64,000 nt of DNA from Hypanus sabinus. Its lineage: Eukaryota. The notes under the pieces are model-generated. The model did not search any database. It was not told where the DNA came from and saw only the letters and a program-made list of their open reading frames with translations. The DNA is taken from assembly GCF_030144855.1 (NCBI RefSeq), contig NC_082710.1, positions 161,758,001 to 161,822,000 of the forward strand. The letters run 5' to 3'. The position numbers and the translations under genes were made by a program. The first letter of the stretch is position 1. Every line of letters begins with the position of its first letter. Positions 1 through 64,000 of the stretch are shown here, piece by piece.

Positions 1-949
1 ATATTTCTGAACTGCCGAAAGGAGGAAGGGAGGATGTGCCTCATGGAATTTTGCTGGAGCTGGTGGGAATTGTGAAGGATGTGGAGACCAGTGGGGTGGA
101 AGATGAGGAGCAGGATAGTTTCCGTAGCTGCTGTCTTCATGGGTCAAGTAATATTACACAGAGACCCAATTGTTTTCAGGCCAGAGGTGATTACAGGCAA
201 TTACTTACTCCATGTGTACTGGCAGAGGGACTGTGAATATAGAATGCTTGCATATATTTCAAGGGTGGATCGTCCTTTACTGCTGCCTGTCCTGATAACA
301 GATAGTAGTAGTGCTCCTATTAACTGTTTATCACTCTGTCTTTTTGCCTGTACAATATACAAAGATGGCTGTTAAAATTGCCAATGCAAGTGGGTGGGTG
401 GTTTGCATTTGTTTGAAGAAATAGAGAATAAGTGAGTTTTAGGAGGATCAAGTAGATTAACAACCCGAGAGAATTCTCTCTCTTGGAGGTGGTGGAGGCC
501 AATCATTAGATATATTTGAGATGGAGATAGAAGTTCGAGGAATTGAGGGGAATGAGGACCAGCATAGATCAGATATGACAATGTTGAATGGTGCTGCAGA
601 CTTGTGAGACCTGGTGGCCAGCTCCTACTCCTTTCTGCTTGTGTCAGAGTCTCAGTACTTGATCAGCGGGGTTTGTGAACATTCATAATTTCCCACTGTG
701 ATTAATAGAGAGATAAGTGGAGGCTGGTTCACTGTGGCATTCAAGATATAGTAGAACTTTTTTGAAAAATCAGAGAATTTTGGGCTATACAAAACTGTCA
801 AAAAATAAGAGACCTGTGACAGATCAATAATCATATTTAACACTGGGATAGGCTTGCAGGGTTGATTGGCCTCCTGCTCCCGTTTTCTTGTTAATCATCC
901 ACTTGAACGGTTGGTCAGAGCCACTCGCCCTGGACTTCCTGCTCAAATC

Positions 950-1017
950 TCTGGAGTGGGACTCGAACCCACGACCCTCTGACCAAGAGGTGAGTGTGTT
1001 GCCTATTTAGCCACAGG
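950..1017 (-). mobile_element. tRNA-derived SINE head (fragment)
   Basis: Reverse complement reads TGGCTAAATAGG (A-box-like) ... GGTTCGAGTCC (B-box); no complete cloverleaf. Confidence 0.6.
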
Positions 1018-1389
1018 TTACTGGAGCCCCATCTGGTCTGAATCATTGGGTGACTATAAAAATAATGGCTGTGAGAGGCTGGGTGAACCCCACTTTGAAA
1101 CAGCTCATTCCCAGTGGAGAGCAGGAACTGGGGGTGGGTGGCGGGAGATATTCTGCTCGCCGTGGGGAGACAGAGCTGGCTGCAGATTGTCACTGAGTGA
1201 ACACCAACCCCGTCATCTAGGAATCTCTGCCAAACACCATAAAGGTTTATGCTTCAGTCCCCTCCTCTGCCTAACATTACAATTTTGAAGGGGGCCATTC
1301 AGTCCATCAGTTCCATTCTATGACACATTTTCCCTGTAACTTATATCTCCATATATGCTCCGTCAACTGCCATTTGAATCTGTTGCTAA

Positions 1390-1552
1390 TTACAGCAGGA
1401 AATTATCTATAATATGGGAGGAAATCAAAACACCCAGGGAAAGCTACACAATCACAGGAAGAACGTGCAAACTCCAGACTGACAGCACCAATGGTCAGTA
1501 TCAATCTCAGGTCCCTCAAACGAAGGCACAGCATCACCAGCTGCCCCACTAT
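1390..1552 (-). mobile_element. elasmobranch HE1-like SINE fragment
   Basis: Similar to the copy at ~39860-40040 (cacagtcac..gaa..tg..caaactccaga..gacagc core); degenerate tRNA-like head at the right end. Family name from recall. Confidence 0.45.
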
Positions 1553-2184
1553 CTTCATTACCCATTGTTTAAACTCAGGGATCGTTATTCTTTGTTTACT
1601 CTCAGCTAATGCCAAGGGACCTTATCAGTTTAATTAGGTGATATTTCAGAGTCACAGCACAGAAAAATGTCCTTCAGCCTATCTAGTCTGTGCTGTACAG
1701 TTATTCTTCCTAGTTTTATTGTCTCTCACCTGAACTATAACCTTACATAATCCATCATCGAAGTACTTATCTAAACTTCTCTTAGTTGTTGCAATTGAAC
1801 CTGCATCTACCATTTCTACTAGCAGTTCATTCACTCTAAGTAATGTAGTTCCCCTTAAATATTTCACTTTTCAACCTTAATCTATGGCCTCTAGTTCTAG
1901 TCTCAGCTCAGAAGGGAAATGTCTTTGTGCATTAACCAGATTTTTACCTGTCATAATTCTGTGTCATCATCATCATTATGTGCCATGTCACATGACCGTG
2001 GTCATTTCTGGTAATTTTTTCTACAGAACTGGTTTGTCATTGCCCTCTTCTGTACAGTGTCTTTACAAGATAGGTGGCCTCGGCCATTGTCAATGCTTTT
2101 CAGAGACTGTCTGCTTTGCCTCAGTGGTCACGTAACTTGTGGTATGCACCAGCTGCTCGTAGGACCACAGACACAAGAAAATCT

Positions 2185-2300
2185 GCAGATACTGAGTATC
2201 CAAGCAACACACACAAAATGCTGGAGGAACTAAGTAAGCTAGGTAGCATCTATGGAAAAGTGTAATCAGTTGACATTTTGGGCCAAGACTCTTCATCAGG
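2185..2300 (-). mobile_element. Penelope-like element 3' tail with degenerate hammerhead motif
   Basis: Reverse complement GAGTC-CTGATGA-AGAGTCTTGGCCC-AAAATGTC followed by the tail shared with 6140-6240 and 62025-62145. Confidence 0.65.
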
Positions 2301-3149
2301 ACTCATCCACACCTGCTCCATTGACTTCACATGACCCTGATCCGGGCGACTAAGCAGGTGCTGCACCTTGCCCAAGGGTGACCTGCAGACTAGCAGAGGG
2401 AAGGATCTCCTCACACCCCGTCTTTTGGTTGAGATGTGTCACCATCTTGCCTGGGAATCTCAGACTCTGGAAGCATCCCTCAATAGATTGGGAGTTTCAG
2501 CTCCCACTCGGTGCTCAGGCATCTTATCGCTTGCGCTTGTGTCTAATATGAAAGGTGAGGGGTCAGGGTGCGGGGACGGTTCATGTGGATGGGGGAACAG
2601 AGACGCAGGCATCCAGCCTACGTGTGTGTTGGCAGGTGAAAATTAACCATCACGTTCAGGACCTTTCAAGGTCGCTGAACGATGGTTTGACCAAGTCAAT
2701 GTGGACCTGGTTGGTCCCTCCCCCACCTCCGCGGTTTAACACATCTCCTTATGATGGTGGACCGAACCACCAGGTGGTCAGAGGTTGTCCCTCCTGTGTC
2801 GACGACAGCTGCCGACATGGCTGGGTTGGGCACCCCATCTGATTTCTCTTCCACCTGCGGTCCCCAAATCATGTCAGAGCTCTGGGCCACAACTGGAATG
2901 TTCTCGATAGTCCAGAGTCTCTGACAATGTAGGGAGGAGCAGAAACATCTGGTGGAGAATCCCATCCTTCCGAAATCCCGGCTGTGTCAGACAGAGGTCG
3001 GTGTCTGTGATATTGCCCCCAATTGCTCCAGGTTTAGTGTCAGAGTCACAGGATTATGGAGCAGTGAAGTCTGCCTGTCTCTTGTGTTTTGGGGTCTGAG
3101 GTCTCAAGGTATACATCACTAGTAGGGAAACAACTAGATACAGGGTAGG

Positions 3150-3600
3150 ACCAGTCAATCATAATAATAATATAAATTTATAGATCACTTTTCAAAGTGA
3201 TTATGTAGTTCAAAATGATTTACAGTGGGATAAAAGTACGAATATGAAAACAAAATAAAAATAAAAATAAACATGAAAATAAAAGACAAAAATATGTCAG
3301 TTAAAGAGTAAATAAGTAGTTTTTGAGCTGGTGTGTAGAAGTGTTTACCGATCTGCACCTCAAAGTTTTAGATATTGAATTTCACAATTTATGAGCACAG
3401 TTCAAAAAGATTACCTGTCTTTTACTTTTTGAGAGAGATTGTTCTAATTTAGGAGACTGGTGGAAGAAGACCAGAGAGCTTGAGCAGGATTATAAACTGA
3501 AAATGATTCTAGCAACTGTGTTCTGAATGAGTTGAGTTGATTGCTTTTGAAGGCCAGTAAAAAAAAGTGCATTGCAGTAATCTAGTCTAATTGATAGAAA
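3150..3600 (-). mobile_element. old LINE 3' fragment (L2-like), paralogous to ~48320-48720
   Basis: Colinear similarity with 48320-48720 (gtagttcaaa..tgggataaaagtac.aatatgaaaa..gagcaggattat); clade assignment tentative. Confidence 0.45.
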
Positions 3601-3606
3601 TGTGTT

Positions 3607-4905
3607 GTCACGTATCCCATGACCGGGTTAAAGAACCAGCAGAAATGGAGAACACACTGGAGTCTGGTATTGCTTTAAACTGGTAGTGTTTATTAGTAAC
3701 TAAGCAATACAGTACTATAAATGCAAATATATCAAACAGGTTAGCAATAATATATATACATGTGTGGAAATAGGAAAAGCAAGCTTCTTCAAGTCTAGGG
3801 GTAAATGAATCCAGTCTGACGATGGTGAGTAAAGTTCAGTTCGTGGTATTTAGTTGAGTTGAGTTGAAGAGAGAAGGAGAGATTCGTAATCCAAAGGTGT
3901 ATGTTGTGAGAAGGCAATTACGTTGATATTCCAAAATAACAATAAAGTAGGTTTTAGCTAACAAAGTTGTTCCACTCCACGCACAAAGTATCACCAAAAT
4001 GATCTTCAACGAATATCCTTTCCACACCCAAGTTCAGCTACGGGTCAACCCAAAGAGGTGGCCACAGGATACTCAAACAGAATCCACATATGGATTATCA
4101 CCAACAGCAGCTTATCGCTGAGGTACCACCTTCAAGTGGTAAAACTACTAACCCTGGCCAGAATTATCACACACAGGTAGATTGCACAAGGTTACCTCAA
4201 ACACACAACTGTGATAGCCACTTATCCAGTTCCACGACGTACGAAGTAACTCCTACAGTGATTTGCCACGGGGTGCCTTTCTTCAGTGAACTACCTCACC
4301 CAAACAAGGGTAACACACAAGTGGTAATCACAAAGGTTTCCCCCTCACCAGAGAACCCACTCCTGTGGATTATCTACATGACAGTCACACCCTCGTATTT
4401 GAATGGAACTCAAACGCACCCTTACGGGCTACAGAGGAGAGAGTCCAAACAGTGACCTCTTGTCACTGGGTTTCTTCTGTTTCAAACCTTTTTCTCCCCT
4501 CTTCTCTTCCTTTAAAGTCACCGACTGAGACCATAACCAAGGTGACCATTCTTTTGTGGTAGAGTTATCAACCCAGGCCAGAGTTGGACACACAAATAAC
4601 TCCCCACCTCCCCACAGGTCATGCTTTTTCTGCACTGCGAGAGCCACTGATTGATTTCCCGGAATTGATCCTCCAAAACCCCTCCTTCCTGTGGGTACAA
4701 CAAAGTTCATCCAGTGTCCAAAACCGTGTGTGTTTGGGTCCAGCAGCTGACCTGGTATTTATTTCAGCACGCTGAGCACCAGCTGTCCATCAACCTGCTC
4801 TGCCCTCCTCTCCCTGCAAGAACTTTGCAAGCAGGCAAGTGTCCTTGGAAATGTAAACAAACTGCCGAGAAACCATAACATCAATCTTCCGAGCATTCTT
4901 CACCT
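3607..4905. mobile_element. putative composite LTR-like repeat
   Basis: Starts TGTCAC, non-coding, AATAAA on the minus strand near 3690; no internal genes or TSD confirmed. Confidence 0.3.
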
Positions 4906-4910
4906 CTCTC

Positions 4911-5250
4911 AAGCAGGGGGTAGGGATTCAGATTTCTGGATCATTGGGACCTCTTCTGGGGTAGTTGTGATCTGTACAAAAAGGGCGGGTTGCACTTGAT
5001 TTCTGAGGGGGACCCATATCTTGGTGGGAAGGTTTGCAGAGGCTATTGGGGAGAGTTTAAACTAGAATTGTTGTGGGGTGGGAACCAAACTGAAGTGACG
5101 GACGAAAGGGAGGTTGGCTCACAAATAGAGAAAACTTGGAGACAGTGCGAAAGGGAGGATAGGCAGGTGATAGAGAAGGGACACACTCTGACCGATGGTT
5201 TAAAATGTGCCTATTTTGATGCCAGGAGCATTATGAATAAAGCAGATGAA
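4911..5250 (+). mobile_element. CR1 LINE fragment (ORF1 end/ORF2 start)
   Basis: Matches 8190-8560 and 41170-41530; ends in 'LKCAYFDARSIMNKADEL', the CR1 endonuclease N-terminus. Confidence 0.75.
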
Positions 5251-5252
5251 CT

Positions 5253-6240
5253 TAGATCAGGTCCAACATATAATTCCCTGTAACATCTGCCACCTCCAAT
5301 GGGATCCCAGCACCGAGCACATTTTACCCTCCACCCTTCTTTCTACTTTCTGCAGGGATCGCTCCCTATGCAACTCCCTTGTCCATTCGTCCCCCCCCAT
5401 CCCTTCCCACCGCTCTCCCTCCTGGCACTTATCCTTGTAAGTGGAACAAGTGCTACACCTGCCCTTACACTTCCTCCCTCACCACCATTCAGGGCCCCAG
5501 ACAGTCCTTCCAGGTGAGGCGACACTTCACCTGTGAGTCGGCTGGTTCAATATACTGCATCTGGTGCTCCCAGTGCGGCCTTATATTGGTGAGACCCGAC
5601 GCAGACTGGGAGACCATTTCGTGGAACACCTACACTTTGTCCGCCAGAGAAAGCAGGATCTCCCAGTGGCCACACATTTTAATTCCACGTCCCATTCCCA
5701 TTCTGATATGTCAGTCCATGGCCTCCTCTACTGTCAAGATGAAGACACACTCAGGTTGGAGGAACAACACCTTATATTCCATCAAGGTAGCCTCCAACCT
5801 GATGGCATGAACATTGATTTCTCTAACTTCCAGTAATGCCCCCCTCCCCTTCTTACCCCATCCCTTATTTATTTATTTCCCCCTTTCTTTTTCTTCTTTT
5901 TTCTCTCTGTCCCTCTCATAATCACTCCTTGCCTGCTCTCCATCTCCCTCTGGTGCTCCCCTCCCCTTTCTTTCTCTCTAACCCATCCCATGATCCTTTC
6001 CCTTCTCCAGCCTTGTATCCTTTACCAATCAACTTTCCAGCTCTTAGCTTCATCCCTCCCCCCCCCCACGTCTTCTCCTATCATGTCGGATCTCCCCCTC
6101 CCCCTGTCAGATCTCTTACTATCTCTTCTTTCAGTTAGTCCTGACGAAGGATCCCAGCCTGAAACGTCGAATGTACTTCTTCCTATAGATGCTGCCTGGC
6201 CTACTGTGTTCCACCAGCATTTGGTTTGTGAAGTTTAGAT
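5253..6240 (+). mobile_element. Penelope-like element 3' portion (GIY-YIG endonuclease plus tail)
   Basis: 'PCKWNKCYTC' Zn motif, 'IYCIWC' and 'YIGETRRRLGDHFVEH' GIY-YIG motifs (frameshifted), pyrimidine-rich tail, hammerhead motif. Confidence 0.9.
6137..6172 (+). ncRNA. minimal type I hammerhead ribozyme motif (PLE-associated)
   Basis: AGUC-CUGACGA-AGG(AUCCCAG)CCU-GAAAC-GUC-GAAU: intact core, 3-bp helix II, palindromic ACGU helix III, helix I with one mismatch. Confidence 0.65.
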
Positions 6241-7235
6241 CGTGATCAACACTTGGAGCTATGATGTGGCCATTACAGAGACTTGGATGGTTCAGGGGCT
6301 GGAATGGCTACTTCAAGTGCCAGGCTTTAGATGTTTCAGAAAGGATAGGGAGGGAGGCAACAGAGGTGGGGGCTTGGCACTGCTGATCAGAGATAGTGTC
6401 ATGGCTGCAGAAAAGGAGGAAGTCATGGAGGGGTTGTCTATGGAGTCTCTATGGGTGGAAGTTAGGAATAGGAAGTGGTCAATAACTCTACTGGGTGGCT
6501 TTTTATTAATAAACCACCCAATAATAACTGGGACATTGAGGAGCAAATCGACAGACAGATTCTGAAAAAGATTAATAATAACAGGTTTGTTGTGGTGGGA
6601 GATTTTAATTTCCGAAATATTGATTGGCATCTCCCTGGAATGAGAGGTTTGGTAGGAGTAGAGTCTGTTAGGTGTGTTCAGGAAGGTTTCTTGACACAAT
6701 ATGTAGACAAGCCTACAAGAGGAGAGGCTGTACTTGATCTTGTATTGGGAAATGAGCCTGGTCAGGTGTCAGGTCTTTCAGTGGGAGAGCATTTTGGAGA
6801 TAGTGATCACAATTCTATCTCCTTTACCATAGCATTGGTTAGGAAACCAATGCGAAAGGAGATAGAATATACTAGACAAGTTAGCAAAGCAGTTAATTGG
6901 AGTAAGGGGAAATATGAGGCTATCAGGAAGGAACTTGGAAGCATAAATTGGAAACAGATGTTCTCAGGGAAACGTACGGAAGAAATGTGGCAAATGTTCA
7001 GGGGATATTTGCATGGTGTTCTGCTTAGGTACTTTCCAATAAGACAGGGAAAGGATAGTAGGGTACACGAATCATGGTGTACAAAGGCTGTTGTAAATCT
7101 AGTCAAGAAGAAAAGAAGAGCTTTTGAAAGCTTGAAAAAACTAGGTAATGATAGAGATCAAGAAGATTGTAAGGCTCGCAGGAAGGAGTTTAAAAATGAA
7201 ACTAAGAGAGCCAGAAGGTCCATGAAGGTTGGCCT
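6241..7235 (+). mobile_element. CR1 LINE ORF2 fragment (AP endonuclease plus linker)
   Basis: 'YDVAITETW', 'VVGDFNF', 'LDLVLGNEPGQV', 'GDSDHNSI'. Confidence 0.9.
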
Positions 7236-7239
7236 CTGA

Positions 7240-10200
7240 GATCAGCGGGAGAGTTTAAAAAGTGAGCAGATTAACGGAGTGGGCGTCGGAGTAGAGGGAG
7301 ATAGAGTAGGAAGGCTTTGGCTCCAGAGGCTGAGGACGAGCTTGCTCCCAGTTAGGTAAGGCCGGGTAAGCTATTTTTCATTAACCTAATTAGCTTAGAA
7401 GTAGGTAATGGAGGCAGCAGTTAGGGCAGTTGAGTGCTCCGTTTGCTGTATGTGGGAAGTCAGGGCGAGCGCTATTGTCCCTGATGACTACACCTGCAAA
7501 AGGTGCATCCAGCTGCAGTTCCTGACAAACAGAGTTGGGGAACTGGAGCTGGAGCTGGATGAACTTCGGATCATTCGGGAGGCAGAGGCAGAAATAGACA
7601 GGCGTTTCAGGGAGATAGTCACCCCTAGGAGTCAGGAGACAGGTAGTTGCGTGACTATCAGGAGAGGGAAGGGGAATAGACAGGAAGAGCAGAGCACCCC
7701 TGTGGCTGTTCCCATCAACAATAAGAATACTGTTTTGGATACTGTTGGGGGGAAGACCTACCAGGGACAAGTAGCATTGGTTGCAGCTCTGGCACCGAGA
7801 CTGGACCCTCAGCTCAGAAAGGAAGGAGGGAAAAGAGGGGAGCAGTAGTGATAGGGGATTTGATAGTTAGGGGGACAGATAGGAGGTTCTGTGGAAGAGA
7901 TTGAGAATCCCGGATGGTCTGTAGCCTCCCTGGTGCCAGGGTCCGCGATACCTCAGATCAAGTTCTCAGTATTCTCAAGAGGGAGGGTGAGCAGCCAGAT
8001 GTCATGGTCCATGTAGGGACCAATGACGTGGCTAGGAACAAGGAGGAGGTCCTGCAAAGAAAGTTTAGAGAGTTAGGTGCAAAGTTGAAGGACAGGACCT
8101 CTCAGGATTGCTACCCGTGCCACGTGCTAGTGAAGCTAGAAATAGGAAGATAATGCAGCTAAGTACATGACTAAGGAGTTGGTGCAGGAGGGAGGGCTTT
8201 GTGTTTCTAGAAAATTGGTCCTTGTTCCAGGGAAGGTGAGACCTGTTCCGACAGGACGGGTTGCACCTGAACTGGAAGGGGACTAATATCCTTGCGGGAA
8301 TGTTGGCTAGTGCTGCTCTAGGGGATTTAAACTAGATTTGCAGGGGGAGGGGAACCAGAGTGTTAGAGCAGATAGTGAGATGGAGGAGAATAAAGGTCAT
8401 GTGAGAACTGCAAGGATAGTGCATGGAGTAAAGCCAGATCTAACATATAGAGAGACTTTGAGGGAGAGAAGCAGAATAAAGGGTGTTAAGGTAGTAAGGT
8501 AGAAGGGCTAAAGTGGGTGTACTTCAATGCAAGTAGCATCAGGAACAAAGGTGATAAGCTGAGAGCTTGGATACATACATGGAATTATGATGTTGTGGCC
8601 ATCACAGAGACTTGGCTGGCACCAGGGCAGGAATGGATTCTCAATATTCCTGGATTTCAAAATGGATAGAGAGGGGGATAAATGGGAGAAGGGGTGGCTT
8701 TACTGGTCAGGGACACTATTACAGCAACAGAAAGGGTGGGTAATGTAGCAGGATCCTCTTTTGAGTCAGTATGGGTGGGAGTCAGGAACAGGAAGGGAGC
8801 AGTTACCCTATTGGGACTATTCTATAGGCCCCCTAGTAGCAGCAGAGATACCGAGGAGCAGATAGGGAGGCAGATTTTGGAAAGGTGCAATAATAACAGG
8901 GTTGTTATCATGGATGACTTTAACTTCCCTAATATTGATTGGAACCTGATTAGTTCCAAGGGTTTAGATAGGGCAGAGTTTGTTAGGTGTGTCCAGGATA
9001 GATTCCTGACACAGTATGTTGATAGCCCAACTGGGAGAATGCCTTACTAGATCTAGTATTAGGTAACGATCCAGGTCAGGTCACAGATCTGTCAGTGGGT
9101 GAGCATCTGGGGGACAGTGATCACGGCTCCCTAGCCTTTAGCATTATCATGGAAAAGGATAAAATAAGAGAGGACAGGAAAATTTTTAATTGGGGAAGGG
9201 CAAATAATGAGGCTATAAGGCTGGAACTTGCGGGTGTGAATTGGGATGATGTTTTTGCAGGGAAGTGTACTACGGACATGTGGTCGATGTTCAGGGATCT
9301 CTTGCAGGATGTTAGGGATAAATTTGTCCCAGTGAGGAAGATAAAGAATGGTAGGGTGAAGGAACCATGGGTGACAAGTGAAGTGGAAAATCTAGTCAGG
9401 TGGAAGAAGGCAGCATATATGAGGTTTAGGAAGCAAGGATCAGAGGGTCTATTGAGGAATTTAGGGTAGCAAGAAAGGAGCTTAAGAAGGGGCTGAGGAG
9501 AGCAAGGAGGGGGCATGAGAAGGTCTTGGTGAGTAGGGTAAAGGAAAACCCCAAGGCATTCTTCAATTATGTGAAGAACAAAAGAATAACAACTGTGAAG
9601 GTAGGACCGATTAGAGATAAAGGTGGGAAGATGTGCCCTGAGGCTGTGGAAGTGAGCGAGGTCCTCAGAGAATACATCTCTTCAGTATTCACCAATGAGA
9701 GGGAACTTGAGGACGGTGAGGACAATATGAATGAGGTTGATGTTCTGGAGCATGTTGATATTAAGGACGAGGAGGTGTTGGAGTTGTTAAAATACATTAG
9801 GATGGATATTCCCCAGGCTGCTCCATGAGGTGAGGGAAGAGATTGTTGAGCCTCTGACTAGGATCTTTATGTCCTTGTTGTCCACAGAAATGGTACCGGT
9901 GGATTGGAGGGAGGTGAATGTCATCCCCTTGTTCAAAAAAGGTAGTAGGGATAGCCTGGGTAATTATAGACCAGTGAGCTTTACGTCTGTGGTGGGAAAA
10001 CTGTTGGAAAAGATTTTTAGAGATAGGATCTATGGACATTTAGAGAATCATGGTCTGATCAGGGGCAGTCAGCATGGCTTTGTGAAGGGCAGATCGTGTC
10101 TAACAAGCCTGATAGAGTTCTCTGAGGAGGTGACCAGGCATATGGATGAGGGTAGTGCAGTGGATGTGATCTACATGGATCTTAGTAAGGCATTTGATAA

Positions 10201-10490
10201 GGTTCCACATGGTAGGATTATTCAGAAAGACAGAAGGCATGGGATCCAGGGAAGTTTGGCCAGGTGAATTCAGAATTGGCTTGCCTGCAGAAAGCGGAGG
10301 GATGTGGCGGAGGGAGTACATTCAGATTGGTGAGTTGTAACTAGTGGTGTCCCACAAGGATTGGTACTGAGACCCCTACTTTTTGTGATTTTTATTAACG
10401 ACCTGGATGCAGGTTTAGAAGGGTGAGTTGGCAAGTTTGCAGATGACACAAAGGTTGGTGGTGTTGTGGATAGCGTAGAGGATAAGGGAG
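7240..10490 (+). mobile_element. near full-length decayed CR1 LINE (ORF1 zinc finger plus SGNH esterase; ORF2 EN plus RT)
   Basis: ORF1 'ECSVCCMWE..YTCKRC' and 'PGARVRD..VHVGTND'; ORF2 EN, 'NYRPVSFTSVVGKLLE', 'SQHGF', FADD codons near 10440; many stops and frameshifts. Confidence 0.9.
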
Positions 10491-12560
10491 GGAGATGAAT
10501 GGAAGACAGTTTTTAACAACCACCTCGGTCATTTTGAATACCTAGTGATGCCTTTTGTCCTGACCAATGCTCCGGCGGTGTTCCAGGCTCTGGGCAATGA
10601 CATCCTTAGGGACTTTATTACCCAATTTGTTTTTGTTTATCTGGATGATATCCTAATCTTCTCCCATAATCTCCAGGAGCACACCCAACATGTCCGCCAG
10701 TTTCTTCAGAGGCTTTTGGAGAACAAGCTATTTGTGTGAGTTCTATGCCCATTCAGTCAGTTTTCTGGGATACATCATTGAGAGCGGGCAGCTGAGGGCG
10801 GATCCCAAAAAGGTCCGCCCTCTGTGGTGGAGGCAGATACAATAGCGAAGTTTAAAAGACGGTGGCAGAGTTGCTCGACGTTTAAACAACTTCAGCGATT
10901 TCTGGGATTCGCCAATTTCTACTGTTGCTTCATTAGGGACTACGGCCGGGTGGCAGCGCCCCTTACTCAGCTCACCTTTCCTGCGACCCCATTCCACTGG
11001 ACCCCCGAAGTGTACTCAGTCTTCTCGGAGCTGAAGAGGTATTTCATTTCCTCCCCCATCCTGACCCATCTTGCCAGTTCATTGGGGAAGTAGACACCTT
11101 TGACTCTGAGGTGGGAGCGGTCCTCTCTCAAAGCTCCGTCCTGGACCAAAAGCTCCATTCCTGCGCCCTCTCTCGCCATCTATCCCCCCGTTTAATGGAA
11201 CTATGACATAGGGAACTGGGAGTTGCTGGCTGTCAACTCGCCTTGGAGGAGTAGAGGCACTGGCTGGAGGGAGCAGAACACCCATTCATTGTCTGGACAG
11301 ACCATAAGAATCTGGCATACATCCAGACAGCTAAACGTCTTAACTCCCTCCAAGCTCGTCGTGCACTGTTTTTTGGCCGCTTTAATTTCTCCCTCACCTA
11401 CCGTCCTGGTTCTAAGAATGTGAAGCTAGATGCTCTCTCTCATCAGTACGTCTCCGAGGAGGACCCTTCCAATCCTGATAGCATCCTTCCACCATCCTGT
11501 GTTGTGGATGCCCTCACCTGGGAGATCAAAGAGACCCAACAGACTCAACCTGACCCAGGCGATGGACCCCCAGTCGCCTCTTCGTGCCTGACTCTGTCCA
11601 TTCTCCGGTTCTCCAATGAGGACATACTTCCCGGTTTGCCTGCCATCCTGGAATCCGTCAAACCCTGTCCCTTTTGAAGCAACATTTCTGGTGGCCCACC
11701 ATAGATGCTGACACTCGCTCCTTCATCTCTGCCTGTACTGTGTGTGCCCGTGGAAAAGCCTCCCATCGGCCACCTGCTGGGCTGCTTCATCTCCTACCTG
11801 TCCCTGGCCACCCTTGATCCCACATTGCTCCGGATTTCGTCACTGAACTACCCCCTTCACATGGTAACACAGCTGTACTCACTGTGGTGGACCGTTTCTC
11901 CAAAGCCGTGCACTTCGTAGCCCTTCCCAAACTCTCTACAGCCCGTGAAACAGCTGATCTCCTTGTCTAACATGTCTTCTGCCTTCATGGAATTCCCTCT
12001 GACATCATTTCTGAACATCATTTCTCAAGTCTGGAGATGCTTTTGTCAAGCCCTTGGAGACTCAATAAGTCTGTCTTCCGGCGTCCATCCACAGACCAAT
12101 GGCCAAACAGAACGAGCAAACCAGGGTTTGGAAGCAGCACTGCGCTGCATCTCCGCCAGCAACCTGTCATCCTGGAGCACCCATCTTACTTGGGTAGAGT
12201 ACGTCCACAAATCCATGGTCAGCACCATGACCGGAATGTCTCCCTTTAAATGCTCCTTCGGTTACCAATCCTCTCTGTTTCCTGCACGTGAAGATGACAT
12301 CGCTGTGCCTTCAGTTCAGGCCCATCTCCGCCGGTGCCGCAAGGTCTGGAAGGATACACGCGTGGGCCTGCTCCGCTCAGCTGACTGCAAGTGGAGGATC
12401 GCTGATTGCCATCGAATTCCTGCACCCAACTATTGACCTGGTCAGAAGGTTTGGCTCTCTCCAAAAGAAATCCCCCTACAAGAAACTCGCCCCTCATTAC
12501 CTCAGACCATTTGAAATTGAGAGCATCATCAACCCCTCAGTGGTCAGACTCAAACTGCCC
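10491..12560 (+). mobile_element. pol: Ty3/gypsy (chromovirus-like) pol remnant: RT, RNase H, integrase
   Basis: '[23 protein letters not shown]', 'LQRFLGFANFY', '[16 protein letters not shown]', 'GQKVWLS..PFEI'. Confidence 0.9.
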
Positions 12561-12619
12561 AGATCAGTCTCTCTGTGTCACGATAGTATTCAAAGTATTA
12601 CTTCAGCACCGATGTTTAC

Positions 12620-13010
12620 CTGTGTAACTCAGTCTCTCAGTGCTAAGAAAAGCTGTCTGCCATTTAATGGGTCTTATTCTGGCTGGAGGACCCTGATTAT
12701 TGGTGTTCTGCAAGGATCTCTACAAGGACCCTGATACACATAAATAACTTGGATGGGTGGGTTAGTAAGTTTGCAGATGACACAAAGGTTGATGGTGTTG
12801 TGGGTAGTGTGAAGACTGCCAAGAGATACAGCAAGATATTGCAGAGGAAAAGCCAATGGAATTTAATCTGGAAAGAAGAGAGGTGGTGCACATTGGGTGA
12901 TCAAATGCAATGTGGAAGTACTCAGTTAATGGCTGGACCTTTTAGCAATATTAATATACAGAAGGATCTTGTGGACCAAGTCCATAGCTCCCTGAAAGTT
13001 GCCATGAGTT
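12620..13010 (+). mobile_element. CR1 RT fragment
   Basis: 'GVLQGS', 'SKFADDTKV'. Confidence 0.75.
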
Positions 13011-13238
13011 GATAGAATACACACAAGATATAGAGGAAGTCAGCAGGTCAGACAGCATCTATGAAGAGGAATAAACTGTTGATGTTTCAGATGTATCTTG
13101 TACCAGACTGAATTCTGTAGACACTTCCAGTTACCTGCAAGAGAAAATCTGTGGGAAATGTCTCAAGCTGAATCAGCTCGAACTCTGGGTCCCAGAGGTG
13201 AAGCATAGCTATAATTACTAGTACATCGGTAGTATCTT

Positions 13239-13410
13239 TGTCAGGCCTGCATGGACAGGCACCTCCCAGTCTCCACCCAGTAAACAGAAGTCACCTTCCA
13301 CTCATTTCCAACTCATCGCCTGCAGCCTATTTAAACCCACTGTCATCCACAATCCTTGTGCGCTCACACGGCCTCAACCAGTTGCTCCTCACCTTCAGTT
13401 GGCTTGTTAT
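13239..13410 (+). mobile_element. partial LTR, same family as 25539-25832
   Basis: Starts TGTCAGG; shares atttccaactcatc.cctgcagcctatttaaaccca, caatccttgt and aaccagttgctcct with the LTR at 25539. Confidence 0.7.
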
Positions 13411-14167
13411 GTTCAATATTAGACATGAGCACACGATTCAGATTCTGCAGGAAACCATTGACCATCTGCTCACTATCAACCAACTCTCCATCTTGATACA
13501 GCAATGCACCGGTATACTTGCTCCCTCAGAGCCCCAGATTCTGGTGTCCAAATGCTTCGACAGTGCATCTTACATTTTGAGCTCCATCCATCTCTGTTTG
13601 TTGCAGACTTGCCTTTGTCATTTCTCTCTTGACTGGGCAAGCTCTATCCTGGCCTTTACCAAACTGGAACAATAAAACCCTAATTTGCAATATGAAAATC
13701 TTACTGCTGAGTTGTGCCAATTTTCTGATTATCTGGCAAGTTGAAGGGGTGGGGGGACAGCAGATCAGATATTTTGCCGGTGTCAAGTATCATGCTCCAT
13801 GCTGCATTATTCTGCAGAATTCAGGATCCTCGCACAAGAGTGCAGTGGAATGAGGAAGTGTTGCTTGTCCATTACCGACGCAGCCTCTTAGAGTACTGGA
13901 ATGATGAGCTGTCTACCTGGGAAATGCTCACCAACCTCAAAAGCATCATCACTCTGACCCTCCAAATTGACAAATGACACTCCAAGTCATAAGCCAGAAA
14001 CCCAGTTCCATTCACATAACAATTTCAGGCTGCAGGGCCCTCTTATAAGGGTTTACCCCTTAGTAATAATGATCAGTTAGCCACAGAGAGAATCAGTGGT
14101 TCTGACAAATACCTTTATTGGCTCATTTCGCAAGAACATGAATTTATACAACTGAATATCTGTGTGC

Positions 14168-14391
14168 TGTGGTAGACCATGTATATCTGTCTGGACATAC
14201 CTGGACACGCCCCTCTGCTGACTGCTCCTGTGGCTCCTCCCACAGACCCCTGAATAAAGGTGATTGTGTCACTGCACCTCCCACTGTCCAGGGCGGACAT
14301 CCAGCATGGATGTGGATCCATTTTGTTGTTAATAAAAGCCTTTCAGTATTTACTCTACTTCCAGTCTTTTGGAGTAATTGGTAGTGCATCA
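14168..14391 (+). mobile_element. solo LTR with 5-bp target-site duplication
   Basis: TG...CA termini, internal AATAAA, flanked by TGTGC at 14163-14167 and 14392-14396. Confidence 0.8.
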
Positions 14392-14447
14392 TGTGCATAT
14401 CTACTGAATTTCCCTGAGCCTCCACGACGGTCAACGAAAAGAGAAGC

Positions 14448-15540
14448 TGTTACCTGGGAAAGGAGTCTATGCTGGCCAGGTGTTCCTTATGTTCCTGTTT
14501 TAATCTCCACATGTTCATGGGGTACTGCAAAACTGTGATGGTTGGTCTCTGGAGAGTTGCTGCTGCTTTGCAGTCAAAGGTCCTTCCACTGGTCTGGTGC
14601 ATCAAAGGGCTCCTTTCTTTACAGTTCTGTCAGGCTTGTATCCTGCACAGATCACACAATTCTTGACATAGTGCTCCACATTGTCCTTCATCTTTGGCCA
14701 TCAGCACACCTCCTTTATCTTTTCCAGGGTACTTTTGGCCCCTCAGTGTCCCCATAGATCATGGTAGCAGTGGATCATCTGGTTGCTTCCTCCCTCCAGA
14801 AGCACAAACTTTTCTCCATGTAGGACTACTCCATCTTTAACTCCCTTGTACTCTTTATATATTTTTGATCCTGCCTCATCTATTAATTTTAAATTTCTTT
14901 ATCTACCTTCTGGTCCTTGGTTAAATCCATAACCTTAACCTGTTGTTCCTTCTGCTTTCCGATCCTCTCAATCTGTGGCTTCCATTCCTGCCCAATTAAA
15001 GCTCAGCTTTCCTATTCCCCTCAGGGATAATTTAGAGTGGGCTTTCACCTTTGCTCCATATTCTTTTCCTTTTGCCTCTTCAAATATATACCACAATAAA
15101 TCAGCAGACAAGAGGGGCTTCGTGGGGTACTGCAAAACTGTGATGGATGGTCTCTGGAGAGTTGCTGCTGCCTTGCAGTCAAAGGTCCTAACACCTGGGT
15201 CACCTTATTGGCTCTGGTCCAGGGCTACAAACAGCATTGTTCTGGGGCCTTTGCCCTCAGCTGCTTGCCTATTGTTCTTTTCAATTCCAGCTCAAACCAG
15301 TGAAACCAGGTGACCCAGACACCAAGCCTCCAAATGCTCCTTCTGTAAACTGGTCACTTTATTCAACAAATAGCTACTTCTCTGAGAATGGTCTCGGGTT
15401 TAGCAGGTCATTTGCAGAAAGTTCCTTGTGTCCACATTCGATTGTTCTAACTGAATTCACAAAATGGGAGCTGCTAAGACAGTCTCACAAAATGGCTGCC
15501 TCCATTCCCATTCACCGATTGTCATTCTTTCTCGCCAACA
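14448..15540 (-). mobile_element. 3' LTR (~490 bp net) interrupted by a 538-bp pol copy
   Basis: Begins TGTTGG directly after a PPT; CCAAT box near 15205; ATTAAA near 14500; plausible end GGTAACA at 14448. The left boundary is less certain. Confidence 0.6.
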
Positions 15541-15556
15541 GCTCCCTCCCCTTGTT
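15541..15556 (-). other. polypurine tract
   Basis: Reverse complement AACAAGGGGAGGGAGC, directly followed by TGT of the LTR and directly downstream of env. Confidence 0.75.
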
Positions 15557-15566
15557 TCGAAGATAT

Positions 15567-17890
15567 TCATCTTAGGATCATTAACCTCCTCTCCTTATGT
15601 TGACCGCCATGGAACCTCAGTAGGAATGCAATACTTACCTTATATAAATAATGCTGATATTTACTTACTGAATTCACACACTTTATACTGACAATTGTCT
15701 CTGCTGCTTTAGGAAAGTATCCTCCACTAATTTCTTGGATTATTTCTGCCTTCCATATTTTAAATTGATTTACATCAAGCAATACACTTCTCAGGTTACA
15801 TAAAATTAGTATTACAGCTGCATTCAATATATTTCTTACCCATGGAAGTATTTGAACATTTGTTCCCCAATTCCAAAACTTACTCCAAAAGCCTGGGTCA
15901 CTCAATATTTCATTTACTTTACCAGCATGTGTTTTAATTATATCAGTGTATTTAGTCCAATGAAGGATTATCTCCCTTGCTTCCCCCATGACATGTGTCC
16001 AGTCCGCAGTCAAGTGAGGAATTGGTGGCAACTCAGTAGCAACATAGTTCCACAAATATTGATCCATGGCAGTGTGTTGCATCTTCAGATTCTCCTCCAT
16101 TACTGTGTCTCCTGCTCGTGGAGGCAAAGTTCATTCTCAAATGTCAAATCAAAAGTCACTTTCCATTGTTGACATTGTGACTTTCCAAACAGCATTGTTT
16201 CCATTCCTTGGTATAATTTCTGACTGGTGTTGCTATATAATATGTCTGCCCCACCAATGCATATTGTCGGAAGGACTGATTATTCATAGGCAAAATAGAT
16301 AACAAACAACTTTCATAGGTACTGAGACCACAATCTGTAGGTTTCTGTTTTGTTATTTCTTCTGGGCAAGTCCAATGATCTCGCCTTGTTGACATCCTGA
16401 GAAATCTATCCTTTCCCAGTATCATTCATAACAACAGCATGTGTTGGTGGGTTACTGAAGGACATCCAAGTGTTCTGATGATATTTGTCCACATTACAAA
16501 CCCCTTTCAAAGAATAGCTTAATTTGTTTCAATATTGGGGAATGTGGAGCACTACATAGATTATAAAACTTTCTTTTACCATCATCACAGAAACCCAGTA
16601 CTCTATTGGTTATTGCAAAGCTTCTAATGTGGCACAATGACATTTTTCCTTTGATCCATTCTGTTATCTGCTCGACTGATACCCAATTTGTCCCTTGATG
16701 TGCATCAAGTTATAGTAAATTAGTACCAATCATGGCTAGTAACAAACTTCCATGTCTAGTATAAAACTCAATCTTTTGCCTTTCCCTAGAAGTGAGGTCT
16801 ATGCGGTCAGTAATCAGGCTTATTTTATCTTGAATGGGATTCAGAAATTTAACTGCGTCCAGAGTTACCTGGGATACATCTCGACCAATTTTGATTAGTT
16901 TGCACCTGATCTTGATAATCTTCTCCAGTAATATCCCACAATTTTTGCTGAAGGTTCTATATGTGAGTTTTTGATTCTGCTATATCTCGGCTGTTGGCCA
17001 CTGCTACCACTGATGCATAACGTGCTCCCACAAGTACCAATAGTTCTCTCTTCCTTCTATTTTTGACTTGTTTAAACTTGTTTCTGCTTCATTGTCTCCC
17101 AGGATGGTGAGCAAATAATTCTTTCATTGTAGGTGAGCACCCGTCAGGCACCATTATTTCAGTTAGATTAAAAATTGCCTGCATGTGTTGGCATCCCAGA
17201 AGTAAAGTGACACATTCTCCTGTATTCTCTAACACTAATCCTACCCCTCTGTATTACAGTGGGTCTCACTACATTTAGGCTCTGGTGTAGTTTCAGTTAC
17301 TTATGGGTATTGGGTAGTGATTTTCCTCATGGTTTTGAAAACCCAGGAAGGGCCTGGGCCCTGACAGAAATTCTTCCCCCATGTACTATACCCTCCTGTG
17401 GACAGTTTACAACCTTCCAGAAATGCTTGGTGAGTCCACTCCGATCAATATACCTCTTGTCTTGATCACTGCTGTAATCAATATTCACATGAGTGTGATC
17501 CCACAGAACTGTACTCTTACCATGGGCATCATTACCTGAAGGCTGCTCAATAATTGGACCTACGTACCGACTTATGATCACTCCCGCTGGGATACTGGAT
17601 AATGTTATTTCAAAGAAGTGTACCTTTGGACCTTCTGGAATACCTAAGTTTGTCCACGCATGTCAAGCCATCTACCCCAGTATAAGACAAATTTGAGTCC
17701 TCTATTTCTCCTTTGTTAGCCTGCATTGCCAGTATCATTAGAGAAAAATTGTTTTTGATCACCCAGTGTTCTGCAAGCAGTGGCATCACCGTTAACACAT
17801 TTGTCAATAGTAATAGCCATGGGGCAAGATCGACTATGACCCCAGTCATGCTTAATTCTATTGCAACAAAATACATTACTCTCTGCATGT
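15567..17890 (-). pseudogene. env: env: class I fusion glycoprotein remnant, F-like
   Basis: Signal-like 'WLLLLTNVLTVMPLLA'; 'GVGLVLENTG..VPDGC'; furin RRKR at 17047-17058; fusion-peptide-like 'ELLVLVGARYASVVAVANS'; heptad; Cys-rich 'WTCPEE..DCGL..SCL'; 'FWSKFWNWG' then TM-like 'ILNAAVILIL'. Multiple stops and frameshifts. Confidence 0.75.
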
Positions 17891-18199
17891 TGAATTAAAC
17901 CTATAACACAAGGGTAATTTCTGCTCTTATTTCCAGTTTAAATCTTTAATTATTTTACATCCATATTTTTGATTTGCTTTCATAGACCATTTAATCCAGG
18001 TAAGCTCCCAATTGTTTTAGAATTCAAGGCATCCTTTCTACATCATCCAATTTCATTACAGCCAGGAGAGACAAGCATTGGCATTTTTCTTTAACTTTGT
18101 TTTTTTTTGAGAAAACTCCCCTGCTTCTCAGGGATGAGGGAACTGAAAATCTTCCCCTGATTAGGCCTGTCCCCACCTTCTTGGAACAGTTGTTCCATC

Positions 18200-19290
18200 C
18201 TTGTCTCCCAAATCAGGGCCATCATGTACATCAATTGTTATGTGCCAATTTCACCTGCTTGATAAGGTCCCACGCAACTTTATCTGGAGCAGTCAGTACT
18301 TTGTACACTGATAGACTTGCTTTGTCTATAATTTCATGCAACCCCAAGACTTAAAATAAGGTGGGTTGGTGTATTTGAATCATCATCTTTGTCCTGGACT
18401 TAATTCTATGGGACTGACTTTTGAGTCAAAGTGGGCTTTACTCTACAGCTTCTTCTTACTTATTTGATGAGCTGACAAGTAGTTGGCTTCATTCACTGTC
18501 TCTACCACTGTTGTACACACTTTTCTGACACAATCCCATCAATGTTGGATTTTGACAAATCCAATCCTACCAACTCATCCATTCCTCTCATGTCCCTTCT
18601 CATCATGAGTTTACAGGGGATGTAACCTTTTAAAGATGCCACTGTATTCATTAATATTAAGAGTGGAAAGGCAAAACTACCTACTTTGTTTCACCATTTT
18701 GGCATTCGTATTTTTTAGTGTTCAATTCATTTCCCTATTTCCCCAATTCCACAAGACTGTGGCTTATTGAGTATATGAAATTTCTGCTTGATCCCTAAAA
18801 GTTCCATGTCATCCTGCATTACCTGGGCTGTAAAATGTGTCCCTTGATCAAATTGTATACTCCAGGGTAATCACCAGTGAGTGAATACTCTTTCCAATAA
18901 GATGTTTGCAGTGGCCTTTGCTGTGTTTGTCTGAGCTGGGGAAGACCCACCCACTTGGTAAAGGTATCTATTTCAACCAGAATTATTGTACCCTTCTGGG
19001 GTGGAGGGAGGGGTGGGGTAAGAGACCAACATAATCCAACAGCAAATGAGATCGTGGCCCTTCCACTGGTCTGATGCATCAGGGGATCCTTTCTTTACAG
19101 TTCTGTCAGGATTGTGTCGTGCACAGATCACGCAATTCTTGACATAGTGCTCCACGTTGTCCTTCATCTTTGGCCATCAGCACACCTCCTTTATCTTTTC
19201 CAGGGTACTTTTGGCCCCTCAGTGTCCCCATAGATCATGGTAGCAGTGGATCATCTGGTTGCTTCCTCCCTCCAGAAGCACAAACTTTTC
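18200..19290 (-). pseudogene. pol: integrase remnant
   Basis: HHCC 'YHDLWGH*..WWPKM..YVKNCVIC'; 'ILVEIDTFTKW'; 'DQGTHF'; C-terminal 'EIIDKASLSVYKV'. Confidence 0.85.
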
Positions 19291-19443
19291 TCCATGTAGG
19301 ACTACTCCATCTTTAACTCCCTTGTACCCTTTATATATTTTTGATCCTGCCTCATCTATTAATTTTAAATTTCTTTATCTACCTTCTGGTCCTTGGTTAA
19401 ATCCATAACCTTAACCTGTTGTTCCTTCTGCTTTCCGATCCTC

Positions 19444-19902
19444 TCAATCTGTGGCTTCCATTCCTGCCCAATTAAAGCTCAGCTTTTCTATTCCCCTCAG
19501 GAATAACTTAGACTGGGCTTTCACCTTTGACTCGATATTCTGTTCAAATATATACCACAATAAATCAACAAACAAGAGGGGCTTCCTGTCAGCTGAAACA
19601 AACCCTTTGGCTTCCCACAGAGACAAATGTTCTGTAAGGCTATTAAAAACATACAGTCCATCAGTGTGTGTTACTGATCTGGGTGAAAAACATTCTGTGT
19701 GGCGTACCACATCTGCTACAGCTGCCAATTTTGCAGCCCATGCGCTCATGCCGGGTAACTTTAAAGCTATGCTGTACATTTCTAAGCCATCCACGTCCTC
19801 TACATATATCCCACACCCAGTTCTCCTCTCTCCATCCTGTACTGATGAGGGGCCATCTATAAAAATTTTAAAGTATGTTTTTTTTACACTTTGTGTCTTC
19901 AT
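19444..19902 (-). pseudogene. pol: second (retrovirus-type) RNase H
   Basis: 'KIFIDGPSS..GCGIYV..SAWAAKLAAV..HTDGLYVFNSL..LWEAKGF..KP..KVKAQSK'; the catalytic Glu is mutated to Lys. Confidence 0.85.
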
Positions 19903-19989
19903 TCTCAGTCATTAGTTTAACTGATCTGCTTCCACCCTCTCCTCTTTGTTTTGATACAAGTGGACCATCAGGATTATTTGCTATCATAA

Positions 19990-20160
19990 CCTGACACTCA
20001 TGTTCATTCCCTTGGTACACCAGGTTATCGGCTAACGTAGAGGTGATGTTTACTCTCCTTACACTATTATTTCTTGCTTGCCACAGCAATGCCCATCTAG
20101 TAATTCTGTTTTAGCTTACTGAACCACCTTTAATACTTCCAACTAACGGTAATTGTATGG
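19990..20160 (-). pseudogene. pol: C-terminus of first (Ty3-type/tether) RNase H
   Basis: 'GSIKGGSVS..RITRWALLWQ..STLADNLVYQGNEHEC'. Confidence 0.65.
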
Positions 20161-20161
20161 G

Positions 20162-20625
20162 CAAACACAAAGAAATCTGCAGATGCTGGAAATGCAAGTA
20201 ACACACACAAAATGCTGGTGGAACGCAGCAGGCCAGGCAGCATCTATAGGAAGAAGCACTGTCGATGTGTAAGATGATGAGAGGCATTGATCACGTGGAT
20301 AGTCAGAGGCTTTTTCCCGGAGTTGAAATGGTTGCCACAAGAGGACACAGGTTTAAGGTGCTGGGGTGTAGGTACAGAGGAGATGTTTAGGGGTAACTTT
20401 TTTACCCAGAGAGCGGTGAGTGCATGGAACGGGCTGCCAGCTACGGTGGTGTAGGTGGATACGATAGGGTCTTTTAAGAGACCTTTGGATATGTACATGG
20501 AGCTTAGAAAAATAGAGGGCTATAGGTAAGCCTAGTAATTTCTAAGGTAGGGACATGTTCGACATAACTTTGTGGGCCGAAGGGCCTGTATTGTGCTGTA
20601 AGTTTTCTATGTTTTTATGTTTCTA
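20162..20625. mobile_element. PLE tail (minus, 20162-20268) joined to a CR1 3' end (plus, 20269-20625), replacing the RT core of the provirus
   Basis: The PLE tail matches the reverse complement of 62055-62145; the CR1 3' UTR ends in ttttctatgtttttatgtttcta. Confidence 0.75.
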
Positions 20626-20639
20626 AGCGCTCGTGTTTT

Positions 20640-21000
20640 GAGAACCATTTTAACCCTTCCCCTTGAGGCTGGTGAAATATAGATGGGGATCTATGGAACA
20701 CCATGTGTTATGGCAGTCTGTACATACTGGTGTCCCTGAAAGGTAAATGTAAACTTGTGTTGACCCTCTCTTTCTAGTGTGATAGATCAAAATCCATTAT
20801 TTATGTCTAAAACTGTGAACCATTGTGCTCTTTCATTCTGTTTAACCACTATTTCCAGATTAGTTGCTACATTTAGGGCTGTTAATGGAGTTACTTTATT
20901 TAGTTCTCAATAGTCTAATGTCAATCTCCAAATACAATCTGGTTTCCTTACTGGTTAAATGGGTAAGTTATTAGTGGAGGCTGGTGGCATCATTTCAGTA
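20640..21000 (-). pseudogene. pol: reverse transcriptase N-terminal half
   Basis: 'PI*PVRKPDCIWRLTLDY*ELNKVTP', 'WFTVLDINNGF*SI', 'KFTFTFQG', 'SPSIFHQ'; cut just before the expected YxDD. Confidence 0.85.
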
Positions 21001-21479
21001 CACATTGTTGTATCAAACTTCATATTACCTTTCCTACATCTGGACCTTGTGTGGACACACTGCCAGCCATCTTTCCACAGTCATGCCTGTGCCATGCAAA
21101 TGTCCATTAGTTGAGTACAGTGATTTTCTGTACCTTGTGATCTCCTCTGGTTTTATCCAAGTTTCACCCATTGTGCATATTCCATTCTGATATTCTCCTA
21201 CTGGGATCTGTACGTGGTGTATGTTATTGATGCCAGTTGGCATCTGTCAAATTGTACAATCAACTAGGTCAAAATAAGGCCCCTCCTTGGCCATGTAATA
21301 TATATATACTCTATGTAATATATATGTAATATATATATACCCCAATATATACTCTTGCTACCTGGGTAATTCCACTAACATTATTCAATGTTCCCATGCT
21401 GCGTTTCCTATTTTCTAATTGACAATGGTACACTCGCTGTGAATCCACTTCAGCTAATTTTCACTTGTATCTTATGATT

Positions 21480-21590
21480 TGTGTTATTTACAGTTGATGG
21501 TGATTTGGGATTGTCCAGTGTCCCATAAAAAAGGTAACAGGGTGGCCTTTGACCCTACCACTCACTAGAGGTCTTCCAGTTTCATTCCAC
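21480..21590 (-). pseudogene. pol: aspartic protease remnant
   Basis: 'WNETGRPLVSGRVKGHPVTF/LWDTGQSQITI' with a 1-nt frameshift in a T run. Confidence 0.75.
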
Positions 21591-22836
21591 TTGAATCACA
21601 CACCCATGTTCATGTCGTTGAAGCTCCAGGTGCAGTACCCCGGATGGTGCTCTTTCCACCATATTATTTTGTGGGCTTTTCCCTTCCGGGGCAAACCACC
21701 TTGCTCTGCTCTCTCTCTTTATTTCTCCGTCTTGACCAAAGTTACAGCATTTAAATACTCCACCTTCAGTTCCCCCTGTTCCATTTCCTCTGCCCTTCCT
21801 TACCACTTGATCATGTGGCAGGAAGGCCATTGGGGTGTGTCACCTACCCTCATTTCTTGAGATAGTTCTATCTCCTTTTCCTACGCTCTATTCATTTTCC
21901 TCAGTACCCATTATGTGTAGGTTCAGTGGGCTCAAATATTTCCAATATTTGTTGAATATTTTGTCCAATATTGAATTTTTAGATTCATAATTACAGTGTG
22001 ACAGCAATATCCTTAACCATCTATTCGTGGGCTCTGCTCCTAAATGGTCTTGATCTAATTGCGTTCCATAGACCACATGGAACACCATCCATAAACAGGG
22101 TGCAAATACAGTGGATGTTCCCTGTCTTTAGATAACATTTAGCTAGATCGTCCACCGGGTCCCCTCTGTTAACACCCGTAACAACTCAGTCAAATTTGCA
22201 TTCCTTTAATTCCTCACTTGTTCCACTTGTTGCACGGTCTCCATTTGGTATTATACTGGTCGGCATTCCTCAGGATTCAGCACTTCATCATAGTCATAAC
22301 TGTATCCAGTCACTTCATCTGCTAAATGACCCCAATCTATGTCTGCATATTTACCTTCCTCCCCTCTTTCAGCTCCAAAAGCAGATATTATTCCTGTCTG
22401 TGCAGCAAGCTGGTCCTGCAGTTTTTGTATCTGCTTTAAACACATTGCATGATCCCCAGTGTTACTCTTCCTTTTACGTGCTGATTTCTGAATCACATTT
22501 ATTGCCATTTTTAAATCGCTACACTCTTTCCTTAACCCTTCCACTTCATTCTGAGCTCATTCAGCTGCATCTTCTTGTTAACTCCTTTCTGTAACCAGTT
22601 TCTCACAGTTCAACTGAAACAGGTTCATATGCATCAAGTCCATACTTCTCTGTTCCTGTAAATCAGTAACCTTTTCTTTCAGGGCTTCAACATTTGTTTT
22701 CCTCTTTTAATCTATTCCATTCTACTTTAATTTCTCACCAATATTCTAGTATTTCCTGTTGTAATCTACCTCACTCGGCTTCAGCTTTTTTCTGACATTC
22801 TGGATTTTCCTTTTCTGATGTGTGTAATTCTGATTT
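21582..22836 (-). pseudogene. gag: gag remnant (coiled coil plus degenerate zinc knuckle)
   Basis: Coiled-coil-like 'CLKQIQKLQDQL'; 'FKCCNFGQDGEIKRES', a decayed CX2CX4HX4C, directly upstream of PR. Confidence 0.65.
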
Positions 22837-24925
22837 CTCTTCTGCTTCTTCAGCTGTCCATTGATTTCAATGTTGACTGTGCTGAGATTTTAGTCTCAGA
22901 AGGCATGTTTATGGGCCACAGGACCAGCATTGGATCGACACTGTCTCCCATATCAGATGCATTTGTGATTTGACTGGTCTAGCACAGAATGTCTGTGTTC
23001 ATGACCTGCTTCATATTTCCTCTGCATTTTCTCCTCGATAGCTGGGATTGACTTCTTGACAATGCAGCACCAACTTCTTCTGTTCAAAGCATCTTTCTCC
23101 CAGGAGTTAACATTCATGTCAGTGTTCTTCATATGGTGCTTGAGCACATCTTTGTAGCGCAGCTTCTGACCACCATGCTTCCTCTTTCCTTCATGTAGCT
23201 CGCCATAGAAAACAGCTTTGGGTAAACGATCATCACTCATTCTTGTGACATGACCAGTCCAACGCAGTGATTCTGCACTGACTGTACCAGCACATTTGAG
23301 CACCTCCACATCTGTACCCTCTCTTGCCATTCGATGTGTGGTATTTGGTGTAAAAGCCTGTGTTGTGTCTTGGTCAATTTCTTGATACAATGTCATCATT
23401 TCAGTTGAATAAAGAAGAGATGGTAAAGCAGCTGTGTTATACACCTTGACCTTGGTTGCCATTTTAATGTTGTGGCGAGACCAAAGTCGCTGCTGCAAAG
23501 CACCAGATACTTTTGTTGCTGATTGAATTCTCCTCTCAACTTCCAGATCTGATGAGTTGGTGTTGGTCACAGCGCTTCCTAAGTATGTGAGTGAGTCAGA
23601 ACATTTCAGCGCTACCCCATTGACCGATATGACTGGTGGTTGGGTCTCACTGGGACTACACAGAGGAGGCTGGTACAGAAGTTCAGTTTTGCAGACATTG
23701 ACACATATGCCAAAAAGAGTGGCAGCAAACGAGAAGTGGTCTACAATTTCCTGAATCACATTAACATCAGTAGCAACCAGGGCTGAACTGCCTGCATACA
23801 GAAGCTCTCTGACACATCTCTCTCTTGATTAGGTTGAGGCTTTGAGTCTTGACAGGTTGAACAATTTTCCATCTGAGTGAATCCTGATGTACACATCTTT
23901 GTCCAAATTATGGTCCATTATATCCCAAACTGTAATAAAATATGGTGTGAACAAGGTTGGAGCAAGAACGCATCCCTGTTTTACCCTGGGGTTGATGGTG
24001 AAGGCTTCACTGACATCTCCTCTGATAGATACTTTGCCAGACATGTTCTCATGAAACAACTTGATCATCGTAACCAGCCTATATGGACAGCCATATGTTT
24101 TGAGCACTACCCAGAGTGTTTCTCTGTCCACCGTATCAAACGTTTCTGAGAAATCAGCAAAGATTTCCATCTGCAGTTTTTACTGGGGCCACTGTATTGC
24201 TTCTTGGACCATAGATAGCTTTTAGTCCTGAGAAGAGCCCATGGTAGTCATTCCTGTCTGACATTGCTTGCAGTTCTTCCGCTTTCTTATTCCACCAGTT
24301 GTTCTTCATAGCCATGATCTCCCTTTGAACTTTGGCTTTCACGGCCTTAAATGCTGCTTTGCTTCTTTCAGAGTTATTTTTCAAGTGATACATATAAAGC
24401 CTTTGATTCATCTCCAACAGTTCTTGAATTGAATCATTTTGTTCTTGAAACCAGTCAGGAGTTTTTCTCTTAGGGTGGCCGAGCACTGCACTTGCAGTTG
24501 AATGGATGGTTTTCTTGAGCTGCTTCCAGCATTCTTCAATATTTGTCATTGGCAAATTTGGTAAAGGCAAAAAGAACACTAATGGTGACCTTATGCTAAA
24601 CTTTTGCCCTCAGAGGGAATTGTGTGTTACCAACACTTTCTTTAGTCAATCCAAGAAGAACAACTTCGCCTGGGTGCACCCAAGGTCAAAGCATCTCAAT
24701 TTGCTTGACTACGTTGTGACTCACAGAGCAGATATGCCGGAGGTTCTATCTACAAAAGCAAGGCATGGAGCAGAGAGCTCATCTGATCATTACATGGTAC
24801 GATCACAGCTTAGACTTAAACTGCTGCTATCAAGGCAAAAAACACCCAGGGAAGAACCCAAGAAATTGGATGTCAATAAGTTGGCCAGTGAGGAAGATCA
24901 GAGGAGACTTGTCACAGCATTGGCG
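22837..24925 (-). mobile_element. RTE-clade LINE with inverted 5' segment
   Basis: Minus-strand ORF2 pieces (22953-24545: 'FADFSETFDTVDRE', 'GVKQGCVLAP', 'LRWTGHVTRMSDDRLPKAVFYGEL') and a GAA-rich tail; plus-strand EN piece ~24541-24925 ('VIGKFG..NG..FC', 'LDYVV', 'SDHY'). Confidence 0.85.
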
Positions 24926-24929
24926 TTAT

Positions 24930-25538
24930 CTCTCCATGAATTGTTCCCTATGGTTCCCTATGGAGGAGCAAATGGTGGAGATCCCATTGCTAGGATCCTG
25001 GTTCACCAATTGGAAGGCATAGAAGAGGACACAGATCGTGCATATCGCTACTATGCTAACCATATCAGTGCCCAGTCAGACTGCTCTGGCCTGCGGACTG
25101 TGTCTGGCTGCCCAACTGAGAACCACCCCTGTACACCATCTCCTGCAGCTCTCATCCCAGTTCGTTCATCGCTTACAGATTCCCATCGCATCTACCCAGT
25201 CACTTACTATCTCCAGCTGCCATGGTCCCTCAGACTACACCTACCTTCCACATGTCCTGCCACAAGCCCATTGTCCATGGACTACTCAATCTATCTGAGC
25301 CTGCACCTCCAGATCAAAGGATGGTGGAAAATGGTCCACTGGACAGGGTTTGCTGCTGGATAGATTTATGTCATCGTGGACAGGGTATGCAGAACCTGGT
25401 TAACTGGGAAGGGTACAGCCCAGAGGAAAGGTCTTGTGTTCTGTCCAGTTTCATCCTGGTTTCGATGCACACGGAGGAGTTCTATCAGACCCATTGGATT
25501 GTCCTGTGCTTTCAGGTGTCAGCCAGAACAGGGTATCC
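24930..25538 (+). mobile_element. pol: chromovirus Ty3/gypsy 3' end (integrase C-terminus plus chromodomain)
   Basis: 'YPVTYYLQLPWSLR', then 'QNLVNWEGYSPEERSCVLSSFIL' chromodomain. Confidence 0.8.
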
Positions 25539-25832
25539 TGTCAGGGCTGCACAGACATGCATCTTCCTGTTTTAATCCAGACAACAGGAGTCAACAGCCA
25601 CTTATTTCCAACTCATCACCTGCAGCCTATTTAAACCCAGCCCTTATTCGCAATCCTTGTTCACTCATGCAAACCAGTTGCTCCTAGCCTTCTGTTGCCT
25701 CATTGTATTGAGTTTCAGTTGTCTCTTGTTTTTGAGGCTCCTCGTGCCTTGCTATTTTGCAGCTTATTATTAAAGTGATTATGACCCACTAAATTGTCTC
25801 AGCTGCTCTGTGTTTGGGTCAAGTTCCTGACA
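25539..25832 (+). mobile_element. 3' LTR of the chromovirus
   Basis: TGTCAGG...CCTGACA inverted termini; purine-rich tract upstream; TATA-like tatttaaa; attaaa signal. Confidence 0.8.
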
Positions 25833-27362
25833 GTCTCTGGGCTTGGTGTTAACTTTCTAGGGAAGTTGCATGATTACATCTTGAGTGTGCCTCTTCAGAG
25901 AGGGAAAGTGAAGGTCAAGTTTATTGTCATATGTACAAAAATAGATTAACATAGGTGCAATGAAAAACTTGCAGTAAGAACATAAGAAATAGGAGCAGGA
26001 GAAGTCCATCTGGCCTGTTGAGCCTGCTCCACCATTCAATAAGATCATTGGCTGAGCTGGCCATGGACATCCCAGGCAAGTGACATAAGCATCATTCACA
26101 AGTAAAATAAACATGCTTTTTAACAGGGATAACATAATTAGAATAGAAGGAAAGAACATTACAAGAGGAAGTCTATTTCATGGTAATTGTAAGGTGACAT
26201 TGTTAAAAGATTTGGGGCCACTCATTAAAACTGTTGTGCACAGCAGTTTCTTCTCACAGAAGGTAGTGAATCTCTGGAATACACTACCCCACAGAGTGGT
26301 AGAGACTGTATCATTTATGGTATTTAGAATAGCAAGTAGATAATTTTCTGAATGATTGGGGAAATTGAGGAATTTAAGAAAATGGCAGATGTGTCCTGGG
26401 GCATATCAGCTGTGGTTTAATTGAATGACAGGGCTTGTATGAAGGGCTGACTTTGCTTTCTTGTCTTGTAATTTTCATGTTGATTGTTGTAAAGATGTTC
26501 TTTCTGGTAAAAATTGGTTCATTTAGTTGATGTTTATCTTGTGATTGCTGCTGAGATGATGCTGTGTATCTGTGATGCTACTGCAATTCCATTTCTCATT
26601 GCACATGTCCGTACATTCACTTGTGTACGTGACAATAGAATGGGTGGGAGTAAAGATTGTGGATAAAGGTAAGAGACATCAAAGGGCAGCAAACATTCCC
26701 GGTAAACATGATGGAATGGTGGGGCAGACTCGATGGGATGAATGGCCTCATTCTGCTCCTCTGTGTTATTCCAGGAAGTTCTCAAGGGACCAGCACATGC
26801 ACAAAAACCACATGCATCTGTTGCCAGTTGTCACAGAGAAATTTCAAACACAATCTCTACCTTGCAGTGTGATCACTTTGTCAGTGTTTGGAAAGGATTC
26901 TGAGCTGACTTGGCTGAAATGAGAAGGAGCTCTGAGTGGAATTTAGTTGGATAAAAACAGGTGAAGAAGAGATGTTGGGAAGGTCAGGTTGCTGATTGTA
27001 GACTGTAAGTGGGTTGGGAAGTCAATGGAGCAAGTGTACGGTTGGGAAGCAGAGGGCCATTTTCCAAGATCTCAAATATGGTGACTGTAAAACATCCTTC
27101 TTTCTTTTGCACTATTCCTTACCCAAATTGATTTATTTCCTGTCAGATTTCTTATTCCACAACCATTATTCATCAGTGTTCACACTTGTAGCAAGGCTTT
27201 GGAGACGATGTGCAGGGCATTTATCAGAAGACTAGCAAATCTGAGATTGTTAACCTGGTGTAAAGAAGAGTCGGCAAAGCTGTTTAAATTCAGAATGTGT
27301 CGATTGGGACAAATTGGGTCTGAGACTCTTGAAGAATGAAAGTGGGCACGACCATGTAGTTC

Positions 27363-27408
27363 ATGGTGTTATTGACTCCCTGTGCTTTCCATCTCACTCA
27401 GATGACAG
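27363..27408 (+). CDS. candidate leader (signal peptide) exon of the Ig-superfamily gene
   Basis: ATG-started 46-nt phase-1 exon MVLLTPCAFHLTQMT(A) ending AG|GTAGAT in apparently non-repetitive DNA; in frame with exon 40435. The hydrophobic core is weak. Confidence 0.3.
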
Positions 27409-27715
27409 GTAGATAGTGGATCTTACACAGAATCGCAGGTGTAACATCACTGGCATTTGTCATGAAATCTGTTGTATTTGCAGCAGCAGCGCAATACTGT
27501 ACATAATAAAAACACAACTATGAATTACTGTAAATATATAAATATATTAAACAGCCTAATTATTTATTTTCTTTACTGAGATGCAGCGTGATGTTGGCCT
27601 TTCCAGACCTTAGAGCCCCATCACCAACAACCCCCGATTTAACCAAAGCCTAATCACAGGACAATTTACAATCGCCATTTAAACTCCTATAACCCTCAGG
27701 TTCAGCCAGCATGCG

Positions 27716-29490
27716 TTTGACAATAGACAATAGGTGCAGAAGAAGACCATTTGGCCCCTCGAGTCTGCACCGCCATTCTGAGATCATGGCTGATCATTCA
27801 CTATCAATACCCAGTCCCTGCCTTGACCCCATATCCCTTGATTCCCCAATCCATCAGATATCTATCTAGCTCCTTCTTGAAAGCATCCAGAGAATTGACC
27901 TCCACCGTCTTCCGAGGCAGTGCATTCCACACCTCCACAACTCTCTGGGAGAAAAGTTTTTCCTCAACTCTGTTTTAAATAACTGACCTCTTATTCTCAA
28001 TCCATGCCCTCTGGTACTGGACTCTCCCAACATCTGGAACATATTTCCTGCCTCAATCCTATCAAATCCTTTAATTATCTTAAACGTTTCAATCAGATCC
28101 CCTCTCAATTTCCTCAATTCCAGTATGTACAAGCCCAATCTCTCCAGTCTCTCTGTGTAAGACAGCCCTGCCATCCCAGGAATCAACCTAGTGAATCTAC
28201 GCTGCACTTCCTCAATTGCCAGAATGTCCTTCCTTAAACCTGGAGACCAAAAGTGTACACAATATTCCAGGTGTGGTCTCACCAGGGCCCTGTACAAATG
28301 CAAAAGGACATCCTTGCTCTTGTACTCAATTCCCCTTGTAATAAAGGCCAACATTCCATTTGCCCTCTTCACTGCCTGTTCCACTTGCTCATTCACCTTC
28401 ATTGACTGGTGAACTAGGACTACTAGGTCTCTTTGCATTTCTCCCTTACCTAAGTCTACACCATTCAGACAATACTCTGCCCTCTTTTTCCTGCTTCCGA
28501 AGTGGATAACTTCACATTTATTCACATTGAATGACATCTGCCGAGTATCTGCCCACTCACCCAGCCTATCCAAGTCTCCCTGTATTCTCCTAACGTCCTC
28601 TTTGCATGTCACACTGCCACCCAGTTTAGTATCGTCAGCAAACTTGCTGATATAGTTTTCAATGCCCTCATCTAAATCATTGACATAAATCGTAAAGAGC
28701 TGTGGTCCCAATACAGAGCCCTGTGGTACCCCACTAGTCACATCCAGTCAGTCCGAGAAACACCCATTCACTGCTACCCTTTGCTTTCTATCTGCCAACC
28801 AGTTTTCTATACATGTTGAAACCCTGCTCCCAATGCCATGAGCTCTGATTTTACTCACCAATCTCCTATGTGGCACCGTATCGAATGCCTTCTGAAAATC
28901 TAGGTACACTACATCCACTGGCTTACCCTTGTCTAACATCCTTGTTACACCCTCAAAAAACTCCAACAGTTTAGGCAAGCATGATTTGCCCTTGGTAAAT
29001 CCATGCTGGCTCGGCCTAATCCTATTACTGCCATCAAGATATGCCACTATTTCGTCTTTAATAATGGACTCAAGCATCTTCCCCACAACTGACATTTTGC
29101 TAACAGGGCGATAGTTCTCCGTTTTCTCCTTCCTTCCCTTCTTGAAAAGTGGGATAACATTAGCCACTCTCCAATCTTCAGGAACTGATCCTGAATCTAA
29201 GGTACATTGGAAAATGATTACCAATGCATCCGCAATTTCCTGAGCCACCTCTTTTAGAACTCTCGGATGCAGACCATCTGAACCCGGGGATTTATTAGCC
29301 TTCAGTCCTACCAGTCTACTCATCACAGTTTCTTTCCTAATGTCAATCTGTCTCAATTCCTCTGATACCTTATGACCCTGGCCCATCCATACATCTGGGA
29401 GATTGCTTGTGTCCTCCCTGGTGAAGACAGATCTAAAGTACGCATTAAATTCTGTTGCCATTTCCCTGTTTCCCATAACAGCTCCATGAA
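27716..29490 (-). mobile_element. relatively young CR1 LINE 3' part (RT plus 3' UTR)
   Basis: ORFs 28748-29490 and 27866-28741 separated by one stop; 'SGVPQGSVLGP', 'KFADDTKLGG'. Confidence 0.92.
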
Positions 29491-30188
29491 GACAGGGTGA
29501 AGACAGGGTGAAGATAGCTCTGGCCCAGCCAAACTGAGAAATCTCGTTTGTGTGGCTGCTGTGTGATGTGTTGTCTGGTAACAAATCCATAAGGCAAAAT
29601 TTCAGAAAGTACACCATCTGAGCTTTATAATACTTAATGTGACTACACGGTTAGCAAAGAAAATAAAAAGGAAAAGGCTCCATTTTCATTTTTAGAATCT
29701 TTTTATTGGTACATAATCTTTTACAGCTGTAGAATGATACAAAACTTCAACAAATTATTATGTATACAATTAATAAAGCTGAAGAAAAAAGCTGATCGTA
29801 ATATATAAAAACAGAAAAAAAATTACATATAGGGAAAAAAGGGAAATAAAACCATCTAACTAGGAATAAAACCCACTAACTACAAAAAAAAGAGAAAACA
29901 AACCACCCCCCGGAGCAATATGTTTAACTATCATCTTTTTTTTTTTAATAATTTTTTATTGCATTTTTAAATGATTACAAAGTATGAAAAAACAATGTAT
30001 ATAACCCATACCCCCTCCCCTTAACCCCTCCCCCCTAACTGCCCTATAGAAAAAAAAAGAAAGAAAGAAAGAAAGAAAGAATGCCTGGTGGTTGGAAGAT
30101 CTCCACATGCTCCATGGAATTCGTAATAATTTTAATATGTATATTTATTTCTTTCCCCTAATAACCAATTGTTTCATCTTCAAAGCAT

Positions 30189-31820
30189 CTATATATTTAA
30201 TCCTGTCTTTTGTAAATAAGGGCTCCAAATTTTCAAAAATGTTTCATATTTATCTCTTAAATTATAAGTAATTTTTTCTAATGGAATACAACCATAGATT
30301 TCTTTCTTCCAAGAATCTATACTTAAATGTGTATCCGATTTCCAAGTAACTGCAAAAGCTTTTTTGGCTACTGCCAGTGCAATTTTTATAAATTCTTTCT
30401 GATACTTATTTAGTTTGAGTTTCGGTTTTATCCCTTCAATATCACCTAGTAAAAATAATATTGGATTATGAGGAAATTGTGTTCCTGTAATTTGTTCCAG
30501 TAAAAGTCTTAAATTTGTCCAAAAAGGTTGAATTTTAGAGCAAGACCATGTCGAATGTAAAAAAGTACCAGTTTCCTGGTTACATCGGAAACACTGATCC
30601 GATAAATTTGGATTAAATTTTTTTATTTTTTGTGGTGTAATATATAATTGATGTAGAAAATTATACTGCACTAATCTTAACCGAACATTTATTGTATTTG
30701 TCATACTGTCAAGACATAGTCTTGACCAATTTGTTTCTTCAATTTTGATATTCAAATCACTTTCCCATTTTTGTCTTGACTTATGGACTCCTTGCTTAAT
30801 TACCTGTCTTTGAATCAAATTATACATGCAAGATATAAATTTTTTGATATTTCCTTTTTGAATTAAAATTTCTATTTCATTAGATTTCGGCAATAACATT
30901 GTTTGACCTAGTTTTTCTCTTAAATAAGCCCTTAATTGAAAGTAACAAAATAAAGTGTTGTTTGATATTTTATATTTATTCTTTAATTGTTCAAATGACA
31001 TTAATATACCTCCTTCAAAACAATTCCCTATATATCTAATCCCATTTTGAATCCAATTATATAAAAGTTGGTTGTCCATTGTGAAAGGAATAAGTCTATT
31101 TTGAATTAAAGATCTCTTTGCTAATAAAGATTTTTTTATCTCATCATCAACATTTATCTTATTCCATAGATCAATCAAATGTTTTAATATAGGAGATTCT
31201 TTCTTTTCCCGTATCCATTTAGATTCCCATTTGTATATAAAATCTTCTGGTACATTTTCTCCTATTTTATCTAATTCTATTCTAATCCATGCCGGTTTAT
31301 CTTTCTCGAAAAAAGATGCAATAAATCTAAGTTGATTTGCTTTATAATAATTCTTAAAATTTGGAAGTTGTAATCCTCCTAGATCAAATTTCCATGTCAA
31401 TTTTTCCAACGATATTCTTGACATCTTACCTTTCCAGAGGAATTTCCTCACATATTTGTTTAACTCTTGAAAAAACTTCTGGGGTAATTGTATTGGTAAT
31501 GATTGAAATAAATATTGTAATCTAGGGAATATATTCATTTTTATAGTATTTACTCTACCTACTAATGTTATTGGTAATGCCATCCATTTTTCAAGATCTT
31601 CCTGAATTTTTTTCAAAAGTGGTAAGTAATTTAATTTGTATAAGTTTTTTATATCATTATCAACTCTTATACCTAAATATTTTATACCATTTGCTGGCCA
31701 TCTAAATTGAGTTATTAATCGACATTGATTATAATCTCCTTTAGTAAGAGGTAAAATTTCACTTTTATCCCAATTTATTTTATAACCCGATATTTTCCCA
31801 TATTCTTCTAGTCTATAAGA
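30189..31820 (-). CDS. L1 ORF2 C-terminal half (RT end plus Cys-rich domain), open
   Basis: Open from 'SYRLEEYGKISGYKIN' to the stop (543 codons); 'KYLGI', 'CFRCNQETGTFLHSTWSC'. Confidence 0.9.
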   Translation of the reverse strand, partial: SYRLEEYGKISGYKINWDKSEILPLTKGDYNQCRLITQFRWPANGIKYLGIRVDNDIKNLYKLNYLPLLKKIQEDLEKWMALPITLVGRVNTIKMNIFPRLQYLFQSLPIQLPQKFFQELNKYVRKFLWKGKMSRISLEKLTWKFDLGGLQLPNFKNYYKANQLRFIASFFEKDKPAWIRIELDKIGENVPEDFIYKWESKWIREKKESPILKHLIDLWNKINVDDEIKKSLLAKRSLIQNRLIPFTMDNQLLYNWIQNGIRYIGNCFEGGILMSFEQLKNKYKISNNTLFCYFQLRAYLREKLGQTMLLPKSNEIEILIQKGNIKKFISCMYNLIQRQVIKQGVHKSRQKWESDLNIKIEETNWSRLCLDSMTNTINVRLRLVQYNFLHQLYITPQKIKKFNPNLSDQCFRCNQETGTFLHSTWSCSKIQPFWTNLRLLLEQITGTQFPHNPILFLLGDIEGIKPKLKLNKYQKEFIKIALAVAKKAFAVTWKSDTHLSIDSWKKEIYGCIPLEKITYNLRDKYETFLKIWSPYLQKTGLNI

Positions 31821-31822
31821 TT

Positions 31823-33740
31823 TTGGTTAATAAAAATTTACCAATTAAAATACAAAATGTATTAATTGATTCGGCAGGAAGATATTTAATTATACATTGT
31901 CAAATTTTTTCAGAACTATGGACTCTTATGAATATTTATGCACCAAATGAAAATGATGTAAAATTTATACAGGAGGTCTTTTTGAATTTGGCTAATGCAC
32001 ATGATAAAATATTAATAGGTGGAGATTTTAATTTTTGTTTAGATCCAGTTTTAGATAGATCAACAAAGGCTATTACAAAATCAAAAGTAGCAAAATTAAC
32101 TCTATCATTGATGAAAGATCTAAATTTGATTGATATATGGAGAAGAATCAATCCAAAAGAAAGGGATTATTCATTTTATTCAAATAGACATAAAACATAT
32201 TCAAGGATAGATTTTTTCCTGTTATCAACAAATATTCAAGATAGAGTGAAAAACATGGAATATAAAGCAAGAATATTGTCTGATCACTCTCCTTTAATAA
32301 TGACGATGACAATGACAGATAAAGAGGAATCAATTTATAGATGGAGATTTAATTCAATTTTACTAAAACGTCAAGATTTTTGTGATTTTATGAAAAAACA
32401 GATTCAGTTCTTTTTAGATACAAATTTACATTCAGTTGATGATAAATTTATACTGTGGGAAGCAATGAAAGCATATTTGAGAGGTCAGATAATAAGTTAT
32501 ACTTCTAAAATTAAGAAGGAATATATGATAGAAATAGATCAATTGGAAAAAGAGATTATAAAATTAGAAAAAGAATCTCAAAGAAATATGACAGAAGAAA
32601 AACGAAGACAACTTATTAATAAGAAGTTAAAATATAATACACTCCAGACATATCGAACAGAAAAAGCAATTATGAGAACTAAACAGAGATATTATGAATT
32701 AGGTGAAAGATCACATAAAGTTCTTGCATGGCAGTTAAAAACAGATCAGATTTCTAAAACAATAAATGCAATTCGAACAAAAGTGAATGAAATTACTTAT
32801 AAACCTCTAGAAATTAATGAGGCTTTTAAGAATTTTTATTCTGAGTTGTATAAATCAGAATCAAAGAATGATGATGTTAAGATAGAAGAATTTTTATCAC
32901 AAATAACTCTTCCAAAATTAAATACAGAAGAACAGAAGGGATTAGGTATGTCTTTTACATTGAAAGAAGTTGAAGAAGCTTTGGGATCACTTCAAAGTAA
33001 TAAATCTCCAGGAGAAGATGGTTTTCCACCTGAATTTTATAAAAAGTTTAAAGATTTATTAATTCCTCCTTTTATGGAGTTAATATATCAGGCGGAAAGA
33101 ACGCATAAACTTCCAGAATCTTTTTCAACAGCTATTTTAATAGTATTGCCAAAAAAAGACAGAGACCTTTTAAAGCCAGCATCATATAGACCTATTTCTT
33201 TATTAAACACTGATTATAAAATAATAGCAAAAATCTTATCTAATAGATTATCTAAATGCTTACCAAAATTAGTGCATATGGATCAAACAGGATTTATCAA
33301 AAATAGACAATCGGCAGATAATGTAACTCGGTTATTTAGTATAATCCATTTAGCACAAAAGAGGGAGGAAATGAGTGTGGCGGTTGTTTTAGATGCAGAG
33401 AAAGCATTTGATAGATTGGAATGGGATTTTTTATTTAAGGTATTGGAAAAATATGGATTAGGAACATCATTTATAAAATGGATTAAAACCTTAAATACTA
33501 ATCCCAAAGCTAAAGTAGTGACAAATGGTCAAATTTCAACATCATTTCAGTTAACAAGATCAACTCGGCAAGGTTGCCCACTATCACCTGCTTTGTTTGT
33601 GTTGGCAATAGAACCACTAGCTGAATTAATCAGAATGGACCCAGATATTAAGGGTTTCAGAGTTAATCAGGAAGAAGACAAGATTAACTTATTTGCTGAT
33701 GATGTTCTAATTTATTTAACAGATCCATTACATTCACTAC
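31823..33740 (+). CDS. L1 ORF2 inverted half (EN plus RT), open
   Basis: 'LMNIYAPN', 'IGGDFN', 'YSRIDFF', 'SDHSP', 'YRPISLLNTDYKI', 'RQGCPLSP', 'LFADDV'. Confidence 0.92.
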
Positions 33741-36700
33741 GTTTAACTATCATCTAAGTATATAAAGAAAAAGAGTCATCAACCACCAATTCATATTTAA
33801 AAAAAATAAAATTGGAAGGAAACCATATAGAGTAATTCAAATTAAATGGTAATATTTGGCAAAAGAGCCCCATCTTCTCTCAAAATTGAATTGGGGTTCA
33901 GAAGTTCTACTTCTGATTTTTTTCCAAACTGAGATATAACATTACTTGAGAAAACCATTCAATTAATGTAGGGGAAGAGATACTTTCATTTTAATAGAAT
34001 AGCCCTTCTTGCCAGAAATGTAACAAAGGCATGTTGTAACATGTTGATCTGAAGATTAAATACTCTGAATATGATGCAGAACTATTCCAAATAGAACAGT
34101 CAGTCTATTATGTTGTAAATTAATGTTCAGAGCTTTAGAAATTGTAGAAAATAAAGATTTCCAAAACAATTTTAATGAAGAACATGACCAGAACATATGT
34201 GACAAAGTAGCTACTACAGTTTTACATCTATCACAGTAGTTGTCACTGTTATGAAATATTTTAGATAGTCTCTCCTTTGTTCAATAATAACAATGAACAA
34301 TTTTAAATTGAATTAAACAATAGTTGGCACATATAGAAGAAGAATTTACGTTTTTCAAAGTTCAAACCCAGTCTTTATTAACAAAAGTCATATTAAGTTC
34401 TCTCTCCCAATCTTGTTTAATCTTTAGTGATAGGTTCTCTTTTTGTAACAAAAGTAAATCATAAATTCTGCTAATGGAACCTTTCATGAAGGGATTCAAC
34501 ATCAAAATGGTTTCCAACAAATCAGATTCTTGTAAATACGGAAACTTAGGTAAATATTGTTGTAAAAAGTGTCCAACCTGAAAATATTGCAAAAAAATGT
34601 GTATGAGCAAGAGAATATTTGTTAATTAACTCTTCAAAAGTCATCAATTGACCATCACAAAATAAATCTGTAGAAGAACGGATCCCTTTATTTCTCCATA
34701 GGAGAAAAATGTGGTTGGTTATTGAAGGTTTAAATGAAAAGTTTTGATATAGAAGACTAGACAACTTAAATTGTTTAAACTTTTAAAAATTGCGAAACTG
34801 AACCCAAATCTGTAGGGATTGTTTAATAACCGGGTAAAGATTTAAATTTGGAATTTTAGAGAGCTGTAAAGGTAATGGAGCTCCTAATATTGAAGTTAAA
34901 TGAAAGTGTTTAACAGCTTTTAATTCCAAATCAACCCATCGTGGTTGTTGGCTCTTATCAAGCCAGTATAACCAAAAACATAATTGTCTAATATTTACAG
35001 CCCAATAATACAGTCTTAAATTAGGAAGTGTAAGTCCACCATCTTTTTTGGGTTTTTATAAGTGATACTTGTTAATGTTTGGTCTCTTATTGTTCCAAAT
35101 CAATAATTTTTTAGTTAAAAAGATGGGTATATTTTGGAAAATATATAAAAATCTAGGGAAAATCATCATTTTCAGCATGGATGCAACCTATTAAAGAAAG
35201 TGTAAGTGGATTCCATCTAGAAAATAATTGTTTCATCGAGTCTATTAAAGGAACTATATTAGCTTTATAAAGATCTTTATTTTTTTTAGTAATTTTAATA
35301 CTTAAATATCTAAATGTATTAACAATTCTAAAAGGAATATCATTATATATACTAACATGGACATTTAATGGAAACAACTCACTTTTATTCAAGTTCAGTT
35401 TATATCCTGAAAATTTACCAAAATCTTTAACTGCTTCCAAAAGATTAGGAATTGATTACTCAAGGTTCAAAATAAAAATCAAAAGATCATCTGTATAAAG
35501 AGAAATCGTATGTAGGGTTCCATTTATAGAAGCACCATGAATGTTTTTAACTTCACGTAATGTTATAGCTAAAGTCTCCAATACAAGATTAAATAATAAA
35601 GGGCTTAATGGACATCCCTGTCGTACACAAGTAAGTGAAAAAAGGACCTGTAATTATTAGTAATGACAGTGCCAATAGGGTTCTTATAAATCATTTGAAT
35701 CCATCTATTAAAGTTATTACCAAAACCAAGTTTTTTCTAATACTTTAAACAAATATGGCCACTCAACTCTATCAAGTGCCTTTTCTGCATCGAGAGAGAT
35801 AACACATTGAGGTTGCTTAGATAATGATGAATATATCATGTTCCTCAATCTCTGAGAATTAGAGAAAGATTAACAGCCTTCAATAAAGCCCATTTGATTC
35901 ATACAGATGATTTTAGTTAAAATATTTTTCAAGCGATTAGCCATTATTTTAGAAAGAATTTTTGCATCCACATTTAATAGCAAAATAGGTCTATATGATG
36001 AGCATTCAACAGGATCTTTATCTTTTTTAAGAATTAAGGAAATAGATGCTTCATAAAAAGAAGGTAAGTTTCCCTTCTCAAAGGATTCATTAAATATTTC
36101 CAAAAGATACGGAGAAAGTAATCTTGCAAATTTTTTGTAAAATCCCATTGAATAACCATCATGTCCAGGATTGCATTGATTGCATTGATAAAATAGCTTT
36201 CTGAATTTCATGCTCGGTAATTAGAGCATCAAGCATCTGTTGATCTTCCTCAGAAATTTGTGGGCATTTAATCTTATGTAAAGAAAAGCCTTCATTTTGG
36301 AGGAATCTGCAGGAAATTGAGATCTATAAAGATCAGAGTAAAAATCTTGAAAAGTATTATTAATATCATCATGGTTTCTTACTATATCTCCATTATTTTT
36401 ACATATCTTTAAAATTTGTATTTAGCTCTAGCTGCTCTTAATTGAGAAGCTAAGAGCTTATTATTTTTATCCCCAAAGATATAAAATTGACTTTTTAATT
36501 TAAGCAAATATCCTTCAATAGGATATGTTAGTAATAAATTATACTGTGATTGCAATTCTACTTTTCTTTTAAATGAAACAATATTTGGAGAGATTGCATT
36601 GATGTTATCTAATTAATTAATTTAGAGATTTTATTTAATTCCATTCTTGTTTCTTCAATTTAGCTATATATGATATAATTTGACCACGTAAATAAGCTTT

Positions 36701-37866
36701 TAATGTATCCCAAATTACTAACTTTGAGATGTTTCCTATATTATTAAAGAGAAAATACTCTTTTAACTGAGTTCCAATAAACTCAACAAATTATGAACTT
36801 TGTAAAAAATGTTCTGGAAAGCGCCAAAATGGACTGGTGGAAACAACATCTTTCAATTCAAATATTAAGTTTAAAGGGGCATGATCAGAGATAGGAATCA
36901 CATCACACACACATTTCTGAACTTGTTAAAAAGGAATTAATAAGTGATGCAGAACCATTAGGGAATTGATGTTTGGATGATGACTTATCCATGAAAGGAT
37001 TTAAACAAGTATTAAAATCACCACCCATTAATAACATATATTCTTTTAAATCAGGTAATAGAGCAAAAATGACTTTAAAAATGAGGGATTATCAATATTT
37101 GGTCCATAAATATTAACCAAATCCATTTTCTTATTACAAATTATTCTGTTAACAATCAAAGATCTATGATTAATATCAACTATAATATCCTCCTGATTAA
37201 AAGGAATATTGAAATCAATAAAAATAGAAACACCTCTAGTTTTACTCTGGGAGTTTGCATGAAACTGAGAATCTTCCAACATTTAAAAGATCGATTTTTA
37301 TCACATAACCTGATATGCGTCTCTTGAGCAAAGATTATGTCAGGCTGGAATCGGTTTGTAACTTTAAATGTGTTCTTACACTTAATAGGATGATTCCAAC
37401 CATGAACAGTCCAAGTTAAATCATTTAACTATTTAGATATCATCACGAAACTTTGTATCTAAAGAGTGTAGTTAGATGCATGTCAGGATAAGGTAGTCGA
37501 AAATGGCGGAGATGAAAAACTATAATAATAATTAGCGTATGCTCTGGGATTCCATAATGGGGATTAAAAAAAGAAAAAATAACCCACTCAAACTACAAAA
37601 CCCAGAAACAAGTTGATGTCAATTGACACAAGCCCCAAGGAAAGCATAGATGCAGATACAATCTCCGCCTCCCAAGTAATAAATTTTTTTTTAAAAGGTG
37701 ATCTCTGTCTCCCTCTACCGAACATAAATCTCATTACAGTTGACAAATACCTCAATATAATTAGCTTGGAAGGGTAGTGTTTTTCTTGTTAAACAAAATG
37801 ACCTTCAATCTGGGAGTAACCTTCATAATATTAGATAAGGGAAGAAAAACAGATCCAAAATAATTC

Positions 37867-38611
37867 TTGAAATATTTGCACAAAAGAAAAACAATCACTA
37901 TCTTTAAATTGTCCAATCTATCTTTAAAACATAAGAAAATCCAAATAATTACTTAAAAGAACTTTACTAAAGCTTACAGAATAAAAAAACAATTAATTCA
38001 TTTAAATGCTGCAGAAAAAAATTCTAGATGGTTCAAACTTAACTACAATCTATCAACAGTTCTCCCACTATATCTTCTGAGGTTGAAACCATCCAAACCA
38101 GTCTTTTTCAGAAATAAAAATGCATATTAAGGTAGAGACTTTCTATAACCATCAAATCTTCCAATCTCATCAGTCTTTACACCGCGAGACACTCAAGCCA
38201 TTATAAATCATTCAAACTTCAGGCTTCAGACTTGTCGTCTTTGAAATATTTGCACAAAAGAAAAACAGTCACCATCTTTAAATTATCCAATCTGTCTTTA
38301 AAACATAAAAAAATCCAAATAATTACTTTTAAACTTTGCAAAAGCATACGGAACAAAAAAAAAACTGTTGGCTCATTTAGATGCTGTAGAAAAAAAAATT
38401 CAGATGGTTCAGAATTAACTACCATCTTTCAATAGTTTTCAACTGTTCTCCACTATATCGTTGGAGGTTAAACCCATCCAAACCAGTCTTTTTCAGAGAT
38501 AAAAATACATCTTAAGGTAAAGACATTCTATAACCATCGTATCTTCCAATTTCATCACTTCACACCACGAGACAATCAAACTGTTGTAGATCATTCAAAC
38601 TTCAGGCTTCA
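37867..38611. repeat. tandem duplication (~374-bp period, 2 copies) in the L1 inter-ORF region
   Basis: Both copies start ttgaaatatttgcacaaaagaaaaaca (37867, 38241) and end tcattcaaacttcaggcttca. Confidence 0.9.
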
Positions 38612-39859
38612 AACTCATCATCAGACTCATCAGACAAAGAGTTAATAAAACACAATGCTTCAGCTGAATCATCAAAAATACGAGCTACAGAATTTTTAAC
38701 AAAAAGCCTTAAATTGGCTGGGTACTGTAATGATGGAAAAAGCTTTTTTTTGATACGCTAGTTTCATAGAAGAAGCGAATGCAGCACGTCTTTCAACAAT
38801 TTCGCGTGGAAAATCTTCAAAAAAGCGAACTTCTGAATTTTGAAAATGAAATCATCTTTGTTTTCTTGCAAGCTTAATAATGCAGTCCTTGTCTCTAAAA
38901 CAGAGAAAACGCACAACAATATGCATGTTTTTACCTTCATCCAAAGATTTTAAAGCACCGGTTCTATGAGCCTATACGATCTCTGGGAGTTACGAACAAA
39001 TCTCCAGAAATAAAGATTGAAAAATTTTAACAAAATAATCCAGTGTGTTGACAGATTCTGATTTCTCTTTTAATCAAACAATTCGAATATTATTCTGATG
39101 CTGTCGAGCTTCCAAATCTATGATTCGTTGTTGAGCCTTATCCAAACGAGAAGAAAGGTCAGCCACATTACAACTAACTTCTTTAAAATTGAGGCTCGAA
39201 GAGTCAATTTTGTCTTCAAATTTCTCTTTTCGTTGAGTTATTTTAGTGCCAATATTGCTGATTTGAGACTCTAATCTCCTAGGAGATTCTTCTCCAGGAG
39301 GGTTCTTCCGAGAAATCATCAGCTATTTTAGACTTTTCGTTAGATGGGTCTGGATTTCACCTGGTGGTCTTCAAAGTAGCCATGATTATAACTATTGCTG
39401 TACAGATTTGACTGAATAAAGTTGCAATTTCAAAGTATAAATCGGAAAAGGGAGAGATTAAAGGCAGACAAGAAGCAACTAGGTCTTACATGTCCGAAGC
39501 AGGAGGCTTTGGCCATGAAACAGTCTAATGCCGATGTTGGAGCTCATGTTCCGCCTGTTCATTCCCGGTCGACCTCCTTCGAACGTCATTGACCCACGGA
39601 CCCTTACTCCAAATCCACTCCTTCTGCTGGTCTACCAACTCTCTCTTTTTGCATCTTCAATCATCTCTTGCTGACAAAAAGCCCGCAAATTCCTTCTCTC
39701 AGACCCACAAGAAAGAACAACATGCCTCTCATGGGATGGCGCACATTCCAAATCCCTATTATCTCTAGTAATAACCTAAACCTGCTGCTTCAGAGAAACC
39801 ATTATGCTAGCAGTGAAGCATTACAGGGAGACCATTACATTAGCAGTGAAATCTTACAG

Positions 39860-40040
39860 AGAATTACACTGCCAATTCATACGTCTCCGGACTGTAGAGG
39901 AAATTGGAGCACGCAGAAGAATTCCACACAGTCACACGAAGAATGTACAAACTCCAGACAGACAGCGGCCAGAATTGAACCTGGGTCACTGGTACTGTGA
40001 AGATTGTGCGAACCACAGCTCTAGCATGCCGCCCCTACAT
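39860..40040 (-). mobile_element. HE1-like tRNA-derived SINE
   Basis: Degenerate B-box (reverse complement of aattgaacc); core shared with 1390-1552. Confidence 0.55.
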
Positions 40041-40434
40041 CAGTCGGGCAAAAAAAAAAGAGATGAATTGTTCATGGGTTCAATGTCCATTCATAAATCT
40101 GATAGCAGAGGGGAGGAAGCTGTCCCTGAATTGTTCAGTGTGTGCCTTGCGGCTCCTGTACCCCCTTCCTAATGGTAATATTCACAAGAGGGCGTGTCGT
40201 GGGTGATGGGAGTCCTTAATGAGTTGAGCAGTCAGCTAAGCACTGAAGTCAATAAACAGTACCCTGACATAAGTATTACTATTGTCCAGGTGAACATGTG
40301 ATCAAGTTGCCCTGCACAGCTTGGTCCTGAAACTACAGTAAAATGTTCATGTAATATTACTCCTGTGCTGTAGTTGTCTCACTTTCACCTGTTCTACAGT
40401 TTAAATGATTATATTTTCTTTTTATTCTGATCAG

Positions 40435-40740
40435 CTGAAAGGGAAGAAGTGATTGGTGTCCTTGGTTCATCAGTTTTACTGGATCCTGAAATCACCGTTG
40501 ATTCCAGCAAGAATGAAATCCTTTGGACTTTCAAAGCCAGCAACAAAAGCCATGATGTTATTTTGGATCACATCCCAGGTGTCACCACATTGGAACCAAG
40601 TGAACAGTTCAAGGACCGTTTACAATTCAACGCTTCGAGTGGTGCACTGACGATAAGCAGATTAAATGCCAGTGACCAAGGAGATTACACCTTCACTGTT
40701 GATGGGAAAGAGTTAAAAATAATGGAGTTGCTTGTCATTG
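40435..40740 (+). CDS. Ig-superfamily gene exon: V-set domain 1 (CD2/CEACAM/HEPACAM type, Cys-less)
   Basis: tcag| acceptor after a pyrimidine tract, |gtaag donor, 306 nt, phase 1-1; 'VLGSSVLLDP..EILWTF..FKDRLQFNASSGALTISRL..DQGDYTF'. Confidence 0.88.
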
Positions 40741-41139
40741 GTAAGAAGTTTCAGATATTTGTGATGTAGTGTGTGATTTATTAATGGCAGAATCTGCCGT
40801 AGAAACTATGATCTGTGATTTTTATTTCCATCAAAGTCTAAGCAGGATAACCTCTGCTGTGACTCATCAACTGAGTCATCGGAGCAACATTGAAGCTGGT
40901 GATATAAAAACAGCAGAATTTCTACAGAGAATCTGAACCTCCTTTCTTCACTCACAGTCTTAGAGTTTTTAAACGCAAATAAAGCCATAAATGAACAACT
41001 ACAATTTCAATTGCTATAATTACCAACCAACCTCTAACATTTTGAATATTTGTAGAAATCGTAGAATTATATATTTATAATAGTAATACATCCCAGGTAG
41101 TAGAATCCTTTTGAATATTCAGTGAAGGTAAGATTAGGA

Positions 41140-44100
41140 TGCTCTGGAGGATGAACACGTGGCTGAGGAACTGGTGTAGGGGGCAGGGTTTCTGATTTCA
41201 GGATCATTGGGACCTCTTCTGGGGCAGGTAGGACCTATACAAGAGAGACAGGTTACATCTGAACTACAGGGAGACCAATATTCTTGCACGGAAGTTTGTT
41301 AGTGCTATTGAGGGGGTTTAAACTAGATTTGCAGGGGGATGGGAACCAGAGTGCCAGAGTAGATAGTAGAGCGGGGGTGAAAATAAATGATGTTAAAGGT
41401 TCATGCAAAATTACAAACAGAAGGGTTGTGTGTGGTAGTAATAATCTTCTGAGGTGTGTCTATTTCAATGTGAGGAGTATTGTGGGGAAGGCTGATGAGC
41501 TGAGGGCATGGATTGACACGTGCAATTATGACATTGTAGCCATTAGTGAAACTTGTGTACAGGAGGGACAGGACTCGCAGCTTAATGTTCCAGGGATTCA
41601 ATGTTTCAGAAGTGATAGAGGCAGAGGAATGAAGGGTGGGGGGTTGGGTGGCATTGCTAGTCAGGGAATATGTCACAGCAGTGCTCAGGCAGGACAGATA
41701 AGAGGGCTTGTCTACTGAGGCCATATTGGTGGAACTGAGAAACAGGAAAGGTATGACCTCATTAATGAGGTTGTATTATAGGCCACTCAATAGTCAGTGA
41801 GAATTAGAGGAGTAAATCTGCAGAGAGATAGCAGACAACCGCAGGAAACATGAAGGGGATTTTAGTTTTCCACATATTGACTGGGACTCCCATACTGTTA
41901 GTCTAGATGGGTTAAAGTTTGTAAAATGTGTTCAGGAAAGTTTTCTAGATCAATATTTAAAGGTACCAACTAGAGAGGATGCAATATTAAATCTCCTATT
42001 AGGAAACGAGTTAGGACAGGTGACGGAAGTGTGTGTAGGGGAATACTTTGGTTCCGGTGATCATAACACGATTAGTTTCAACCTTATCATGGATAAAGAT
42101 AGATCTGGTCCCTGAGTTCTAAACTGGAAAAAGGCCAAATTTGAAGAAATGAGAAAGGATCTAAAAAGTGTAGATTGAGACAGGTTGTTCTCTGATAAAG
42201 CTGTGATTGATAATGGGAGGCCTTCAAAGGAGAAATTTTGAGAGTGCAGAGTTTGTATGTTCCCATCAAGATTAAAGGCAAAGTGAATAAGAATAAGGAA
42301 CCTTGGTTCTCTCGGGATACTTGAACTCTGATAAAGAAGAGAGAGATGTATGACATGTATGAAACAGGGAGCAAATAAGGTGCTTGAGGAGTATAAAAAG
42401 TGCAAAAAAAATAAGAAAGAAATCAGGAGAGCTAAAAGAAGACATGAGGTAGCTTTGGCATTCAAGGTGAAGAATAATCCAAAGAGCTTCTACAGGTATA
42501 TTAAGAGCAAAAGGATAGTGAGGGATAAAATTGGTCCTCTTGAAGATCAGAGTGGATGGCTATGCATGAAACCAAATGAAATAGGGGAGATCTTAAATGG
42601 GATTTTTGCATCTGTATTTACTAAGGAAACTGGCATGGAGTCAATGGAAATAAGGCAAACAGGTAGTGAGGTCATGGAACCTATACAGTTTGAAGAAGAG
42701 GAGGTGCTAACTATCTTGAGGCAAATCAGAGTAGATAAATCCCCAGGACCTGACAGGGTATTCCCTCAGACCTTGAGAGAGACTAGTGTTGAAATTGCAG
42801 GGTCCCTGGCAAATATACTTAAAATGTTGTTAACTACGGGTGAGGTGCCGGAGGATAGCGCATGTTGTTCTGTTGTTTAAAAAAGGCTCTAAAAGTAATC
42901 TGGAAATAATAGGCTGGAAAATTTGACATCGGTGGTAGGTAAATTATTGGAAGGAGTACTAAGAGATATAACCTGCAAGTACTTAGATAGACAAGGACGT
43001 GTTAGGGAGAGTCAACACGGCTTTGTGTGCAGTAGAACATGTTTAACAAATCTATTAAAGTTATTCGAAAAAGTTACCAGGAAAGTGGATGAAGGGAAGG
43101 CAGTGGATGTTGTCTACATGGACTTCAGTAAGGCCTTTGACAAGGTCCTGCATGGGAGGTTAGTTAGGAAGATTCAGTCACTAGGTATACATGGTGAGGT
43201 AGTAAATTGGATTAGACATTGACTCAATGGAAGAAGCCAGAGAGTGGTAGTGGAGGATTGCTTCTCTGAGTGGAGGCCTGTGACTAGTGGTGTGCCATAG
43301 GGATCAGTGCTGGGTCCATTGTTATTTGTCATCTATATCAGTGATCTGGATGATAATGTGGTAAATTGGATCAGCAAATTTCCTGGCGATACAAAGATTG
43401 GAGGTTTAGTGGACAGTGAGGAAGGTTTTTAAAGATTTCAGAAGGATTTGGACCAGTTGGAAAAATGGACTAAAAAATGCCAGATGGAGTTTTATACAGA
43501 TAAGTGTGAGGAATTGCACTTTGGAAGAAAAAACCAAGGTAAAACATAAAAGGTAAATGGTAGGGTACTGTTGAGTGCAGTAGAACTGAGAGATCTAGGA
43601 ATACAGATACAAAATTCCTTAAAAGTGGCATCACAGGTAGATAGGATAGTAAAGAGAGCTTTAGGTACATTGGTCTTTATAAATCAAAGTATTGAGTACA
43701 TGTATAAGAAATGGAATTTTATGGTGAGGTTGTATAAGGCATTGGTGAGGCCAATTTTGGAGTATTGTGTGCAGTTCTGGTCCCCGAGTTACAGGAAGGG
43801 TATTAATAAAGTTGAAAGAGTGCAGAGAAGGTTTACAAGGATGTTGCCGGGACTTAAGAAACTGAGTTATAGAGAAAGGTTGAATAGGTTAGGGATTTAT
43901 TCCTAATAGAAGAAGGAGGGGAGACTTGACAGAGGTATATAAAATTATGATGGGTATAGATAGAGTGAATGCAAGCAGGCTTTTTCCACTGAGGCCAGGG
44001 GAGCAAAAAACCAGAGGACATGGGTTAGGGGTGAAAGGGGAAAAGTTTAAAGTGAACATTGGGGTGGGGGGCTTCACAGAGAGAGTGGTGGGAGTGTGGA

Positions 44101-44290
44101 ATGAGCTGCCAGATGAAGTGGTAAATGCGGGCTCACTTTTACATTTAAAAAAAACTTGGACAGGTACATGGATGAGAGCAGGTTGGAGGGATATGGGCCA
44201 GGTGCAGGTCAGTGGGACTAGGCAGAAAAATGGTTCGGCACAGCCAGGAAAGGCCAAAAGGCCTGGTTCTGTGTTGTAATGTTCTATGGT
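41140..44290 (+). mobile_element. decayed CR1 LINE (ORF1 end to 3' tail)
   Basis: EN 'CVYFNVRSIVGKADEL', RT 'VDVVYMDFSKAFDKV', 'LEYCVQFWSP', tail tgttgtaatgttctatggttc. Confidence 0.9.
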
Positions 44291-44799
44291 TCAAACTTAG
44301 GAGACTGGTCTGAAAGCTTCTGAGCACAAACTCCAAACAGCCAAAATACATCTCTTTTGTCAAAGTGCTGACGGAAGGTTCTCTGAATACAGAACTGGCC
44401 AGAATATTAACTGACAAAACAGACCTGTCCTGAACGATGCATTGTGACATGGATACACTTTAACATTGTGGTAATGCAGATAATGGCTACTTAACGATTT
44501 TCCTGATCACACCCTGAGGATTTAAATGATCACCTACCAACATGAACATTCGTGTATTGTCTTCCCCTGGTGCAGAGTCAGAATGTCCTAAAAGCTCCAA
44601 AGCCTGGAGCTCTGTACCTCTCTCTGCTACTGTATTCTTGACTTTCTCACTGGGAGACCAGTCACCGTGGATCAGAAATAACATCCCCACCTTGCTGACT
44701 GCGAGGACTTCGAGGACTGCGTGCTTAGCTGTCTGCTCTAGTCTCTCGACACCACCTCTGTTTGGCTAGGCACAGCTCAAGCTCCATCTGTAAATTTGC

Positions 44800-45130
44800 A
44801 GGTGGTACAACTATACAACTAGTGTTGGCAGAATTTCAGGTGTTGATGAGGAGGTGTGCAAGAGTGAGACAGATCATTGGTTGAGTGCTGTGATGACAGC
44901 AATCCTACCCTCAGCATAACACAGACCAAGGAATTTATTCTGGACTTCAGGAAGGCAAAATGGAGGGAAAACTCCCCAGCCCACTTCAATGGATCAGCCA
45001 TGGAAAGGGTGAGCAGATTCAAGTTCCTCGATGTCAACACCACTGAAGATCTGTCCTGGGCCTATTATTGATGCAATCACAAAGAGGGCACAACAGCGGC
45101 TATGTTTCATTATGAGTTTGCAGAGACATG
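44800..45130 (+). mobile_element. Rex1/Babar-like LINE RT fragment
   Basis: 'WCDDSNPTLSITQTKEFILDFRK..RVSRFKFLDV'. Confidence 0.65.
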
Positions 45131-45292
45131 GTAAAAGACAATAAGACAAAGGGGCAGATTTAGGCCATTTGGCCCATCGAGTCTGCTCTGCCATTCAATC
45201 ATGGCTGATCCTTTTTTTCTCCTCCTCAACCCAATTTCCCGGCCTTCTACACATAGCCTTTGACCCATGTCTAATGAAGAACCTATCAATCT

Positions 45293-45324
45293 CTGACGAA
45301 GGGTCTCGGCCCGAAACGTTGACT
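45293..45324 (+). ncRNA. minimal hammerhead motif (PLE tail fragment)
   Basis: CUGACGA-A-GGG(UCUCGG)CCC-GAAAC-GUU-GACU; the 5' strand of helix I is missing. Confidence 0.5.
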
Positions 45325-45399
45325 GCTCATTTCCGCAGATGCTGCCAAACCTGCTGAGTTCCTCCAGCTTGTTTGTATGTGTTGCTTTGACACAGCATC

Positions 45400-46230
45400 T
45401 GCAATGTACTTTGTGTTAACCTATGAATCTCTGCCTTAAATACCCTCAATGACCTGGCCTCCACAGCTGCATGTGGCAACAAATTCACCACCCTCCGGCT
45501 AAAGAAATTTTCCTGCATCTCTGTTTTGAATGAGTGCCCTTCTATCCTGAGGCTGTGCCCTTTTGTCCTAGATTATCCCACCAGGGGAAACATTATTTCC
45601 ACATCTACTCTGTCTAGGCCTTAAAACACTTGAAAGGTTTCAATGAGATTCCGCCCCCCCCCCCCCCCACCAATCCTTCTAAATTTCAGTGAGTACAGAC
45701 CCAGGGCCATCAAAAGTATCTCATATGATATGATAACACTTTCTTTCTTGGAATCATCCTTGTGAACCTCCTCCTGACCCTCTCCAATGCCAGTACATCT
45801 TTTCTAAGATGAGGGGCACAAAACTGTTCACAATACTCAAGGTGAAGCCTCACCAGTGCCTTATAAAGCCTCAGCATCACATCCCTGCTCTTGTATTCTA
45901 GACCTTTTGAAATGAATGCCAAAATGGCATTTGCCTTCCACACCACCGACTCAACCTGCAAGTTGACATTTGCATCTCAGATTTTTGGATTTTCTCCCCA
46001 TTTAGAAAATAGTCTGCACATTTATTTCTACTACCAAAGTTTATGGCCATGCATTTTCCAACATTATATTTCATTTGCCACTTTCTTACTCATTCCCCTA
46101 ACCTGTCTCAAGTCCTTCTGCATCCTACATGTTTTCTCAACACTACATGCCCCTCCATCATTAGTAACAAAGCCATCTATTCCATCATCTAAATCATTGA
46201 TGTACAGCATAAAAAGAAGTGATCAGGTTT
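45400..46230 (-). mobile_element. CR1 3' fragment
   Basis: 'KGLEYKSRDVMLRLYKALVRLHLEYC..RRRFTRMIP'. Confidence 0.85.
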
Positions 46231-46299
46231 GCTGACAACACCACTGTCATAGGCTGAGTCAAATGTGGTGATAAATCAGCCTCTATATCCTTACGATTT

Positions 46300-46700
46300 G
46301 GCAAAAATTCAGCATGACATCTAAAACTCTGACAAACCTCTATAGATGTGTGGTGGAGGGTGTATTGACTGGTTGTGTCACAGCCTGGTCTGGAAATAAC
46401 AATGTCATTGAATGGAAAATCCTTCAAAAAGTATCAGATATGGTTCAGTCCATCATTACGGCTAAAGCCCTCCTAACCACTGAGCAAATCTACACAGAGT
46501 GCTGTTACAGGAAAGCAGCATCATCAGGGACTCCCACCACCCAGGTTGTGCCCTCTTCTCACTGTTGCCATCTGGGAGAATTACAGGAGCCTCAGGACTC
46601 ACGCTACCAGGATCAGGAACAGTTATTACCCCTCAACCACCATCAGGCTCTTGAACCAAAGGGGATAACTTCAGTCAACTTCACTTTCCCCATCAATGAA
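46300..46700 (+). mobile_element. Rex1/Babar-like LINE 3' fragment
   Basis: 'LTNLYRCVVEGVLTGCVTAWSGN' (DUF1891-like); paralogous to 49400-49930. Confidence 0.65.
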
Positions 46701-47419
46701 GTGTTCCCACAGCCAATGGACTTGCTTTCAAAGACTGTCACCAAATCATATCGTTTCCTCACAGCACATGCTTTGCGGCCCGGAACCGGTTCACAGCCCG
46801 GTGGTTGAGGACCACTGTCCAAGATGGAGTGGGTGAGACTCAGATCAGGTGCACAAATCCCATATAATTGGAGCAAAAATGTACCCAATGTGTCCCTCAC
46901 CCTGATGACCAACTTCATGTGTGGCTGCATCAGGCTGTGTGTGGAACCTAAATACATGGGCACCAGGTACCACCACGTGCTGAGGTTCTGCCTGTTCCCT
47001 GTGTTGCCAAGGTGTTGAAACTGAGAGATGTTTCTGAAAAGGGGATGAATGAACCCCAGAAAAATATGAAGGTGAGACAATTCAACTTTCTGAGAGATGG
47101 AGAATAGAGAAATCTGAAGCCAGTGAATTGCCAGTTTTGGAGCCAGTGTAGATCAGAAGCACTGGGGTCTGGCTTGAACAGGTATAGTGTGAGAGTGTCG
47201 GATCAGCCAAAGTTGATGAGGGGCTTGAGGTGGGAGGCTGAGCCAGAAAGAACTTCCACAACATTCTTGACCGAAAGACAAGTTCCTGTAACCCCAGTAA
47301 AGAGTGGCTCAATATCTATTCAGTAGTATGTTCTCATTTGCTGTAGTTTCACAAAGTTCTCTGTTTAAGTGTTTCACAGCCACCACATTTTAAATGAGTA
47401 CAAATATTTTTATTAACAG

Positions 47420-47710
47420 ATAAAGTGAAAGAAGAGGTTGGTCTCCTTGGCTCATCAGTTTTACTGGATCCTGAACTCAAAGTTGATCCCAGCAAGAGTG
47501 AAATAATTTGGAACTTCATTGGCAGGAGCATTTTGCATCATGTCCCAGGTCACAGCTTAGTGGAACTGAGTGACGAGTTCAAGTTTCGCCTGCACTTTAA
47601 TACTTCTAATGGTGCTCTGACTGTGAATGGAACAGAACACGGTGACCAAGGAGATTACGCCTTCATTGTGGATGGACAGGAGCTGAGAATAATACAACTA
47701 CGCCTCCTTG
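47420..47710 (+). CDS. Ig-superfamily gene exon: V-set domain 2 (paralogue of domain 1)
   Basis: acag| acceptor, |gtaggt donor, 291 nt, phase 1-1; 'LLGSSVLLDP..EIIWNF..FKFRLHFNTSNGALTV..DQGDYAF'. Confidence 0.88.
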
Positions 47711-49399
47711 GTAGGTAGTTTTATGTTACATAGAACATAGAACAGTACAACATAGTTCAGGCCATTTGGCCCACAATGTTATGCTGACCTTTTAACCTAT
47801 TCCAAGATAAATCTAACCCTTCCCTTCCACATAGATACCCATTTTTCTTTCATCTGTGTGCTGATTCAGGATGTGATTGGGTACGGAATTCACCATAGTT
47901 TTTGTATTTTCCAGTAGAGGCTAAGTTGGGTGACTCACCTGATAGAATAAACACTGAGGTGTCAGATATTGAATGCAGCCGTCAGTCAACCCCCATCTCT
48001 GTGAGTACCTGCCATCCCAAGGAGGAGCCCGTTCGGGATTTGATCCAACACTCATTGCTGCACTGGTGGGATGAGGGAAGAAGAACTGTTTGTCAAACCT
48101 GAGGCTTGGGTTTTCTGTTGGAGAGAACAGAAGGAAATGGTTGTGAAGTGAAGGTGTGGATGGATGGAAAAGGTGGAGAAATGGAAAAAGTAGCAAGAGA
48201 AGGGATGGGAGGGGAGGGAGGTACAAAATGCATTAGATCAGTGTGGGAAATGGGGAAAGGGGTGTGACATAATGGTGAAAGAAACTTCAATAACAAAGAT
48301 AATAAATGAAAGAAGATGAAATTTATTTATCGAGCACTTTTCACACAGATGGTGTAGTTCAAAGTTGTTTGCAATGGGATAAAAGTACAAATATGAAAAA
48401 TAAAATAAAAATATACGTAAATAAAAGACAAAACGATGCAAGATTAAATAAATAGATATTAAGCTCTCATTTAAAGGTGTCAACTGAGTCTGCATCCCCT
48501 ATGGTTTTAGTATTGAATTCAATAATTGAGGAGCGCAGTTCAGAAAAGCTGACCTGCCTATTTTGTTCTGAGGGAGATTTTTAATTTAAGAGACCGGTGG
48601 CAGAAAACCTGAGAGCCTGAGCAGGATTATGAAAGGAAAGTGATTCTGTGATGTACTCTGGTCACAAACCAGTAAGAGTTTTAAAAACAGGGAAGACAAT
48701 ATTAATATTAATTTTTAAAGATACAGCAATCTCCTGGAGCTGCCAAATTCCACCCCACCAAATTTTTATTGGTGTGTTTATGTGCGATAATGCCATTCTC
48801 TGAACTGTGAAGTCAGCAATGTATTGTAATAAACCTTTTGATTCTGTTTCATAATTCCAGCTATTGAGATAAGGACTAGAATTTTGGCAAACTGACCAGG
48901 GAGGAAGATGGATGATATAAAAATAATTAAGATTGGTGTCTCTGTTTATGTTTTTAAAATCAATACAATGCTCACAATGATGAGATTAATCTTGTTGTTT
49001 AAACCCTGCTTCTGACATAAACATTCAGCCCCTGGAGAAGGTGATCTGTGAGAAATATTTCGAGCCTGGCTGACAAAAAGACAACAAACCTGAGGATGTT
49101 CTCTGAAATAACAAGACCAGAATCTTATTGAAAATGCTGAGGTGTCAGGGTATCGATGTTCCCTGTGCAGATGGGTCACTGGTGGGTTAAAATGCAGTAA
49201 TGGAGTGTGAGGGAGGGGTAATTCCACAGCCTATTAAATGTACACCTTCCCCTTCCTCCTGAGGTGCCGTGTCTGATGGTTTCCACGGCAGTGCCCGTTT
49301 CATTGATTTCAATGTCTGTTCCTCATGACAAAAGTCAGGAAAGCATTTCCATGTGTGAGGCTGCTCAGTCCCACTGGGAAAACAGCAAGAGTTCTTGGA

Positions 49400-49930
49400 G
49401 CTGGTGGTGATTCTGGGATGAAAGGTGGTGATGAATCAACATACAGGAGGGAGACTGAATATCTGTCTGAGTGGTGCCACAGCAATAACCTCTTCCCCAA
49501 TGTCAGCAAGACCAAGGACCTGATTACTGACTTCAGGAGGAAACCAGAGGTCCATGAGCCATTCCCATCAGAGGATCAGAGTCGGAGAGGGTCGGCAACT
49601 TTAAATTCCTTGGTGTTATCATTACAGAGGACTTGTGCTGGGGCAGCAGTTAAAAACAAAATGAAGAATGTGCAGCAGTGCCTCTACTCCCTTCGAAATT
49701 TGCGGAGATTCAGCGTGACACCTGAAAATCTGACAGACTTCTGTAGATGTGTGGTGGAGAGTATATTGACTGGCTGCATCATTGGAACCACCAATGCCCT
49801 TCAACAGAAAATCCTACAAGGAGTAGTGGATACGGCCCAGTCCATCACGGGTAAAGCCCTCCCCACCATTGAGCACATCTACATGGAGAGTTGTTGCAGG
49901 AAAGCAGCCTCCATCATCAGGGACCCCACC
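49400..49930 (+). mobile_element. Rex1/Babar-like LINE 3' fragment
   Basis: 'LSEWCHSNNLFPNVSKTKDLITDFRR', 'LTDFCRCVVESILTGCI'. Confidence 0.7.
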
Positions 49931-49974
49931 ACTCATTCAGAAACAAGTTTTCACCCTCAACCATCAGACACTTG

Positions 49975-50400
49975 AATCAAAGCGGAGTGAGTGGGAAGAT
50001 GGATGATTGGGAAGCTTTTAAAATCCAGCAAAAAGCAACTAAAAAGCAATATGAAGGGAAAAGATGAAAAATGAGGGCAGATTGGCTAATAATATAAAGC
50101 AGGATACCAAAAGCTTTTTCTGTTATATAAAGAGTAAAAGGGAGGTCCAGGTTGATATTGGTCCACTGGAAAGTGATGCCAGTGAAGTAGTAACTTGAGA
50201 CAAAGAAATGGCAGATGAACTTAATCGGGACTTTGTATCAGTCTTCACTGTGGAAGACACTAGCAGTGTGTCAGAAGTCTGTGAGTGTCACTGCTATTAC
50301 AAAGGAAAAAGTGCGCGGCAAAGTGAAAGGTCTTAAGGTGGATAAGTCACCTGTGACAGATGGACTACATCCCAGAACCCTGAAAGAGGTTGCTGAAGAG
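49975..50400 (+). mobile_element. CR1 ORF2 fragment
   Basis: 'KGLKVDKSPVTDGLHPRTLKEVAEEI'. Confidence 0.75.
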
Positions 50401-50404
50401 ATCT

Positions 50405-52330
50405 CCCCATACCCTTTGATGCCCTGACTAATAAAGGACCTATCTATCTCTGCCTTAAATACACCCAGTGGCTTGGCCTCCACAGTTGCTCGTGGCACAA
50501 AATTCTACAGATTTACCACTCTCTGACTGAAGTAATTTCTCTGCATCTCTGTTCTAAATGGACGTCTTTCAATACTGAATTCCTGTCCTAGACTCCCCTA
50601 CAATGGGAAATAACTTTGCCATATCTAATCTGTTCAGGCCTTTTAACATTTGGAATGTTTCTATGAGATCCCCCTTCATTCTCCTGAACTCCGGGGAATA
50701 CAGCTCAATAGCTGCCAGACGTTTCTCATATGGTAACCCTTTCATTCCTGGAATCTTTCTTGTGAATCTTCTCTGAACCCTCTCCAACGTCAGTATATCC
50801 TTTCTAAAATAAGGAGCCCAGAACTCACGAGTGCCTTACAGAGCCTCAGCATCAAATCCCTGCTCTTATATTCTGTACTTCTAGAAATGAAGGCCAACAT
50901 TGCATTTGTTTTCTTCAACACCGACTAAACCTAGAGGCTAACCTTTTGGGTATCCTGCACAAAAACTCCTAAGTCCCTTTGTATCTCTGGATTTTGAATT
51001 CACTCCCCATCTAAATAATAGTCTGCCTATTTATTTCTTCCACCAAAGTGCATGATCATACACTTCACAACATTGTATTTCATTTACCACTTCTTTGCCC
51101 ATTCCCCTAATCTATCTAAGTTCCTCTGCAGGCTCTCTGTTTCCTCATTACTACCTGCTCCCCCACCTATCTTTATACCATCAGCAAATTTAGCCACAAA
51201 TCCATTATCCCATTGTCCAAATCATTGACATACATCGTAAAAAGCAGCGGTCCCAACGCTGACCCCTGTGGAACTCCACTGGTAACCGGCAGCCAGTCAG
51301 ACTAGGATCCCTTCATTCCCACTCTCTGTTTTCTGCCAATCGGCCAATGCTCCACCCATGCTAGTAACTTCCCTGTAATTCCATGGGCTCTTATCTTGTT
51401 AAGCAGCCTCTTGTGTGGCACCTTGTCAAAGGCCTTCTGAAAATCCAAGTTCACCACGTCCACTTCATCTGCTTTGTCTACCCTGCTTGTAATATCCTGA
51501 AAAAATTGCAGTAGGTTTGTCGAGCAGGATTTTTCTTTCAGAAAACCATGCTGGCTTTGGCCTATCTTGTCATGTGCCTCCGGATACTCTGTAATCTCAT
51601 CCCGAACAATCAATTCCAACAACCACTGATGTCAGACTAACAGGTCTATAGTTTCCATTCTGCTGCATACCACCCTTCTTAAATAGCAGAGTAACATTTG
51701 CAATTTTAGAGTTATCCAGTACAATGCCAGAATCTATCGATTCCATCAGGTGCAGGAGTTCTATCTACCCTCAGACCATTAAGCTTCCTGACCAGCTTCT
51801 CAGTTGTAATTTTCACTGCACATACTTCACTTCCCTGACACTTTTTTTTCATTTTGCACCAGACAGTCAGCCATTCTTATCTGGCGAGTGGTGTCAGGAT
51901 TAATTGGGTCACGTTATGAACGTTGCTGACTGGACCCTTTTTTTTTAAAGGCTGAGTGGCTAGCTTTACACTCAACCCAGCACAGATGGAATGCGTGCTC
52001 GGGATGCAGCCCGACTTGGATTCAAACTCGGGAGCCTTCGCTCCGGAATCTGGTGTTGATGCCATTGCGCCACCTGCTGGCCCCCTGACAGTCTTGAATG
52101 TGCGGTATACTGCAGGTGTCTTGCACTGTGAAGAGTGATGCAAAATACGCATTCAGTTCTTCTGCCATCTCAACATCTCTCCTTACAATACCTCCAGCGT
52201 CATTTTCTATTGGTCTTATATCTCCCCTTGACTCACCTTTACCCTTATATATACTGAGAAAAGTTTTTAGTATTTTCTTTGATATTAGTTGCCAGCTTCC
52301 TTTCATAACTCGGACTTCCTTGGCGGTGTT
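50405..52330 (-). mobile_element. CR1 3' part with internal SINE insertion
   Basis: 'SQHGFLKEKSCSTNLL..DFQKAFDKVPH', 'ERVQRRFT'; 3' UTR. Confidence 0.88.
51841..52082 (-). mobile_element. tRNA-derived SINE with A-tail and 8-bp TSD
   Basis: A-box TGGCGCAATGG, B-box GTTTGAATCC, oligo-A end, CCCTGACA repeated at 51833-51840 and 52083-52090. Confidence 0.8.
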
Positions 52331-52458
52331 AGATGGAGCAGGTCACATTTTGACTCTGCTCCAGTCTTTTTTCAATTTCCTAATCACTCTTTTACTATAT
52401 ATATCAAAGTGTCTTTAACACCTTTGTATGTTTAAATTCTGAATTTTAATCAACAGAA

Positions 52459-55400
52459 ATGACTTCCAGAACAAGAAAGGCATTAGCTGAAGTCAAGAAA
52501 ATTGGTAATGGAAATAAGAATAAAGAAGGTGTTTTCAAACAACCTTAATTTACTTTGCAGGCTATCTCAAATTTATTGGATGAAAAACTTGACAAGAGAT
52601 TCACTACATTGGAAGTAATGTTAAAGGAGAACGAAGGTAAACTGATAGCACTTGAAAAAGAGAGCGAAAAGCAGCAACGGCAAATTTTAGAGTTTACTGA
52701 AGCTGGGAAACAGAGAGATTCCAGATTAAAATCTTTGGGAATGAAATAAAATTTGACTTCTCGTACATTGGAGCAGTATAAAGCCAAAATTATTGATTTG
52801 GAGCGTTGTAGTCGCAGACAGAATTTGCAAATAATAAGACTCAGTGAAGACGTTGAGAGCGGGCACCTCACTAAATTTTTTTCTCAATTCTAAATGAGTC
52901 TTTGGCTTGGAGGTCTCCTCTTCTCCGATACTCCACTGTGTGCATCGGGCATTAAGACCAAAACCGTCGAAAGAGTTAAAACCGTGCCCTGTGACTCTTC
53001 GACTTCACTGTGTGAGTACTAAGGAGCACTTAATTCGAATTGCTCGTCGGAAAGGAATTATTGAACATCAAAATCTTAAGTTTTGTCTGGTTGAAGATTA
53101 TTGTCCTGAGGTAATGCAAGAAATATTGCGTTTTAAATCGGTGATGCCGGAATTATATCAAAGGAATCTCTAAACGGCTTTGCTCGCTTAAGAGTTGTTT
53201 TACCCAATAAATCGTTTAAATGGTTTAAATCCATGAATGATGCACAACAATTTCTTGATGAACATTGTTTGAGCTCGGATATTTAATAAATTTACTTATT
53301 CCTTTATGTTTGTATACACCTGGTTTATTAGTTAATAAACATAGATTTGGAAAATTTAAGATCGTAGAGCTTTGCCCTTGGGCTGATTCTTCTGGTACTT
53401 TGTTTTGGCGTATGGAGGAATATTATGTTTCTATATTAAAGTTCCCTTCCTTTTCTTTATTATATTACTTTTTTTTAATTGTTTGTTTTAGAAAATTATT
53501 AAGACTCTGACTTGGTGATTAATTGTTTTCTCTAGAAATATTATTGAGATTGTATTCTGCTTCATTTTTTAAGACCTTGTCTTTTAAAATGGTCTGCAAA
53601 GGGTTGTTTTTTTGTTTGCTTAACTTGTGTTTGGCATTCCTTTTGCAACGTTTTGACTATGGGTGTTTTTTTAAAAAAAAATTAAATTTGGAGACTTGCC
53701 GTCAAGAGAGATGGAGGTTGAGTGGTTCTTAGATAGTTTACTGGCTGCCTATGGCTAGGATTCGGAGCTTTGTTGGGGGAGGGGCTACTTTTAGTTCAGT
53801 ATTTTTCATTTGGGCTGATCTGAAACTACAAAAATGTCTGCATTGTCTTAACTTCAAGTTCCTCTTTAAACTTTTTCCCTCTTCCTGATTCATGAGTTTC
53901 CTATGCAATATGGTTAACCCTTTACATACCATATGGTTTATTTAAGGAAGATGTATAATATTATTAACTTTGTTTCATGGAACACAGAATTTGTTTCATC
54001 CAATTAAACGGAAGAAGATTTTTAAAGTTTTTCATAGATTGAATGCTCAGATTATTTTTGCGCAGGAGACTCATGTGAGGAATGAGAATAATCAGCATTT
54101 TTTTAGGTTTTGGAAAGACCACAGTTTCATTCAAACTCATCGACCAAAGTGAAAGGCGTTTCTATTTTTATAGACCCTTCTATCTGATTTGTTCATTATG
54201 ATACAATCTGACACCCATATGGTAGATTTCTATTAATTACCAGTTTACTTGATAAACAAAAAGTCATTTTGGTTAATGTTTATGCACAAAATACTATCTA
54301 TCTGGAATTATTTAAGCATTTATTTGCATCTCTTCCCAATTTAAATGAATATATGTTAATAATGGGTGAAAATTTTAATTGTTGTTTGAATCCTATGATG
54401 GCTAGGTCTCCACCCAATCAGGTACTTCAAAACAGTTCTGCTACTTTTATTAATTCTTTTTTAGTTGACTCAGGAACTTAAGTAATCTGGAGGTTTTTAC
54501 ATCCTAATAATAAAGAGTTCTCTTTCTTTTCTCATGTATATCATTATTAGAATCAATTACTTCTTTATTGATTCTCGATTAGTTTCATCTGTCACTGCCT
54601 TGTGAGTATGATGCAATTGCCGATCATGCTCCTTTGAAATTATCAATTAAATTAAGTGATGTAACTTTTAGTACTAGACAATGGAGGTTCAATTATATTT
54701 TGCTTCAGGATTTAAATTTTGTTAATTTCATTAAAGAACCGATTGCATTTTTCTTTTCATCTAACTCAATGGAAGAAATTTCCAGTGGGATATTGGTTGA
54801 TAAGATTAAAGAAATTGATAAAAAATATTCAATTGCTGCCAATTTGGAGCTTTATAGAGAAAGAGTTGAAATTCAGGTGCAACATATTTGTTATTAACAT
54901 CCCCAATTGAAAATCAATTACTTAAAACTAAGAGTAATTTTTTTTTGATGGTGATAAATCGGGTAAATTATTGGCTAACTAATTGAAAGCTGTTCTGGCA
55001 AAATGTCAGATTAATAAAGTTCATAGACAGGATAATATTTTGACGGTTGACTATGATGAAATTAATAAATATTTTCAAGAATTTTATACCAATTTATATC
55101 AATCAGAATTTTTTGAAGATCCTACCATAATGCATGAATTTTGAAGGAGACTAAATATTCCGAAATTACCAGCTGATGAACGTTTAGCAATAGGTGCACC
55201 CATTACTGAAGAGGAAATAAAGAAAGCAATTTTCTCGATGAACTCTGGTAAAGCACCTGGCCCAGATATAGCAGAATTTTTAAAATCGTTTTTCAGATTT
55301 ACTTTCTCCCTGGTTACGTAGAATTTTTAAAGATGCTTTATTTGTAGGTAAATTACCACAATCCTTTTATGAAGCATCTATTTCTTTAATTCCTAAAAAA

Positions 55401-57560
55401 GATAAAGACCCCACTGAATGTGCATCATACAGACCCTCACCTGAAAGGACTGTCTGGGGCCTGGGATGGTGGTGAGGGAAGAAGTGTAGGGGCAGGTGTA
55501 GCACTTCTTCTGTTTGCAGGGATGAGTGCCCGGAGGGAGGTCCGTGGGGAGGGATGGGGGGGGTGATGAATGGACAAGGGAGTTGCGTAGGGAGCGATCC
55601 CTGTGGAAAGCCAAGAGTGGGGAGGAAGGGAAGATGTGTCTGGTGGTGGGATCCCTTAGGAAGTGGTGCAAGTTATGGATGATTATACGTTGGATCTATA
55701 GGCTGATAGGGTGATAGGTGAGGACCACGGGGTCTCTATCCCTGGTGGGCTGGCAGTGGGTTGGTGTGAGGGCAGAGGTGCATGAAATACGGGAGATGCG
55801 ATGGAGGGCAGAGTTGATAGTGGACGAAGGGAAGTCCCTTTCTTTAAAAAAGGAAGACATCTCCTTTGTCCTAGAATGAAAGGCCTCATCCTGAGAGCAG
55901 ATGTGGCAGAGGCGGAGGAATTGAGAGGAAGGGATAGCATTTTTGCAGGAGACAGGGTGGGAGGAGGAATAGTCTAGGTAGTTGTGAGAGTCTGTAGGTT
56001 TGTAGTAGACATTGATGGATAGGCTGTCTCCAGAGATAGAAACAGAAAGATCTAGAAAGGGGATGGAGGTGTTGGAAATAAACCAGGTGAATTTGACGGC
56101 AGGGTGAAAGTTTCTCCTTACCCCATCCCTATCAATAATTTTAGTCTGGTTCTCTTTCTCTCTTTTTTCCCCCCTCACTATAATCTGCCCCCAGCCCTAC
56201 CTTTCTTTCTCTTTTATTTCCCATAATTCTCCACCTTCCGCTAGCCTATTTCCCTTCAGCCTATCATTTCCCAGCTCCCTACTTCATCCCTCGCCCCACT
56301 TCTTATCCCCCCTCGACCATTCCATGTTACTTCACTCCTGATGAAGGGTTTTGGTCCAAAACGTCGGCACTACCTCCTCCCATGGATGCTGTCTGGCCTG
56401 CTGAGTTCTGCCAGCATTTTGTGTTTTTATTTGAATATGGTTTCAATTTTGTAAATATTTTGGAATGAATAAATTTATCCTGTCAGGTTCTATTATATCT
56501 ATTTTTTTTTTCTTTTAACCATCTAGAATTGATCAAGCCTTTCTCTTATGGAAAACAAAGGGAATAACATGTGTTTGTGATTTATTCATGGATGACTGTT
56601 TCATGTCTTTTGAACAGTTGTTTAATAAATATAACTTGCCTAGATCACACATTTTAGATATTTACAGATTACAAACTTCTGAACGCTACTTCAGTTACCT
56701 TTCCAATTTCACATCAAATTGAAGTTACAGAAAAAATTTTAAGTTTAAATCCATAGCAGAAGAGTTTAATAGCATTTATTTATGAGTTTATTATGAAAAT
56801 ACATTTACGTATTTCTGATAAAATTAAGAATGAGTGGGAAAGAAAACTTTAAATATCCTTATCTACAGAGAAATGGGAGAAAATTCATCAACTAGTTAAT
56901 ACTTCTTCAATGCATGCTAGATACAATTTAAGGTAGTTCATAGGGCTCATATGTCCAAAGATAAGTTAGCTTGTTTTTACTGTCATATAAACCCTGTTTG
57001 TGATAGATGTAATTCTGAAGTAGCTTCCTTGACACATATGCTGTAGTCTTGACGTCTCCTAGGAAAATATTGGAAAGACATTTTTGATATTATTTCAGTA
57101 GTTCTGCATGTTGATTTACAACCTCATCCTATTACGGCAATTTTTGGACTACCAGTGATAGACTCCAGTCATTTATCCTCATCAGCTTGTCATTTAATTG
57201 CATTTGTTACATTAATAGCCAGAAGATCCATTTTACTTAAATGGAAAGATTCCAATCCCCCAACCAGATTTCAATGGTTTTCTGAAATGATAGCATATTT
57301 AAACTTGGAAAAAAATAGGAGCGTTTCTATGGACCCTTCAGTTAAATTTGAAGAAACTTGGAGGCCATTTATTCAATATTTTCATATCATGTAAGTTGAC
57401 CCTTTCTGAATCCTAATTTTAGTAATTTTTGCTCGGGTATAGAGGAGCGGAGTTAGTGACAAATTATAACTTCAGCCGATGAAATATGGCAGCCCAATCT
57501 TTGGTTTTTATTTAGTTCTTTTTAGTTTAGTGGTTCTTTTTTTCTCTTTATAAAATATTC
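52459..57560 (+). mobile_element. decayed L1 (ORF1 ~52459-53270; ORF2 ~53945-57394; RT core deleted at a PLE insertion)
   Basis: ORF1 'LERCSRRQNL', 'HRALRPKP'; EN 'FVSWN..HPIKRKKI..AQETH'; 'KKDKDPTECASYRP'; C-terminal 'IARRSILLKWK'. Confidence 0.85.
55436..56428 (-). mobile_element. Penelope-like insertion: minus-strand RT C-terminus/linker (55436-56110) plus an inverted tail (56111-56428)
   Basis: 'FHPAVKFTW..IPFLDL..YYKPTDSHNYLDYSSSHP'; plus-strand tail with a mutated hammerhead at 56338-56366. Confidence 0.88.
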
Positions 57561-57619
57561 TTTTCATGGTTAGCTACTCAGTGATTGGAAAGCTAAACTA
57601 CATTTGTTACTTGGAATCT

Positions 57620-58430
57620 GTGTTTGTATATGTCTATACAAAATCTCTAGCCATTGCTGCTGTGCTGTCCTTCGTGCTAGTGTCCCTTTCCAGTCAATTT
57701 TGGCCAGTTCCCCTTGAGAAGGGAGGAAGAAGGCAGAAGAAAGGATATTGTAGTCCAGTTTGCCTAACCTCAATGGTAGGAATGTGTTGGAGTCAATTAT
57801 TAAGGATGAGTTTTTGAGGTATTTTGAGACTAATGGTAAAATAAGTCAAAGTCAGCATGGTTTCTGTGAAGGGAAATCTTCCCTGAAAATTTTGTTAGAG
57901 TTCTTTGAGGAAGTAACAAGCAAAGGAGAGGCAGTGGATGTCATTTGCTTGGATTTTCAGAAGGCATTTGAAAAGGTACCACAAATGAGGCTGTTTAACA
58001 TGATAAAATCCTATTGTGTTACAGGAAAGATTCAGCAATGGATAACAGAATGGCTAGCAGGCAGGAGGCAGTGAGTGGGAATAAAAGGGGCCTTTTCTGG
58101 TTGGCTGCCAGTGATGAGTGGTGTTCCTGGGGGAGGGGGGGGTGGGAGGTGTCAGTATTGGGACCACTGCTTTTCACATTGTTTGTCAATCACTTAGATA
58201 ATGGAATTGATGGCTTTGTGACAAAGTTTGCAGATGATATGAAGATCATTGGAGTGGTAGGTAGTGCTGAAGAAGCAAAGTGATTGCAGCAGGACTTTGA
58301 CAAATTGGAAGAGTGGGCAAAAAAGTGGCAAATGGAATACAGTGTTGTGAAATGTATGATAATGCATTTTGGTAAAAGGAACAATAGTGCGGACTATTAT
58401 CTGAACGGGGAAAAGGTTCAAACATCACTT
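57620..58430 (+). mobile_element. CR1 RT fragment
   Basis: 'SQHGFCEGKS..LDFQKAFEKVP', 'KFADDMK'. Confidence 0.85.
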
Positions 58431-58854
58431 CCTGAGCCACTCATTCATCTGTACCATCATCCTATTCCTGCTCTGACTGGCACGTCTATGAACTTGCAAA
58501 TGACCGTCTAAAACAGAGATGAAACAGTTTTGAGTTTTTGCTTCCAGAACTCTGAAGAAGATAGTTTGGAATCTGAATATTTTTGAGGCAGAGGTAGATA
58601 GATCCTGGATAAGCAGAGAGGTGAACTGTTATCGTGGGAGATGGGAATATCTACCATCAGGTTAGTTGTGATCTTGTGCAATGACAGAGCAGTGTTGCGG
58701 GGTTAAATGGCTTTTATTTCCATTGTTGTGTATATATTTGGTGTGTAGAACTACTGTGCTTTAATTCCTTTGTACATATCTGGTGCAATGTCACATGGTG
58801 AGATTACATTCTACATCAAGATAGGAATATCATGGTTTCATATTCTCTCTTTAG

Positions 58855-59115
58855 ATGAGCTGTCAGAAGCTTCCATTTTTACCAACACCGAATCACTGGG
58901 TTTCACGGTCAGGCTCACCTGTGATGTCTTTGGAGATTCAAATGTGTATCAGTGGCAAAAGAATGGAGGGGAAATCTCCCAGCATCACCAACTAACAGAT
59001 GAAAACAGAACACTTGTTATCCCAAGCGCTTCATCTGAAGACTGTGGAGTGTACACCTGCATCACAACCAATCCTGTCAGCTCCATCCAGACAAACTACA
59101 CCTTAATGTTGCGAG
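58855..59115 (+). CDS. Ig-superfamily gene exon: C2/I-set domain
   Basis: ttag| acceptor, |gtgag donor, 261 nt, phase 1-1; 'VRLTC..YQWQKNG..NRTLVI..DCGVYTC.TTNPVS'. Confidence 0.92.
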
Positions 59116-60147
59116 GTGAGCTTCATTTATGAATGACATTTTGCAGTTAACATTTAGACCATATTGGTGGGCTATTGAATGCAGTCGATGCAAATCAGTG
59201 TGGCAGCAGAGAGAGGCCAAAGCTGAATTAATTGGGTCCATGGAATCTCAGAACAGTTATCGCAGAGAAGGAAGCCATTCAGCCCTTTAAGAATAGATTG
59301 GTTCTATCACTGAGCACACAACTGAATCCTATTGTTCTGTCCTCTCCCCACAGCTCTGTAAATTCTTTCTTTCAGATAATTATCCAGCCCTCATATGAAA
59401 TTACAGTTGAATATCACTTCACTATTCCTGACAAAGAATTCTGGACCCTGTCCACTACTGTGCATCAAGAAAATCCCCAAGATATTTTCTGTTCTTCTCC
59501 CAATCACCTTCATTCCTACTCACGACTGGTTTTAGAAAGTTTCACAATGATCTTCTTCCTCTTTATACCTCTATTCATGAAGGCAAAGATCCTAACTTTG
59601 TTAAACTACTTTCTTAACCCTTCCTACAAATGTCTTGTTGGTGTAACCCTTTTAGAATTGGCTCCTTGAGTTTGTATGCTCTTCTCATTCTTCCTGCTCT
59701 TGGGATGGATCAATCGGCAGATAATGCACTTCACCGATCAATGAGAACAAACTGCCCACATGTGCATTTGTGTAGCAGCCCCTAACATCAGGTGGAAAGT
59801 AGCACCAGAGTGTGTGGTGACACTTGCAGGCTGCCCTGCCCTCAGCACATCCTCAGGTTGTGTGGGTTGTTAATGCAAACAATACATTTCATTGTATGTT
59901 GTGATGTACATCTGATAAATAAATGAATCTCAATAATCCATTCTTGATGGGTATAACGATGCATTGTGATTAATGATTCTCAGAGTAGAGTCAGTTGGTG
60001 TCGGCCTGGGTCACAGATCGGTGAGATTAGATGGGGGTTGGAACATTCCCTTCTCGGCAGGAAATTGTGGAACATTATGGTTGTTGCATCATTTGTAATC
60101 CACTGCCCGTGAGATGTTTAATGATTTGAATTTAATTTTAATTTCAG

Positions 60148-60264
60148 GGTTTTCCCTCAAGGATGTTATACTGATCGCTGTATTGACTGCAGGACAGGTG
60201 ATATCTGTACCATCTCTTTATTCAGCCATGTTACCGGACCAGTGGAAGTGGAAAACCCTCGGAG
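60148..60264 (+). CDS. Ig-superfamily gene exon: first hydrophobic (putative TM) segment
   Basis: atttcag| acceptor, |gtatct donor, 117 nt, phase 1-1; GFSLKDVILIAVLTAGQVISVPSLYSAMLPDQWKWKTLG, in frame with the C2 exon. Confidence 0.7.
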
Positions 60265-61369
60265 GTATCTGTCATTGATTAATTTGCTCTTGCATGAACT
60301 TTCAGACATCACCCAGTAAACCTGAATGAAGATTAACATAAACAAGGGAAAAAGTGGGAAATCAAGTGCCGACAACACCTCTCCTGATTTTCCCTCTGTG
60401 ACCTGTGGGATGCAATTGCCCATTTTTTCCCAGTTTTGAGGTGCTTTGCAGTGACACGGAATACCTGAAACAGTCCTGGAGTCACCTCTGACCAAACTGC
60501 AGAAGATATTTGGGAGAAGTGGCCATGAGAGGAGCCGTCTTCATTCACTCGTGTTTGCTGCATTGTGTTGTCTCATCTCACTGTGTCACCAAGTCTGTTT
60601 AGAGGTGGGACTGAGGGAAAGATGCCCTTTCATCCCGATGGTGGCTGTGCCTTTGGAAACAGGGACCTCATTCACACAGAGGGCAGAGTTGTGAAGGGAG
60701 TTCTACTCCCCATCTAGTGTCAGGGGATTGAGCAGTTGTCTCTCAGACCTGCTGGTGAGCGTACAGTACATGTGGCTCTTTCTTTCAGACTCAGTGGCAA
60801 ATTCTCTTGGGTGTTTGCAAAAGTTTATTTTGAAAGAACCTGTCTTTCCAATGCAGTTTTCCACATGGGACATCTCTGTCTCCCAGAAACAAAGAAGATG
60901 CAACACCTGCTTTATTACCTCTTCCCTTTCCCCATTCCTGGCACACATATAACCCCTCCAGGGAAAGCAGTGAGTGATTGTCCTTCCAATTCTGTGTCCT
61001 CACAGCAGTTTCCTGCACATTGGAGAAACCATTACAGGTTGTGTGACCACTTTGCAGAACACCAAGGGTAACAGTGAGCTTCCAGTTGCCCATCACTTTA
61101 GTTTTCTCTCTGATTTCCCATCTTTAACCTCTTCCCCAGTTCCAGCAAAGCCCATTGAGGAGCAGCATCCCTTATTCCACATTGAGTCCCAAGAACTGCA
61201 ATAATGAATTTATCAATTTCAGATAACCAGCCATTCCAGTTTATGTTAGAACTGACCACTTCTGATACAAGATCGGAGCGTCTAACCATAACTGTTTTCC
61301 ACTCTCCACAAATGCAGAAATGGGAATCTAAAATTCTTTTTTATTCCAGATTTCCAGCAACTGCAGTGC

Positions 61370-62145
61370 CTTGTTCATTCAGTGCCCCAGACCGTCCTTC
61401 CAGGTGACGCAACACTTCACCTGTGAGTCAGCTGGTGTGGTATACTGCATCCGGTGCTCCCGGTGTGGCCTTTTATATATTGGTGAGACCCAATGCAGAC
61501 TGGGAGACCATTTCACTGAACACCTCCGCTCGGTCTGCTAGAGAAAGCAGGATCTCCCAGTGGCCTCACATTTGAATTCCACGTCCCATTCCCATCCTGA
61601 TATGTCTATCCATGGCCTCCTCTATTGTCAAAATGAAGCCACACTCAGGTTGGAGGAAGAACACCTAATATACCAGCTGGGTAGCCTCCAACCTGATGGC
61701 ATGAACATTGACTTCTCTAACTTCCGTTAATGCCCCTGCTCCTTTTCTTACCCCATCCCTGATATATTTAGTTGTTTGTTTTTTTTCTCTCTCTCTGCCC
61801 ATCACTCTGCCTGTTCTCCATCTCTGTCTGGTGCTCCCCTCCCCCTTTCTACCTCCCAAGGCCTCCCGTCCCATGATCCTTTCCCTTCTCTAGCTCTGTA
61901 TCCCTTTTGCCAATCACCTTTCCAGCTCTCAGCTTCACCCCTCCCCCTCCAGTCTTCTATCATTTCGCATTTTCCCCTCCCCCCACTACTTTCAAATCTC
62001 TTACAATCCTTCCTTTCAGTTAGTCCTGACGAAAGGCCTCGGCCTGAAACATAGACAGTGCTTCTCCCTATAGATGCTGCCTGACCTGCTGTGTTCCACC
62101 AGCATTTTGTGTGTGTTGCTTGAATTTCCAGCATCTGCAGATTTC
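61370..62145 (+). mobile_element. Penelope-like element 3' portion (GIY-YIG plus tail)
   Basis: High similarity to 5480-6240; 'LLYIGETQCRLGDHF'; degenerate hammerhead at 62022-62056. Confidence 0.9.
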
Positions 62146-62282
62146 CTCGTGTATCGTTCACATTGGGTTTTTCTCTCTTTTGTTTCTCAGGATTTCTCTC
62201 ACTCTTCTCTGTGACTAGAAACATCAAATCTCTGCACAAATGCTGTTTGCATTGCTGAGTACCTCCAGCATTTTCTCTGATA

Positions 62283-62836
62283 CACTCAGTGACCACTTTA
62301 TCAGCGGCCTCCTGTACCTAATAAAGTGGCCACTGAGTGTTTGTTCATGGTCTTCTGCTGCTGTAGCCCATCCACTTCAAGGTTCGATATGTTGTCTGTC
62401 AAAGATGTTCTGCTGCACACCACTGTTGTAACACGTGGGTGTTTGAATTACTGTCACCTTCCTGTCAGCTTGATACAGTCTGGCCATTCTCTGACAAAAC
62501 ATCTTCAGCCACAGAACTGTCACTCACTGGATGTTTTATTTTGCTTTTTGGACCATTCTCTGTGAACTCTAGAGACTGTTGTGCATGACAATCTCAGTAG
62601 ATCAGCAGTTTCTGAGATCCTCAAACCACCACATCTGGCACCAACAATCATTCCGCAGTCAAAGTCACTTGGATCACATTTCTGCCCCATTCTAGTGTTT
62701 GGTCTGAACAACAATTGAACCTCATGACAATGTTTGAATATTATTATGCATTGAGTTGCTGCCACATGTTTGGCTGATTGGATATTCACATTAACGAGCA
62801 GGTGTACAGGTGTACCTAATAAAGTGGCCACTGAGT
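62283..62836 (-). mobile_element. non-autonomous Tc1/mariner element
   Basis: TIRs cactcagtgaccactttat / ataaagtggccactgagt with TA at the left end; transposase N-terminal HTH remnant 'MGQKCDPSDFDCGMIVGAR..SETADLL'. Confidence 0.85.
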
Positions 62837-63946
62837 TTATTTCAGATTCTCAACACGTGGGGTTTTCCAGTCACGATATTGTTTTGGACACATTGTGTTC
62901 AGCTCCCATCACCAGGCAACCGGATGGATTTGAATGACCAGACAGTGATGTTGCCATGGCTGAGCTGCAGGATTTTGCTTTTATTTAAATGCAGAGAGGT
63001 GACGATGAGAGATTTCAAAGTAGGAGGATCAATATCTGAGGAGAAGGAACCATTAACAATGTCAGTTAACATTTGCCCTGGAAGAGAAGTTGGGAGTGAA
63101 GAGGATCAATTGAACAAGAAGGGGCAGGATCAGAATGGGGATGGTACATCAAAGTTCAAAGTACATTTATTATCAAAGTATGTGTACTGTATACAACATT
63201 GAGATCCGTCTCCTTACAGGCAGCCACAAAACAAAGACACACAATAGAACCCATGAAAAAGAAGACTGTCAAACACCCGATGTGTAGAAAAAAATGCAAA
63301 CAATAAAATTTAACAGATAACATTCAGAAATGAAGTTCATGCAAGTGAGTCCACTGACATGAAGCCTGACACAGACACACGGTGGCTTTGTAGCTAAACT
63401 GAAATTAGAACTGAGATGGGATAGAATCCAGTGAGAGAGAGATGCAATTTAAACACCAGGGCAACAGGAAAATTTGGGAGCATTGATCCAGGGGGCAAAG
63501 GGATGGGAGGGAACCACAGAGACAGGGTGGACAGTCTCAGTCACACCCCTCGATGGGCATCTAACATGTTGTTGGAAGCAAAATTACAGAGACAAGAGCA
63601 AATCAGGGATTATTCTTGCACTTCAGGTTAATCTTTGAACAAATAATTTAGTGATAGAGAGGAAGACCAATGATGCTGAATCAGGTGCAGCTGGATCTGA
63701 TGGTTTAGAACAGTTCTCAACAAGGACATTTACTGTTATGTATTTTACATTTGGGGAGATGAGATGGAGGGTTTGTCATTGGTAACAACTGGGGTGAGAG
63801 AGTAACCGTTAAAGTGGGGTTAACGGTGGGATTGTGATTGATCCCTGGGGAGCTAGCATTGATTGATGTCCAGAATGGCCTCCAGTGTCATAATCAGTCT
63901 GCATAGATCGTTAACGGCTTTCATATGCTTTTTTATTTCTCCACAG

Positions 63947-64000
63947 GACATCTGGGAAACAGATTTTATTTTCTAAGCCTGTGTGTCTGTAATTCTTTGT
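63947..64000 (+). CDS. next exon of the Ig gene (partial, runs off window): second hydrophobic segment
   Basis: Strong acceptor ttttatttctccacag|; phase-1 continuation gives GHLGNRFYFLSLCVCNSL...; only 54 nt visible. Confidence 0.55.

What the first reader, a model, noticed from the sequence alone, without database searches (positions are those of the whole stretch)
14448..22836. Lokiretrovirus-like provirus (dual RNase H plus F-like Env) in a probable cartilaginous fish
Seen: minus-strand order gag zinc knuckle, PR (LWDTG), RT (WRLTLDY*ELNKVTP; WFTVLDINNGF), end of a Ty3-type RNase H (RITRWALL..LADNL), a second retrovirus-type RNase H (IFIDG..TDG..LWEAKGF), HHCC integrase, env, PPT and LTR. 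Established: a degenerate first RH plus a second RH is the layout of retroviruses and lokiretroviruses, not ordinary Ty3/gypsy, and lokiretrovirus Env resembles Mononegavirales F proteins. From recall, the original lokiretrovirus survey listed lampreys, ray-finned and lobe-finned fishes, amphibians and reptiles; I cannot confirm whether chondrichthyans were covered. Inference: this is a loki-type element that may extend the host range to batoids.
Basis: partly seen in the sequence, partly recalled or inferred. Interest (0 to 1): 0.85.

Follow-up and report, generated by a model that had tools for sequence, protein, structure and literature searches.

The report
Dead stingray retrovirus with fusion-type envelope
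This is a long-dead retrovirus copy in a stingray genome whose polymerase groups with ordinary retroviruses (most likely the snakehead-fish retrovirus group), not with lokiretroviruses, although its envelope family is predicted to fold like the fusion protein of measles/RSV-type viruses, and one related envelope gene has stayed intact in two stingrays and may have been put to use by the host.

Summary
Anatomy confirmed, loki reading not supported. The window holds a decayed minus-strand provirus (gag, PR, half of RT, tether end, second RNase H, integrase, env, PPT, interrupted 3' LTR; no 5' LTR). Host is Atlantic stingray, Hypanus sabinus. With three natural lokiretrovirus contigs as controls, an RT+tether tree puts stingray copies inside canonical retroviruses (99/97), beside frog and coelacanth ERVs, and rejects a ray+loki clade (AU p=0.004; RT alone p=0.185). 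No loki signature motif occurs in 18 ray stretches; the RT resembles the published SnRV row (hand count 56% versus 42%). SnRV-like ERVs are already known from elephant shark. The Env family is F-like (Foldseek E 3e-11, Z 11.7) and 22-24% identical to loki Env, so F-type Env is not a loki marker. Side result: a related 745-aa env is intact in two stingray genera beside a decayed pol while six of six paralogues are broken; co-option is possible, selection not shown. The scan noted the same pattern before in another genome (e1-7806250).

The parts
21618..22832 (-). gag remnant: coiled-coil N-part, capsid-like middle, degenerate CCHC knuckle at 21749-21732; stops and frameshifts
   Evidence: tblastn of natural sister-copy ORFs, blastn to copies, PF00098 E 1e-8 in sister L019
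21136..21600 (-). aspartyl protease remnant (LWDTG 21528-21514)
   Evidence: PF13975/PF13650 in sister L023; bounds approximate
20624..20993 (-). N-half of reverse transcriptase; YxDD and thumb absent
   Evidence: RVT_1 E 4e-4; 71% identity to sister RT; no Y.DD in any minus frame
20162..20625 (.). foreign repeat DNA replacing the RT C-half and most of the tether
   Evidence: matches interspersed repeats elsewhere in window and genome; gap against sister copies
19940..20161 (-). C-terminal end of the tether (degenerate Ty3-type RNase H)
   Evidence: 69% identity over 74 codons to sister tether, which hits PF17919 E 4e-24
19368..19902 (-). second RNase H
   Evidence: PF00075 E 1e-3 in window, E 6e-20 in sister L030
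18409..19310 (-). integrase remnant (HHCC finger, core)
   Evidence: PF17921 E 5e-26; 13 stops in one HSP against sister ORF
15570..17950 (-). env remnant; F-like part 17250-15801 with RRKR cleavage site, fusion-peptide region, heptads and TM; start approximate
   Evidence: five HSPs at 33-46% to the intact 745-aa relative, E 8e-81; relative's model matches F proteins
15541..15557 (-). polypurine tract
   Evidence: sequence directly; followed by TG at 15540
14060..15540 (-). 3' LTR, interrupted twice; AATAAA near 14119; end approximate
   Evidence: pieces match paired LTRs of sister copies L023 and L025
14579..15124 (-). copy of 19056-19588 (RNase H end and integrase finger) inserted in the LTR between 71-base direct repeats 15119-15189 and 14514-14584
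   Evidence: 94% identity, K2P 0.037, shares the original's stops, short homologies at both junctions
22956..25360 (.). LINE-like DNA where the leader, primer site and 5' LTR would be
   Evidence: ORFs with LINE-like wording (family recalled, no Pfam hit); no LTR or primer-site match upstream

Best explanation
The stretch is a decayed, 5'-truncated endogenous retrovirus of the stingray Hypanus sabinus whose polymerase groups with canonical retroviruses rather than lokiretroviruses, most likely in the snakehead-retrovirus (SnRV, class III/Huo) clade, and whose Env family is predicted to have the paramyxo/pneumovirus F fold. Inferred life cycle: tRNA-Asn-primed reverse transcription, RT with a tether and a second RNase H, HHCC integrase, and a spliced env cleaved at a basic site to expose a fusion peptide and drive membrane fusion as a class I trimer. 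After germ-line entry the family spread to at least dozens of loci, mostly as copies lacking the middle of env; this copy kept that part, then decayed, lost its 5' end and the RT core to insertions and deletions, and later had 546 bases of its own pol copied into its LTR, likely by template-switch repair.
For: RT+tether tree, 35 rows, 397 columns: loki contigs 100/100, canonical retroviruses including ray copies 99/97; AU test rejects ray+loki, p=0.0044. RT tree with the window's own fragment: window groups with sister copies 100/99, on the canonical side 90/89. Identity of ray RT: 53-59% to four frog, coelacanth and unnamed ERV proteins, 29-38% to loki. Loki motifs 0 of 162 cells (18 stretches x 9 sites) against 8, 8 and 5 of 9 in loki contigs. 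By-eye count of L019 RT against rows printed: 77 of 138 identical to SnRV, 58 of 138 to Loki-Lch. Gag has a CCHC knuckle; none seen in the printed loki Gag ORFs; SnRV has one, spumaviruses do not (PMC2717909, passages). SnRV-like ERVs are reported from elephant shark and are the main coelacanth class. Env: model of intact relative matches RSV and hPIV3 F, E 3e-11, Z 11.7, rmsd 7.5, 324 aligned. Primer site complementary to a genomic tRNA-Asn in 5 of the sister loci scanned.
Against: No SnRV, ERV-L-proper or foamy sequence was available for the trees, so the SnRV label rests on a hand comparison and literature. The AU test on RT alone did not reject ray+loki (p=0.185). The integrase tree puts ray, frog, coelacanth and loki integrases in one weak group (SH-aLRT 83). 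Best PDB sequence hits of RT and RNase H are foamy-virus proteins (PDB has no named SnRV or loki hit). The ray+frog+coelacanth group has only 86/74 support. The 'SnRV-type' regular expressions were written with the ray copies in view, so their 80 hits are not independent. The Env model has mean pLDDT 59.6, pTM 0.42 and is of a relative, not the window copy.
Confidence: 0.82

Rival explanations
1. It is a divergent lokiretrovirus, the first in cartilaginous fishes.
For: Dual RNase H; F-like Env with detectable similarity to loki Env (22-24%); integrase near loki/NYNRIN-like integrases; this family is the best genome hit of a loki RT; RT-only AU test not significant.
Against: AU p=0.0044 on RT+tether; 0 loki motifs; best hit of loki RT in the genome only 36-43% identical (150 of 24,218 candidates scored); loki pattern 0 matches in the genome versus 78 for the family's pattern; Env tree separates loki Env by a long branch from all shark, ray and frog relatives; short PR-RT spacing and CCHC knuckle differ from the loki contigs.
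Confidence: 0.05
2. It is a foamy-like or an unnamed basal retrovirus lineage, neither SnRV-clade nor loki.
For: Foamy RT and RNase H are the top PDB sequence hits; foamy Env is also F-like; the closest SnRV-looking protein in the set (P0009) does not group with the ray copies.
Against: CCHC knuckle in Gag; no Foamy Env Pfam hit; RT row reads closer to SnRV than to the foamy rows printed (by eye, not counted).
Confidence: 0.11
3. It is an ordinary Ty3/gypsy retrotransposon that picked up an F-like gene.
For: Tether hits Ty3-type RNase H profiles; invertebrate Ty3 elements with F-like env exist.
Against: Retrovirus+loki branch separates it from all Ty3/gypsy rows at 100/100; complete second RNase H.
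Confidence: 0.02

Closest known systems
SnRV clade of Orthoretrovirinae (snakehead retrovirus; CmiERV lineage I of elephant shark; clade Huo)
   Same: RT and RNase H motifs match the published SnRV rows; CCHC knuckle and coiled-coil Gag; clade known from chondrichthyans.
   Different: F-type Env for this clade was not found described in my searches; SnRV's own Env could not be compared; no accessory ORFs recognised in the decayed copies; SnRV itself absent from my trees.
Lokiretroviruses (Wang and Han, PMC7947760)
   Same: gag-pol-env with tether plus second RNase H; Env homologous to Mononegavirales F and to loki Env; NYNRIN-like integrase.
   Different: RT+tether outside the loki clade; none of nine loki motifs; Env only 22-24% identical and about 170 residues longer; Gag knuckle present; much shorter region before RT.
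Foamy viruses and walleye epsilonretroviruses
   Same: Env with F-like fold (8rm0 Z 8.0; WEHV/WDSV and feline foamy Env).
   Different: Different Pol grouping for epsilon-like rows; foamy not in the tree; Gag knuckle.
Co-opted env genes (syncytins, percomORF, OVEX1 ORF3; partly recalled)
   Same: For the side locus only: intact env beside decayed pol, kept in two genera.
   Different: F-type rather than gamma-type Env; function, tissue and purifying selection not shown.

Membership tests
Lokiretrovirus | RT groups within the loki clade, sister to canonical retroviruses | tested here: not met
   (AU p=0.0044 on RT+tether; p=0.185 on RT alone)
Lokiretrovirus | RT and RNase H signature motifs of the published loki rows | tested here: not met
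   0 of 162 cells; controls 8, 8, 5 of 9 (two of these sites were the search pattern)
Lokiretrovirus | Tether plus second RNase H | tested here: met
   in sister copies; shared with all retroviruses
Lokiretrovirus | Env similar to Mononegavirales F with signal peptide, RXKR site, fusion peptide, coiled coil, TM | tested here: met
   fold and profile hit to F0 E 0.007 for the intact relative; no direct PF00523 hit
Lokiretrovirus | Integrase close to CGIN1/NYNRIN | tested here: inconclusive
   weak shared group with loki and proteins named NYNRIN-like; true CGIN1 not in the set
Lokiretrovirus | smc-like extra gene (some members) | not tested
   optional trait
SnRV clade (class III/Huo) | RT groups with SnRV inside Retroviridae | tested here: inconclusive
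   inside canonical retroviruses and 56% identical to the SnRV row by hand count, but SnRV itself not in the tree
SnRV clade (class III/Huo) | Gag with CCHC knuckle and coiled coil | tested here: met
   SnRV traits from PMC2717909 passages
SnRV clade (class III/Huo) | Env related to SnRV Env; accessory ORFs | not testable with these tools
   no SnRV Env sequence returned by any tool
Foamy viruses | Gag without zinc knuckle | tested here: not met
   PF00098 E 1e-8
Foamy viruses | RT groups with spumaviruses | not testable with these tools
   no foamy Pol sequence in the data folder; PDB hits only
Ty3/gypsy | RT within Metaviridae, single RNase H | tested here: not met

The most novel reading that the evidence does not exclude
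Shark and ray retroviruses of the canonical SnRV-like branch carry an F-type Env that is sequence-homologous to lokiretrovirus Env, pointing to an F-type Env in the common ancestor of both groups (or an old env exchange), and dasyatid stingrays have domesticated one such env as a spliced, sample-restricted host gene - an F-type counterpart of syncytins in a live-bearing cartilaginous fish.
Probability: 0.35. Interest if true: 0.72.

Novelty: new variant of a known kind. Interest (0 to 1): 0.45.

Why it matters
It removes a false range extension for lokiretroviruses and shows that 'dual RNase H plus F-like Env' does not identify them. The loki papers state that loki and canonical Env share no detectable similarity and prefer independent Env gains; a canonical-side family whose Env is detectably related to loki Env bears on that choice and gives a testable taxon set. 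The intact stingray env is a concrete candidate for a captured non-gamma envelope in cartilaginous fishes.

Tried and rejected
Homologue search with the window's RNase H ORF found nothing. No PDB sequence hit for the intact Env alone and no PF00523 hit for it or for 24 of 25 relatives scanned (the one hit is a loki Env). ESM Atlas gave only leads under its bars. IMG/VR gave one distant RT and no loki pattern. First trees lacked loki rows; I briefly took the frog and coelacanth 'NYNRIN-like' proteins for loki and dropped this after reading the published rows. RNase H tree is poorly resolved. Selection on the intact env: omega about 0.6 against 0.75 in broken paralogues, Fisher p=0.66, versus neutral p=0.14: purifying selection not shown. 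No listed run is on record as RNA; no splice joint was listed (table cut), and the lack of cover in run X9 is not evidence of silence. Absence of true loki in this genome is not proven (exact pattern only; 150 of 24,218 candidates scored). Literature searches for F-like Env in SnRV-clade ERVs or a captured env in rays found no such report; subscription journals, bioRxiv supplements and the cut part of the loki supplement (integrase data sets) were not seen. Rows left out of trees: 75 of 125, and further long-branch or redundant rows.
Full report
Observation. Pfam confirms an H2C2 integrase finger strongly and RT and RNase H weakly. The copy is heavily decayed (13 stops in one integrase HSP). 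Three points were missed. First, 20625-20162 is foreign repeat DNA; sister copies have about 660 bases of pol there, so the window copy has no YxDD and only the end of the tether. Second, the 3' LTR starts at 15540 after a purine tract and continues to about 14060, but holds a 546-base copy of 19056-19588 between 71-base direct repeats. The copy shares the stops of the original, differs by K2P 0.037 and has short homologies at both joints, so it arose after decay; template-switch repair is my inference. Third, no 5' LTR or primer site is in the window; LINE-like DNA starts at 22956.

Host and family. The window is G000:C19 of a 4.04-Gb assembly. A related ORF on C28 is letter for letter a protein labelled Hypanus sabinus, on a contig of the same length as C28, so the host is a batoid. 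The RNase H DNA has 356 candidates, 40 scored, the 39 others at 73-77% identity. Ten sister loci were read. Pfam gives CCHC knuckle, protease, RT, tether (PF17919/PF17917), second RNase H and integrase. Five loci gave LTR-pair distances of K2P 0.047-0.134; this is about 11-30 million years at the mammalian rate or 107-305 at the tenfold lower shark rate assumed in PMC4422223, so the age is old but open. Five sister loci have a primer site complementary to a genomic tRNA-Asn. Nine of ten lack the middle of env.

Is it loki? The survey (PMC7947760; main text parts 1-3 of 4, supplement parts 8, 70, 71, 77, 80 and word searches) found loki in 0 of 6 chondrichthyan genomes, so a true member would be new. 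The nearest Pol proteins are frog and coelacanth proteins named NYNRIN-like at about 50% identity. The published loki RT rows, including those of frog and coelacanth, differ from these and from the ray family at shared signature sites, while the SnRV row reads like the ray family. By hand, L019 RT is identical to SnRV at 77 of 138 positions and to Loki-Lch at 58 of 138. A pattern for the loki motif fetched three natural loki-type contigs, which carry 8, 8 and 5 of nine loki motifs and an Env hitting PF00523. In 18 ray stretches no loki motif occurs (0 of 162 cells; 80 SnRV-type, 82 neither). The RT tree recovers the published shape, loki sister to canonical retroviruses, with the window fragment among its sister copies on the canonical side (90/89); the AU test on these 211 columns does not reject ray+loki (p=0.185). 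With RT+tether the canonical branch is 99/97 and ray+loki is rejected (p=0.0044). Against this: the integrase tree loosely joins ray, frog, coelacanth and loki (83), foamy proteins are the best PDB hits, and neither SnRV nor foamy sequences were available for the trees. A loki RT finds nothing above 43% identity among the 150 scored genome hits, and the exact loki pattern has 0 matches against 78 for the family's own. SnRV-like ERVs are known from elephant shark (PMC4422223, part 1 of 2), are the main coelacanth class (PMC4977317, passages) and clade Huo spans all major vertebrate lines (PMC6001957, passages).

Env. The window's env pieces match the intact 745-aa relative at 33-46% (E 8e-81). 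That protein has 36 relatives at E<=0.001 among 1.84 billion representatives; of 19 looked up, 16 are from sharks and rays, two from frogs and one is an unnamed protein 66% identical to loki Env. Its model (pLDDT 59.6; residues 19-217 unreliable) matches RSV and parainfluenza F, and also walleye epsilonretrovirus and foamy Env models; the foamy-F link is published (PMC11468914, title and start of abstract seen). Identity to loki Env is 22-24%, and the Env tree sets loki apart by a long branch. So the Env works like an F-type class I fusogen by inference from fold and motifs, but F-type Env does not define loki. The Odin paper (PMC9040795, passages) argues for independent Env gains because no similarity was detected; this family weakens that premise. 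Whether the link is ancestral or an exchange is untested.

Side locus. The intact env lies beside a decayed, deleted pol remnant, has a short upstream exon, and is 96% identical to a full-length protein of Hemitrygon akajei. It is one of seven paralogues at 96-97% DNA identity; all six others are broken. A 2,875-base contig of a run guessed to be RNA, from a related species, covers most of the ORF with 77 differences and no gaps. Codon counts do not show purifying selection. I put capture by the host at about even odds; it is outside the window and not the same subfamily as the window copy.

Earlier notes. The scan reported the same re-classification in another genome (e1-7806250) and an Ig-like Env front domain (e1-7806943); these are AI notes seen after my reading was formed and are not counted as support. 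Other papers seen as passages only: PMC2717909, PMC9967133, PMC12193657, 10.1101/2021.11.23.469661, 10.1101/2023.10.26.564294.

Verdict. A real but dead ERV, most likely SnRV-clade, with an F-type Env; not a lokiretrovirus. Interest 0.45, carried by the Env homology and the candidate captured env rather than by the window copy.

Noticed in passing
L011:6210-8432 (G000:C28, about 118.004-118.012 Mb): Intact 745-aa F-like env (XP_059838750.1), 29 differences from a Hemitrygon akajei protein; short first exon 5.4 kb upstream; decayed, deleted pol remnant directly upstream; one of seven segmental paralogues, the other six all with frameshifts, four also with stops. A contig of a run guessed to be RNA covers most of the ORF without gaps.
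   Followed up: partly
L019, L022-L030: Nine of ten sister copies lack the middle of env (window 17630-16614) that the window copy keeps; the tenth keeps part. Suggests spread of env-deleted copies.
   Followed up: partly
window 10400-12450 (+): Separate decayed Ty3/gypsy element (RT, single RNase H, H2C2 integrase).
   Followed up: partly
window 30000-38000: AT-rich block (28% GC) with a 669-aa endonuclease-RT ORF on + and a 545-aa LINE-type ORF on -, back to back; likely an L1-like element with an inversion.
   Followed up: no
G000, many contigs: A young, abundant LTR family with open frames of about 1,960-2,000 codons, 32% identical to loki RT.
   Followed up: no
L029:2367-8595: A family copy carrying a large inverted duplication of pol-env DNA.
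   Followed up: no
G000:C25 11.2-13.5 Mb, C37, small contigs: Family copies multiplied in tandem or segmental arrays with near-identical scores.
   Followed up: no
L040-L042: Lokiretrovirus-type elements inside metagenome records, presumably fish host DNA; used as controls.
   Followed up: partly
P0130, P0134, P0128: Long, apparently whole F-like Env relatives annotated in bamboo shark (739 aa), a frog (723 aa) and a smooth-hound (673 aa); further capture candidates or young proviruses.
   Followed up: no
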